Source: Syncephalis fuscata S228 (lineage: Eukaryota > Fungi > Zoopagomycota). From it: a DNA stretch of 64,000 nucleotides. Below, piece by piece: positions 1-64,000 of this stretch (positions are counted from its first letter, which is position 1; the number at the start of each line of letters is the position of its first letter). The stretch spans positions 124,001-188,000 of the forward strand of contig JAHLTZ010000002.1 of NCBI GenBank assembly GCA_025786725.1, written 5' to 3'. The position numbers and the translations under genes are program-made. The notes beneath the pieces are model-generated. The model was not told the origin of the DNA, did no database searches, and saw only the letters and a program-made list of their open reading frames with translations.

Positions 1-760
1 TCTTCAGGATCACCTACGTCAACTATATAATGGTCGTTGTAGTGGCTGGTTGGTTAGATAGTCAATAGAAAGAGCTAATTGATGTAATTTGATACATCGA
101 ATAAACAGAATAATGTTGCATACCTTGTTCGATGTAAAGTGTATCGGCCTCGGCGTGACGATGTGCAGCCAAAACAAGCGCTACCCGTAGATCCAATTTA
201 TGGAATTCATCCTCCACGACAGTAGCAGCATTAGTGGTTATTGTTACATCATTGGTCGATGGATGCTTGGAAGTGTCGGCACCATTATAATTATTATTAA
301 TAATTCTAGATGATTTTTCTGCTTTTTCTAAATAATTTAAATTAGGTTTATACTCTTTAAATAAATACAAGTGTACAATTAAGCTACCTTTAATTCCTTC
401 AAATAGCATCTTTTGCACATGAAGACTTTCATCCGATGTTATATTTTCTTGTTCGGCCGGCGTTAACGATGGCTGCAGCTGGCCGCTATCTCCATCGTTA
501 TTATCTTGGTGGCCATTATTGCTGATATCTTTTTTGCTATTATTGCCATGGGACTTTTCGGAAAAAGAGGATGGATTCACTAGGCGAGCATCAAACATAT
601 GGAATCTATTAGCTGTCAGGGCAGCGAAAGAATGCCATGAATGTGTGCTGAATTGGCGGGCCACTGTTCGAGAATGCTTTAAACCTTTAATGTCAATACA
701 GCGGCAACTATAACGGCTCGTTACAGCTGCTTTAGACGTCATAGACCGAATGAGTAGCAT
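1..760 (-). CDS. tRNA-binding OB-fold (EMAP II/Arc1p/Trbp111-like) domain protein, 3' end outside window; possible mitochondrial presequence
   Basis: EFHKLDLRVALVLAAHRHAEADTLYIEQ, then intron 123..23, then VDVGDPE: the start of a tRNA_bind domain. N-terminus is R/S/A-rich and acid-poor. Probable further intron at ~388..328. Confidence 0.75.
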
Positions 761-855
761 GTTTGTCGTAATAGCGATTTACCAATATACAAGGGATAAA
801 AAATAACGAAAAAAAGATGGGTGACGAATTGTATCACATCTTCTATTTACCTATT

Positions 856-1809
856 TTATTTATTTATTTATTTATTTAGCTTGTGGGCCAACGTTTCGTT
901 GTCTTATTTCCAACGAAGCTTCCCACCTAGAGTGTTATTATTTCACTCTAGTCGGGCTAGACCGCCACGTCTTCACGTGAGCTGGTCTCAATGGCACCAC
1001 GTTGGGGCAATAATCTTTAGGTAGTATTCAGTGTTAAATACTAGTCTATTAATTTTGTCCCAATTTTTAGTCAGATCTTTCGACCCGACTATAGCCGCGA
1101 AGCCAGTGTGTGGCTGGTCTTCGGCTATTATTCCTGGACCTTCTGAGTGGGCTGGGGGGTGTGCTGTTGATTGGCTGGTTTCCATTGGCTGTATTGTGTT
1201 GTTCCTATTGGCCCATATTCCCAATACCGATTTCACTCTTTTACATCTTGGTATCCAGATTTCATTCTCACAAATTTCAACATGGCTGCCGTTGCAGTGG
1301 CCATGATTTCTTCTCTCTCATCATGATTGAGGGTGAACTGTCTCAAATTATTGATGAGCTTCTCCCTCGAGAGTCCCAGTATAAATCCAGTGTCATTTAT
1401 TGGGTCCACTGGCATTGCGTAGTGTGCCACTTCTTCCACTCTGACTGGCAGTTGGGGTGGATTGGCTCTTATTCGTTTTTCGTTGATTTTTGTTATCGTT
1501 TTGATAGTTTCATTAGAAACTTGTCTTTTTGCCTCTCTGCTTATGTCTTCTGTGTTGGCTTTGCAGTTGACTACATGTTTCCACGTTTCTCTTTTCCCTC
1601 TTCACATCTACAGCATATATCTGTTGGATACCTTTCCACACACCATATATGCTGTCTGGCTAATGTTGGTAGTTGGCCAACTGCCAATTTCCACGCAAAC
1701 TCTTTCTTTTTCCTCTCCTTGTGGTTCTCTTCTGGTGTATGCTTTCTTCTTTCACTATCTTTTTCCTTCCCACCTATCGCTGTTACTCTCTTTTGCTTCC
1801 AGGTAGGTG
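856..1809 (-). mobile_element. 5'-truncated non-LTR (LINE-type) retrotransposon, ORF2 C-terminal remnant
   Basis: Minus strand encodes FAWKLAVGQLPTLARQH..YPTDICCRCEEGKE(T)WKHVVNC (zf-RVT-type) and EIWIPRC, with frameshifts. 3' (TAAA)n tail at ~856-878. Direct repeat TCTATTTACCTATT at 842-855 and 1810-1823. Confidence 0.88.
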
Positions 1810-2046
1810 TCTATTTACCTATTAATTATCTGGAGCATTGTACTTTATCATATCTTTTATTTATCTATTTCACCTCTTAACACTTTTAAATACAATTAAA
1901 CACTTATTTATTACTATAACGTGTATAATATTACATTCAACAATAACTAATTCATGTGTAATTATTAATACAATAATGTAATTAATTAGTTATTTTTATT
2001 ATTGCTTTGATATGTATATTGTCATTGTGATATTAATTGTCCAAAT

Positions 2047-2110
2047 GCCATTTATTTAGTCAGATTAGCTATAGGGAAAGTAGCTGTTTAATAAAAGATC
2101 TTTATACTAA
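2047..2110. repeat. Short dispersed repeat family 1, copy 1
   Basis: GCCATTTATTTAGTCAgattagCTATAGGGAAAGTaGCTGTtTAATAA matches 45909-45956. Confidence 0.7.
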
Positions 2111-3271
2111 TTATATTAATATTAATTTTATATCGCAAATATGTCCAAAATGCAATAGTACAATATTAGAAAATAGAAAATATTATTCAGATGCAATAAC
2201 CACCCATGCTGTACGTAGATGCAACAACAACATAATGACATGGAATCGCGATCAATGGCGTCTATTAATATTCCATCAATCTTTCTACACATGGCCAACA
2301 ACAACAACGATCGACCTTAAATGTTTCAAAGAAATCAAATGGTATGTTACATTGTTTATTTAAATGTTTAAAATAGCAGCTACTGATATAATGTTTTGTT
2401 ACAATTAATTTTATTTTATGGAAATAATAGTACTATTACATTACATTGATATTTATTGTGAATGACGATTTAAACACAAATTAATTATTTAAATCATTAC
2501 AATTGATTGCGTAAAATAGCCTATTGCGTTGAATGGGGAATCAAAATAATTGCAGTTGTCTTCGATAGTTATATTTGTAGTTCTATTGTTATAGTACTGG
2601 TAAAGCACTGAATAATCATTACGATTTATAATTAAATGGATATATTGTAGTGCAAAATACTTAACGGTCTATGTTGTTGTTCAGACAATAAAAATTAGTG
2701 TGATATTTTTAGATAACATAGTTGCAATAAGTAACTCATTAAAACAATAAGAACCAATTACAGTTGTTTTTAATTGAACAAAGTGGCTAAGTGCTGAAAT
2801 TATCAAGTCACGCTGCTTTCCAAACAGGTTTCTACCTAGCTTTGCTTCTGGTTGTTGTTGTATTATGCCCTGTGGCATATTGTGTGTACGCATATATGTA
2901 TATATATCTAAATGAGTATGCGTACAACATAAACTGCCAACTCTTTCATATAGCTAACGTTTTTTTAGAGCGCCGTGCTCATCTTTTTCTACTTTATTTT
3001 TGTTCGTATACCCATCTTTTGCTCGTGTCGTCTGTACATGAATTATTGGTGTACATCATTTTTTGCATTCTTTTAACCATTATTTTGCATTAAGCGCTGA
3101 TAGATACCAGCTATTACTGTGGTATTAAATTATCAGTTGCGTTTTATTTTCTAGTTTCATTGAATTTACACTCAGCGTGGCGTTATTCTTGGTCATTGAT
3201 TGTCTCTAGCTATATCCGCTGTATATCGCGCTGTTATTGTCTAAAATAGTGTCGATCGGGCTGCTACTATT

Positions 3272-4412
3272 ATGCATCCACCATACCCATCATCTCGGCA
3301 CAGCTATTTGGAAAAGAAAGTGCCAGCTACATCTGAACCAAGCTGTCCGGCAACAAATAGTACTAATAGCCTTGCTGATGTCAATAACATTGATCGCGAT
3401 CACACTCGCAACGCCAATGACTTGCCACCACCGTCTACCGATCATAACCAACAACAGCATATCTATACTAATTTGCATCATATTAACAATGAAGAAAATA
3501 ATAAAGCAGCATTAGCGCCTACAGCAGTTCGTCAAACCCTACATAGCGGACATGCTGCAACTACTGGTACTTCAGACCAGCGACCGGCATCAATTGCCCT
3601 TTCATCATTTTCTTCCGTAACTATTCCAGTGGTCCTTAGTCCAAGTGAAGTCATTTGTGCACCACTTGAGCCACCTAAGGCTAAATCATTTAGTGGAGCA
3701 TCAACAACATCCACACTAGCTAATTCCACAACTGGTGCTGCATTCACTGCAAATCATCTCATATATGACTCGGTACCTCCGATGACAGCGGGTGCAGCGT
3801 CTACTATGCAGACAGACACCACAGCTACTGCAGAAACAACGATCCGGTACACACTACTATTAAGCTAGGTCCATTTGCCACAACTGAGTCGGCACGCAAT
3901 TCTATTTTGACAACTCGAGATGTGCCATCAGAAATGAATTACAAACGCAGCAAAGTGCAGTGCCAGCAGCTAACACAGTTCATTCATCGGAAGCCACAAT
4001 TGCTACACCCAATACCATTATTACCACTATCAACAGCAATAACAATAGCCATAACAATGTGTTTCGTGTGGCTCAATATATTCGACGACCTATGATAGCA
4101 CCCAATTCTAGTCTGGTTACTACTGCTGCACCTCGAACTGTTAGCGAAAGAAGCAGCAACTTAAGACACAATCAGTCACAAACCGCTATTGCATTTACAA
4201 GCACTAATATGGAGCATAATACTACCAATAGACCAGTATTGACTTTAAATGACATAGATGGGCCAAGTTGCATTTATAGTTGCCATTATAACTTTTGTCA
4301 TGTGCTAAAGACGCTATTCTGCATTAGAATAAATAGTATTACCAATTTTATTAAGCTATTGTTTATATTAGTTAGTTTATTGCATACTTGTGATAATAAT
4401 AAAACAAAATAA
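3272..4412 (+). CDS. Hypothetical S/T/N/P-rich low-complexity protein, apparently frameshifted
   Basis: ORFs 3272-3868, 3907-4095 and 3960-4412 have similar composition and join through two single-base shifts. Cys-containing C-terminal tail. Confidence 0.45.
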
Positions 4413-5200
4413 TGGGGAAACTTGGCTTTTAGTGGGCTGATTTGGCGTTGTTAAATATGTTTTATAAATATTGCTTTGTTTTGAATATAATATAATGATA
4501 ATAATCATCACAAAGATGTTAGCTGTACCCTTTAGCCTATTAATTAATATGTATTAGTACATACTTTATTTGACTACTTTTTTATGAAGCCTTTAAATGT
4601 GTCTTTTTTTGATAAAACAGTTATTCCATCAATTATGTGCAATCTATCACAAATAATTGTAACTTCATTAATGAGTTAAGTAAATGACATCAAGGACTGC
4701 ATAAAAACAGCCATATATTTTGGTTGGCTATATAAAAATAACAGTTTTATTTCAGACTTTTCTTACTAAATAATATGCTAATAAATCTACGTTGATTACA
4801 TCTTGAGTATGCAGTATAATTAAATAAACAAAACATTGCTAACATATGTACAATTTATCACGTGGTCTTGTACATTGGCTCTCCAATCACGTTATTAATA
4901 TGGGCATTGATCAATTAATCCAGTTGCTAAGTCACCCACTTTCTTTCCGCTCAATCCCAAATACTTGTGTAGTTCATTCCTTATTCATATTGGTTTTAAA
5001 TAACGCCTGGCTTATTGCTTTGTTTCCAGGATAACTACTATTGCCTTGACAACTGTACAGCAGAGTTTGGACTGTTATTTGCCGCTGTTGCCTGGAATTC
5101 TGTGTCGCTGCACGTTGCAGTTTATGTATACACCAACCCACATTTACTTTTAACAAACTCACTACGCAGTTTACTGTGCATATAAATACGTTAACTTAGT

Positions 5201-6593
5201 ATGGAGGACAGTTCTGTATTAAGCAAGTGTACTCGCAATGAGTTGTCTGGTAAGTGACGTCAATAATTAAGTGGCCAAGCCAGTAGGTGACGTGCCAACG
5301 CGTATTTTTGATCGCCGCTAGCACTGAAGCCATTTAAGTGCAAACCATTGATGGAATTTTAAAAAATAATAGAAATTGCAGGCAGACTCAGATTGGCTGT
5401 TGGGGGACGTAAATCCGAGATTGAGACGCGTATATGGTAAGAAAAAGTGTCGTTTATGTCTAATCATCAATTCTTACACATATTAGGGAGTATTACCAGC
5501 AGACACAAGATCCAGCGTATGTCCGGAAAATCGTCGACAAAATGATTGCTAAGTCACCAAAACACGGCCGACGCCCACGTGTAATTGAACGTGCGCTAGT
5601 ATCTCTTCCGAGGTTATAGAAGAAGTTGTAACAACACCGGCAAGAAGGTGAGCTGATAACACTGAGTTGATTCGTTTCAAAACTAATTCTGTAGCGGACA
5701 GTGATTTGACAAAAGAAGTTTTGACCACACAACGTTCTCCGCAGAATGTACGTCGGACCAAGCTGCTTCCTGTATCAAAGTTATTGCCAGAGACCGATGA
5801 TGTCGGCGAAGATGAGTCGGCTGAAGAGCAAGATACTGTGGCTGAACAAACACCAACACGTAGACGGTCTCTTCTTTCCCAGCAGCTATTGGAGTCTTGG
5901 AAATCAAGTCCAAAGACTGAGCGTCTTTTGCTAAAGCTACGCGAGGTAAAATTTTAATTTAAAATGTATAGCTTTCTACTTATATGTCGCGTTCTATATA
6001 GCAATACTCTAGCGTTTCAGCAATTATACAATCATTGGTAGTGTGCGAACTAATCGTATTGGCACTGACGACCGTCAAATGGGACATTGTAAGTAGAAAG
6101 ATACTAATATTTACAACAACTAATAGTTGCTTATTTGCAGAAAAGTACCGGGCCGGTCCTGTTTTATCTGTCTGGCACAATACATGAATTTCACGGACCA
6201 GTGCCAGATTTCTCACTATTTGCACGATTCGATACCTTTTGGTATCCGCTAATTGGATGGCTAATTGGCTTTGTTATTTTGCCAGCTCTTCCAGCGCTTG
6301 TAGTCCACATCGGCCAAACATCAATTCAAACCCGACGCGGAAGTCGCCGCATTAGTAGTGCTAGTGCTCGTGAAGGAGCATTCAGCTTATTCCAGTGTGG
6401 AGATTACAGCGTCAATGTTATTACTTGGTCGGCCGCTCGATTGGCGTGTATCTATATACTGCGCGGTATTTCGCCACACGTAGCTCAGTGGCCATATGCC
6501 GTCTATGCACATTTATCGCAAGAATTGCTTGTTGTAACAGGCACAGCGGGTCTATTGTTTACAATGGTTGAAATGCTTTCTAAGCAATCATAG
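5201..6593 (+). CDS. Gtt3-like nuclear-periphery membrane protein with N-terminal SAP/HeH-like motif (multi-exon)
   Basis: MEDSSVLSKCTRNELS..RLRLAVGGRKSEIETRIWEYY, a TP/SP-rich spacer, then C-terminal TM segments FWYPLIGWLIGFVILP, VNVITWSAARLACIYIL, TGTAGLLFTMVE. Introns include 5648..5701. One apparent frameshift near 5595. Confidence 0.55.
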
Positions 6594-7498
6594 TTTTTTA
6601 TTACTGACAATCATTAAAGAGATAAGCCAACAGCATGCAGATAAATACTTTAAAAGACTGTGCATAATCCGCCAATTATTATAATTATTTATTATGGTCT
6701 AAATAAACCATATAATGATGTGTTACAAGATGTGCAAATGTGCTATCGGTTGAATGATTAGATAAGCTGTCAGCGTTGAATTCAGTAGACTATATTGTAG
6801 TGTTTTGACTTTTATGTAATAATACATGATTGTCTAGCTTACAGTGGTGTTTAAATATCAATGTAAACATGGAATAAAATAGTATTATGTACAGCGTTTA
6901 ATACACATTGGATAAATGCTTAGTGATGGTCATATACACTATGATCAGTTGAATACTAATATGTATATCGACTATTTTGTCAAGACAATAAAATATTAAT
7001 AATGCTTAGAAGAAACAGCCGTTGTTTTAAATAGTTAATGCAATGGCCATTATAATTATTCAGTTCATTGCTGGACTATTATATGCTGATTATATATAGT
7101 GTTATACATATAATTTAATACAAAGGATAGGTAGAGCTATAACGTGCGACTTGGAAGATGTAACTAGTTTTTATCATTCATAAGAGATATTGCTATATTG
7201 AATTTAACATTTATCACTTTAGTAGTTGGCCATGATAACCAGTGGATATGGATAACGCTTTATATATTGATGAATAAAGGAAAGGACTAAATAGATTAAA
7301 GACACGAAATTGTAACAGCTTGTTTTACAGCCTGACTTTATGGAATATTAGTCATTTACTGTTTAAATCATACCAAGTAGCATTTACAAGTAAATAGCTA
7401 TACAATATTAGCGCTTAATAAACAAATACATAATACATAAAATATAGCACATAACTAAGACAATTGGATCATAACATACTATGAATTTATTTAATGAA

Positions 7499-8731
7499 TT
7501 ATTGATGAGAATGCCAGTTTGGATTGTTAGTTAAAAGCATTCCTTCCAATGCATCCATAGTGACCTCGTCTGCTATTTCTAAACATCTAGATACATCTAG
7601 CCTGTAAAGCTCGCTCTGAGTCCAACCTGGCCTGTGTATAGCTTTTCCCTTTTTCGCATCTTCATTGTTTTTGAGTTTGCAGAGTATTTCAATTTTTACT
7701 TTCTTAGGAACAAGCCAAAGAATTTTTCTTGAAGTAACTTCATTTAAAACAAAACGCTCCGCCTCTGCTTTTCCATTCTCAAATCCCCATTCTGTTGAAA
7801 TGGGAGTATTAAAATTAAAAAACTGTGGCATATATTTACCATCTTTCTTCTTGGTATGCAAATATCTAGCAATACAATCAATATAAGCATTATTAATAAA
7901 CGCTATACTTACCATCAAAATTCTTGTGGCATACCATCCCACTTTTCTTATAGCATCTAGACCTAATAATAATTTAATATATACATATAAACAATCAAGA
8001 TTTGTACCTGATCCAATATTACGCCATAAATCCAATATCTTTTTCATATCAAGTTGCATTGCACTAGTTGAAAAGTTAGCATTATAGATATTATATGGAA
8101 GTAATACTATTGAATTAGTCATACCTGAGGGGATTCTCAGCAAATTGTTTATATGTCTGTTCACATTGGCCTGGTAAGACATAGCATCTAATTTGTCCAG
8201 AAATTATAAAACCGCCTTTAGGTACAGCAACAGAAAACTTGTTGCTGTTAAATAGTAAAGAATGTGCCTTTAAATCCTGTTGATGATGCTACTTGTTAGT
8301 TTTTGCATATCTATTGCTACATAAAACTTGCCTCATATACTTGAAAAGCATTATTGTTTGGATTTGGATCTGATCCACATGTAAGTGTAATGGGTTGATT
8401 ATGTTGCGTTCCTTTGATATAGTGAACACCTTTAACTTCATATGGATTGTCAGTAAACTGAATATCATATATGGTAAATGGACTTTCTGAGTCGTTGTTT
8501 TTATAACTCATAAATTCTACATAAATACTAAAGTTAGCAAATAACATGGATAAATTGGCGTAGACGTTTACCAATGGGCCTAGGCTCGGGCTCGGGCTTA
8601 GAGTTGAAGGAGCCTGGCATGGCATTAGAAGGCTCGGACCCAAACAAACCTGGTATACCATTAACAGGAGTGACCTGAGTAATTGATACTAGCATGAGAG
8701 CAGTGGTAGCAATAGCAAGAATGGATTTCAT
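7499..8731 (-). CDS. Secreted kinase-fold (pseudokinase-like) protein, copy A
   Basis: Signal peptide MKSILAIATTALMLVSITQVTPVNG. Five short introns including a GC-AG intron at 8331..8277. Kinase-like segment GLDAIRKVGWYA(HKNFD)DICI..PQFFNF. Two 1-nt deletions relative to copy B. Confidence 0.65.
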
Positions 8732-9235
8732 TATAAGTATGGCTTTGTCAAAATTTAGTCGTTAAATAAAAAGTGGTGTTTTCTATTAGACTAGTATGTG
8801 AGGAAAGAGTACGACGTGATGATTAGACAAATAAACATGTTAAAATGCAGATATTTATAGTAAAATACACCGTACGATAGTCAACATATTTACTATGAGG
8901 CTGAACAAATACAATTATGCGCTTCTGAGTAAACAACGTGAAAAGAGCACATGGAATAAATAAGTGACAAATTTCCGACATCTCAATATAGAATTTGAAA
9001 TAAAAATGTTTCGAAAATGCATTCTTATTTCTATCTAAAGAGATTGAATGGCACGACAAACAAAACGGTAACTCATTATAATAATGCCATTTTTACATGA
9101 TTGTTACTCCTGGAACAATGATATCCAAAAAATTTACAGGTTTGTTAGTAAACGCTGTGGACTGAAAACCATCTTTTTTGTTGATACTAATTACAACGCA
9201 GATAGTAATTCAATAGTCTAGATTCAAATATACTA
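8630..9235. repeat. Duplicated promoter + signal-peptide block
   Basis: Near-identical to 24481-25045 in the same orientation, and more diverged and inverted relative to ~19470-20040. Confidence 0.92.
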
Positions 9236-9403
9236 AATGTATATATTATATTATTTTACAGCTTGCTTTCACATAATACTTGTTGTTTGTTATTTAAATT
9301 ATGTTAAATAAAATTGCATTCATGTGACATTATATCATTTTATTACTAGATAAAGCGAAAGACAAAGATAATAAAAAATACTTAATCTTCATTGAAAGTA
9401 AAG

Positions 9404-10720
9404 TTAATTACTCTTTCTTATTTCTGCAGATTCGGCTTCATTGGCTTGATATTCTCGACTGCCAGCTGTTACAACGGCTGCTGCAAGCTGAGATGCCTCT
9501 TCAATGATTCGATCTGTCTCTATACGGGCTCTCAGCCGGTCTTTACCTGACAAATAGTCAAGATCGGTCTCTACGGCTGATTTATCTGCTGCTGAAGTAC
9601 GATAATGTGTTAGATAGCGAGACCGCAACGTATCATCTTCGGCAATGGCAGTTCGCACCAGCTGGATGGCTTGTGTGCGATGCAGAATCATTTCTAATTC
9701 GCCGTTCATTAGACTAACTAGCGCACTTGGATCACTAATCTTTGTGGATCTATATTTGTGACAACAAGAGGACGTGGACGCGCATCCCACCATGTACCGC
9801 ACAATATGGCAAGCAATAGCCAGCATCGGGTCGCGCTAAGGTCGTCATGCAAAAACGGTATAGGCCACACGCCTAATGGATCATTTTTATCTTTATCAGC
9901 GACAGAGAAGGCAATCCATTCAACAGCAACACCGATGAGTAGTGCCCAGCCGACGTAGAATCTTGCTCGTATTTGCCGGCGTCGCTGCTCTTTAGCTGCA
10001 ACCATAAATAAAGCTTCGTTGATTCCCGAATCGTTGTATCATGATTGACAGCGGTAACTGTTGAAGAGGCAGATTTAAGACGGGGAGCGGCAAGGAAGAG
10101 GTCGCTAGTCCGACAACAATGGCTACAATAAAGTATTCCCAAGCAATTGATGGTACAAGGTAAAAGACGTAGTCAACCAAGCTTTGGCAATTATCGCCAC
10201 ATTGTGTGAATGCTCGTTCACCGAATGTGCAGTAATAGCCACGCTGCTCATCGTGTCGCAGTTTCTCCCAGAGTTCAAGTAAACGAAGGCCCTGACTATC
10301 ATTGCGCTTATTGACAATATTTGTTACATCCTCCATGGTCACTAGATAGTGGCCGTAGTGATTGGATAAACGTTCACGTATTGCATTTCGAAATCGAAAA
10401 TTAGGCACATTACGTGGCAGATCCAATTCGTAGAAAATATTGGGCGATGATACATATATATCGTAAATCTTCCATACGATCATACCAAGTAGTAGCCAAT
10501 TAGCAAGGCGGGCTTGCCATGTCATTGGTGCTATTTTAGACGATAGATTGGCATTGTTATTAGTATTGTTGTCATTGCTGCTATTGCTATTGCTGCTGCT
10601 GCTACTACTACTACTACTACTGAATTGCGCCTTTATATATCTGAATATTGTGGGTGCCAGTAAAAAGAAAATAATCTGGCCCCAAGTGGTATTTAAAAAG
10701 TTAAATATAGCGACGAGCAT
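9404..10720 (-). CDS. Conserved fungal multi-pass membrane protein with degenerate J-domain-like region; two apparent frameshifts
   Basis: SPNIFYELDLPRN..LWEKLRHDEQRGYYCTFGERAFTQC..CQSLVDY pattern. Three overlapping ORFs join by 1-nt indels at ~10005 and ~9727. Confidence 0.6.
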
Positions 10721-13700
10721 ATTGATAAAACAAATATTAAAAGAACAAAATACCACTCAAAGTTAAATGGTGCAAAAGGCGGCACATATGAGGATAAAAG
10801 GCGTGGCGACAAAAAAGGAAAGTATAATTATTAAATAATGAGTAGTCTTGATGTCAAATGCTATTTATTATTGTTTGGCTACTAAATAATAATACGTAGC
10901 TAATGATTTATCTAGTGTTCTGCAATTGCATTAACAGAAATAATAAAGCAAACAACTAAATTATTGAATACAATTCAAATAACCAAATGAAACGCTACAC
11001 TTATCAACAAGCCCATTGTCAATATCTCTATGCTTTCATGTTTTGCTTACGTAGCTATAAAAATTCTCCATAGCTCCTCTATAATAAGTAATATACAATA
11101 ATTCTATCTATTGCATCCCAATTCAATGTTCATTTTATGGTAATGCGTCTATCTAGAATAATAGCCAGTATTGGCTAATCATTAGTCTAGTTCATATCAT
11201 TGCAATATGCTTGCATATTAGGCTTTTTGTCGTTGATTTGATCAGTTAAAACTTACTGCATGCTGTAAAGTTATAATAATTGGCTTTAATAAAATTATAG
11301 ACATACTAGAAAATCTAGCTGCCAGTAATAACCCATAAGCATAAAACAAAGATAGAGTTATTTATTCACTTGCATTCTACAGCTGTATGTTTTATAGATC
11401 TTTACGTTATTTAAATATTTATACAAATGCAAACATTATAGACTTATTATGTTGTGGCGCATCGCTACTTGTCCATATTGTTTTCTTGTCAGTGTATATA
11501 CAACCGAAAAACACAGTGTTTAAAAATAGAACAATTTGCTGCTGTTATGTTAGTAGACTAGTGAGAATATATATAGAATTCAACAGCCATAAATTATGGT
11601 TTTGAAGTTTTGCCTTAATGCATTATAAATAAAATTATAATCATAATCACTAATAAGATGTAGTTTGGATCAATAACAACTTAATGGCAGTAAATACATT
11701 ACACGAATCACAGGAAACAAAAGCTTAATATGATAAATATAGGCAAACCATTTTGATAGCTACTATGAGAACTATTTGTTATTTCTGTTTTTTTGTGTAA
11801 TTACACTAAGCGTTAAATTACTAAATTGTAGTGGTAATTTAAAGCAAAGATCCCGGAATAGCATTATATAAAGGACTAATGTAACCAAGTTGTTTTATTA
11901 TAATTGTTATGTGTTATCATTTACTTGTTTGAAAAGTGTTTATATTCATTAATAACAAAGCTAGATTCAACAAATAATTTAAATTAATCATTTTTAATAA
12001 TATAAAATATTATGTCGTAAAAATATTTTATTAAATTTAGTTAATAAATGTCAGGGTTTAAAGACTTAAATTGAAAATTAAGAAGAAATAAAGCACAATA
12101 CACACTACTAGTATAATAACAACAGTAGAAACAAATGAGATAATTAACTAACAATTGTTATTATTACTAAAATGAATGTTTAATGTAGCTGTACCGAATG
12201 TAGCTAATTGTAATAGATCCGTAAGATACGCGTGTATAATATTATCATTATAGTATAGATTGTAATGATATATCTTGTTGTCGTTTGATATGATATGTCG
12301 CAACAGAAATGATAAATGGAGAAGAAATAGTATGACATTCCAGATAGCAAAATGTTGGAATGTAGAAAAAGTATTTTATTTAAAAACAAAACAGCATACT
12401 TCAGCTGAAGATAAAAGACATATCTCAGACAAATACAAAGAAGCACAGCTCAGCTAAAGTAAAAAGACACACGTTTAACGTTGATGTAATATCAACAAAT
12501 CGTACAGTACATTAAGACAAGCAGCTATTGCCAGGACAAGTCGATCGCTCAACTAGGCAAACTACTTATTACTATAAGTGGCATGCTAATACAAATGTAG
12601 CCACCAAACGGCTTTGGGAATGCCGCAGCTCTCATTCCCTGACTTGTTGGCTTTATATTACAAGGATCGTCATATTACTTATTGTGATACACCAATTATA
12701 CACCGTGTCAAATCTTGGGGGCTACACAAGGCGTGATTTCTTGTTTTGGCAACACGTTTGAATTAGATGATTGGTTCCTGGGCTTTGCTCGAATTGTAAC
12801 GAATGACTGCATACCAATAGCGCTGCATTGTTACCACCAAGTCCATAGACGGTAAAGGCGGCACGCTGCCATTGCCACTGCCATTGTTACCACTACACGC
12901 TGCAATTTATCGGTAGTCTAGACTAAACATTAGCCATGCCAGATAATTATGCACGATAACCAACATGTATGCATTGTCGTTGACATTTATGACGAAATGA
13001 TGTTGTAACTTATCAAGGTCCTTTGTCGTGCCACAGACGATCACACTATGCGCATAAGGAGATCTCCATGACGTAAATAGATCCTCGTTATTTGTGCTAA
13101 CTGAAACAGATACAGTTAGTAGACGAAATAAACAGAGGGCTGCTAGTTTTACACCCACCACACGTGCAGGAGTGCAAAAGCAAAAACTAGACGACTTTTT
13201 GAAATTTGTGACAAAAAACTAGACTGCTTACTTGCTTGGCAACCTGTTTACATGTTAGATCGTCATTGCTTAGCATGCTGAGCATTGCCGTCGCCTTATT
13301 ATTGTGGCCACAACAGCACAACCGCCACATTGAATGTTGTTTTTTATTGTTGTTCATTACTTTGTGTTGTCGTATCCCTTTCATTTCTCTTCCCCTTTAT
13401 CAGCTCAATTATCCGTTTGTTCAATGCTTTTGCCTTGAGTAAGATTGCATTGTACACTTTTATACTCCGCTTGCTCTCGTCCAACAGCCTCCTTTCCCAC
13501 TCCGATCTTCCATAACATTGTACTCCCGTCCATACTTGTTCTAATTCTAACACACCCAAACAGATCTTTTGTCAACACGCCTTTTCCATTTGTTTTCTCA
13601 TTCTCTCGCTCGATTATTCACCTTGGCCGTAAATTTATAAACGGCGACTCCTTTTGACTTTCCGCTCGGTATGAGCGGTGTCGGTTCATTTTGACGCTTT

Positions 13701-15967
13701 TTTACTATAACTACCACAGATCTCCTTCATCTCATTTTCCATCTCCTTCTATTTTACACCGTCATCGCATCCTATTATTCTTGTTGCCTTTATACCGACT
13801 ATTTCCATTCTTCTGCATTTCGATCCTTCTGCTGGGCAACACATTGCGATACACACGCGCACCCTATTGATTCCGAATTCTCCTCGCTTCCTTCGTCTCT
13901 ATTATTCGCGTGTGCACATTGATTATATACAAGGGCATTCCTCCTCTACCTACCACAACTGATCGTCAAGGCCATTTATTAGCCTTGAGAGATAACTATA
14001 TCCAACTAACTGTCTTTGCCACGTGTGGTCGCGTAAATCATTTCAGTGCAAAGCCCAGTTTTCTCCGACTCGTGCGTCCTGAACTATCAAATTTCTAACT
14101 ATCTGCAAGACCACGCGTTGCGTGCTACAGACATTCACAGACATTCTTCCTTACACTCTTTCGCCACCATCTAATCTTTCTTATCCCTGTTCTCATCCTC
14201 CTCCTCTCCTCCTTCTACTTCTCCACACTACCACTATAATTCTAAACACCTTTTAATAGATTGCCAATCATCCCTTTTTGTCAACGCTAATTCTATCCGT
14301 CCGTTCGCCCTCCGTACGTTTATTTGCCCCTTCATTAACTATTAACTTTTGTTCTTCACTCTGTTTGCTTGACGTTTCTGCCATCCTAATCACTACTACT
14401 CTGCTATAGACGAACCATAGCGTTCTTTCCACTCTACGTTAACTATTTTTTACTATCACAACTGAACGGTTATTACTGTTTGCCATTTTTCCGTTACGCT
14501 CCATTTCATAGACTTTGAATAGGTAAGTGAACCCATTGCTTAAATTACGCAATCCATTCGTATATCATCTACGGCAATAGAGCTGTTTGTAGAGCACGTG
14601 TCTACATATTTGTGTGTGTGAAAGAAATAGTTTGGCTGGTTATTCGGTAAAGGGTGACTTGCGCAATCCTCTTGCAAGTTGCTTGGCAGTATGTGGATCA
14701 GCAACCGTGCTAAGCCGTGCAGCACTAATCAGAGCAGTGTGCAGTCGCGTGATATGGCAAATCCTTCCAGTTTGGTGACTATTTTTATTTTGTAATGGTT
14801 CAGTGTTTTAAGCCACTGTAAATGAATGGTGGCCTTTGCTTTCAAGGGATCATAGGCAGTATGAGTGCACACACACACCACACACATATGCACACAGACA
14901 TACACGCATTATCATGCAATTTAGATGTCGAGTTGAACGGCATTTCTGCGTGCTTGGCAGCCGCAGTTTATTCGTTTTGATCACACGGAGAACCTGTTCC
15001 GCGTGGAATCCAAATATCGAAATAGGTGGATCAGCTCAGCCTTTTCCGCAAACGCTCGTCTATTTGCAGGTTGTGTGGTGTGTGGTGTGTGGGTGGCCAG
15101 GCCCTCGAATGACCTCGACCATTATTGAACTAGTGTCTATATCAATTTACTTTTGTTAATTGAATATGATTAATTTAATAATTTCTCTCTGTGTGTGCGT
15201 GTGTGTTTAAATAGTTGATATCTACACTTTATTATAACTGTTTGAAAATACACGTATTTATTGGGCACTGGAACACTTTGAGTTATTCATGGGTGTTTAT
15301 GATGGTAATATGACGTGGGCGAAGCCACACATGCCTTGTACACTGCCTTGTGCCTATACAGTCGTGACTGTTTTAAGTCATTCAGCACCATTGAGCTGAA
15401 TAATTAGCATTTCCAGTTTTGCATGACTGCAGCATCCAGACATTAAAACGCTCCTGCATTATCTCAAGAAAGGCCGGGGCTCGTGAGTGCAAACGCGCAC
15501 GTGCTATCTAGTTTACAATTCCCAGACTACTACCTGTAACTAGATCGAATTAGTTTTCTATATAAACCGATGTTCGCAGCGGCAATCTATAGCCCACGAA
15601 TACGAAGCTTTACACTCCACCTTAGCTTCTCCTTTCGTTTTGCCTTCATTTGTGTTCGCCTTATTTTCCTGTGACTTGTTTTTATTTCAGAATCAACGCT
15701 GAGTACGACTCGGCTTTTATTTTGTAGTTCGTTGTTTCAGTTACGCCATTGCCCTTGCTTAGTTAGTGCGAGAGCTATGTAGCTGTTGAATGACATTATT
15801 ATTCCTTTAACTGTGTTTTTTCTTTTCTTTTGATATTATTTACTAACTGTTTTCTTTATTCAATTACATTGTACTACGCACGCTATCGCAGGTCGATCAT
15901 CGTACCGTCTTGGTTAATTATATTGGTGATAATTTGATTATTCAACAACATCGAATTTCTTGTAATC

Positions 15968-16940
15968 ATGGATTTGCACCGCACTAGTTTCCCGTTGTCC
16001 TCGGTGGTCCGCAGCAATGTTGAGAAGCGTGGCTGGATCTCCAAATGGAGTACCAGTGGATTGCGTCGCGGATGGAAGAAGCGATATGTTGTTCTAAAGG
16101 GCAACCATCTTTCTTCTTTAAAAACCTTAAAGATGACGAGCCAGTAGTTAGTGTCATCAATCTTGAGATTACCGCAGTGTATGGCAGGACAATAACTGCA
16201 AAAAATCGCGTCACTCATTCCGACTATCGCCAACAACTGCTCCAGCCGACCTTAATAAGCTAAGTATTATGACAGGTCGCAGTAAAGAGCTGCAATTCTT
16301 CGCGGACAACGCCGAAGACATGCGCTCTTGGATCCAGCATATTCAGCGCAAATTGCCTCGCGCTGAAGGCAATATTTTGGACAGTGTGCTGCGTCGTCTT
16401 GATTATAACAAATATTCGCGTCCACGTAGCAGCAGCGACCTGCGTTCGCATTCATCGCGCGACTCTATCAGCAGCGGTAATGGTGGTGAAGCACCATCAT
16501 TGTCGAGTGGCGGTAGCAGCGGCGAGGAGACACCTCACGGCAGCGTTACCTCCGGTACACCTGTAGGTAGTCCAATGGTCATGGCCGCTTCAATGGAGTT
16601 GGCCGTAAAGCCTATGACTGCTATTGAGCGCCGCCGTATCCGTCGCACCACAATGAGTCCCACCATTGAAAATAAGCTATCACGCCGTCGCAGCTCCCCC
16701 TTGTTGCCTGGTGGGTCACAACGTCGTATGATGCGTCTTGATCTTGACCGTTTGCCAATGCCTACTTTCGAGGTGACCACGCCATCGATGACTACACCAA
16801 CATTTGGCGTTCTGTCCCCCGCACCATCATCACCAGCCGCAATTGATTTTGATGGCTATGTATTGTCACTACGTGCTAGTCTGCCTGATACGGAAGAAGC
16901 TGCATCTCATGATGCACTATCCCATATGGAATTCATGTAA
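15968..16940 (+). CDS. PH-domain protein with S/P/R-rich C-terminus (two apparent -1 frameshifts)
   Basis: VEKRGWISKWSTSGLRRGWKKRYVVLKGNHL / FFFKNLKDDEP..VINL / DYRSV..SRHSFRL..ELQFFADNAEDMRSWIQHIQ is a canonical PH pattern. Frames shift at ~16110 and ~16168. Confidence 0.8.
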
Positions 16941-18760
16941 TCACCATCACTATTGATACAAAGACGTGCTGCGCAGTGCGCCGATCATCAATGCTATTCA
17001 ACAACAATAACCTTTAGCGCTATTTTTCCTTCTACAACAACAACTCTAGTAACACAACACCATCTACTAAAAGCAATCACTTGCATATAGTTATCATCGA
17101 ATCATTAGTTGAAACATATTGGCCGCCAATATCCGGTCTTTGCTTTCACTTTATTCGCATCAAGCTCGTTTCTCTTTCCTTATTCGTACTATTCTCCTTT
17201 TACCGTATCCACTTATCATTCCTATTCCGTTGTTTTTCTAGCTGTTACTCGTTCGACATATTATATTTCGACGTTATGTTTCCTTATGCCATTCCACTAT
17301 CTGCATATATTTTGCTTATGTGCACTTATCCATATGTGCTTTGATTTGTACCGCGTTTCCGTTTACTTAATTTACCATTGACCAAGTGTTATATACGGTG
17401 AATGTCAATTCATACGTAGTGTAGTATTTAGTTTATCGGTAATTGTTTTTTGTTTTCATTAAGCCGTTTGTTCTTTTTTCGCATTCTATTACTATTATTA
17501 CCAGTGATGATGGATTTGGTTATTTGTTTAAACCAACCAATTTTCCAAATTTAATGGACTTATTCTTGTGTGCAGTTTAGTGAAACGGCCATACTGATAT
17601 ACAATCATTGGACGTATTCACCGCACTTGAATAGCATTTCTCAAATGCATGCTGAGTCTTGTACGCGTACGCTAGTATGTCCACAGTTAAGTTTTTCACA
17701 ACTGTGCTGCACTATCCATGGCAGCGGATTCCCAGTATAGAAATGAAATTTTTGGCTGACGGACTACTTGCCGCTCGACTCGGCATTGTCCATAACTACT
17801 AATATTATTACTACTACTATTATTATTATCATGCTCCTCTATTATATTATCATTATTATCACCGCAATAGATGCCGATTCAGTTCTGTCGGTATTGTTTT
17901 ATTGATTCGGTAGCCGTTGTGTTTACACTTCAACTGGTTTTAATTTGCGATTACTTAAACGACTCTTGTTCAACATATACCATCATCTATCCACGACCTA
18001 CCTGATTCATCACTAGATCCGCGACACAACTGTACACCATTTACTGGTGTCTACTCGACAACACCACTCGAGACTATACAATAATTGTCAACAGCAGCAA
18101 CAATAACAGCAACAACTGACCTAAAAGGATATAGTTTTTGATAACAGTCTATACTGCACAACTACATCCACATAATCATTGTTACTTGACCTTGATAGAT
18201 CAATAGCAATTTGTATTGCCAAGTATTACTACCTTTATTCAAGTAGCAACTGAGCTATCATCATCGCCATACTAGTTCCCGTCACCGATGTTAGCTCTCT
18301 TCCTCTCTCTCCCTCTTTCAACATACTCAACACTCAGCTTGATTAGCGCCACCATTATCATACATATAACTTTTGTTTTCGATTTACTTTATGACACATT
18401 ACGTATGGCAACTATCGTCAACGTATCGTTTAGCTTTTATTTTTCGTAACAGTCTATTACTGATGGATGTTTGGTTTTTGTTTGTTCATACACCATCAAC
18501 TGCTTTGCGTAAAGGCTTTCCAACGAGGAGACTTATTAATACGCACAGATATACATATAGGTGTTACGGTTTTACGCCTTTGATGAACTACCTTAATGCA
18601 CAATCCATTATTTGTTTTTCGCTTTACGTACTGCCGTGTGGACTCACCAGTTTGTTATCACCGCAGCCTATGGATACCTGATTTACCTTACTTTTTAATG
18701 TTTATCAGTGTACAACTCTGTGAGTTGTAATTTCGAGCTAAAAGTGGTATATTTGCTATT

Positions 18761-18843
18761 GCCGCCGCCGCCGCCGCCGCTTGAATATGTCTGTTGGTTT
18801 ATTATCCTTCTCAGCATGTACTGCCGCCGCCGCCGCCGCCGCT
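18761..18843. repeat. Two (GCC)n microsatellites
   Basis: GCC runs at 18761-18780 and ~18823-18842 in otherwise AT-rich non-coding DNA. Confidence 0.9.
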
Positions 18844-19965
18844 ATAGCTTAGCCACTTTAAATCAGCGACAAATTACCTAGGTGCTTATGTCCTGATAAC
18901 GCATCTATTAATTCTTTTATTCCGCACCATAACTATACACGCTAGAGTTGACAAGCCCCGCTGGGCGGGCTCTAGACAAATCCACGCTGTGGCGTGGTAT
19001 GATTGTTCATAGTATTGACAATTATCCTCCTACACTTTGTTCAATTACTTTGGATTGCTTTACAATTGACATTGATGTTTTTGGTTTGCCTCTTCATTCC
19101 TTGGCATCATCAGTTGTAGTTTGTCCCTTTTGATAAACCACAGCCTTGTATGGCAATTATTAGTATTTAGGTTGTTTATTTTGTGTCCAACAAGTGTAAT
19201 ATTAAATGTTTAACTCGATATTATTGTATTGTATTTGTTGCTAATACAAATATCTAATTGCAATCTATGTCATAAGGTCTTTTCTATGCTATGATTCATA
19301 TCTTTTAACATGTAATAATAAATCGCAGCCTCGTAAATACACAATAATTTATATGTTAGCAGATAGTATATAGAACCAAGTATATTGAAGTTCACAAATA
19401 GTATGTAAAACTATTTTGTTCTATAGAAACATTAAATTGATGGCTAATGCAATGTGCATTATTGAACATCGAATCTAGACTATTGAATTTCTATCTGAGT
19501 TGTAATTAGTGCCAGCAAAAGATTATCCCGATCCGTGGTATTTACTGACAAATCTAAATTTCTTTTTGGCTATCGATGCTTGACAAATAGGAATTGCACA
19601 GAAATGGTATTGCTACAATAAGCCATATGCTGTCCGCTTTATACTACTTAACGTCTATAAATAAACATGGGAATGCAGCTTTAAAAGATTTGTATTTCCA
19701 AATTTTGTATTAAACTATTAAAGGTTGTTTTTTAGTTTATTCCATGTGCTCTTTTCACGATTTCCTACTCAGACGCGTGTATATTGTATTTATCCAGTTT
19801 CGTGGTAAACATGTCGACTAGTTTACCACGTATTTTGCTATAAATACCTGTATTTCTAGTACATTTATTTGTCTATCCATCATATTATACTTTTTCTTAC
19901 GTGTAGCTTTATAGAAAGTACGACATTTTATTTAACGATTCAACCTTAACAAAGCCATACTTGCG

Positions 19966-21178
19966 ATGAATCCATTCTTGCTGTTACTGCCGCTGCTCTC
20001 ATGCTAGTATCGGTTACTCAGGTCACCCTTGTTAATGGCACACCAGGTTTAATCAAATCAAAGCTTAAGCCTGAGCCCAAGCCCGAGTCTGATATTAGGT
20101 TTATTCGTAAGCATCTACTCCAAGCTATCCACATTATTTACTAACATCATTATCTATGTAGAATTTATGGGTATTAAAAACAACGATCCAATTAATCCAT
20201 TTAATATACATGGTATCCAGTTTACAGGCATTCCATACGAAGTTAGAGGTGTTCACTATGTCAAAGGAAGGCAGCATAAACAACCTATTACACTTGCGTG
20301 TGGGCCAGATCCAAATCCAAGAAATAGTGCTTTTCAAGTATACGAGGCAAGTTTTATATAGCAATAACTATACCATAATTAAAAAGCATCACCATCAACA
20401 GGATTTAATGGCACATTCTTCATTATTTAACAGCGACAAGTTTTCTGTTGCTGTGCCTAAAGGCAGTTTTATAATTCCTGGACAAATTAGATGTTATGCT
20501 TTACCAGGCCAATGTGAACAGACATATGACAACTTTGCCGAAAATCCCCTCAGGTATGACTAATTCAATAGTATTACTTCCATATAATATCTATAATGCT
20601 AACTTTTAATTAATGTAACTTAAAGCGATATGGACAAGCTATTAAGTCTGTGGCAGAATATTGGATCAGGTACACGTTTTTGTTGTTTATATGATATATA
20701 CTAAATCGTTATTAGGTCTAGATGCTATAGGAAAAGTGGGATGGTATGCCCACAAGAATTTTGATGGTAAGTATGAACTTTATTAATAATATTTGTATTA
20801 ATTGAATTGCTAGATATTTGCATCACCAAAAGCGAAAATGATAAATATATACCACAGTTTTTTAGCTTTGATAATGCCGTTTCAGTAAAAAAAGAGCTTG
20901 ATTACGAAACAGTGAAAATACGTTCCGATATAAGCTATTTTATTTTAGAAAAAATATTTCGACTTGTTCCTGACAAAGTAAAAGTCAAGATAATCTGCAA
21001 ATTTTTAGATAAGACATACACGAGAAGAAGGAGAGTTGTATACAGTTCGGGCTGGCTTTATTTTGAACTTAAGAGTCTAGGAATAGATGAATGCTTAGAA
21101 ACAGCAGATGAAAACACTATAGATGCACTGGAAGGAATGCTTTTAACTAATAATCCAAGCTGGCATTCTCATCAATAA
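19966..21178 (+). CDS. Secreted kinase-fold (pseudokinase-like) protein, copy B (possible pseudogene)
   Basis: Paralogue of copy A with the same intron positions (GC-AG 20347..20401). GLDAIGKVGWYAHKNFDDICIT..PQFFSFDNA, ending LEGMLLTNNPSWHSHQ. 1-nt deletion just after the ATG, and the intron-3 acceptor AG appears missing. Confidence 0.6.
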
Positions 21179-21658
21179 TTCATTAAATAAATTCATAGTA
21201 TTTTATGATTCAATTTTTATTATTAATATATTTTATGTATTATGTATTTAGTTATTAAATATTTATTTATTCATCTATTATATTATATAACTTCTATTTC
21301 AGTATACGGCGATGTTCAGGAGAGTGCTTCAAAGGAGTAGCTGTATTGACTATTATCATGATTGTATACATTTTGAAATAAATACATTAAAAACAAAAGT
21401 GAGTGCAAAAGAGCTTCATTTATTCAACACACCATTTGTTACACCTACTCTCATCCGCACGGTTGTCCATTTGTTTCCTCTTCTTCTCCTCCTGTTCCTA
21501 CTGCTCTTACTAACAGCTAGTGGGTTGATCTACGATTAAAGTAAATATTACTTAGCGTGGCTTGCTTGCAGATCTATCGACAAGGAACAAATCGCGCCAA
21601 ATTTAGCGTTATCACTTTATTTCTACCTGTATACTTTTTAATTCCACTTGATCTTGAC

Positions 21659-23338
21659 ATGTCGGCGCCTACAGCCGCGACTATTGCTAGTGACGATAAT
21701 GTCGCTATGACTGCATCTCCTTTGGCGGGGACGAATAAGGTAGGCAAATAGTTAACATTTGGCTTATTGACCAGGTAGAACTATAACTTATCAAATGCTA
21801 GAGACGGTCAATGGCCAGTTCACGTCACGAATCTCTAGGTAGTGAGGGTAAGCTATAGACGGCATTAATAATCTACAGTGTTTATTGACAAGCCAATGCA
21901 GAACTGAAGTTTAAACGAAAATATCGCGATCTGAAGAAGAAAGTACGCACTATTGAAGAGGTAGGCTTTTAAGCTGGCTATTACAAATAGTTATTTATTT
22001 ATCTACAGGAAACAGACAAATTAGTTTCAAAGTTACGGCATTTAAAACGCGAAACTAATCGATTACGATTGAGAGAAGGTATTTTTATTGCCACATTGAT
22101 GGTGCAATTGTCACTAATATTTCGTATAATGAACTAGCTTTTTGCATGAGAAATTAGAACAAGATGGTGTATTTGAAGAACCTATATCGTCAGGTTCAGA
22201 TGACGAGGAAATACTAATGGCACTTGCCACGGCCACTGGTCTGGCATCTAGCTATAATGCAAACTACAACGGTGCTATGGTAAATAGCATGTTATTTTAT
22301 TTTCCTTTATTTAAATTGAATTGTTCTTTGTTTCTATTTATCTAGATGGGACCTGGTGGTCATACAGGCTTGGGAGGCAGCAATGAATCATTTGCCGAGG
22401 GTGTAGCTCATCAACACCAGCAAGGCGGAGGGGGCCGTGGCGGTAGACGGGGCGGTGCAGCCACAGGCGGATCTGACCGTACACCGAATCGACGAGGAAG
22501 ACGCGGCAACAACGATGGTACTCCTACTTCACGCCGTGGTGGCGGTGGCGGTGGCGGAGGAGGCGGCGGCGGCAATGCCAATCCCTTTTTTGCTTTTTGT
22601 CAGAAAGAACGTGCTGCAGTACGGGCCATTATGCCGGATGCCACCAACGGAGAGATTACACGTGAGCTGGGCCAGCGATGGAGGGCGTTGACCGATGAAG
22701 AACGGCAGGTAAGTATTTTTTAATAAAATATAATAATGGTTAGTAATATAGATATATAGGTGTTTTACGAACTGGTTGAGAAACAACGTGCAGAACGTGC
22801 TGCTGCCGCTGAAGCTGCTGCTACCTTGGCAGCCAGTAACATTGAAAACAGCAATGATAATAATGCTAATAGCATTGCTGGTGTCGTAGCCGAACCGAAT
22901 AATACAGTAGCCTCTAATGCCAGTAATGGCAATGCAGGAAATCCAGTATCTATGCCCAACACAAGTGCTACTGCTAATACAATTGCCAGCAACACAGCAG
23001 ATTCTACAAAAAGTGCTACTGTCACCGCAGGAACTAACGTGGAACACCAGGGAAATAGTCATGGTATAGCTGATGGACCAACGGGCGATGTCGACTATCT
23101 AGATCCGTTAGCTTGGAGTGAAGATACTCATACATCATCAACAGAAACCGACTCTGACCAAGAAGATGCTCATCTACCGTTGGATGAAGAAGAGGACGAG
23201 GAGGTTGAAGAGTTAGAAGAGCTGGATGAAGAAGAGGAACATGGTAGTTCAATGGTACCAGGCAATCAGGCACATTGTATGACAAATAACAATGGCAATA
23301 ATGCTGATACGACAATGATGTCGGTGGATGTGGACTAG
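21659..23338 (+). CDS. HMG-box protein, NHP10/INO80-subunit-like (multi-exon)
   Basis: Coiled coil KFKRKYRDLKKKVRTIEEETDKLVSKLRHLKRETNRLRL, HMG box NPFFAFCQKERAAVRAIMPDATNGEITRELGQRWRALTDEERQVFYE, Gly-rich linker and acidic tail. Confidence 0.75.
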
Positions 23339-23539
23339 AATATTTGAAAATTTATTTCAATTCATTCGTTTTGTTTTAAAATAATCACACCTATTATTAC
23401 ACACCTAAACACTAGCTTTTTATAAACTGTAATAGCCATTTTACAAATAAATAGCGATATAATATTAGTAGCTAATAAACAAATACATGGCACATAAAAT
23501 ATATAAATAGTTGAAATAATTGGGCTATATATGCCATGA

Positions 23540-24579
23540 CTTTTTAATAAACTATTGGCCATTGGTAATACTAGTTAATTACTCGTTGACTTCAATAGCA
23601 TGTTATTGGTTGCAAGTGCAATATCATCTTCATAGAAAGCGCATTATTCTTTCTACGGTATATTGATTTAGATAATTACTGGACATTGGTACTTCTTTGT
23701 TGACACAGCATTATTGAAGTCTTTAAAATATACCTGGTATCCAGATGCATTAGGATTTCCATTGATGCAAATATTTAACAATTTTATTAATATAACCACC
23801 AACAACAGCATACTCCCACCATCAAATCCCTGTGAACAGCCCATCCCTCATCTAGTAGAGACTTTAAACCTACTAATTGCTTAGCTCTAGTATATAAATA
23901 ATAAAATCATATACCTTTTGCGAGTTGCCTGAACATATCCCTTGTATGTTTTGCTCATTTTCAGGAATTTTAATTGGAGTATCAACATATTTTCCCGTTA
24001 GATGATTTAGTTTCGTTGCAGTAGTGGGGACATATCTGTCCTGGATTTCTTCAGCAAGAATTTAAATGTCTTTACATTCATGATACAGCATGACATAACA
24101 TACTTTCCTTTGATTATCAAGCATCTTTCAGGTATAGCAACTAAGAATCATTGTTTTTAGATAATCCTGGTTTTCTACTAAATTTATTGATAATGATTAT
24201 TGGTTTCTGCATGTCTATTGCTATATATAACTTACCTTGTATACTTGAATGGCGCTATTTCTTGCATTTAAGACTGATTCACATGCAAGTGTAATGAATT
24301 GGTTATGTTGTGTTCCTTTGACATAGTGAACACCATCAACGCTGCGTGGAGTGTTTGTAAATCAGATATTATATACGTTAAATGGATTTTCTTTATTGTT
24401 GTTTGATACCCATAAATTCTATATGAATAATACAGTTAGTAAATAGCATGGACAACTTGGAGTAGACGCTTACTAATGGGCTCGGACCCAAACAAACCTG
24501 GTATACCATTAACAGGAGTGACCTGAGTAATTGATACTAGCATGAGAGCAGTGGTAGCAATAGCAAGAATGTATTTTAT
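23540..24579 (-). pseudogene. Secreted kinase-fold family copy C, degraded
   Basis: Start codon ATG>ATA at 24579, with internal stops and frameshifts. Retains GLKSLLDEGWAVHRD (23834-23826), DICIN and YFKDFNNA (23721-23716). 3' boundary approximate. Confidence 0.7.
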
Positions 24580-25640
24580 TGTAAGTATGGCTTTGTCAAA
24601 ATTTAGTCGTTAAATAAAAAGTGGTGTTTTCTATTAGACTAGTATGTGAGGAAAGAGTACGACGTGATGATTAGACAAATAAACATGTTAAAATGCAGAT
24701 ATTTATAGTAAAAATACACCGTACGATAGTCAACATATTTACTATGAGGCTGAACAAATACAATTATGCGCTTCTGAGTAAACAACGTGAAAAGAGCACA
24801 TGGAATAAATAAGCGACAAATTTCCGACATCTCAATATAGAATTTGAAATAAAATGTTTCGAAAATGCTTCTTATTTCTATCTAAAGAGATTGAATGGCA
24901 CGACAAACAAAACGGTAACTCATTATAATAATGCCATTTTTACATGATTGTTACTCCTGGAACAATGATATCCAAAAAATTTACAGGTTTGTTAGTAAAC
25001 GCTGTGGACTGAAAACCATCTTTTTGTTGATACTAATTACAACTCATAGAAATGCTGTAAATTTAAATACAAATTTCTAATTGTATAAATTGTAATAATC
25101 AATAGTTTAATAATTATTTAGACCAAATTAAATTATTACATGTTATTTGTGCACTTCAATATACCTAATTCTTTACAATATTTACTATCGTATAAATCAA
25201 TGCCATTATTAATTAATCACCAATACTCGCTTCATGAACTGATAAATCGATTGTTAATTGCCAATAATCAATGTAAAAGTAGTGTTTATTAAGTAGTAAA
25301 TGACAATAAATTATATTACAAAAATAATAAAGTAATACGTTAAACTACATATAGAAACCATAACATATAATTAAATTATTTCATTAACACAGATATGAAT
25401 CATAATGTAGAAATTTTTTATAATATAGATTACAACTAGACATTTGTATTAATAACAAATACAATGCAGTAATATCAAGTTGTGCTCAATATCCACACTG
25501 GGTAATGACTATATCGCAGTGTGATACATGTCAATATAACAGGAATGGATTACTATTTTTTCTTTTTTTTCTACATTCTTTGCCATTCTCTTTATTCATT
25601 CATCAATTCTATTACTACTGGCATTGTTATTAAAGCTACT

Positions 25641-28327
25641 ATGGGCAAAGTAAAACAGCAAAGACGTAGCGCGCGTGCCCGTTTGAACCCCACTCGCATA
25701 TCAGACCCGTCGACACTGCGTCATGGCACAATCCGAGCAGTGAACGAGAAGCCTGAAGGTGTACTACCGGTCATTGATAAAATATCTGCCGTTGACGCTA
25801 GTGAGCGTGCCTGGGCGTGTGCCTGTGTCTCTAATCTTGTAGGACAAGATCACCGCACACGCAAATTACTGTTAAGTCGCGGTCTAGTCGACAAGCTAGT
25901 CGAACGTTTAACTGATTCGAAGTTGGCGGTATCGGTTGAAGCAGTTGGTACATTACGGTAATTATCAAATTAAACATTGTACAGTACAACATAGGCTAAT
26001 ACCAGGTACTTATTACTAGTAATTTAACTGTATTAGGTGGATATAAAGTATGCGCTGACATGTTTAGCAAGAATATATTAACGGCAATGCAACGCCTTGT
26101 TCAATTGGTAAAGCTACTTTTACAACCAATGTCACAGTATAGCTTAACGTCAATAATATAATATGAATAGACACTGGTAACGGCGAACGAAGTATTAGAG
26201 GATATCAAACCAGCAGACGCTGATGCTGTAGCACGGCATCGTGCAGTTTGGTCGTTGGCCGAAAATCTAATTTGTATTTATTGGAGTTTAGCGTAAGTAA
26301 TCTAGCATGCTGAGTGCGATTAATATACTAATGGCGTATAATGATAGCGAAACATCGCCTCGAATCCTTAAAAGTGTTACCAAACCTGAAATATTATCAT
26401 TTGTTCTACGGTTCCTAGAATTAAATACCAAGGTTCCAGCATCGTTATCCATTATTGCAGGTAGATAGATTAATGATTATAATTGATAAATAGTAACATA
26501 TACTATCTAGCCCAGTGTCTACACACCATTACAGAAGAAAATAGAGATGCATTGGCCTATTTTCGCTCTGCGCCCGATATTGGCCAACGACTATTAAATG
26601 CGCTTCCTACAGGCCAAATACCCGAGGATAGAACTGTATTGGGTGTACTCATTGCTGGTATATTGCGTAATATACGCCGAACATTACCAAAGAGGCCCGA
26701 TATAGATACAACAGCCTCATTGAATCACTCAATTGCCCCTATTCTTTTATCATTTTTAGATTGGGATGTTCAAGGTGCAGCTCTTCATATGGCTCAACTG
26801 GCACCCGAAGTGTTAGTAAGTAGTCTACAACATATCAATAGACTGTAGCTAATATTGTATTAGAAAAAACATCAAGAACAAAATGGACTACACGATCGTA
26901 CAGTAGCATCGGCTAACGAGGTAAATATTATAGTAACATTGAATATACAGTATATAGACCTAATAATGGCAATAGACGCAATTAAATGCCATGGAAGATA
27001 GACTGGCTGCTATGCAACTATGTTTGGAAATACTTGCCAATATGGCATCAGAAGATACTATAGATGGTAATAATATAGCTTATGTATGGTTTATTAATAC
27101 AGTAATTAATCATAATAATGATGATTTAGATGAACCAGAAGAAGAGAAAGAAGATGAATGGGAGGATTTAGACGAAGAAGAAGATGAATTACAAGCAGAG
27201 ATTGAAGAAGTTACCAATGGACACGCTAATGGCAATGTAGAAGAAGAAGAAGAAGACGGTGAAGAAGATATGGCCATGATCGATGCAGCTACAGGACAGC
27301 ATGTTCATGCACTAGAAGAGGCAGAGACACGTGTTGGCATTATGCTTAATCGTGACTCTGGTCGATTCTTTGCACAAAGTCTATTGCCATTACTGGTGCG
27401 ACTAGCCGAACCATGTTTAGTTGCAGGTCAAGTATCTGCAATTGCATTTACATATACACGACGTGAAGCACCAGCTATTGCCGAATTGGCCATACTACAT
27501 GCACGTGCCTTGGCCTGTCTTAACAACTATTTAGTGTTGGCAGCTGAACGATCCACTCGTGGGTGGTTTAATGACCAGCTGGCCGATGCCCAACAGTTAT
27601 GGCACTGGCTATTAGACAATGTGGCAGCCCGTGCTCAAATACCAACTACATCAACCGCCACTAATACAAACGAAGAAAGTGATAATAATGAACAAAGTAA
27701 TATACGCGAGGAAGTATTAGAAAGTGCATTGGACTGTTTATGGTCAGTGGCCCGTGGTCTAGGCACCCACAATATAGTAAGTACCATTAAAACATACTAC
27801 AAAGCAACAACATTCAACTTACATGTAATGATGATAGCCGGCTACAGAAACACAAATACATGCACTTATCAATGTGGCACAGGGCCAAACCAGTGCCTCT
27901 GACCATTTAAGAGCAACTTGTATTGGTACACTAGGTGTTATAGCTCAACGACGACCAGGCTATGTTGAAATGAATGGGGTAGGCAGTAATCATTTATATA
28001 AACGACTAAACTTACACAATTCGCTAGATAATTGGCCATTTATTAATGACACAACTTACTAATCTGCCTCAGACCCCGTCTGAAACGGCAATAGAAGCAT
28101 TGAATGCACTTTATGATATTTATGACGATGCAGCACACGACTACGATGCACCCGTATTTGTCAAGGGCGGGTATTTAGAGGCACTACGCAATATAGTGCC
28201 AGCTGTACGCCAATTAACAAAGCGTATTGATCGACGACAACAACCGGCACTACGTGAGCGAGCCGAAGAAGCACTAGTCAATCTACGTGCCTTTATTGAC
28301 TATAAAACAGGCGAAACAGCATCCTAG
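25641..28327 (+). CDS. SYO1: Symportin 1 / HEATR3 (ARM/HEAT import adaptor for uL5/uL18)
   Basis: N-terminal MGKVKQQRRSARARLNP, ERAWACACVSNL, VEAVGTLRNL, an acidic loop, and C-terminal EALNALYDIYDD..LRERAEEALVNLRAFIDYK. Confidence 0.88.
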
Positions 28328-28548
28328 ACCTTTATCCGACCATCTTGATAAGATCGGGTCGGTTATGCAAAACCGCTTGGCCAATCAATCAAGACCAATA
28401 AATGATCCAATAAATAGCGCTCTTTTTTGATATAAAACATGTTGACCTCAGCGAGAGTGGACACGTCATTATCGCACTTTTCTCTTCTTGCGTCTCTACT
28501 TGACACATTTGATTGTTCGTTTCTTCTATTAGCGTCGATTATAACAGT

Positions 28549-29607
28549 ATGGCTAAAGTTGCAGTATTGGGTGCCGCTGGTGGTATTGGTCAGCCATTGT
28601 CGCTGCTAATGAAGCAATCTCCACACGTCTCTCACCTTGCACTCTACGATATTGTCAACGTTCCGGGTGTTGCCGCCGACCTGTCGCACATCGATACGGC
28701 CTCGCAAGTAACTGCTCATGTCGGTCCGCAGCAGCTTGAGGATGCGCTTAAAGGTGCCCAAGTTGTGATTATCCCCGCGGGTATTCCACGTAAACCAAAT
28801 ATGACCCGTGACGATTTATTCAAGGTGAATGCCGGCATTGTACGTGATCTAGCGGTCGCCGCTGCCACGCATTGTCCCAAGGCATTCATGTGCATTATTT
28901 CCAATCCAGTCAACTCAACGGTACCTATTGTGGCCGAAGTATTTAAGAAACACGGTGTCTATGATCCAAAACGACTATTTGGCGTTACTACGCTAGATGT
29001 TGTACGTGCCAATACCTTTTTGGCTGCAGCCACCGGCACTACACCTACCAATGCCAGTCGTATCCCTGTTGTCGGTGGCCATGCCGGCAAGACGATTATT
29101 CCACTATTCTCACGCGCCCCTTCTGCTCTACGCTCCCAACTGCCTCATGCAGAGCTGGAAGCATTGACGCACCGCGTGCAATTTGGTGGCGATGAGGTCG
29201 TCAAGGCTAAAGATGGTTTGGGCAGTGCTACACTATCGATGGCATTTGCCGGTGCTCGTTTTGCTAACTCTTTGCTACGTGCCTCGGTTGAGGGAACTAG
29301 CGGCATTGTCGAGCCATCCTACGTACCACTCGAGGCCGATCCACTAAATGGCGAGGCTGTCAAGCGGGAATGTGGCAATCTAGACTTCTTTGCCACTGAA
29401 ATTGAATTGGGCGTAAGTATTGAATAGCATGTAGCCTATATAAACAAAGTACTGATCATTTATTGCAATTAGGCTGAAGGTACACGCCGCATTCAACAGC
29501 TAGGTGAATTGTCTCCATTTGAAGAGACACTAGTTCGCAATGCTGAGAATGAACTACGCGAGAGCATTAATAAGGGCATCGAGTTTGTTGCCGCATCAAA
29601 GTTGTAA
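28549..29607 (+). CDS. MDH: NAD-dependent malate dehydrogenase, peroxisomal (C-terminal SKL)
   Basis: [55 protein letters not shown]. Intron 29413..29472. Ends EFVAASKL*. Confidence 0.96.
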
Positions 29608-29863
29608 AGACTGCGATGGTTTATTGTCTATTTCCATAAGATGATTACGGTCATTTATCAATAAGAACTTTTGTTCTATAATAAATAGTATTGTTTGAGC
29701 GATTTATTTAAAGTAATATTGCTTATTAGCATAGCAAATAGTATTGATACTTGATCAATATTGATTGCTTATAGCCAATTATCAATACAATTTGTTAAAT
29801 AGTTGATAATGGGTATTAAGCAATGCATTAACATGAATTATAGACATTTAAACAGCTATTCAG

Positions 29864-30308
29864 TCACTCTAACGAGGGAATAGCTTCTGCGGTTACTTCA
29901 CCCGTACCAAGACTAACTACGCGTTCCATTGAGCCATCAGCTCGACGACGCCAACCGCCTAGAGCAGCCGAACTATTCCGAGTGTGGGCCAATGGTGCAG
30001 GACGTGCCTCTTCCGATCGCACTACCGAACCTACAGCCATTAAAAGACCGAAGAAGCCGGCAGAGGAGGCCATGGAACGACCTAGCGTGCCAAGGTAGCC
30101 ATGCTGGCCTGGACCGAAACTATACGATAGCAAGGTAAGTATGACGTGTTTAACAACAAAGTAGCTTTGCAGGCGGTCAAAACATCGCGTCTGCTTACCG
30201 GACAACGTTCACGGTACCGAATACCAGACCAATGCAAAGCCCGACGGTTCCGCCCATCATCGCTCCCATTTTAAGTTTGTCAAAAACTGTTGGTTCCCGG
30301 ACAGGCAT
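29864..30308 (-). CDS. MGR2: Mgr2/ROMO1 TIM23 gatekeeper subunit
   Basis: FDKLKMGAMMGGTVGLCIGLVFG..LGRSMASSAGFFGLLMAVGSVVR. Intron 30198..30120. Confidence 0.92.
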
Positions 30309-31479
30309 CGTAGCGGTTGGTTGGCTAGGTGGATACTTGATAGTTGTGCGTGTCACTTCAAGCAAACAAGAATAGAAAAAGTAAGAGATAAAGCTAAAAA
30401 TAAAGCGCTTCTAGTTTTTCCAGTTTTCTTTTCCAATTCGTAGTTGGGGAAATGCTGATGATTACAAGTGACACGTGTGTCTCATTTGATAAAATAATCA
30501 ATCGCTATAGTTGACTCTGGAAATTGTAGCTTAAATAGCCAAGCAATAGCTTGCTTTATAATGTAGGCTTTGGCATTTACTAATATGCTTTATTAATATT
30601 AAACATTAAACAACTTAGTAGATGTTTGGTATGATTTAGTGGACAAGTGATTGCATTTAACTATATTTGCACTATTGAACATGGAACTTATTACTATAGA
30701 TGTTCATTACTTGAATCTAAACACCATTAACGCTATAGCTAGCTGGTTTTAACCAATCTAGTTGTTGCTAGCTATAACAAAACAACCTAGCACATATTTC
30801 GATAAACTACTATTACATGCACTTATTCGTTCTATCGATGCATATAAATTAATGAGTAAACCAAGACAGGATTTATAAACGGGCAAATTAGAGTTAACCA
30901 AACAGCAACTATGAGTAGGTTATATTAAAACAAACATGCTGAGCGAAAGCATAATACTCAATAAGACATTTTTATTTTAAACTATTATTTCCTATTATTT
31001 ATTTGTCTTAGTCAGAAATAATGAATCTTGAATATGTTAGAAGTAGCCTTAAGATCAGCTATTCTTGTGGATAGAATGTAGCGTATAAATCTAGATTTAA
31101 GGCTGAATATTTTAGCAAAAAATAAACATATTTAAATAGTGAAGTATTAGATTCAGAAAAATTGGCAGCTTGCACGTTAGCATAAATGGCTAGTGGTGTC
31201 GTATTAATTATTTAGTACTAATGTAATGTTGGTAAGCACCAGGCTATCTTATGTGCACAGGTTATATAAATATCACATTATAATTATTTGCCATATTCAC
31301 CGTTCATTGACCGTAGATATTTGTAACATCAATATAATAGAAAGTTGATTAACATATAATATCAAATAATAAATAAACGGCTTTCCAAATGACAAATATA
31401 GTTTATTCTACTTATATAGAATAAACAGGCAGCGTGTGGCGCCATCGCGTCACACGGTCCGTATATATCGCCACAGCAG

Positions 31480-32369
31480 CATTGGGTATAACATCAGGTA
31501 TACGATTGGTAAGATCAGGCTCTTCATCAAATCTAGTTAATGCCTTGCGTGCACAGACACCAACACCCAAAACAAGACTATAAAAAAATTTCCAGCCATA
31601 ATAAAACCAAGAAAATAGGACAGATCAGATGCGAATATTAAGCTGCAATGTACTGCTAATCCAAATAGTCGTCTACGTTTAAAGCTCAGTCCTGGAATGC
31701 CACCATTTTTGATTTCCACAAACAGCCAAACAAACAGGCCAGCTGAAAAAAAGCTGAATGAGAAGGTTAAGCCATAGCCAAAACGTATTAGAATAATTGC
31801 TGTTTTATCAGACGACAAAGTAGTAAAATTGATGTGAAAGATCCAGCCGCCAAATACCAATGCACAGCCAATGATATAGATAACTATTCCACCAATGCCA
31901 AACCAATGCACCAATTGGGCTCGTTGTTTAATCGCCTTCACCATGGATTGACTCCTGTTATACAAAATCGGTTAAATAAATGTTATTAGACCATTGATAT
32001 GGTGTTTCAAGCGGATGTGTGATATTTATGTAGTGCAAATATAACTTACCATACTATAGTCAAGTGCGTAACAGTAATCTTAATTATTAATCCTAAAAAA
32101 AGTAGCACCGGTGACGCACAAAATGTGGTTATAGTCTTGAAATCATATGAGCTATAAATGGGAAATCCAAGGTTAATTATGGCAACCAATGCGGCACTGA
32201 TCATTATGGCATGGTATTTAGTTTTTGTCTAAATGTAACGCCAAAAGTGGAGATATGCAAAGACAAAAAACAGAACTGCCGCCATAATGTCACCAAATGG
32301 GCTGGTTTTAGATAAGAGAACCTCCGTTGAAGCCACATAATCAGAATTTGAGCTGGAATTGTTTGACAT
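31480..32369 (-). pseudogene. Multi-pass (about 7-TM) membrane protein with in-frame TAG
   Basis: Exon 1 from 32369 is a hydrophobic ORF interrupted by TAG at 32231-32229, spliced to the 31537-31965 ORF. Apparent frameshift near the C-terminus. 3' boundary approximate. Confidence 0.55.
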
Positions 32370-34329
32370 GATGGTATTGAGCTAGGAACTATAATAGCGG
32401 ATTGCAACAAAAATAAAAGAAAGCAAATAAGTGTTATTTACCAAGAAGCTGGCTTACACTTGGTGGTAGAGGAGGATGTCGAGTTATTAAGGAACAGAGT
32501 ATGAGTAAAGATTGGAATAAGCAGCCCGGCCATTTGTTTGAATGTTATAACAACAAACTACTAACGTGTCTGTTCTAATTTTAAGCCATGAATTCCAAAA
32601 ATAATACTTAAAGAAACTGGGTAGCAAATGGACATATATCCAGTTCAATGGACAGCGCACCAGGGACACGCACATACCACACACTGTATATCTGTATTTC
32701 GTCATTATATTATGTCACAGTATTTTATTATTAGCTTATAATCTATAAATGTGCAGCACACCAAAACGACGCTCCCTAAAGTTCAGGCCCATTCTACCTG
32801 CAATCTATCTACATGTACTCATTAAATGGCAGCATTCGCCGCCATCTGCACCTGTATTGTCGATATTGATTTTTACATACTCTGTTGATATTTGAATACG
32901 ATATTAGTTATTGTGAATTAATATAAAGCAATAAGAACATATTCTACTTATACTAATTAAACTTAATAACGATAAGACAAAGGTTATAGCTTTGAATAGT
33001 ATATAGATATCTTTACAATTTAAGACAAGGGGCTTGTGCAATCCAGAGCAATTTCTTTGAATAGTAACGATCCAAACAGGTTATAGAACGTGGTAATCAC
33101 TTTATGCAGATATTGTTGCAAGATGAAACGTAATGCTAACAACATCAAAATAATTAGCACGTGCCTATCTTCTACGCTTAAAACGTAGTATTTTGTTAAT
33201 TATGTGTATACTGTAACCAACTCACCTTTAGCAGACCTTCAATGCTGAGAGCTCAGGGGAACCGGCAATTATGTATATTTGGAATGACCAATGTGACAAT
33301 CTACCAATCATCCATCGTTACATCAAACGACGCAATAGCCATTAGGACAGCAATTTGCTTCTAGCATGCTTAGGCGTCCAATATGTACTGGTTTTTGTTT
33401 TATTGCTACCATTTATTCTGAATGCCAATTTTAGCAATACCGTGTCTAATAAACAAAATTCATCATACGCCACATACATGCTTTGGATTAACACATGGCT
33501 TTGATCAGTACATGTGTAGTCATAGTCTTGATGAGCCCTTATTGCGCCGTGTAGATATTCAATTGCACCCATCCAACAAATAATCCTATTAATGATAATT
33601 AGAATTTCATTTACAAAACACCGTTATGCTGAGGCGACCCGCTAAGCCGCTTTTGCATAATATTTAGCGGTAAAACGTTTAAGGAAACTTATTTTATCGC
33701 TGCTGAAACATTTTGCAACAATTGTTGCAATGGCATGGCAATTATAATTATTTTGATATTTACCAAATATGGCATCACCTGACAATAACTTTCGGAGTAG
33801 TATGCTGCCAAGTAATTCATTATTAGTACTAAGCGATGCTATCAATACTCTTGTTTACTTCTAGCATGCTGTAGATAGAAATAATTTAGTATAGCATATT
33901 TTGTCAACTGTTAAAATGTGCAATATTTTTATTCACCTATACTATTTTATTGTACTTCCAAACTAATACAAATCATTTTATAATATACCAACTAAATTCT
34001 ATTTTTATATACAGCAATACACTATTCATTTCATCCATTATATCATATACATTGTAACACTAGCACCGCAAATCATGTTTTTATTATTACATATTTATTC
34101 TAATCTATATAACCCCACCGCCTTTCAATTAAACGCTATTAATAAAGTCATTTGTTTACTGCCAGTTGTATTTACTAGCAACATAGACTTGTTTTATTCC
34201 ATTAAATGAAAAGCATGAAGGAGATTTTTAAATATACTATAGAAGCACACAAGTCTATTTTGCATGATATTATTTATGTTTACTAAATATATACCAGATT
34301 CAATAAACTGTAGCAAGATTTACTTGATA

Positions 34330-34888
34330 ATTTAAAGAAATAACACATGTTTGGAATCGAAACTGATGAAGCATACAGCAAAAAAAACAATCGGTGAAGA
34401 GGTAACAGTGCATAAAGTCATCACCGTCATTGTGTTGGCAACTATGCAGATATAACATTATCAGTAGTGGCGGATCGCACTGCTGTACTGGCGCTGATAC
34501 TTGCTTAGTGACTATACTAGTAAGACTTTCTACATTGTTGTTGTTGTATGTGCGCAGCAACTGTACGCGATGATTATGATGGCTATATGCTGGCAAATCC
34601 GTTGTATGTTTTGTTTTGCTATAGATTGCCACCGCAGATCGTACTGGCAACGGCTCATATAGTTTCTGTAGTAGTAGATCGCACTGCCACTGCTGGGATT
34701 GCACTTGCTGTTGCCAGATAACCTGCAATTGCAATCCATAGTAAAACAAAGTATACAACGAGATTTTGGTAGTATACATTCAACATATCATAAAAACAAG
34801 CCAGGGATGCATTTACCGTGTCAATAAAGCTGCCAAACGCAATGATCGGAGTAATGAAGGCAATTGCAAAAGGGCAATGCAAATACAT
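34330..34888 (-). CDS. Small secreted cysteine-rich protein, frameshifted or degenerate
   Basis: MYLHCPFAIAFITPIIAFGSFIDTVNA signal-like N-terminus. An alternate frame reads VECILPKSRCILCFTMDCNCRLSGNSKCNPSSG. Internal repeat CAGTGCGATC..CTACT. 3' boundary approximate. Confidence 0.4.
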
Positions 34889-35337
34889 AGTGTAGAAGGT
34901 GTTTGTACTTGACTAGTGGTCAGTCAACTACTGACACCATCTATGTAACATATATGGAGTTTACAAGTATATACTATAAATACATGATATCAAGTGTAAA
35001 GAAAGAGAAAGGGAAATGTGATGACGTAGATTGTGAGCTGTGTTATTAGTATGATGAATTAATACTATGTCATTTGGCACCAAAACTATTCATTATCATA
35101 GAACACATTTTCAATATAATGGCGAATTACTAAAAGAATAAAAGTTATTTGGCACCAAAAATAAGTTGATATTTTATAATGTTAAATATTATTTGTTAAT
35201 AATCGTTTATTGATAGCAAAGCAATATAGATAATAATGCAAACAAGCGTACTTTATCCATAAAATTATGTACTATGTTATAGTTATCGCTGGATAAAGCG
35301 TTGAATGGATGCGTCGTAGTAATAATAATGACGTTAT

Positions 35338-35553
35338 TTAGGTCTTAAGAACTTGTTGGCACTTTGAGCATCTTTTCTTGGCTCCAAAGTAGCAGCAGCA
35401 GATGCCCCATGGGAAGAGTATGATGAGCCAGAGGATGCCACAGCATGTATATTCTCTCTCCCAATTGTGTGCTGTGCCATCAATGCAGAACGTGGCATTT
35501 TTACCATTTTTAGCATACTTTGGTAGTGGTTGAGCGTAAGCAGGTTGAGCCAT
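35338..35553 (-). CDS. Small BRI3/DUF2367-like Cys-rich membrane protein (71 aa)
   Basis: FCIDGTAHNWEREYTCCGILWLIILFPWGICCCYFGAKKRCSKC. Confidence 0.8.
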   Translation of the reverse strand: MAQPAYAQPLPKYAKNGKNATFCIDGTAHNWEREYTCCGILWLIILFPWGICCCYFGAKKRCSKCQQVLKT

Positions 35554-36098
35554 TTTTGATGTTGGTTGGTTGTGTGGTTATTGCCGATAATGAATGTAAG
35601 CGTTGAATGAAAATGCACTGATTGAGATACTGAGATACTGTTACAAAAGCGAGTAGTCTATTGCTTAAATACTAGTAGACGATAATAATTAAAACAGTTT
35701 CTTAAACAATAGTAAGCACTAACCATTGTGTCGTTAAACAACCATCAAACAAAATAAGGAGGTAACAATGAACGATGTGAAACACAACAGGCTGTGCGAT
35801 GCAAAAACAACGATATATTAATAGGGATGTGAAACCATAACAGGCTAATAACAATCAAATACAGCACCAGTTTAAAATAAATCACTGACCTATGGCCAGT
35901 TAAACGGCAGCAGCGCACAAACAAAGACTTGCCTTAACAAAACTGGTAAAGCTATTTATATTTATCGATTGTTTGGTTATACATACAATTGATGATTCAT
36001 AGAATAAATGTTTAATAGCTGGATAGACAAAGAATAAAATAAATGTACTGATACACGTGGACATATTCCATCTATAGAAAAGATGGTACTGATGCAAT

Positions 36099-37814
36099 TT
36101 AACGATAGTGACGCTGTGATACATGCTGCTGGCATTTCTTACAACGACGCTCCGATGAAGTAACACAACAGAGAAGACTGCACGGAAAAAATAGAATAGA
36201 GCAACAAATGCCACAAAGTGTAGTGCCACGCGTATAATGATGGCCCTCTCCATCAATACATATATGAGGGTGCTGATTCGACGATACGGCCGTGGCTTGA
36301 CCATTTCTGATCCGGCTTCGTTGCCTGGCCATTCTTACTTCATCTTGTGTTTGCCATAAAAATGGCGACAAATCATTAGGGGCCGCTTGCTTATTAGCGG
36401 CGGAAGTAGTCTGGTTTTCGTTATAGTCGGCTTCACCCATAGATAATGGCGTTGGATGGGCAGAGTCTGTCGGCAGGGGTACACCGCGACGATAAGGCTC
36501 AGAATAGTAGTAGAGGCGACGGGGCAATGAGGGCCGTTCAGTAAGCGGGGGAGGCACAATAAATAATGGAGAGTATCGCTTGCTATTGCCGCTACTACTA
36601 CCACCGCCACTATTAAGCGTTTGTTCATCTGGTAACAAAGGTCGTGGAGTGGAGTGTGTGTCATCAGCGACAGCATGTGATGATAATCCGGTGATATCTA
36701 TGTCAGGTGATGTCGTTTCAGTGCCAATCTCGACAGCTGGACACTGTATACATTCCAGTGCTTGTGGTTTTTTAAGCGTGGTGTTTTCTCGCATAGGTAT
36801 GGCTGAGGCCAGTACAGGACCGGCCATTAAGCTAGGTGACGTGTTTTCTGGTGGCGGTGTAATGATAGTTGGTGTATCATGATATTTGGCCTTTGAGTTC
36901 CATTGCCACCATGAACGTTTAGCTGCACTTGTTTTTGAGTTCTTATGTTTATTTCTTGAAATAGGTGCTGGGGAATTTTGATTTTCATTAAGTGCATCAG
37001 ATACATCTGAAGCCGATGCTATTTCATTTATCTGATTGGAGTGAAATGCCGTGCCGGTTAAGTTTGGACGTGTAGGTAATGCCAACGATCTGTCATGTTG
37101 CTTATGCGATGATTTAAACAATTTGAGTTGCCATAGTCGACGACTTGAATTGCCCTTTGATTTTTGCGTATTTACGTTTAAATTGCTTGGTTCCTCGTCT
37201 AATACTGAATTAAGACGATGTCCGTGTAAAGTTTCTCGTACGGCTATAGTGCTACCACCCGGAATAACGTAATGGTAGCGAGAGCCAGTAAATGAATCAT
37301 CCCACACATTGGAATAAGACAAAGTGCCCATTGCATCACGCATATGCTCCATTAGTATAACACTTTCATGGCGATTGGAGGTAAGCGTATTTTGCTCATC
37401 ACTTATAGCAAGATGGGTTCTAATTGGTTCTTCTACAATGTGATCGTCTACTGCTCCGTTTGAACAATTGCTATGCTCAGAACCAACTGTGCTTTGAGGT
37501 GTTACTGCACGCATTGAATCGCGCGAATCGATGGATATGGCCGGATATGGTTTGCTATTGCTGTTGTTGCTGTTGGGCCAGTAATGCTTGGTAGTGTCTT
37601 CTTGGCTACCGTTAGTAAGTGTTTTTGACCGGCCGTCTATTGTGTGGCCTGCACTTGTAACTGCATCGTCGTGCATTTCGCTATTTTCCACAGATATATC
37701 TTGATCAACATCTTCTTCTCCCTCAACCAACGAGAAATGATCTGCGTTCGGTATAAGGATGCTGTTTGGCATGAGCAAATCTACATGGAATGGCTCAAAC
37801 GCAGATTCAATCAA
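36099..37814 (-). CDS. Disordered protein with C-terminal BRI3/DUF2367-like domain
   Basis: 571-aa ORF ending ICIDGEGHHYTRGTTLCGICCSILFFPCSLLCCVTSSERRCKKC. True start uncertain. Confidence 0.75.
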   Translation of the reverse strand: MIESAFEPFHVDLLMPNSILIPNADHFSLVEGEEDVDQDISVENSEMHDDAVTSAGHTIDGRSKTLTNGSQEDTTKHYWPNSNNSNSKPYPAISIDSRDSMRAVTPQSTVGSEHSNCSNGAVDDHIVEEPIRTHLAISDEQNTLTSNRHESVILMEHMRDAMGTLSYSNVWDDSFTGSRYHYVIPGGSTIAVRETLHGHRLNSVLDEEPSNLNVNTQKSKGNSSRRLWQLKLFKSSHKQHDRSLALPTRPNLTGTAFHSNQINEIASASDVSDALNENQNSPAPISRNKHKNSKTSAAKRSWWQWNSKAKYHDTPTIITPPPENTSPSLMAGPVLASAIPMRENTTLKKPQALECIQCPAVEIGTETTSPDIDITGLSSHAVADDTHSTPRPLLPDEQTLNSGGGSSSGNSKRYSPLFIVPPPLTERPSLPRRLYYYSEPYRRGVPLPTDSAHPTPLSMGEADYNENQTTSAANKQAAPNDLSPFLWQTQDEVRMARQRSRIRNGQATAVSSNQHPHICIDGEGHHYTRGTTLCGICCSILFFPCSLLCCVTSSERRCKKCQQHVSQRHYR

Positions 37815-38485
37815 CTGTGTGCTACCCTGAAACTCCGACCACTATGATTTATAACAAAATACCGCTAGAAATAAGTAAACAGAGCGTTTTTTGGATTGAA
37901 CATGAATAAATGTACATACATATGATCTTAGTGAGAATCAGTTTAGTATCAAAGCAATAATAGTTGATATTAACGGAAATAGATGTTATGATAGTAATAA
38001 ACGATATGTGCGTGCGCGTGTCTCTCTCTCTTACTCTCTGTGCGTGTGTATCAAAAGGTTTAACTGATTTGAAAGAAAAGGCATGCTGCAAATCATGCGC
38101 CTGTCTAGTGCCGTGCACGTGGTCTATACGAAAAGCGACGATAGCACGGTCACCTGATACGCTAAATTGACGTCATAATCAACACGGCTTGCTCTTTGCG
38201 GTAATGCGATGAGCTATTCTTTGTACTATTTACTGTTTCTATACAATGTATTAAAGCAACTGTAATGGCTTTTAGCTCATAATAACTATTGATATCATAT
38301 CTAACGATTGTAAATATATAAATCCATTTAATTAATCTTTTACGCACTTTTATATGTTTACAAGTAATGTTCAATAAATTGTTTAATAATATCAATAATT
38401 CATCTAGACAACTGTCTTATTTATTTACATTGTTATTATTAAATAATTCATTAAGCATTAACGTAAACTTATATTAATTAACTGC

Positions 38486-38552
38486 ATTTAATAACATTCG
38501 CGTAATTGAACTACACGTTTGCTCTATTGAACATGGGATTGGGTGGCGAGTT
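38486..38552. repeat. Short dispersed repeat family 2, copy 1
   Basis: ATTTAATAACATTCGCGTAATTGAACTACACGTTTGCTCTATTGAACATGG..GGCGAGT resembles 55546-55611. Confidence 0.75.
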
Positions 38553-38961
38553 TTATTAACGATAAACCATTACATTTAGCGTGATTTGGTGTTCGATAGC
38601 TATTTTTAATAATACTCATGCATTTAAACTAAATATTAAATCATAATGTTTTAGATACTCGACAGCAACAATAATAATAATAGGAATTAGTATTATTATA
38701 AATATCATTTATTTATTGTTTAATTATACTATAATAATAAGCTAATAAGAGTGGTGTTATTTAACATCAATACCTACTTATTGCTATAAAACATATATTA
38801 AAAAGATAGGCACTATTTAACATCAAGTATTATTATCATGGGGTATATCATTGTTAATGAGTGTATTAAAAAGATCAAATAAATACAAAGAAAGTTAATT
38901 CGCAAAAATAATCAAAATTTATAAATAGCCCGTTTTTTCCCTGCATGATAATAGTTAGGTT

Positions 38962-40625
38962 ATGTTGAATCGATTGGTACCCAATTCCTGCCGACTGCTT
39001 CCTTTGGTATGCATGCAGAGCAGAAGAAGTGGAACGCTATTAGGTAGGCAGTCGAGATTTGTGTCGGTTCTTTGTCAGCCGTCAAGTCAGTATAGTGGTA
39101 CTCGTGGATTACACGTCAGTACAACGCGCTTTACTTCTTACTCCACCGCGTCTACGCCTCCTCACTCACCCACCAGAGGCACCACCAATGAACTGACCAA
39201 CGACGGTGCACGTATACTCGATCAAACGTACGCGAAAGACACCCAGACCAATATCACCAATGCAATTTTAGCCAAAATCGGTCGTGGTCTACACCAACAG
39301 CCGGCTCATCCACTGGGCATAATGTCCGGACTTATTCGTGACCATTTCGGCTCTGACTACACGTATTACGACGCATTATCGCCCGTCGTATCATTGGAAG
39401 CTAATTTTGAGTCGCTTTGTTTCCCGGCTGACCATCCTGGCCGATCACGCAGCGACTCATACTATCTGAATCGTGACTGGATGTTACGTACACATACATC
39501 AGCGCATCAAGTGGAACTGATGCGTAAAGGCAATGACCGCTTTCTACTATCTGCCGATGTATATCGACGCGATGAAATCGATAAAACACACTATCCGGTC
39601 TTTCATCAAGTTGAAGGCGTCTGTCTATTTCCACAGAATAATGTAGAAGCGATAGTAGCGCCTAAACTATATACCGCGGCTGATAATCACGCCAATGCTT
39701 CAGATGATAATCCACGCCAATCATGCTATAAGCTTGAAGATACAATGGCTGTTGAATCACATTTAAAGGCAAGTTTAGAAGGCATGGTACGCCGTATATT
39801 CGATACGGCTGCACGTGCTCAGGGCCTTGCTAATACAGCGGATAACGAGTTGCGTATGCGTTGGATCGATGGCTATTTCCCATTCACTAGTCCCAGTTAC
39901 GAACTAGAAGTTTGGTACAACGGTCAATGGATGGAAATACTTGGCTGTGGCGTTATCCAGCATAGTATATTGAAGAATGCAGGTGAGTAGGGGGTATTAA
40001 TTATATAAATAATCATAACAATTAATTGCCATTGTTGTTGTTATCAGATCGTTCTACCTCTATAGGCTGGGCTTTTGGAATTGGACTTGAACGTCTTGCT
40101 ATGGCGCTGTTCCGTATTCCAGATATTCGGCTGTTTTGGAGTCAAGATATGCGGTTTCTCAATCAATTCTCTGCAGCAAATGTTACGCATTTCAAACCAT
40201 TCTCGCCGTATCCTTCATGTACAAAAGATATAAGCTTTTGGCTACCTGAAAAATCAACATACGAATTCCACCCCAATGATTTGTTTGAGCTTGTTCGAGA
40301 TATGGCCGGTGACCTTGTAGAGGATGTCAAGCTGGTTGGTTCTCTTGTAGACTAATTGAATAATGTACTGGTATTAATCGATATTAAATTTAGGTGGATC
40401 AATTTACACATCCAAAATCTGGTCTGGAAAGTCATTGTTACCGTATTATGTATCGATCTATGGACCGGTAAGTGTTATGATACAATGTTTTAATGAACAT
40501 AGTCAATTAATACCAATGATGCGCAATAATCAAACAACAGCAATGTAACCAACGATGAAATTAACGAAATACAAGATAAAGTACGCGAACATGCACCTAC
40601 TCGATTAAACGTCAAACTTCGCTAA
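38962..40625 (+). CDS. MSF1: Mitochondrial phenylalanyl-tRNA synthetase
   Basis: Presequence, then [66 protein letters not shown] and an FDX-ACB C-terminus. Three introns. Confidence 0.96.
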
Positions 40626-40806
40626 GTGACAAATAGTATGATGTCAATAACTAGTTAAACAAATTAAACTAATAAATACAGCCTTTATTATCGATAACTT
40701 ATACCAATTCATTGTTTAATACATCTTTGCAATAATCTGTCTAATTAAATAACTTTTACTATTACAACTCTTTATTTGTTTTCTACATTCTGATATTGCT
40801 TGTAAT

Positions 40807-42167
40807 TCAACCATCATCGGCTACAACTCGAGATGGAATAATAGCCCGTTTTATGTTATACAATTGAATTAATTCCTACATAGTAATCATGTTATAATTA
40901 TTGTATAAATAGCTATAACACAGCTTGCTTACCTGCCAGGTAGTTGGATCCAGTTCCATTACAATTTGCTTTTTAGTTAATCCTTGTTGATATTGCTCGT
41001 TTGTCGGCGGTAAGCAGCGTTCTATAATTAAATTAATACGTTATTCTGTTATACTGTTTATTTCCATTCTTTTACCTAGAATTGGTTGGCCCGTTTCATC
41101 GTCAATACTCGCCTTGCCATCTCTAATAAGAAACGATAAATGGAATAAATTCTCGACTGTTTGACCAAATGAATCGGGATTGATAATAAATTCAAATAGA
41201 TTGATAGGGCCCACTTGTTCGAGCAGATTGGCAATAGACATGACATTCTTTGTTGTTTCATTCTCGTCACGGACTACTTCATTACCTTGTAGCTAGTATC
41301 GATTAAGTAATTAATTGTAACACAATTTGTATTAATCATGGATAGCTTACCTCCGTGGGCTGTGCAGCCACAGCTGTTCGATCCGTTGTTCTATGCGTAT
41401 GTCGCTGTCGTGTGTGCTCTTTCGGCGTCAATGATAGAGGACCTAGACTAATCCGTAACAACAACAATATAGCTAGTATTTGTCGTCTTTTCTATGTATT
41501 TACGCTTGCTTACATAAAGTCACAAGTAGGTGCACGAGTCATATAGCCGGTAGATAGACGACCTATCCGTGTCCAATCCATACGACTTAATCGATCAGAT
41601 GCTGTATTCGCTGTATTAGATGCTGCCGACATTTCGACATTATGACGTCCACCCATAACAGTTACTAGGCGTGAAATGTATTCATCGACATCAAAAAGAC
41701 CATGTTCAATTCGCATACGTCGAGCCTTTTCATGATTAATATCGGCCGACAGTACCAGTAATCGTGAATCGAGTGTTGCTTCATAGGTCTGTTTAACTAT
41801 AGACTGTATAAGCGGTAAATCCACCTCAATAACCATTATTATATGTAAAAGATGCTTACCTTGGCCAATTAGATCTTCAGCCCGTTCTAGCGTTTGTAAA
41901 ATGCCATCCGATTCAAGATGCTGAAAATCAACACGATGTTCTAATAGAAGATATAATGATGCAGTTTGTTATTATAAAAGTATCTTTATTTAATAAATAT
42001 GTATACGTGTGTAGGTATATGTGCTTACTTTCGGTAGATTCAATAAGTTGGCGATACTCTTGTCGTAAAAAACGCTTTTCCGTTTCAGATTGGTCTGGGT
42101 CATAGACATCACGATTCGTAATCTTATTTAACTGCTGCGAGAATGCTGCTTCAGCCTGCGACTCCAT
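40807..42167 (-). CDS. NSE4: SMC5/6 complex kleisin subunit Nse4
   Basis: YDPDQSETEKRFLRQEYRQL, EATLDSRLLV, NETTKNV, INLFEFIINPDSFGQTVENLFHLSFLIRDG, WQELIQLYNIKRAIIPSR. Confidence 0.92.
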
Positions 42168-42312
42168 AAAGATACGATAGTTAAGAAGAATAGTTGGTAA
42201 AACAAGAATACGTAAAAGAATAGATCAGTTGCGCGTAAACAAAAAGAAAAATACAGAATCGCTTTATTTCTCTCTTTCTATACTTTTACTTTTACTTTTA
42301 CTATCAGCTACA

Positions 42313-42990
42313 ATGTATACATCTATTAACCAAGAATTGTCTACGATAACGACAACTACACACAGCGTAGTTAGACCAACAAAAATTCATCAGTTGGCCA
42401 AGGCATTTCGTCGACATACACCAGTCTATTTAGATTGTACACGTATTCGAGAGCCACCCCATCATCGATATAACCATTTTATTTCTAAACAAAATGATAC
42501 TTTTTTAAATAATAATAGTCAACGTGTTAGAAAGCAGCAGCGACAACAACAGCTTATTAATACCGCATCTGATTGTTGTACACATGCTCATTGTAAGCAA
42601 GCAGAACTAGCTCGATTTCAATCGATTCAAAGAAACCGAAACTATCATCAACTAAGCTGGCATCTACTAGGTATTTTTAGACCTAGTATTACGGCAATTA
42701 ATAATAGCACGAATATTGCAGAACCGCCTATAGCTGATTGCATTCGACTGTCGTCGCGTTCAATTGCTGAGTCGATGGAAATAGCAAGTGAGGCCTGCTG
42801 CTTGGCAAAATCTCTGCCGGTAAAATCTGTTCATCAAACACATAATGCAAATGAAGTTACTGGCCGGCCATCGCCTATCGACCACAAAGCAGTCAATCTA
42901 CGCGACAGACTTGCAAGTATAGAAAATTTTCTAAAATGCGACCTTGACCCATTGACTGAATCTATGACCGCCAAAGTGACATTTTTGTAA
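42313..42990 (+). CDS. Hypothetical protein
   Basis: Uninterrupted ORF of ~225 codons divergent from NSE4. No recognised motif. Confidence 0.5.
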   Translation: MYTSINQELSTITTTTHSVVRPTKIHQLAKAFRRHTPVYLDCTRIREPPHHRYNHFISKQNDTFLNNNSQRVRKQQRQQQLINTASDCCTHAHCKQAELARFQSIQRNRNYHQLSWHLLGIFRPSITAINNSTNIAEPPIADCIRLSSRSIAESMEIASEACCLAKSLPVKSVHQTHNANEVTGRPSPIDHKAVNLRDRLASIENFLKCDLDPLTESMTAKVTFL

Positions 42991-44208
42991 CAGCTTCTTT
43001 CTAACTGTAATCGTATTCTATTAACTGTCGTGCGGTTTCCCGACATTCAAGTATTGTATCAATAAAGACGTTTAAAACAAACCATTTTAGTCCGGTTTAA
43101 TGCTAATGGCCAATAATATGTTCTATAGTTTTTATATACCATGTGTATCTATCCATCTGTACCACCACGGAGTATGTTGCTTTAAGGCGGTCTCCCTTTC
43201 TCGTTGCTGTTTCAAGTGAATGTAGCCAATTTTGTTCATGGATGCTGCGAACTTTTCTCAATAAGCATTTGCCACAGTGTTTGATGGCAGTTACCATTTT
43301 TATCCACCTGATTTGAAAGAGCGCGACGGCGTTTATTTTTGAAGATCGGTCATTTATCTACCATGATGGACCCGCACCACCTTGTTTTTCCTTCTTCTTT
43401 CCGTTTCGCTGACTGTACGTCACATCTTTTTTGAATCATTAACGAACGATCAACAACAACAACTACTACTACAAAACTGCACGACCAACCATCTAAACAA
43501 CTAACTATTTGAGATCGATTGATTGAACAAATAAGTAACAAATAAATAAACGACGCCATCCACACGATTGGTACTAGCATTTGACGACGGTGTTGCACTG
43601 GCCTTTACACTTGTCCAGTACTATTAAATCAACTTTAAAGTAAGTTAATATATGCATAAGTATATATAAATATGTACATGTGTATATATATATTCTATAG
43701 CGTGAGTGAGTGCTTCATCATTTTGGTAATATTAAATGATTTACCCATGCCGAGCGACTATAGCCTCATATGCTCCCTTGTTAATAATTCATGTGTTTTA
43801 TTCGTATGCTTTAAATATAGAACTCGCCTGATAGATCCGCTTCAACGCCTATTACCATTGTTGCTGTTACCGCTACGGTTTCTACTGCTGCCTTGCCACT
43901 TGTCCGCCCTGTAACCTGTGGGCTGAAACAATCCAATTTTAGCTCCATCGCACAACAGGACAAATATACCACTTTTCAGCTTTGGCCTTTTCACCTATTT
44001 TCATTCTCCTTTTCCTTTATTGAATAACATCATTCTAAAGCTTTTGAATCTCGGCTGTGCCGTTGCTTTATTCGCTATTTATTGTCTTGCTTATTCGTGA
44101 CCCTTTTTTGTTTTCTCTTTTCTTTGCTTTGTAGTGCCTCTAGCTGACCTACAAGTCATTGCACGTTAACTCTATTTTACTTACTGCATTTTATTACCAG
44201 CTATAAGT

Positions 44209-45089
44209 ATGCGTTTCTCAACTCAAGGTGGCCGTATGCATCGTGTTGTCCGTATAAGCACGGCGCTGTTATTGGTTACACTTATTGCCATCAATGCACA
44301 AGCAGCCGTAATTCGTCGGGCAACTGACGACAGCGGCAGCAAGAGTGCCAGTAATGGTGGCGGTATTGGCAATATTAACCTACCATCTCTTGTAGGCGGC
44401 GGTAGCTCTTCCTCTTCCTCGAGCAAGGATACAACTACATCCAGTGGATCTGGTTCATCTAGTGATAAATCCAGTAGTACAGATACAAGCAAGAATACAA
44501 ACACAGATACTAGCAAGTCTACAGATACTAGCAAGTCTACAGACACTAGCAAATCTACAGATACTAGCAAATCTACAGACACCAGTAAAGATACCAGCAA
44601 ACCCAGTGACAAAAGCACTGGTAGTAGCACTACCGATGATAGCAGCAAGTCCACTTCATCAAGCAACACAAAGACTTCAACTTCAACCTCTTCATCATCG
44701 GCACCAGCTCCAGCATCCAATAACGGCAATCCCAACGCAAGCACTGGAGCTACCTCCAATGGAAATAAGGAAGGTGCAGCAGCAGCAAGTGATTCAACTG
44801 CACCTAACGGCACACCATCCAATAATGCTAACAGCGGCATATCTACCTCATCCATTGTTATGATAGTTCTTGGCAGTGTGGCCATAGCCTGTGTAGCGGG
44901 TCTTTTCATATTACGTAAATGGAAATTTACCGTAAGTTAATTTACACCCATTTATGTTTGAAACATATTAACCAAACCTTTATTTTATAATAGAACACAT
45001 CACGCCAGGCTCGTCTAGAAGTACCGGAATACTCTCGAGGACGATCGGATACGTCGGATGCCGCCTTTTTGCGACATCTTCGCAATTAA
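44209..45089 (+). CDS. Type I membrane protein, Ser/Thr-rich ectodomain (Mid2/Wsc-like topology), paralogue 1
   Basis: Signal peptide, TDTSKS repeats, TM IVMIVLGSVAIACVAGLFILRKWK, an intron, then a tail ending SDAAFLRHLRN*. Confidence 0.8.
44500..44597 (+). repeat. Coding 18-bp tandem repeat (TDTSKS)n
   Basis: ACAGAyACTAGCAArTCT repeated about 5 times. Confidence 0.9.
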
Positions 45090-45908
45090 GCCATCAATTT
45101 ACATGATAAATACTGTTATAAAGATAATTAATAGCGGTAGAAGCAGTAAAACAACTATAACAGCAACAATAGCAACACAATAACAGCAGTAGCAATAACA
45201 GCATTGCTATTATCATTTAATAGATTATATTTATTGGTCAAGAAAAGTAAAAGAATTGTATTATCTACTCTATATATGGATAGATAGATAGATAGATAGA
45301 TGGGTAGATACATATACATTAAGGCATCCATCCATGATACTTTTGATGTCTGTCTATAGTTACAAAAACTATTTAGCGCAACAAAATGTAACTATAGACA
45401 GCTGTATCTACATACAATCATTTTCTTTTTTTATTCTAAACAAGATATGGCGAACATGCCAATTATCTTTATTTAATAATCAACCCTCTAAGCTTAATGG
45501 CAAGTTAGAGACGATACTGAATACGCCGGCGCATTCAATAACCACCACTGTGGACTGTCTTTATACTTTTATCGCTATTGTTGCTATTGTTATTGTCATT
45601 GTTATTATTATTGTTAATCCATGACTTTTATTTCGTTTATTATGTGACTTGATATAAATTTGAATAGTTATAATTATTTTATTTTAAATGTCTATTAACA
45701 TGATATTACAAAGTGATTACTAGCACTATTGCCTTTTGTTACTATTAAAATTGGTTGGAATAATGTTTAAGACCATACCTTTCCGATCATTTCTCCATTT
45801 TAATCTTTTAAATCATTTTTTATTTAATTATTTAGTTGGTTAGTTGCTAGTTTATTGGCTTATTAATTGTTTAATTGATTATCTTCTATTATTTCTTTAA
45901 TATATATC

Positions 45909-45972
45909 GCCATTTATTTAGTCAAATTGACTATAGGGAAAGTGGCTGTCTAATAAGCGACTTTATAATAAT
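45909..45972. repeat. Short dispersed repeat family 1, copy 2
   Basis: Matches 2047-2110. Confidence 0.7.
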
Positions 45973-46998
45973 TTTATTAATCTTGATGTCTATTTTATTT
46001 AATTGTGTTTTGTCATTGCTTTTATCTTAAAGCTAATAAGTCCCAAGGTTTATTAGTTTTTTTAAATCGTCTTTTGTTATTATTAGCGTCATTACTATGA
46101 CCATAACTACGCCTATGCTATGCTTATCAATAGCTCTTCTGGTAGCCTTAATTGGCTTACTAAAACAATAATACGTAGATACACTAGCACTATGGGCCTT
46201 TCACACGTCTTCATCTAGTTTTATACATTATCATGACATTTACTAACAAACTAGCATTCTATTTTTTACACTTTCACCATTCATATCTCCGCTTTTAAAG
46301 TCCTTATTTTCTACACGGCTGGCCTTCAAATAAGTAGCCGGTTTTGGCTATCATTTTTCTTTCTTTTCATTATTGCACGCCAGTCACTTTTATTGCTTGC
46401 TTACTGCTTGCTCACTCTCGTGCTCTATTTTCGTCCTACATTCGTCCATCCATTTTCGCCTTTCCATTTTAGTGTTTCTGGCCTTTTCCCCTTTCTCAGC
46501 TTCTTTATCGCACACATCCACATACAGTATTCGGCTATTGTGTGGTTATTGTTGTTGCAGTTTTCTCTCTTGGTTACAACCTGCCTTTCTCATCTTGTTG
46601 GTCTGTCCTTTGAAGTACTATCAGCAAGGCACACTTATTTCACTACCAGTGTCTTCTTCTTCTTCTTCTTATTGCATACTATTAACTTCAGCAGTAGCAA
46701 TAACACTATAACTATTGTGGTATTCAACGTCATCTAGCATCTGCACGTTTACTATCTGCCTTATTTTGAGTAATAGTAGCTAACTTTTACTTGAGTTTTT
46801 TCGGCGTTCTACAAAAGAAGTCGACCAGTGTTTACCAGTTCTTGTTTCAGCCGGTTACTTTTCTTTCTTTTCTTTGATTTGTTACGCATTACGGCCTAAA
46901 CCTCAATTTGTAAGTAGTCTATTGTCTTTGTAGTCGTAATTGACTGGGATATATTGATTGCAGACTTTTATTAACGGTTTTTCTTTTAGTTTTTCAAC

Positions 46999-47792
46999 AT
47001 GCTTAAGCCAAGATGGAGCATAGCTTTTTTTGTACTGTTGTTTGCAGTTCTTGGCGCTTGGATATTGGTTCAAGCGCAAGTTAACACGCCTCAAACTCCA
47101 TCCGGGCCATCGCCAGGCGGTAGTGGTAAGTCTATTTTGGTTTAATAATAATAATAACTTATTAAACTTTTATATAATCATTTATAGGTGGCAATGGCAA
47201 TAGTAATAGTAACAGTAATAGCAATAGTAACAGTAATAGTAATAGCAACAGTAATAGCAACAGTAATAGCACAGAATAGCAATAGCAATAGCAATAGCAA
47301 TAGCAATAGCAATAGCAATAGCAATACTAATGGCGGCAAACCTAGCGATACCAGCAAGTCTAACACTAGTAAGCCTAGCGAGACCAGTATTTCTGGCGCT
47401 ACAAAAGGAACAGATGGAAAATGGACCATGACAGACACTGGTTCAACTGTGTTTATTCCCGATCCATCCACTCCTAGTAATGATGCCAATAATGACAAGA
47501 CGGATTCTTCGGATAGCAAAAGCGGCTCTAATATGACACTTATTATTACCGGCTCAGTAATCGGTGGTATTATTGTGCTATCTATTATTGGTCTATGCAT
47601 CTTCCGTAAAATCAAACTTAAGGTAGTGCATTATTACAGTTATTATTATAATATTTAACTTTAATCTCTTTTTATTAATAGTCGAGCAATCGTCGTTTTA
47701 ACAAGCCGGAATTGGGTGAAACATTTAACGATCATTTCCGTCCACGAACACACGAGTCAGATACCGTATTTCTACGTAATCTACGTGATTAA
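46999..47792 (+). CDS. Type I membrane protein, (NS)n/Ser-Thr-rich ectodomain, paralogue 2
   Basis: Signal peptide MLKPRWSIAFFVLLFAVLGAWILVQA, intron 47126..47187, (NS)n repeat with a frameshift at ~47270, TM ending LCIFRKIKLK, tail ending ESDTVFLRNLRD*. Confidence 0.75.
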
Positions 47793-48703
47793 GCACTCTA
47801 TGATTGCCTATGTGTATCTACAATTCAGTGTCTGGTTAATGAGGCTTATTACTTCAATATACTATTGATATTTAGGTAAATTGCAAGTAAAGTTCAATCT
47901 ATTAATTTGAACAATGGCTCTATCCGTTCCTTTTCTATCTATCGACCCTCTCTCTCTCTTTCGCTCTCTTTCGCTTTCATCTACTTAGCTATCTCTATCT
48001 ATATTATTTTATGACGATGGCAATGCAAAGAAACTTTGTTATTCATTCATTTGTCTGTTCATCTATCTGTTCACCACGATGCGTAATGCATATAGGTGTC
48101 TGTTTGTGTGTCTATGAGTTGCACTGTAAGAGCACTTTCGTATGCTCTTGTAGCTGCATTCAGCTCATCGACAACGCTTTATTTCTATTGATTTCTTTGT
48201 CGACTGCGTTGTATACACTGGTATTACTATTTCTACTATAATATCAATAACAAAGCAATGACTGGATAAAACACGGATGTTTATTTTATGATTATATTAT
48301 TTAATATTTATGATGAATGAATGAATGAATACACCATCGTATTATTAGTTATATTGCAATCATCATCTATAACATGAATATATGCATCATAGTAATGTTC
48401 AGTCATCACATGATTGACTCATTGAACTGCAATCCTTGGCATTTATTATTGTCAAATCAATGGTTGAGTTGTAGTTAACAACAACAACAACACTTTCCCA
48501 TATAACTGACTGGTCTATAAACACCCACTGACCGACTATTATATTTTCTTCTTTTTCTATTATTGTGTGATTCTAAACTGTGTTGTCATCTTGTTTGTGA
48601 TACGGGCTATTACTCGTTTATTTGTTTCTATATAGTGTATAGCATATTGCTGGCCTTATTGTGGCTGTAGAGAAGGAGAGACGAAGGAAGAGTGGCAACC
48701 GCA

Positions 48704-51638
48704 ATGGCTTCATCGCGTTTACTATCCACAGAACCATATAGTTCTTTCAGTGTACTATTTTCCAAAGCAATGATCATCCTTGTAGAACTAGTTCTACTGA
48801 TCACTTTACTAGGCCATGGTATGCCATCTACAGTGGTGGAGGCGGGCACTACTGTAGTTGATATATTATCGCAGTCGGCCAACTTTTCGCAAGTCGTGAC
48901 TGCACTCCAATTATCTCGACTGATTCCTTATGTCAATTCACTGCGTAATTGTACTCTATTTGCACCAACCGATCAGGCATTTGCCATGCGTTCTGATCTA
49001 CGCCTACTGATGGTGCATTCGCAGAAGGGACGAGAAGAGGCACGACAAGCATTACGCGATAAATTGCTATATCATCTTGTACCGGGTGATCGCTGGGATC
49101 GGCGACACTTGCTTAACCAGCCTATGCCTTTGCCACCCACCAATGATACACTGCTTGCTAAAGAGGCTGATCCGGATACTGAACAGAAAATACGTGTATT
49201 AGGCTCGGCCTATTTAAACGGCACATGGATGGGCGGTGCAGGTGTTGCTATGAAGATTGAAATAACCGCCACGCCACCCGCACGTAGTATGGGCAATGGT
49301 AGCGATGATAGTAATGGAGATGAAACGCTACCTGAAATGCAAATAAAAGTGGCAAATTCAGCAATGGTACTACGACCTGATTTACTTGCTACTCGAGGTA
49401 AGTTGATAATCTATGTGTATGTGCTACGAGTTGATTAAAAAATATGTAATTTATTAATAGGTGTAGTTCATGAAATGGATGACTTTTTAACACCGCCCCC
49501 AGATATTGGTAAGTATTTAATAACATTAACTAGTAATTTATTTAATTAATAGTATTTTATAATAGGTACTTTATTGTCACATATGGCTGATACTGATCAG
49601 GCACAACAAGCACTTGCTCAGATTGCTTTGGAACAGAAATTGAATGGACCTGGACCATGGACAATATTCATACCTGAAGATAAGCCTTTCCGTGAAATGC
49701 ACTGGGTTGAACGACGCTATCTGGCCCATCAACGTGGCAATGATGATTTATCACAGCTACTGGGCTACCATGTACATAGAGGTCAAGTATATGCAAATGA
49801 ACTGCTCAACAATGCATCAGCCCAAAATGGTATGTAGATAGTTGGACTATATTAAAATGTGACTTTTATTAATACCATGGAACAATAATAATAATACTAG
49901 TAAAAACATTACAGGGCGAATCAATAAAAGTCTCACGTAAAGATGACCAAGTAAGCGTGAATGGCGTACCTTTAGAAAGCAGCGATTGGATTGGATCAAA
50001 TGGTAGGTGAATCTATTTAGTAACAATATATTGTTATAGCGTTTATAATTGAATAGGTGTGATCCATACAATTAAATCAATATTACAACCAAAGGCATTT
50101 TTCTTAAATTCCTACAAATATCTTATTGGCTTGGATGCCACACAGTTTGTTGATGATTTATCGACCACTAGAATGGACCCCATAACCAATGATACAAGCA
50201 AACCATATACTTTTATAGCTGTGGCTGATCCTCAATTAACAGGCACGGCGATGAATTCATTGCGTGGCGAAGAACTTGTTCGACAATTACAATATCAAAT
50301 TATTCCAGGTTCGCTTATTCATAATAACCAAAGCAATTATCAATTGGCTCGTTCAATATTGACCGATGCAGAAACACAAGGTGTTCATCAACCAGTACGT
50401 GTACAGCTGGACAGCCAAGGTCAAGCAACACATATCAACGATGTGGAGGTGGCGATTGGACCAAGTAAGTACTATAACAAATAGAGCCATTTATAGCAAT
50501 TTTAACCACGCATGCCTCTATTCTAGTTACTATTGGCAAACATACCATTTACATGCTAAGATCGCCGTTCTCGGCCCCCACACGCGTTGCCGATTTTCTA
50601 AATAGCTCCAATGATAGCAGTACCTTTTTGTCGGCACTATCAACCACTAAGCAATTGGCAGATGTGCAGAATGGTAAGGCCATGACGCTGTTTGTGCCTA
50701 CAGAAGCGGCATTCAATACGCTAGGTCTAGTATATGATGCCATGCAATTACCTGGTGCTGAGCATAAACTGCTGAATGTAATAAAATCCACCATAGCAGT
50801 TGATGGCGTGCTCTATAGCGACATGATTACCGATAAGCCATACGAGATACCGACACTAGGCAATGGTACAATCACTCTTGAGCGTGTAAAAGATCCATCG
50901 GATTCAGCCAAAGAGCAGATTCGTATTCGAGGCCAGTCGAGTATCGGTGCCACTAATGCAACCATTGTTGCACCCGATCTACCAATCCGCAATGGTGTTG
51001 TTCATCGTATTGACAACATCGTTGTGCCATCCGGTGTTGAATTCACTCTACGTGAACTATTCCAAGCAGCCGGTGGCAATACGTTCTTAAAAGCCATTGA
51101 CCGCCTAGGACTAGGTAGTCTTATTGATGCCCATAAGCCTGACTTATCCGGTGGCTATACCTTTTTCGTGCCAAGTGACGAAGCCTTTGTACAGTTTAAC
51201 GACACATTGCTATTTAAGGATGAAATGCGTATGCGTCGTATTATACTTGGACATATTGTAGCAACACGCATCAACATTGGACACGAGGGCAGTGCAGGAC
51301 TCGAGTTTGCCACATTATTAAAGGATCGAAGCATCCATCTAGAATTTGAACGGGGCAATGGTCGACTAAAGGTTGGCATACGACTCCATGGCAAGGATAA
51401 AAACCAGCTTGGCGAAGATCGTTTAGCGACCATTGAACGCAGCGGTAAAATTCCTATTGGTGTTGTTCATCGTATTGATACGGTACTGCTTGATGGCCGC
51501 ATACCCGGCTGGTCCTGGTGGATTGTACTGCTAGGCACGATGGGTGTAGGCGGTGCCATGGGTGGCGGTGGCTTCTACGGCTACCAAACCTGGATGAAGC
51601 GACGACGAGAAGCAGCCGGCTACGAATCATTAGCATAA
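48704..51638 (+). CDS. Multi-FAS1 (fasciclin) domain type I membrane protein
   Basis: Repeated H1/H2 motifs TLFAPTDQAF, TIFIPEDKPF, TLFVPTEAAF, TFFVPSDEAF and NGVVHRIDNIV/GVVHRIDTVL. N-terminal signal, C-terminal TM and GYESL. Confidence 0.92.
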
Positions 51639-54014
51639 TGGTTACCATTACTATCATCCATTAACAAGTATTTCTATAACTGGTACTAGTATTATTAGCT
51701 AGCATTAACTAAAAATGTAAGATGCGTTGCTATTCAATACTTATCCTATATTTTATTGGATACTGTGTGTGTGTTTAATAAATCAATGATATTATCATTT
51801 TATTTAACTTGCCATTTATCATTAAGCGAATGAAGCTATTTTAATCATAATCATTATAACCATTATTATAATCACGGCCATAATTTTTAGTTAATGTTCT
51901 ATATTAGTAACGGATAAAATATATCCGTCTATCCGATTAAAAGAACACAGGTGGGAATGTTGGGTGATACCAAACAACCCTATCATTCAAATGTTGACTA
52001 ATAAAGAAATGCTTACTTTTACCTTACTAGTATCGTCATAAGTATAATGGTTGGCAAAATATGAATCAACGCTACTATTGTTACTATCCATTAAATAAAT
52101 AGTTGTAGCTATGCAATATTGCTTATAATTAAATGAACAAATATAATACATTGAACAAACATGTACATTTGATATAATAACCGCTGTGAACAGTTTTGCC
52201 ATGTTCCCTGGCTATTGCCGAATTCGGGTCGGTTATTGAATATCGCCGTTACAAGGCATGCACAACATTTGTTAGTAGCTAATTGCCCGTTCCGACTACT
52301 TGTAGCACTATTCGAACACTAGACACTACTAAAAGAACACTGACTGATATCTACTGTATCAGTGATATGATGCTAACATTAATAAGACTGAGATGAATTA
52401 TTCTGATAATCGGAATTATATTAATACCCTTGATAGTATTAATAATACCATCTATTACAGTCAGCCATTCACTTTACTTTTCTTTTCTACTGCTACTACT
52501 ACCAGTTGATTAAGCAATTTGATCTTGATCGTTTATTGCCAAGCTTATTGCTTCATCTCACTGCTTCTTTGCCTTGCTCTATTGACTAAATTTACTCGTT
52601 TTCTATTATTGTTTTTTTATTTAACCGAATACACCGAGAATTACACACACACCTGTACACTTTCTGCACGTGTGCCAATTTAGTCTCTCTATTCGCTCAC
52701 TTCGTGTTTACGGACAGACTGTCGTAATAGCTCATCTTGCTCTCACACACACTCACTTACTCTCTACACCTTTGTAACTGTTGTTCTTGGCGTGGCTTGT
52801 GAAACACGAGCTATTGATAAACGACGAGAGTAACCGCTAGTCTCTCTTCGTCTAGTTGTAATGCGTTATTATTGCTTTCTCTATTTTACTTACTAAGCCT
52901 TTCTACGTGAATACTACGTGTAGCTTTGAGTCTATTCGTGCTATCTACTCTATTACGTGCTACATTCTACGTATTGTTCGTCGTTCATTGACACTTGCCT
53001 CATTCTAGCCAGCTCATTCTCTTATTGAATAGCCAGCTCATTAAACAAGAATTCTATACATTGTATCGAATCTTCTACTACACTTGTATCCTTGCATTCC
53101 CCGTTGCTTTAGGACTTTTTTCTATAGCGTGTGTAATACTAAGGAATTATTTTTAGTTCCATCTATCGATTATCGTGCTATCCCGTCTTCATCCATTGGT
53201 TGCATCTCGTGGTAATTAGATCAAGAAAAAAGGCGATCCACAATACATTTTACATTCTTTTTTTCTATTGCGTCCATCACAGCTGCATTATTACTGACCA
53301 GTAAGTAGATACTTAATATAGAAGGGACAATGGTGAATATGGCACCAATACAGTTTCTAGAATATAACTATTCTTGTAATAACAGTGGATATTCACGTGG
53401 CATAACATCAGTCTATTCATAATCTATTATTTATACGGATAAACCACATGAATTGAACTGCCCCTTATACGTGGAATTATTATACAAATACACTAACTAA
53501 TTGTTTTTGGCACGTTTTATTGTATTTTATTTAGAAAGTCGTATTTGCCAAGTATTGTTATTTCACCGCTTTTAGCATTCAAGCACACACACGAGACAAT
53601 TGCCTTACTGAAACGGTTCTTTTTTAAGCACAGTGATTTTCTTTGGTGAAACTTTAACATTGTGGCATTTCATCTTTAACAGCATTAATATTTTTGGATC
53701 TTACCCTTTCTATTTCACACACACACACACACGCACTACTACTACTACGCCGTTTATCTTTTGCTCTATCAAGCTTTTCTCCTTAAAATTTAATAGTAGC
53801 CATTATAGGATTAATAGGCATAGGGGTAGCCGCGATAATTATATAAAACAATCCTTTGTAATTGGCGGTTCTACTTAAAACAAAAAGTCAGCACTTTCAA
53901 ACATTGGTTGAAAAATTGTTTTAGCCTCTTTAAACTGGTCAATCAGCACTTTTACACTGATCACGCCAACTTTTAATCGAGTCTTTATTTTAATCATCGA
54001 TCCACTCTACGATA

Positions 54015-55060
54015 ATGAATAAGGAAAAGCTTGTAAACTTGCGTACGCGCATTGTCGAATTTTACCGTCAGCGTTACGAAATCAACTGGATCACTATATC
54101 GGTTACTTTGGGCAATGTTGTACTAACGGCACTTTGCTACTGGTTTATGGTAAGTAGACTATTAGTACTTTATAAACACTATTTACTTATGCTAACATTA
54201 ATCTATAGAATGTTATGAGCAATGTTGCTTCAAAACGTAGCCCTGATAATCATGTAGTGGCCCCGTTACGCGACGCTGGTTTTGAGAAGATTGGCCAAAT
54301 AAGCGCGCTTTATTTGACAGATGTCTTTGACGCCATTGCCATTATTCCGGCCGTTCTTTATCTCTTACTAGCCCATCGCACGCCTATGTCTTGTGCTGTT
54401 CAAGCATTAATTGCTTGCACAATTGGCTGTCTAATGCGTATTACCACCGTGGCTATTACAAGCTTTCCCGATCCACGTCTGGACTGTGAGCGAGTTACCG
54501 GTTCGCCTTTTGACAGCGTATCACTCCATCGCTGTGGCGATGCCATGTTCTCAGGCCACACTATGATTTTTGTACTTGGCGCACTTATGTGGACTACTTT
54601 CTCGCCACTTACCCTGATCTTCCGGGCTATTTCGCTGTTCTTCTGGTGCTGTGCTATTGCCGGCGGCCTTATTATTCTTGCCAACCGTTCCCACTACACC
54701 GTCGATGTTCTCGTTGCTTGCTATGTCACCGTGGGTGCGTGGTATTTCGTGCAATGGTGGTGGCACAACTGGGTTGTCCTGCCAAATCGATTGACCTCTC
54801 TTCGCTTCCCTCATGGCAATATGTATGACTCGCGAGGCCGTAAACTTGTCACAAACCCAGTCGACAATACTGGCTTTATGTACAGTCATACTCGCGATAC
54901 AAGCACGTCCAACTCGCTGCCTATGGCGATGCAAGATCTCGTATCGCCACCTGGCATCCATGGTCAAAGCAACTTCTCTATGCCATCTACATCAGTCGGA
55001 GGTAATGGCGCGCATATCATGCCGCCACGACATGACATTACAGCCGCTGGTATGGTTTAA
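54015..55060 (+). CDS. Sphingomyelin synthase / IPC-synthase-like (PAP2_C) enzyme
   Basis: PLRDAGF, MRITTVAITSFPDP, CGDAMFSGHT and HYTVDVLVACYVT motifs. Intron 54149..54209. Confidence 0.9.
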
Positions 55061-55545
55061 ATTCTGCTATCTTTTTCTTTTATTTCATTGCTTCATTTAT
55101 ATCTATATGTTATATCAATACTACATTCTATACTTACTATACTATACTATATTATAGATAAGCTATGATAATTACACATTTTATTCTTTAGCAATTATAC
55201 AATGCTGCTGCCTTCCTTTTTTCCTTCATTCGTTTATTGGTTGTTGATAGGACCGTTTACGTGTGTATGTATGTGTAGGTTATTCGCTACTACCACTATA
55301 TTACTTTGTTTTTATCAAAATACAATACAGAGCTATTTTACTTTGAGCCTTTGCTTTGTTTAGAAATAAAAGATATGGAACTCACTCTACTTTAGCCAGA
55401 TTTAATGTATTATCTAGTACTAGCAAGCCTTATTATAGGCGATTTAAGATTAGTGTAGCATTAGTAATATGTTTATTATTTTATTCCGAGCAGAATATTA
55501 AACAACTCATTGATAATCTAGAATAGTTTGGGATTAAATAATAAT

Positions 55546-56160
55546 ATTTAATAGCATTCGCGTAGTTGAATTGCACATTCACTCTATTGAACATGATGGT
55601 GGATGGTGAGTAACGTTAGTAATCAAAATATTATCATCGTATATTCATTATCCAGTATGCATGTATCCTCTATTCATTTATATCATTCTTTTATATTCCA
55701 TACACCATATAGCACGCTATAATACTAGATACATTCTGTTGTTTATATGTTCCATTACACTTTACTCATTCCTCTCATTACCTATATGCACTATAACTTT
55801 AACATTGTTTTATGTACTTTTCACCGTATATTTACCATTCTATATATCATTTTATACTCGCTTGGTCTTCCTCTATCCAATGCTATTTTTATTCTTGTTC
55901 TAGCATTGTTATTAATAAAACTCAACTCATTCGCCTCATTCATTTAGCAAACTAAATGCAACTGAAACTTATAACAATATAATGTAGTCCGTATAGCATA
56001 TAATGATATATAATAGTATAGACATACATTGTTAATGACATAAGTAGATGGTGGATATATGCATACTGGATAATAAATCTACAATGATAATATTCTAATA
56101 TTTAATGTCACCCATCACCCATCATCATGTTCAATAGACTGGATGTTATTAAAAATAGTC
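55546..56160. repeat. Dispersed repeat family 2, copies 2 and 3 in inverted orientation (MITE-like arrangement)
   Basis: TCTATTGAACATGATG at 55583-55598 is the exact reverse complement of 56123-56138, and similarity extends on both sides. Confidence 0.6.
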
Positions 56161-56802
56161 AATTTAATTACAAATCATACTATAATAATTGATAAATTTA
56201 ATTAAATTGTATAATAATGTTAAATGACACACAATATTTATATAATGGTGACATTTTACCTAGCTCAATTAACAAGTATTAAGTTAAAGTTAAAATGAAA
56301 TGGTACATAGCATGTATATTAGTGCAACAATAATTAATGCAGAACGATATGGAATCGCAATTATATGGCTTCTATTAATATTCAATCAATCTTTTATATA
56401 TGGCCAACAACAATAGCAATCAACCGCAAATGTTTCAATGAAATTAAATAGCATGCTACATTCTTTATTTAAATCAATTTATTAATAACCGCATTTTAAT
56501 AGAAAGCAATATAACTATGTTGTGCATAATAACGACATGGCTTTAATTGGAACGAGTTTTGCTCAAAGTAAAATTCAGCTTATAATACCATTATAAGATA
56601 TATATATACAGAATGGCTATTGATACTAAGCTTTACTGTTAGCTATTAATGAAACTATATTAGCATTGGTTTAGTATATATATATATCATTGTGCACACT
56701 AAATATCATTATATACATGAAAATAAACTATAAATGTGATAAATGGCACCAACGACCTTTACTCGTAGGCAAATGAAAATTGGTAAATATGTTTAGGCAT
56801 AT

Positions 56803-57720
<918 letters not shown>

Positions 57721-58373
57721 CTAATAGTATAGTAAATATACAGCAAGCAATAGCACATGATATAGACGTTAGTTTGGCTATTTCTTATGCATCGCTATTT
57801 GAATAGTAAATATTGCTAAATAACAAGTGTATTATATGCTACAGTTAAACTAGTCGATACACTTAACACTGTACATGTAGCAGCTATGTCATACTATCTA
57901 TTCGTTGCATATATTATTGACCGCGGTCACACTATGCTTATTCACAAGCATATACTCAACACGGCCTATGCATTCAACTATTCACTCATATATCCATCCA
58001 TCCATCCATCTATTATCTATTCAGATATCTATCCATCTATCTATGTATTCATCCATTCATCCAGCCATATAGCCATCTTTCTACAAATATATCGCCAACT
58101 TACGTTGATTATTGCTTATCGACCAACGGGTTCTTGGGAGAGAGAAGGAGGAAAGTGGCAGATGAATACGATGCGAAGGGGTGATTTGCAGTGACGAAGA
58201 TCACGTGATAAATGGCAGTTTAGTGAGTGAGATGTTAATAGTGTAAATGTGTGTGTGTGATTGAAGTAGTTTTATAGCCACTAGAGATGCACACCACTGT
58301 CGCTTTTTATACTCTTTCCTCGGTTCTTACTACTACGGCCTAACAGATTCTTGTAGTTGTTGGCTTTTAAACA

Positions 58374-59016
58374 ATGGCTCGTTCAGAAAATAAGAACAAA
58401 TGGGAGGAAGCGGTAGGCTGTTTTTATTAATACTGATGACTAAGCAACGATCGCTCGCTGACTAAACAATCAATTTAGGAATTTCCAATTCTATGCGAGA
58501 CCTGCTTAGGTCCTAATCCATATGTACGGATGGTGAGTCAATGAAAGAATAAGCAGTATTCCACAAGTAGATGTATGACTAATACCGCGATGCAACAATA
58601 GTTGAAGCAAAACTATGGCAGTGAATGTAAGGTAAGATTGTCAAGTAGCATACAGCTTGAATGTCACAATTTGGATATTAATATTAGTAATTAGATTTGT
58701 AGTCGACCTTTTACAAGTTTTCGATGGAATCCAGGCAATAGTATGCGTTACAAAAAGACAGAGATTTGTCAAGTATGTTCAAAATTAAAGAATGTTTGTC
58801 AAACATGTATATTTGATTTGGAATACGGTAAATATGATAATTATAACCAATACAATAATTGGTAACTTATTCTATTAATTGTATAGGATTACCGGTCGAA
58901 GTACGTGATAAAGCATTAGGTGTTGGTGATCATGTACCAGAAGATAAAGTCAATCGAGACTTTGCCGCACAAATGGCTGAACGCACTGTAAGTATATATA
59001 TATATATATATATTGA

Positions 59017-59053
<37 letters not shown>

Positions 59054-60069
59054 TTGCGCTATTTAATAGATTATGAAGAATGAAGAAGAAGGACTGTTTG
59101 ATCATAGTAGAGCTGATTCAGCAGGACGTGAATTATTACGTCGTATGGCCCGTACTGATCCGTATTATAATCGAAATAGAGCACATATCTGTTCATTCTT
59201 TGCTAAAGGTGAATGTCGTCGAGGTACAGAATGTCCCTATCGGTAAGTATTATATCTCTATATTCTATCGTATTATATTAATTAATGGTCTATAGACATG
59301 AATTACCACAAGAGAATGATATGGCTCGCCAAAACATTAAAGATCGATTCTATGGCAAAAATGATCCAGTAGCCAAGAATATTCTTAACAAATCACAAGG
59401 TTTTCTCGCTTCATTAGCACCACCTAGTGATCAATCTATTGTAAGTTATAATAATAACAACGTATATAATAACAATAATAATTAATATAATATTTATTGA
59501 TAGACTTCGTTATTCGTTAGTGGTGTTGAGGATGATGTCGAAGAGGCTGATTTAAAGTATGTATTTATACAATCTAGTCTATAGCTTATTTATACTATAT
59601 AATATAGAAATGCATTCTATACTTTTGGTGATATTAAATCTGTAGTTGTTGCACGTAAAGTAAAGTGCGCATTTGTCAATTTTGCCCTAAGAAGTTCGGC
59701 CGAACAAGCAATGGAACGCTATGGTGGTGCCAATCTAAGAGTAAATCAATATACACTACGCGTTACTTGGGGCCGACCAAAGCCACAAGGACCACAATCA
59801 GAATTACAAGGACCACAACAAGGTACATCAGGTAAGTTGATTGCTACAAATACCATAATAAATACTATAATATATAATAATATATGATACACTAGGTACA
59901 TCTACCAACGGTCCACCACCTCCACCAGGTAGCAGTATAGATGATGGTAGCAGCAATTTACAACAATATCCTAGTCAAGGTAAGTTAATTAATCCATTAT
60001 TGATTATATTGATTAATATTATATTGATCATTTATAGATCCCACGTTAATTGGATCTGTACGTAAATAA
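58374..60069 (+). CDS. RBM22: Pre-mRNA splicing factor RBM22/Slt11 (zinc fingers + RRM), many exons
   Basis: [76 protein letters not shown], and an RRM with CAFVNF. Confidence 0.95.
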
Positions 60070-60136
60070 AACAAAAACTAAATGGCATAATCTAGTTATT
60101 ATTACTCCTTATAGATGAATAAATGTTGTCATTTTA

Positions 60137-61332
60137 TTAGTGTATAAAAGCGCAAGATGCTGCTCCTAATTGTTGGTGTAATAATTCAAAATCAAGATCA
60201 TGTCCTAAATAGAAATACACATTAATAATTCATATGATAAATATACAATATTAATTGCATACCATCTTCTACCATGCCCCATTGTTTGATTTGTGACAAT
60301 ACTTCTGCTTGAGATACTTCTACTGCTTGTTGCACACTGATATGTCGTTCAGTTAATGCTAAAGCAACAATAAAAGACTTTGAAGCTAGTACTGCTTGTT
60401 CAAAGGCTAATCAATCAATCAATTAATATATTAATATATTAATCAATTAATATATTACAACATTACTTACCAGCCAATTTTAATGGTGTAAATGAAGATA
60501 CTATATCTCTTAATTTCTGCACGGTTACATCTGGTTGTTGTATACCCATAATACTTTCAGTTACTGTCAATTCAACTTCATATCGTTGTTTAGCCCAATC
60601 AATCAATGGTAACCAGTGCAGTGATTGTAGTTCAACTAATGATTCAGGATGTACATGATGATAACTAATTCATATCATTATTAATCACTATAGTATATAG
60701 TATACACTTAAATAGCACTTACCATAAAGTATCACGATGTAAGAATGCCATCAATTTATCAATAGCCACCATTCTTTCCCCTTCATCATGAAATGTATCA
60801 ATGGCTCGTGCCACAATAGAAGTCTATTAATAATAACCATTAATATTATATATATATATATATTTTTATTATTTGTTTACCATAATTAATCCATGTGGCT
60901 TTAATTGTTCCCGTGCACTTTCCCATTCTCCAGCCACGGCCAATGCAGTACAAGAATGAGATATTGGTAAACAACATGGATGTCCACCAGGTGTTTTTAA
61001 TGCTCGATTATCAAGAAGTACTTGAACACCATCTATAATAGATAAATAGGTAGATAATAATAGATATCATATATCGTATAATATTGAATCTCTATTCATA
61101 ACTTCCAGATTCTTCTTTTACATTAACATTACGCCAGAATCGTTTAATAGATTTGGCTATACCATTTAAAAGTTTAAACGTTAATACTCCTCTTACTACA
61201 AATACACTATAACCTACTAGCACTCTCATTTTGACACTGTAAACTTGTTGTTAAATACCGAGTAGTCGGCATACTAACCACCGATATACGCGGTAGTGTA
61301 TTACGAACAAGTAAACGTAAGTGTGGTAACAT
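60137..61332 (-). CDS. ATP12: F1-ATPase assembly chaperone Atp12/ATPAF2
   Basis: IKRFWRNVNV, VLLDNRALKTPGG, LAVAGEWE, TSIVARAID, LQSLHWLPLIDWA, SKSFIVALAL, QIKQWGMVEDGHDLD. Confidence 0.93.
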
Positions 61333-61454
61333 GGTCAATAGGAAAGGGAAAGAGGGTTTATCGTGGTGTTGTTATACAAATTTACGTATTTCTTTTTTCT
61401 CTCTTAACACACTAACTAACTAACTAACTAACTAACTAGCTATCTATTGTTACA

Positions 61455-61916
61455 ATGAGCCAACAACAAGTAAAAAGTGTTTATCGCCTTTTATTAAGAA
61501 CACAGCGAGTAACATTTAGAAACGATCAAGTGGCACTAACAGGTAAATATAATGATCATAAAACTTTATATTAATTAAGAAATAGCGGCCCGTCAACGTA
61601 CACGACAGGCATTTGAAGAAAAGCGCAATGAAACAGATCCCACCAAGATTCAAAAAGCAATTGTATTTGGCAAAGAAGTAGCCTCGATACTTGAGCGTAA
61701 TGTAGCACAAGCAACACGAATAGAAGAGAAGCCCAATGCTTATCGTAAGTATAAATCAATAAAATGAAAACTATAGCTAATACGTTAACAGGTCTCCATT
61801 TAACGGATAAACATGAGATTAATAAAAATCCACCGGTTATCATTAGTGATCTTAAGAAAAGACAAGAACAACAACAAACAAGAACAGAATGTTGTGGTGG
61901 TGGTGGTCAACATTAA
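61455..61916 (+). CDS. MZM1: LYR-motif complex III assembly factor Mzm1/LYRM7
   Basis: VYRLLLRTQRVTFRNDQVALTAARQRTRQAF..GKEVASILERNVAQA. Two introns. C-terminal CCGGGG. Confidence 0.85.
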
Positions 61917-61924
61917 CATCAATA

Positions 61925-63671
61925 TTAAAAGTAAATACGACGTAAATCGGCTGGTTGAGTAATTGTTTGACATTGAGGGCACACCTTTTTGGCACCCAAA
62001 CTTTGTAGCCAACACGTTTCACAGTAAACATGCCAACATACAATCGATGTAGTTGGTTGTTTGTAATTCTCAATGCAAATAAGACATTTGCCTGCATTGG
62101 AGATCAATTGTTCCTATCATAAATGAAATAAATAGTTTATAGTAGTTAGTTCATAGTATAGCTATCAATAATGCATGTATTACTTGTTGTCTAATACGAT
62201 CTTTAAGAGAAGCGATTAATAAATGAGCACGAGCTAGATCATCTCCCACTACTGATGATGATGATGATGTTAATACAGAGGTTGATTCAGCATTGGTCAT
62301 TTCCATATCCGTTAATCTATCTGTTGATGTTCTAATAGTGTATTATATTAGATTATTAGATGATGAATATTACTATGCTATAAGATTATAGTACTTACGG
62401 TGTAGGATCAGTAGATAGTGTTGCTTCAGTATGAATTACACGTCGTACATCTTCTTCAGTATATGTAATCTACATCGATGCAATGTTAAGTATATACCAT
62501 TCTATCCTATTCTTCCTATTCTATTATAATCTAATAAAAGGATATTGTTGTGCTCCATACTTTTCGGTATCATCAAGATCAATATCGAGTTCTTCATTTG
62601 TATCTTCTTCTACACGACGTGTTGAAGTACTGGCCAGTGCTATTGTAATATATGAATACATTTAATCTACAATATAGCCTATATACTATTACCTGATGCA
62701 CCCCCTTCAAGCATAGAAGTAACCCGTACTCGTGTCTGGCCCGCCCATGTATATTCTTCAAATGTCATATCGGTATGATCAGATGCCGCATTACTCGCTG
62801 TTGTTGTTGTAGTACTCTATACGTGTATTAATAGACTATAATATTCATACTACTAAGTAATACTAACAAGTACAGATGGTCCATTAGGTGTATCCAAACA
62901 TTGATCAATATGTGCATTAATCTGGGTCAAATCACCCGATAATGAAATACCACACATAAAACATGTTGATTCTATTAATTAATTAATTATATTATATTAT
63001 ATTATATTATATTAATACTCTATATAATTACCTATTATTTCACGATCTCCTCCTCGTCGTCGTCGTTCTTGTGGCAATAAGAACTGTGCTGCTTCATCTA
63101 ATTGATCATTATTAAGACTATGACTACCACCTAGTATATTGTTATCATTATTAATACTATTATAGATAATTCTAGCTATTCATCTATTAATCAATTACCA
63201 ATGGTAGATAGCCATTTATCGCGTTGTTCAGCTCGTCTCTTTATTTTATTAATAAGCTATATCATATTTATATAAATAGGTCATTATTATACAAAATACA
63301 CCACTTACTTGATCAGGGGTCTCTTTCTGTGGTGTTGACTCGCCAAGAATACGATGTTTAGCCGCAATGGCTGCACCACGCTTACCTAGATGTCTATTAT
63401 GTCATTAGTATCAATAGAACAGCTAAATCATACGTACGTTGTACCATCACCAGTCATACTACTACTACCACCACTACCACTATTCGTATCTGTATTTAAT
63501 AAAGATAGTTTAGGTGTGGCCAATAATGCTAGTTCTTTGCGATAATGTTGTTCAAAGTTGGTCTTTGTAATAGACTTTGAACATAATGGACACACGTGTA
63601 ATTCCTCTATGAAATACGTTAGATGAATAACAACACTATTAATAATAAGTATGAATTCAATAGTTACCCAT
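61925..63671 (-). CDS. RNF220: RNF220-like E3 ubiquitin ligase (multi-exon; start may lie further upstream)
   Basis: VCPLC..FEQHYRKEL, CFMC..INAHIDQCL, FEEYTWAGQTRVRVTSMLEGG, and RING CLIC..SIVCWHVYCETCWLQSLGAKKVCPQCQTITQPADLRRIY. Confidence 0.88.
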
Positions 63672-64000
63672 TGGATGACTAGAAACTAAATAAACTAACT
63701 AGATGTTACGCGTCAATACAAGTATTAGGATACTCGTTGTTGTTGTTGTTGTTAGTTATTATGCTTCTACAAGTGGTGACTGTGTGTGAGTATGTAAATC
63801 ATTCAAATATAAATCTCAGTTGATTCAAGCTATTTTTTTTCTTTTTTTCTTTTAAATTGAATTGAAACAAGCCAGTTTGAGTTACTTTTACGTAAATTTA
63901 TCTATAATAGGTATTTTTATTATATTGTCTTTTTTCTTTCTTTTTGGTTAGTTGGTTTGAAGCGTTGCGTATTCTTCTTTTTTTCTTCTTCTTCTTCGCC

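Follow-up and report, generated by a model that had tools for sequence, protein, structure and literature searches.

Two Genes and a Pseudogene of a Predicted Secreted Kinase-Fold Protein Family in the Mycoparasitic Fungus Syncephalis fuscata

Gene Organization of the Three Copies

The window, that is, the whole 64-kb stretch of DNA analysed here, comes from Syncephalis fuscata and contains three related sequences, copies A, B and C, of which A and B are annotated in the S. fuscata genome as hypothetical proteins. Syncephalis species are described as obligate mycoparasites (cited in PMC13188720), so the possibly parasitic fungus suspected in an earlier note on this DNA is a parasite of other fungi. 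The positions given there hold for copy A (7499-8731, minus strand), copy B (19966-21178, plus strand) and copy C (about 23540-24579, minus strand), and the sequence and the alignment also bear out the signal-peptide block, the Pro/Glu linker, the corresponding intron positions and the order of the motifs. The features are as follows.

8572..8731, minus strand: copy A exon 1, with the ATG, the putative signal peptide (MKSILAIATTALMLVSITQV...) and the Pro/Glu linker (sequence; RNA contig over 8572-8682)
8517..8571, minus strand: copy A intron 1, GT..AG, 55 nt (RNA joint 8516>8572, run X1)
8332..8516, minus strand: copy A exon 2, predicted N-lobe beta1-beta3 with the invariant Cys of P-I-T-L-x-C-G (RNA contig 8336-8516, secondary structure of the model, family conservation)
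8277..8331, minus strand: copy A intron 2, non-canonical GC..AG, 55 nt (RNA joint 8275>8331 in two contigs; ends read with an ambiguity of 1-3 nt)
8125..8276, minus strand: copy A exon 3, predicted alphaC, beta4, beta5 (C-Y-V-L-P-G-Q-C) and hinge (sequence, RNA, model, conservation)
8064..8124, minus strand: copy A intron 3, 61 nt (RNA joint 8063>8125)
8008..8063, minus strand: copy A exon 4, predicted start of alphaE (sequence, RNA)
7963..8007, minus strand: copy A intron 4, 45 nt (RNA joint 7960>8006; shifting the cut by +2 gives GT..AG)
7913..7962, minus strand: copy A exon 5, predicted end of alphaE and catalytic-loop equivalent G-W-Y-A-H-K-N-F-D (RNA contig, comparison with copy B; assembly one base short)
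7866..7912, minus strand: copy A intron 5, 47 nt (exon 5 runs straight on into exon 6 through the loose ends at 7855 and 7913, run X1)
7499..7865, minus strand: copy A exon 6, predicted beta7 (I-C-I), beta8, DFG-equivalent N-F-N-T-P, variable C-lobe, conserved tail ...TNNPNWHSHQ and stop codon (RNA contig 7527-7855, ORF)
19966..21178, plus strand: copy B, whole gene, exons 19966-20106, 20162-20346, 20402-20553, 20626-20669, 20716-20766 and 20814-21178 (sequence, alignment to A)
23540..24579, minus strand: copy C, pseudogene (sequence, alignment with A and B; the family profile still matches at E 2e-17)

Judged from their alignment, the three copies are paralogues with five common introns. They can be aligned along their length with a mean column identity of 79% at the DNA level, and the last exon of A used as a query matches paralogues at E values of 1e-16 to 1e-32, a likeness that in these comparisons lies far beyond chance. 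The queries of the homology searches were single exon pieces of the copies together with the public proteins P0001-P0003 and paralogues; the RNA-corrected protein of copy A, with the added bases and with intron 5 removed, was left out of the searches and of the folding.

Copy A is transcribed and its five introns are removed, as seen in the spliced RNA contigs of run X1; transcription of at least one family member had been set as a test by the earlier note. Compared with the assembly, the RNA contigs have 6 extra nucleotides at 8581 in the linker, one base inserted behind 7927 at full depth, which gives the reading Y-A-H-K-N-F-D, and one further base at the start of exon 6. Because the RNA carries the missing base, the frameshift of copy A is an assembly error, and the catalytic loop does not lack the one base that it was previously said to lack. 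The public gene model P0001 retains intron 5 only on account of this frameshift. The reading of copy A as a pseudogene was rejected in view of its RNA.

In copy B the junction of exons 2 and 3 was placed by analogy to A, and the public model P0003 has another splice pair there. The first exon of copy B is also frameshifted in the assembly, which is one base short in the signal-peptide codons (atgaa[a]tcc), and for this reason the public model starts at an internal Met; this frameshift is probably an assembly error of the same type as that in copy A. Copy C, on the evidence of its sequence, is a real pseudogene: it has ATA for ATG at 24577-24579, its linker is deleted, its exon 2 carries a 2-nt deletion and an in-frame TGA, its intron-5 acceptor reads AA for AG so that the splice acceptor is lost, and its 3' end is truncated with about 100 C-terminal codons gone, the reading frame stopping after ...K-D-F-N-N-A-V-S-T-K-K at about 23668. 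In addition, a repeat search found that a 5' block of copy A comprising promoter, 5'UTR and signal peptide (8631..9178) matches 24479-25025, which lies upstream of copy C, at 99-100% identity.

Kinase Fold

The assignment of a fold rests on predicted models because the sequence-only statistics are weak. Pfam searches with exon pieces, three public models and 17 aligned members gave no kinase (PF00069 or related) at E<=10 and no other credible family, and a 3-sequence profile gave only chance matches against the PDB. A 17-sequence family profile searched against the PDB placed HIPK2 and HIPK3 best at E 0.02-0.1 in the expected motif register, C-Y-v-l-P standing opposite beta5 and the hinge in the HMMER alignment to HIPK2, and hhalign against four intronless S. 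fuscata kinases gave the same register at a probability of 2%. Furthermore, the named neighbours by protein language-model features all belong to the kinase clan.

Two AlphaFold2 models were obtained, for P0003, the public model of copy B (pLDDT 77.2, pTM 0.75), and for P0004 (pLDDT 73.9); the alignment behind them is shallow, with 17-18 paralogues of a single species. Foldseek with the P0003 model returned at least 500 PDB matches at E<=1e-3, the top 50 of which are all kinase domains. VIA aligned residues 35-286 of this model, with Z 12-13.7 over about 200 residues, and every row of its ESM Atlas fold search was Pkinase (TM 0.53-0.59). The P0004 model was compared with 48,161 chains in an unbiased search, in which kinases took all of the top 50 places, the pseudokinase ULK4 (Z 13.2) leading. 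Moreover, the order of the DSSP elements in the two models fits a bilobal layout: five strands and alphaC make up the N-lobe, a hinge follows, and the C-lobe is helical and contains alphaE, the catalytic loop and beta7-beta8. A kinase-like structural match had likewise been set as a test, and both models match protein kinases only, whether by Foldseek, VIA or the Atlas fold search. The models thus support the view that A and B encode a protein kinase-fold domain.

Catalytic Residues and Cysteines

The columns of the catalytic motifs and the cysteines were analysed in 22 paralogues. The Gly-rich loop GxGxxG is in no member, the beta1-beta2 region reading I-Q-F-T-x-x-P-Y-E-V-K-G-V-H-Y, and no member has Lys or Arg in place of the beta3 Lys (VAIK), since beta3 is P-I-T-L-A-C-G. 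An alphaC Asp (D-L) is common in the family and stands there without its beta3 partner. The HRD motif aligns with Y-A-H by HMMER against HIPK2, by hhalign against the fungus's own kinases and by the DSSP spacing of beta6-beta7, and the alternative register, in which H-K-N or H-R-D would be the HRD motif, was rejected as these three methods give the ungapped pairing Y-A-H = H-R-D; the catalytic-loop segment of the model has a pLDDT of about 71, so the mapping of single residues could be off. The position of the HRD Asp is therefore occupied by H, N, Q or Y, with Asp only in P0019 and P0146, and that of the Asn five residues further on by D, N, E or G. D-F-G-x-A pairs with the family motif N-F-[ND]-N-A; where the DFG Asp would stand, A and most members have Asn, B has Ser and other members have K, G or Y, and Asp itself occurs only in pseudogene C.

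The loss of the DFG Asp from A and B that was noticed before thus stands, whereas the exchange of the catalytic Asp for Asn was read two residues away from the place that the structural register assigns to HRD. The literal HRD of copy C is present in the sequence, but it is probably coincidental, and copy C is a pseudogene anyway. By motif, A and B are pseudokinases, having a predicted kinase fold from which the VAIK, HRD and DFG residues are all lost, and they are presumably catalytically inactive. By contrast with these varied positions, four cysteines are invariant; they lie in beta3, in beta5, in the hinge and in beta7 and probably form two disulfides.

Export

A signal peptide was also among the three tests proposed, none of which went against the idea. 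By heuristics, a classical signal sequence was recognised at the N-terminus of copy A and of at least 12 paralogues: the n-region is positive, the h-region spans 12 residues with KD 2.25-2.83, and small residues precede the predicted cleavage site; for copy A the value is KD 2.54 over 12 residues, likewise with a positive n-region. A second hydrophobic segment is found in none of the correctly modelled members, an ER-retention tail (KDEL/HDEL) was found in no family member, and the members have an even cysteine count. From these features we infer that the proteins of this family are secreted.

Family Size, Distribution and Evolution

The earlier note spoke of a three-copy family, which is right for the 64-kb window, but the genome of S. 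fuscata has about 45-50 loci of the family, of which 12 lie within 207 kb of contig C112. When 1.84 billion proteins were searched exhaustively with the family profile, S. fuscata proteins alone were found, and the congener S. pseudoplumigaleata gave no detected homologue, although its proteins stand in the database. A word-index protein search with an 18-sequence profile added only two more S. fuscata proteins and gave no link to canonical kinases. The family members found in the databases, 26 proteins, thus all belong to S. fuscata.

Pairwise dN/dS values are 0.4-0.6 and never exceed 1, and those between A and B are below 1 in every exon, so that the pairwise values do not show positive selection. 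The C-lobe segment is far more diverged than the rest (dS 0.87 vs. 0.22-0.37 elsewhere). The suggestion that the family evolves rapidly is only moderately supported.

Proposed Role and Alternative Explanations

Taken as a whole, the analysis favours, with a probability of about 0.6, the reading that the window holds two working members (A and B) and one dead member (C) of a large family of secreted pseudokinases acting by binding at the host interface. Each gene would encode a soluble protein of about 270-310 residues, in which a signal peptide that can be cleaved off and a short linker rich in Pro and Glu precede one compact bilobal kinase-fold domain, which would have lost the residues for nucleotide binding and phosphotransfer and gained the four invariant cysteines, and the two putative disulfides would stabilise the protein outside the cell. 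The mode of action is most likely binding and not catalysis. After their putative export at the interface of parasite and host, they may bind molecules of the host (Mucorales or Mortierellales) or of the interface through the variable C-lobe surface, as secreted pseudokinase effectors do in other parasites; an effector role with manipulation of the host is plausible.

A bolder form of this reading, which is put forward tentatively, is that this fungus made out of the protein-kinase fold an extracellular binding scaffold, locked by disulfides and free of nucleotide, and that dozens of hypervariable copies of it make up its main weapon against other fungi. At the haustorial interface they might, for instance, serve as decoys or inhibitors that engage kinases of the host, kinase substrates or sensors of wall integrity, and a minority may have kept an unconventional catalysis.

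It is also conceivable, though we consider it unlikely, that the secreted or wall-associated proteins serve the fungus itself, in the cell wall, in adhesion, in spore or merosporangium development or in self/non-self recognition, and do not manipulate a host. The RNA sample in which copy A is transcribed may be axenic, structural or adhesive functions are common among extracellular proteins rich in disulfides, and no host-translocation motif was identified in the family, all of which would agree with such a service. However, the family is expanded in clusters, is restricted to one species and shows pseudogenes, gene-conversion tracts and a surface segment that is hypervariable, a pattern more typical of host-interface proteins than of housekeeping wall proteins.

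There is still less reason to regard the proteins as secreted enzymes of an atypical kind that are active as kinases or as some other nucleotide-dependent transferase and use non-canonical residues such as a beta2 Lys like that of the WNK kinases, the His/Asp-Asn/Asp-Asn trio of the catalytic loop and the Asn at the DFG Asp. Several polar positions are indeed fairly conserved, namely 177 (His), 179 (Asp/Asn), 182 (Asp/Asn), the beta2 Lys in Y-I-K-G and the alphaC Asp in D-L, and the Toxoplasma secretory-pathway kinase WNG1 is described as active without a Gly loop (PMC6442604). Nevertheless, the catalytic positions are never invariant, 177 being H, N, Q, Y or D and the DFG-Asp position N, S, K, G or Y, and the residues that are invariant are cysteines and those of the hydrophobic core, which is the pattern of a structural scaffold.

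It is very improbable that the kinase fold is an artefact of modelling and that the proteins have another or a novel fold: the one-species alignment behind the models is shallow, Pfam is silent and the hhalign probability is low, yet the two modelled members are only 45% identical and share the same topology, every structural search returned kinases alone, and the language-model features and the top PDB sequence matches point to kinases in a consistent register. Equally remote is the view that the copies in the window are decaying relics of a dying family, which the state of copy C and the frameshifts of A and B in the assembly might suggest, since the RNA of copy A lacks the frameshifts and is correctly spliced, the flanking housekeeping genes show the same single-base deficits as A in comparison with RNA contigs, and dN/dS between A and B is below 1 in all exons.

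Relation to Known Systems

The best structural matches (Z 12-13.7 over about 200 residues) are ULK4, RNase L and other cellular pseudokinase domains, Pim1, PKR and IRE1, which unlike the predicted S. fuscata proteins are cytosolic and without signal peptide, are only 6-13% identical to the models and for the most part keep nucleotide binding. Fam20C, VLK/PKDCC and Toxoplasma WNG1 have a kinase fold in the secretory pathway or outside the cell and contain disulfides, but they are active and retain the catalytic Asp and the metal-binding residues; none of the three is among the top structural or sequence matches of the family. Plasmodium FIKK kinases and oomycete CRN8-type effectors are exported kinase-domain families expanded in parasites, mostly active and with different export signals, and no homology of these kinases to the S. 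fuscata family was detected. Our search of the literature found no paper on secreted kinase-fold proteins in Zoopagomycota mycoparasites, and to our knowledge the means by which obligate parasites of this group control the fungi they live on have hardly been described.

The ROP5/ROPK pseudokinases of Toxoplasma gondii are described as acting by binding host proteins and not by catalysis (PMC3493473, PMC3682881). The S. fuscata family resembles them in the predicted signal peptide, in the predicted kinase fold with its catalytic residues lost and in the lineage-specific, tandem-clustered and polymorphic expansion. It differs from them in that no sequence relationship was detectable in the exhaustive profile search of 1.84 billion proteins, in that it belongs to a fungus parasitic on fungi and has a smaller domain of about 250 residues, and in that it has lost all canonical motifs instead of one or two and has four conserved cysteines. 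Such a large, clustered and species-restricted family, which is invisible to standard domain searches, provides concrete candidates for studies of expression, localisation and binding, and it would extend to fungi the strategy of secreted pseudokinases known from apicomplexan parasites. If the proteins were indeed weapons, a fungus would have in this family its own counterpart, directed at other fungi, of the apicomplexan ROP5-type pseudokinase arsenal.

Quality of the Public Gene Models

In comparison with the RNA contigs, a single base is missing from the public assembly about once in every 450 nt of transcribed sequence, and the housekeeping genes flanking copy A are among those affected. 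As a consequence of these missing bases, the public gene models P0001, P0003, P0007, P0010 and P0023 of the family are distorted by retained introns or truncated starts.

Gene Structure and Expression

The kinase-fold proteins encoded in the window are best read as exported, disulfide-stabilised and catalytically inactive proteins that would act by binding, and in such proteins the variable C-lobe is likely to serve as the recognition surface. Three paralogues lie in the window, and the common exon-intron layout proposed for them in an earlier note was confirmed by sequence reading and by alignment of A, B and C: an exon encoding the signal peptide with a Pro/Glu linker, and then five short introns.

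Family members in the window
7499-8731, minus strand, copy A (public protein model P0001)
19966-21178, plus strand, copy B (public protein model P0003)
about 23540-24579, minus strand, copy C

The X1 contigs placed on window positions 5500-11400 are RNA-derived, since they are spliced and skip sequence in the neighbour genes at GT..AG on each gene's own strand. The five introns of copy A are absent from these RNA contigs, so this copy is transcribed and fully spliced, and the expression that the earlier note wanted to see is found for it.

Introns of copy A and their support in X1
8517-8571, minus strand, intron 1, X1 joint
8277-8331, minus strand, intron 2, GC..AG on the gene strand, X1 joint in two contigs
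8064-8124, minus strand, intron 3, X1 joint
7963-8007, minus strand, intron 4, X1 joint
7866-7912, minus strand, intron 5, two loose X1 ends that join exon 5 to exon 6 with nothing in between

In the intron 2 region of copy B (20347-20401), P0003 takes another donor/acceptor pair and gains H-H-H-Q-Q, which is probably a mis-annotation. In addition, small unspliced X2/X3 contigs, labelled as the same organism and a different sample, partially cover copy A at 7860-8489 with 2-4% differences and single-base indels of their own; their source could be a different strain or a closely related paralogue, for instance the P0002 locus.

Single-Base Deficits of the Assembly

The frameshifts of copy A are assembly errors. 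The base that the earlier note reported as missing is indeed absent from the assembly and present in the X1 RNA, in which one additional base behind 7927 restores G-W-Y-A-H-K-N-F-D, and at the start of exon 6 (about 7856) the RNA again has one base more. Like deficits are found with X1 in the flanking genes at 5593, 7169, 9742, 10032 and 10091. The assembly drops single bases systematically: throughout 5500-10600 the single-base differences are always a base absent from the assembly, never a surplus, with the RNA at full depth, and they occur about once per 450 nt of covered transcript, also outside homopolymer runs. Where a conserved gene looks frameshifted in the S. fuscata assembly, an assembly error should accordingly be presumed until the site is checked. 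At 8581, within the Pro/Glu linker of the gene, the X1 RNA of copy A is longer than the assembly by 6 nt, which on the coding strand encode a further Glu-Pro unit; the two differ in allele or repeat length here, or else the assembly has collapsed the repeat.

In P0001 intron 5 is kept since, given the assembly deficit, its retention happens to leave the frame open. P0003 has its start at a Met inside the signal peptide, as copy B is without one A in atgaa[a]tcc; the frameshift of copy B is probably the same artefact as those of copy A. Translated introns or fusions of two neighbour genes are seen in the public models P0001, P0007, P0010, P0023 and P0145, the last of which fuses two family members. 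The assembly indels probably account for these errors in the public family models.

Copy C and Evolution of the Family

Copy C is a genuine pseudogene, because several of its lesions are substitutions, unlike the error type of the assembly. Its start codon is ATA for ATG, its linker is deleted, exon 2 has lost 2 nt and contains an in-frame TGA, the intron-5 acceptor is AA for AG, and the last ~100 codons are not recognisable. The literal H-R-D and D-F to which the earlier note drew attention in VHRD and KDFNNA of this copy are present, but given the β6-β7 register described below they are partly coincidental, and the copy is a pseudogene anyway. The altered start codon lies within some 550 bp of promoter and signal-peptide sequence (8631-9178 in A, 24479-25025 in C) over which the two copies are otherwise 99-100% identical, and outside which they have strongly diverged; this pattern suggests a recent gene conversion or segmental duplication.

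Copies A and B were compared exon by exon, with the exons unjoined, by the Nei-Gojobori method.

dN/dS between copies A and B
exon 2, 0.44
exon 3, 0.40
exon 6, whole, 0.60
exon 6, 18 codons around the DFG equivalent, 0.95
exon 6, variable C-lobe segment, 0.64
exon 6, conserved tail, 0.37

The dS of the variable C-lobe segment is 0.87 versus 0.22-0.37 elsewhere, and these values together indicate relaxed constraint and a mosaic history. The description of the family as rapidly evolving is moderately supported, but no segment has a dN/dS above 1 (range 0.37-0.95), so these pairwise estimates do not show positive selection. That the family is decaying, as the lesions of copy C would suggest, is possible but unlikely, copy A being expressed and completely spliced.

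Family Size and Distribution

The family was taken to have three copies, and this number proved far too small. Whole-genome searches of the assembly (29.4 Mb, 371 contigs) gave 70 exon-level matches with P0003 and 131 with a 17-sequence profile, which grouped by position amount to ~45-50 loci spread over 24 or more contigs; 12 of them, A, B and C included, lie at 71-278 kb of contig C112, on which the window occupies bases 124001-188000. Locus pairs on contigs C78/C168, C59/C310 and C101/C149 have identical scores and coordinate patterns and are likely to be duplicated contigs or haplotigs, so that the locus count is perhaps slightly inflated.

When the long ORF of copy A served as a protein query, three NCBI entries came back under names of the form “hypothetical protein BDF19DRAFT_... 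[Syncephalis fuscata]”. HMMER, run exhaustively over 1.84 billion representative proteins, gave only 18 at E ≤ 1e-3; with their cluster mates and two from a further word-index search there are 26 proteins, all 26 from S. fuscata, and no family member outside this species was found among the proteins searched. The profile searches of genome and proteins did not connect the family to canonical kinases. The blank in relatives is informative because the proteins searched include those of S. pseudoplumigaleata and of a Piptocephalis MAG, with the caveat that for S. pseudoplumigaleata the genome was assembled, in fragmented form, from single cells.

Predicted Kinase Fold

The domain very probably has the kinase fold, as judged from predicted structures. 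Searches used exon pieces or public proteins, and Pfam gave nothing for exon pieces, public models or 17 members. The 17-member profile searched against PDB matched HIPK2 and HIPK3 best, at E 0.02-0.1, and hhalign, given four S. fuscata kinases without introns, aligned the same 53 columns with a probability of only 2%. The predicted structure of P0003, with 17 paralogues in the alignment, has pLDDT 77.2 and pTM 0.75; Foldseek against PDB gave at least 500 matches at E ≤ 1e-3, of which the best 50 are all kinase domains, VIA-align gave Z 12-13.7 over ~200 residues spanning 35-286, and the ESM Atlas fold search returned Pkinase clusters only (TM 0.53-0.59). Language-model features of P0003 likewise have neighbours that all belong to the kinase clan (Kdo, Pkinase, RIO1, ABC1) at 0.92-0.94. 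A model of the paralogue P0004 (45% identical, different C-terminal tail, pLDDT 73.9), compared without Foldseek with 48,161 representative chains, had protein kinases as all of its best 50, the ULK4 pseudokinase first (Z 13.2), and 245 chains at Z ≥ 8. The kinase-like match that the earlier note anticipated is found for two models; that the fold is a modelling artefact, as the blank in Pfam and the low hhalign probability might suggest, is possible but unlikely.

Active Site and Cysteines

The β6-β7 register is ungapped and is the same by HMMER against HIPK2, by hhalign and by the spacing of β6 (174-175) and β7 (183-187) in the model, with W-Y-A-H-K-N-F-D-D-I-C-I on I-H-R-D-L-K-P-E-N-I-L-I. 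These three methods put Y-A-H on the kinase HRD, and not H-K-N as was proposed earlier. The mapping of residues is probable, not certain, because model confidence is lower in the loop segment (~71). In this register most members have His where a kinase has its catalytic Asp, and some have N, Q or Y; P0019 and P0146, a divergent pair, are the only members with Asp there. The kinase Asn position is Asp or Asn. N-F-[ND]-N-A falls on D-F-G-x-A, so the reported loss of the DFG Asp in A and B is borne out, the metal-binding residue being Asn in A and most members and Ser in B. Column analysis of family members detects neither a Gly-rich loop nor a basic residue in β3. Atypical catalysis by such a site is possible, and inactivity is the preferred reading.

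Cysteines at 82, 130, 137 and 184 of P0003 (β3, β5, hinge and β7) are invariant, as are Tyr131, Gly173 and Trp174, and Pro134 is near-invariant. The four cysteines would form two disulfides, for which C82-C130 and C137-C184 are the predicted pairs. The mature part of correctly modelled members has 4 or 6 cysteines.

Predicted Export and Biological Setting

The signal peptide described earlier is predicted by heuristics in copy A and at least 12 paralogues, which start with a short positive n-region and a ~14-residue hydrophobic core (KD 2.25-2.83 in a 12-residue stretch); the residues just ahead of the Pro-rich linker are small. In members whose gene model is correct, neither a further hydrophobic segment nor an ER-retention tail is present, and the family is thus predicted to be exported. 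A self-directed extracellular role of such proteins is possible, though less likely. The way of life of the parasite, the clustered loci, the pseudogenes, the conversion tracts and the restriction to one species fit host-interface proteins, which would act by binding. The prey of Syncephalis are other fungi; people, animals and crops are not attacked. The suspicion of a parasitic fungus is correct, since the window comes from S. fuscata and the genus Syncephalis consists of obligate mycoparasites according to PMC13188720. Secreted pseudokinases of the Toxoplasma ROP5 type are alike in logic and unlike in ancestry (PMC3493473, PMC3682881). Among the papers searched, none describes such proteins in Syncephalis or Zoopagomycota.

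The paralogue P0002 is located 30-40 kb upstream, and ordinary genes lie near the family.

Other genes near the family
22142-23338, plus strand, Gly-, Asn- and Glu-rich HMG-box protein, located between copies B and C
26991-27902, plus strand, SYO1-like TPR protein
28513-29427, plus strand, NAD-malate dehydrogenase
38962-39990, plus strand, phenylalanyl-tRNA synthetase, class II core
50553-51638, plus strand, fasciclin-domain protein

The malate dehydrogenase is 100% identical to an S. fuscata protein and 85% identical to an S. pseudoplumigaleata protein.
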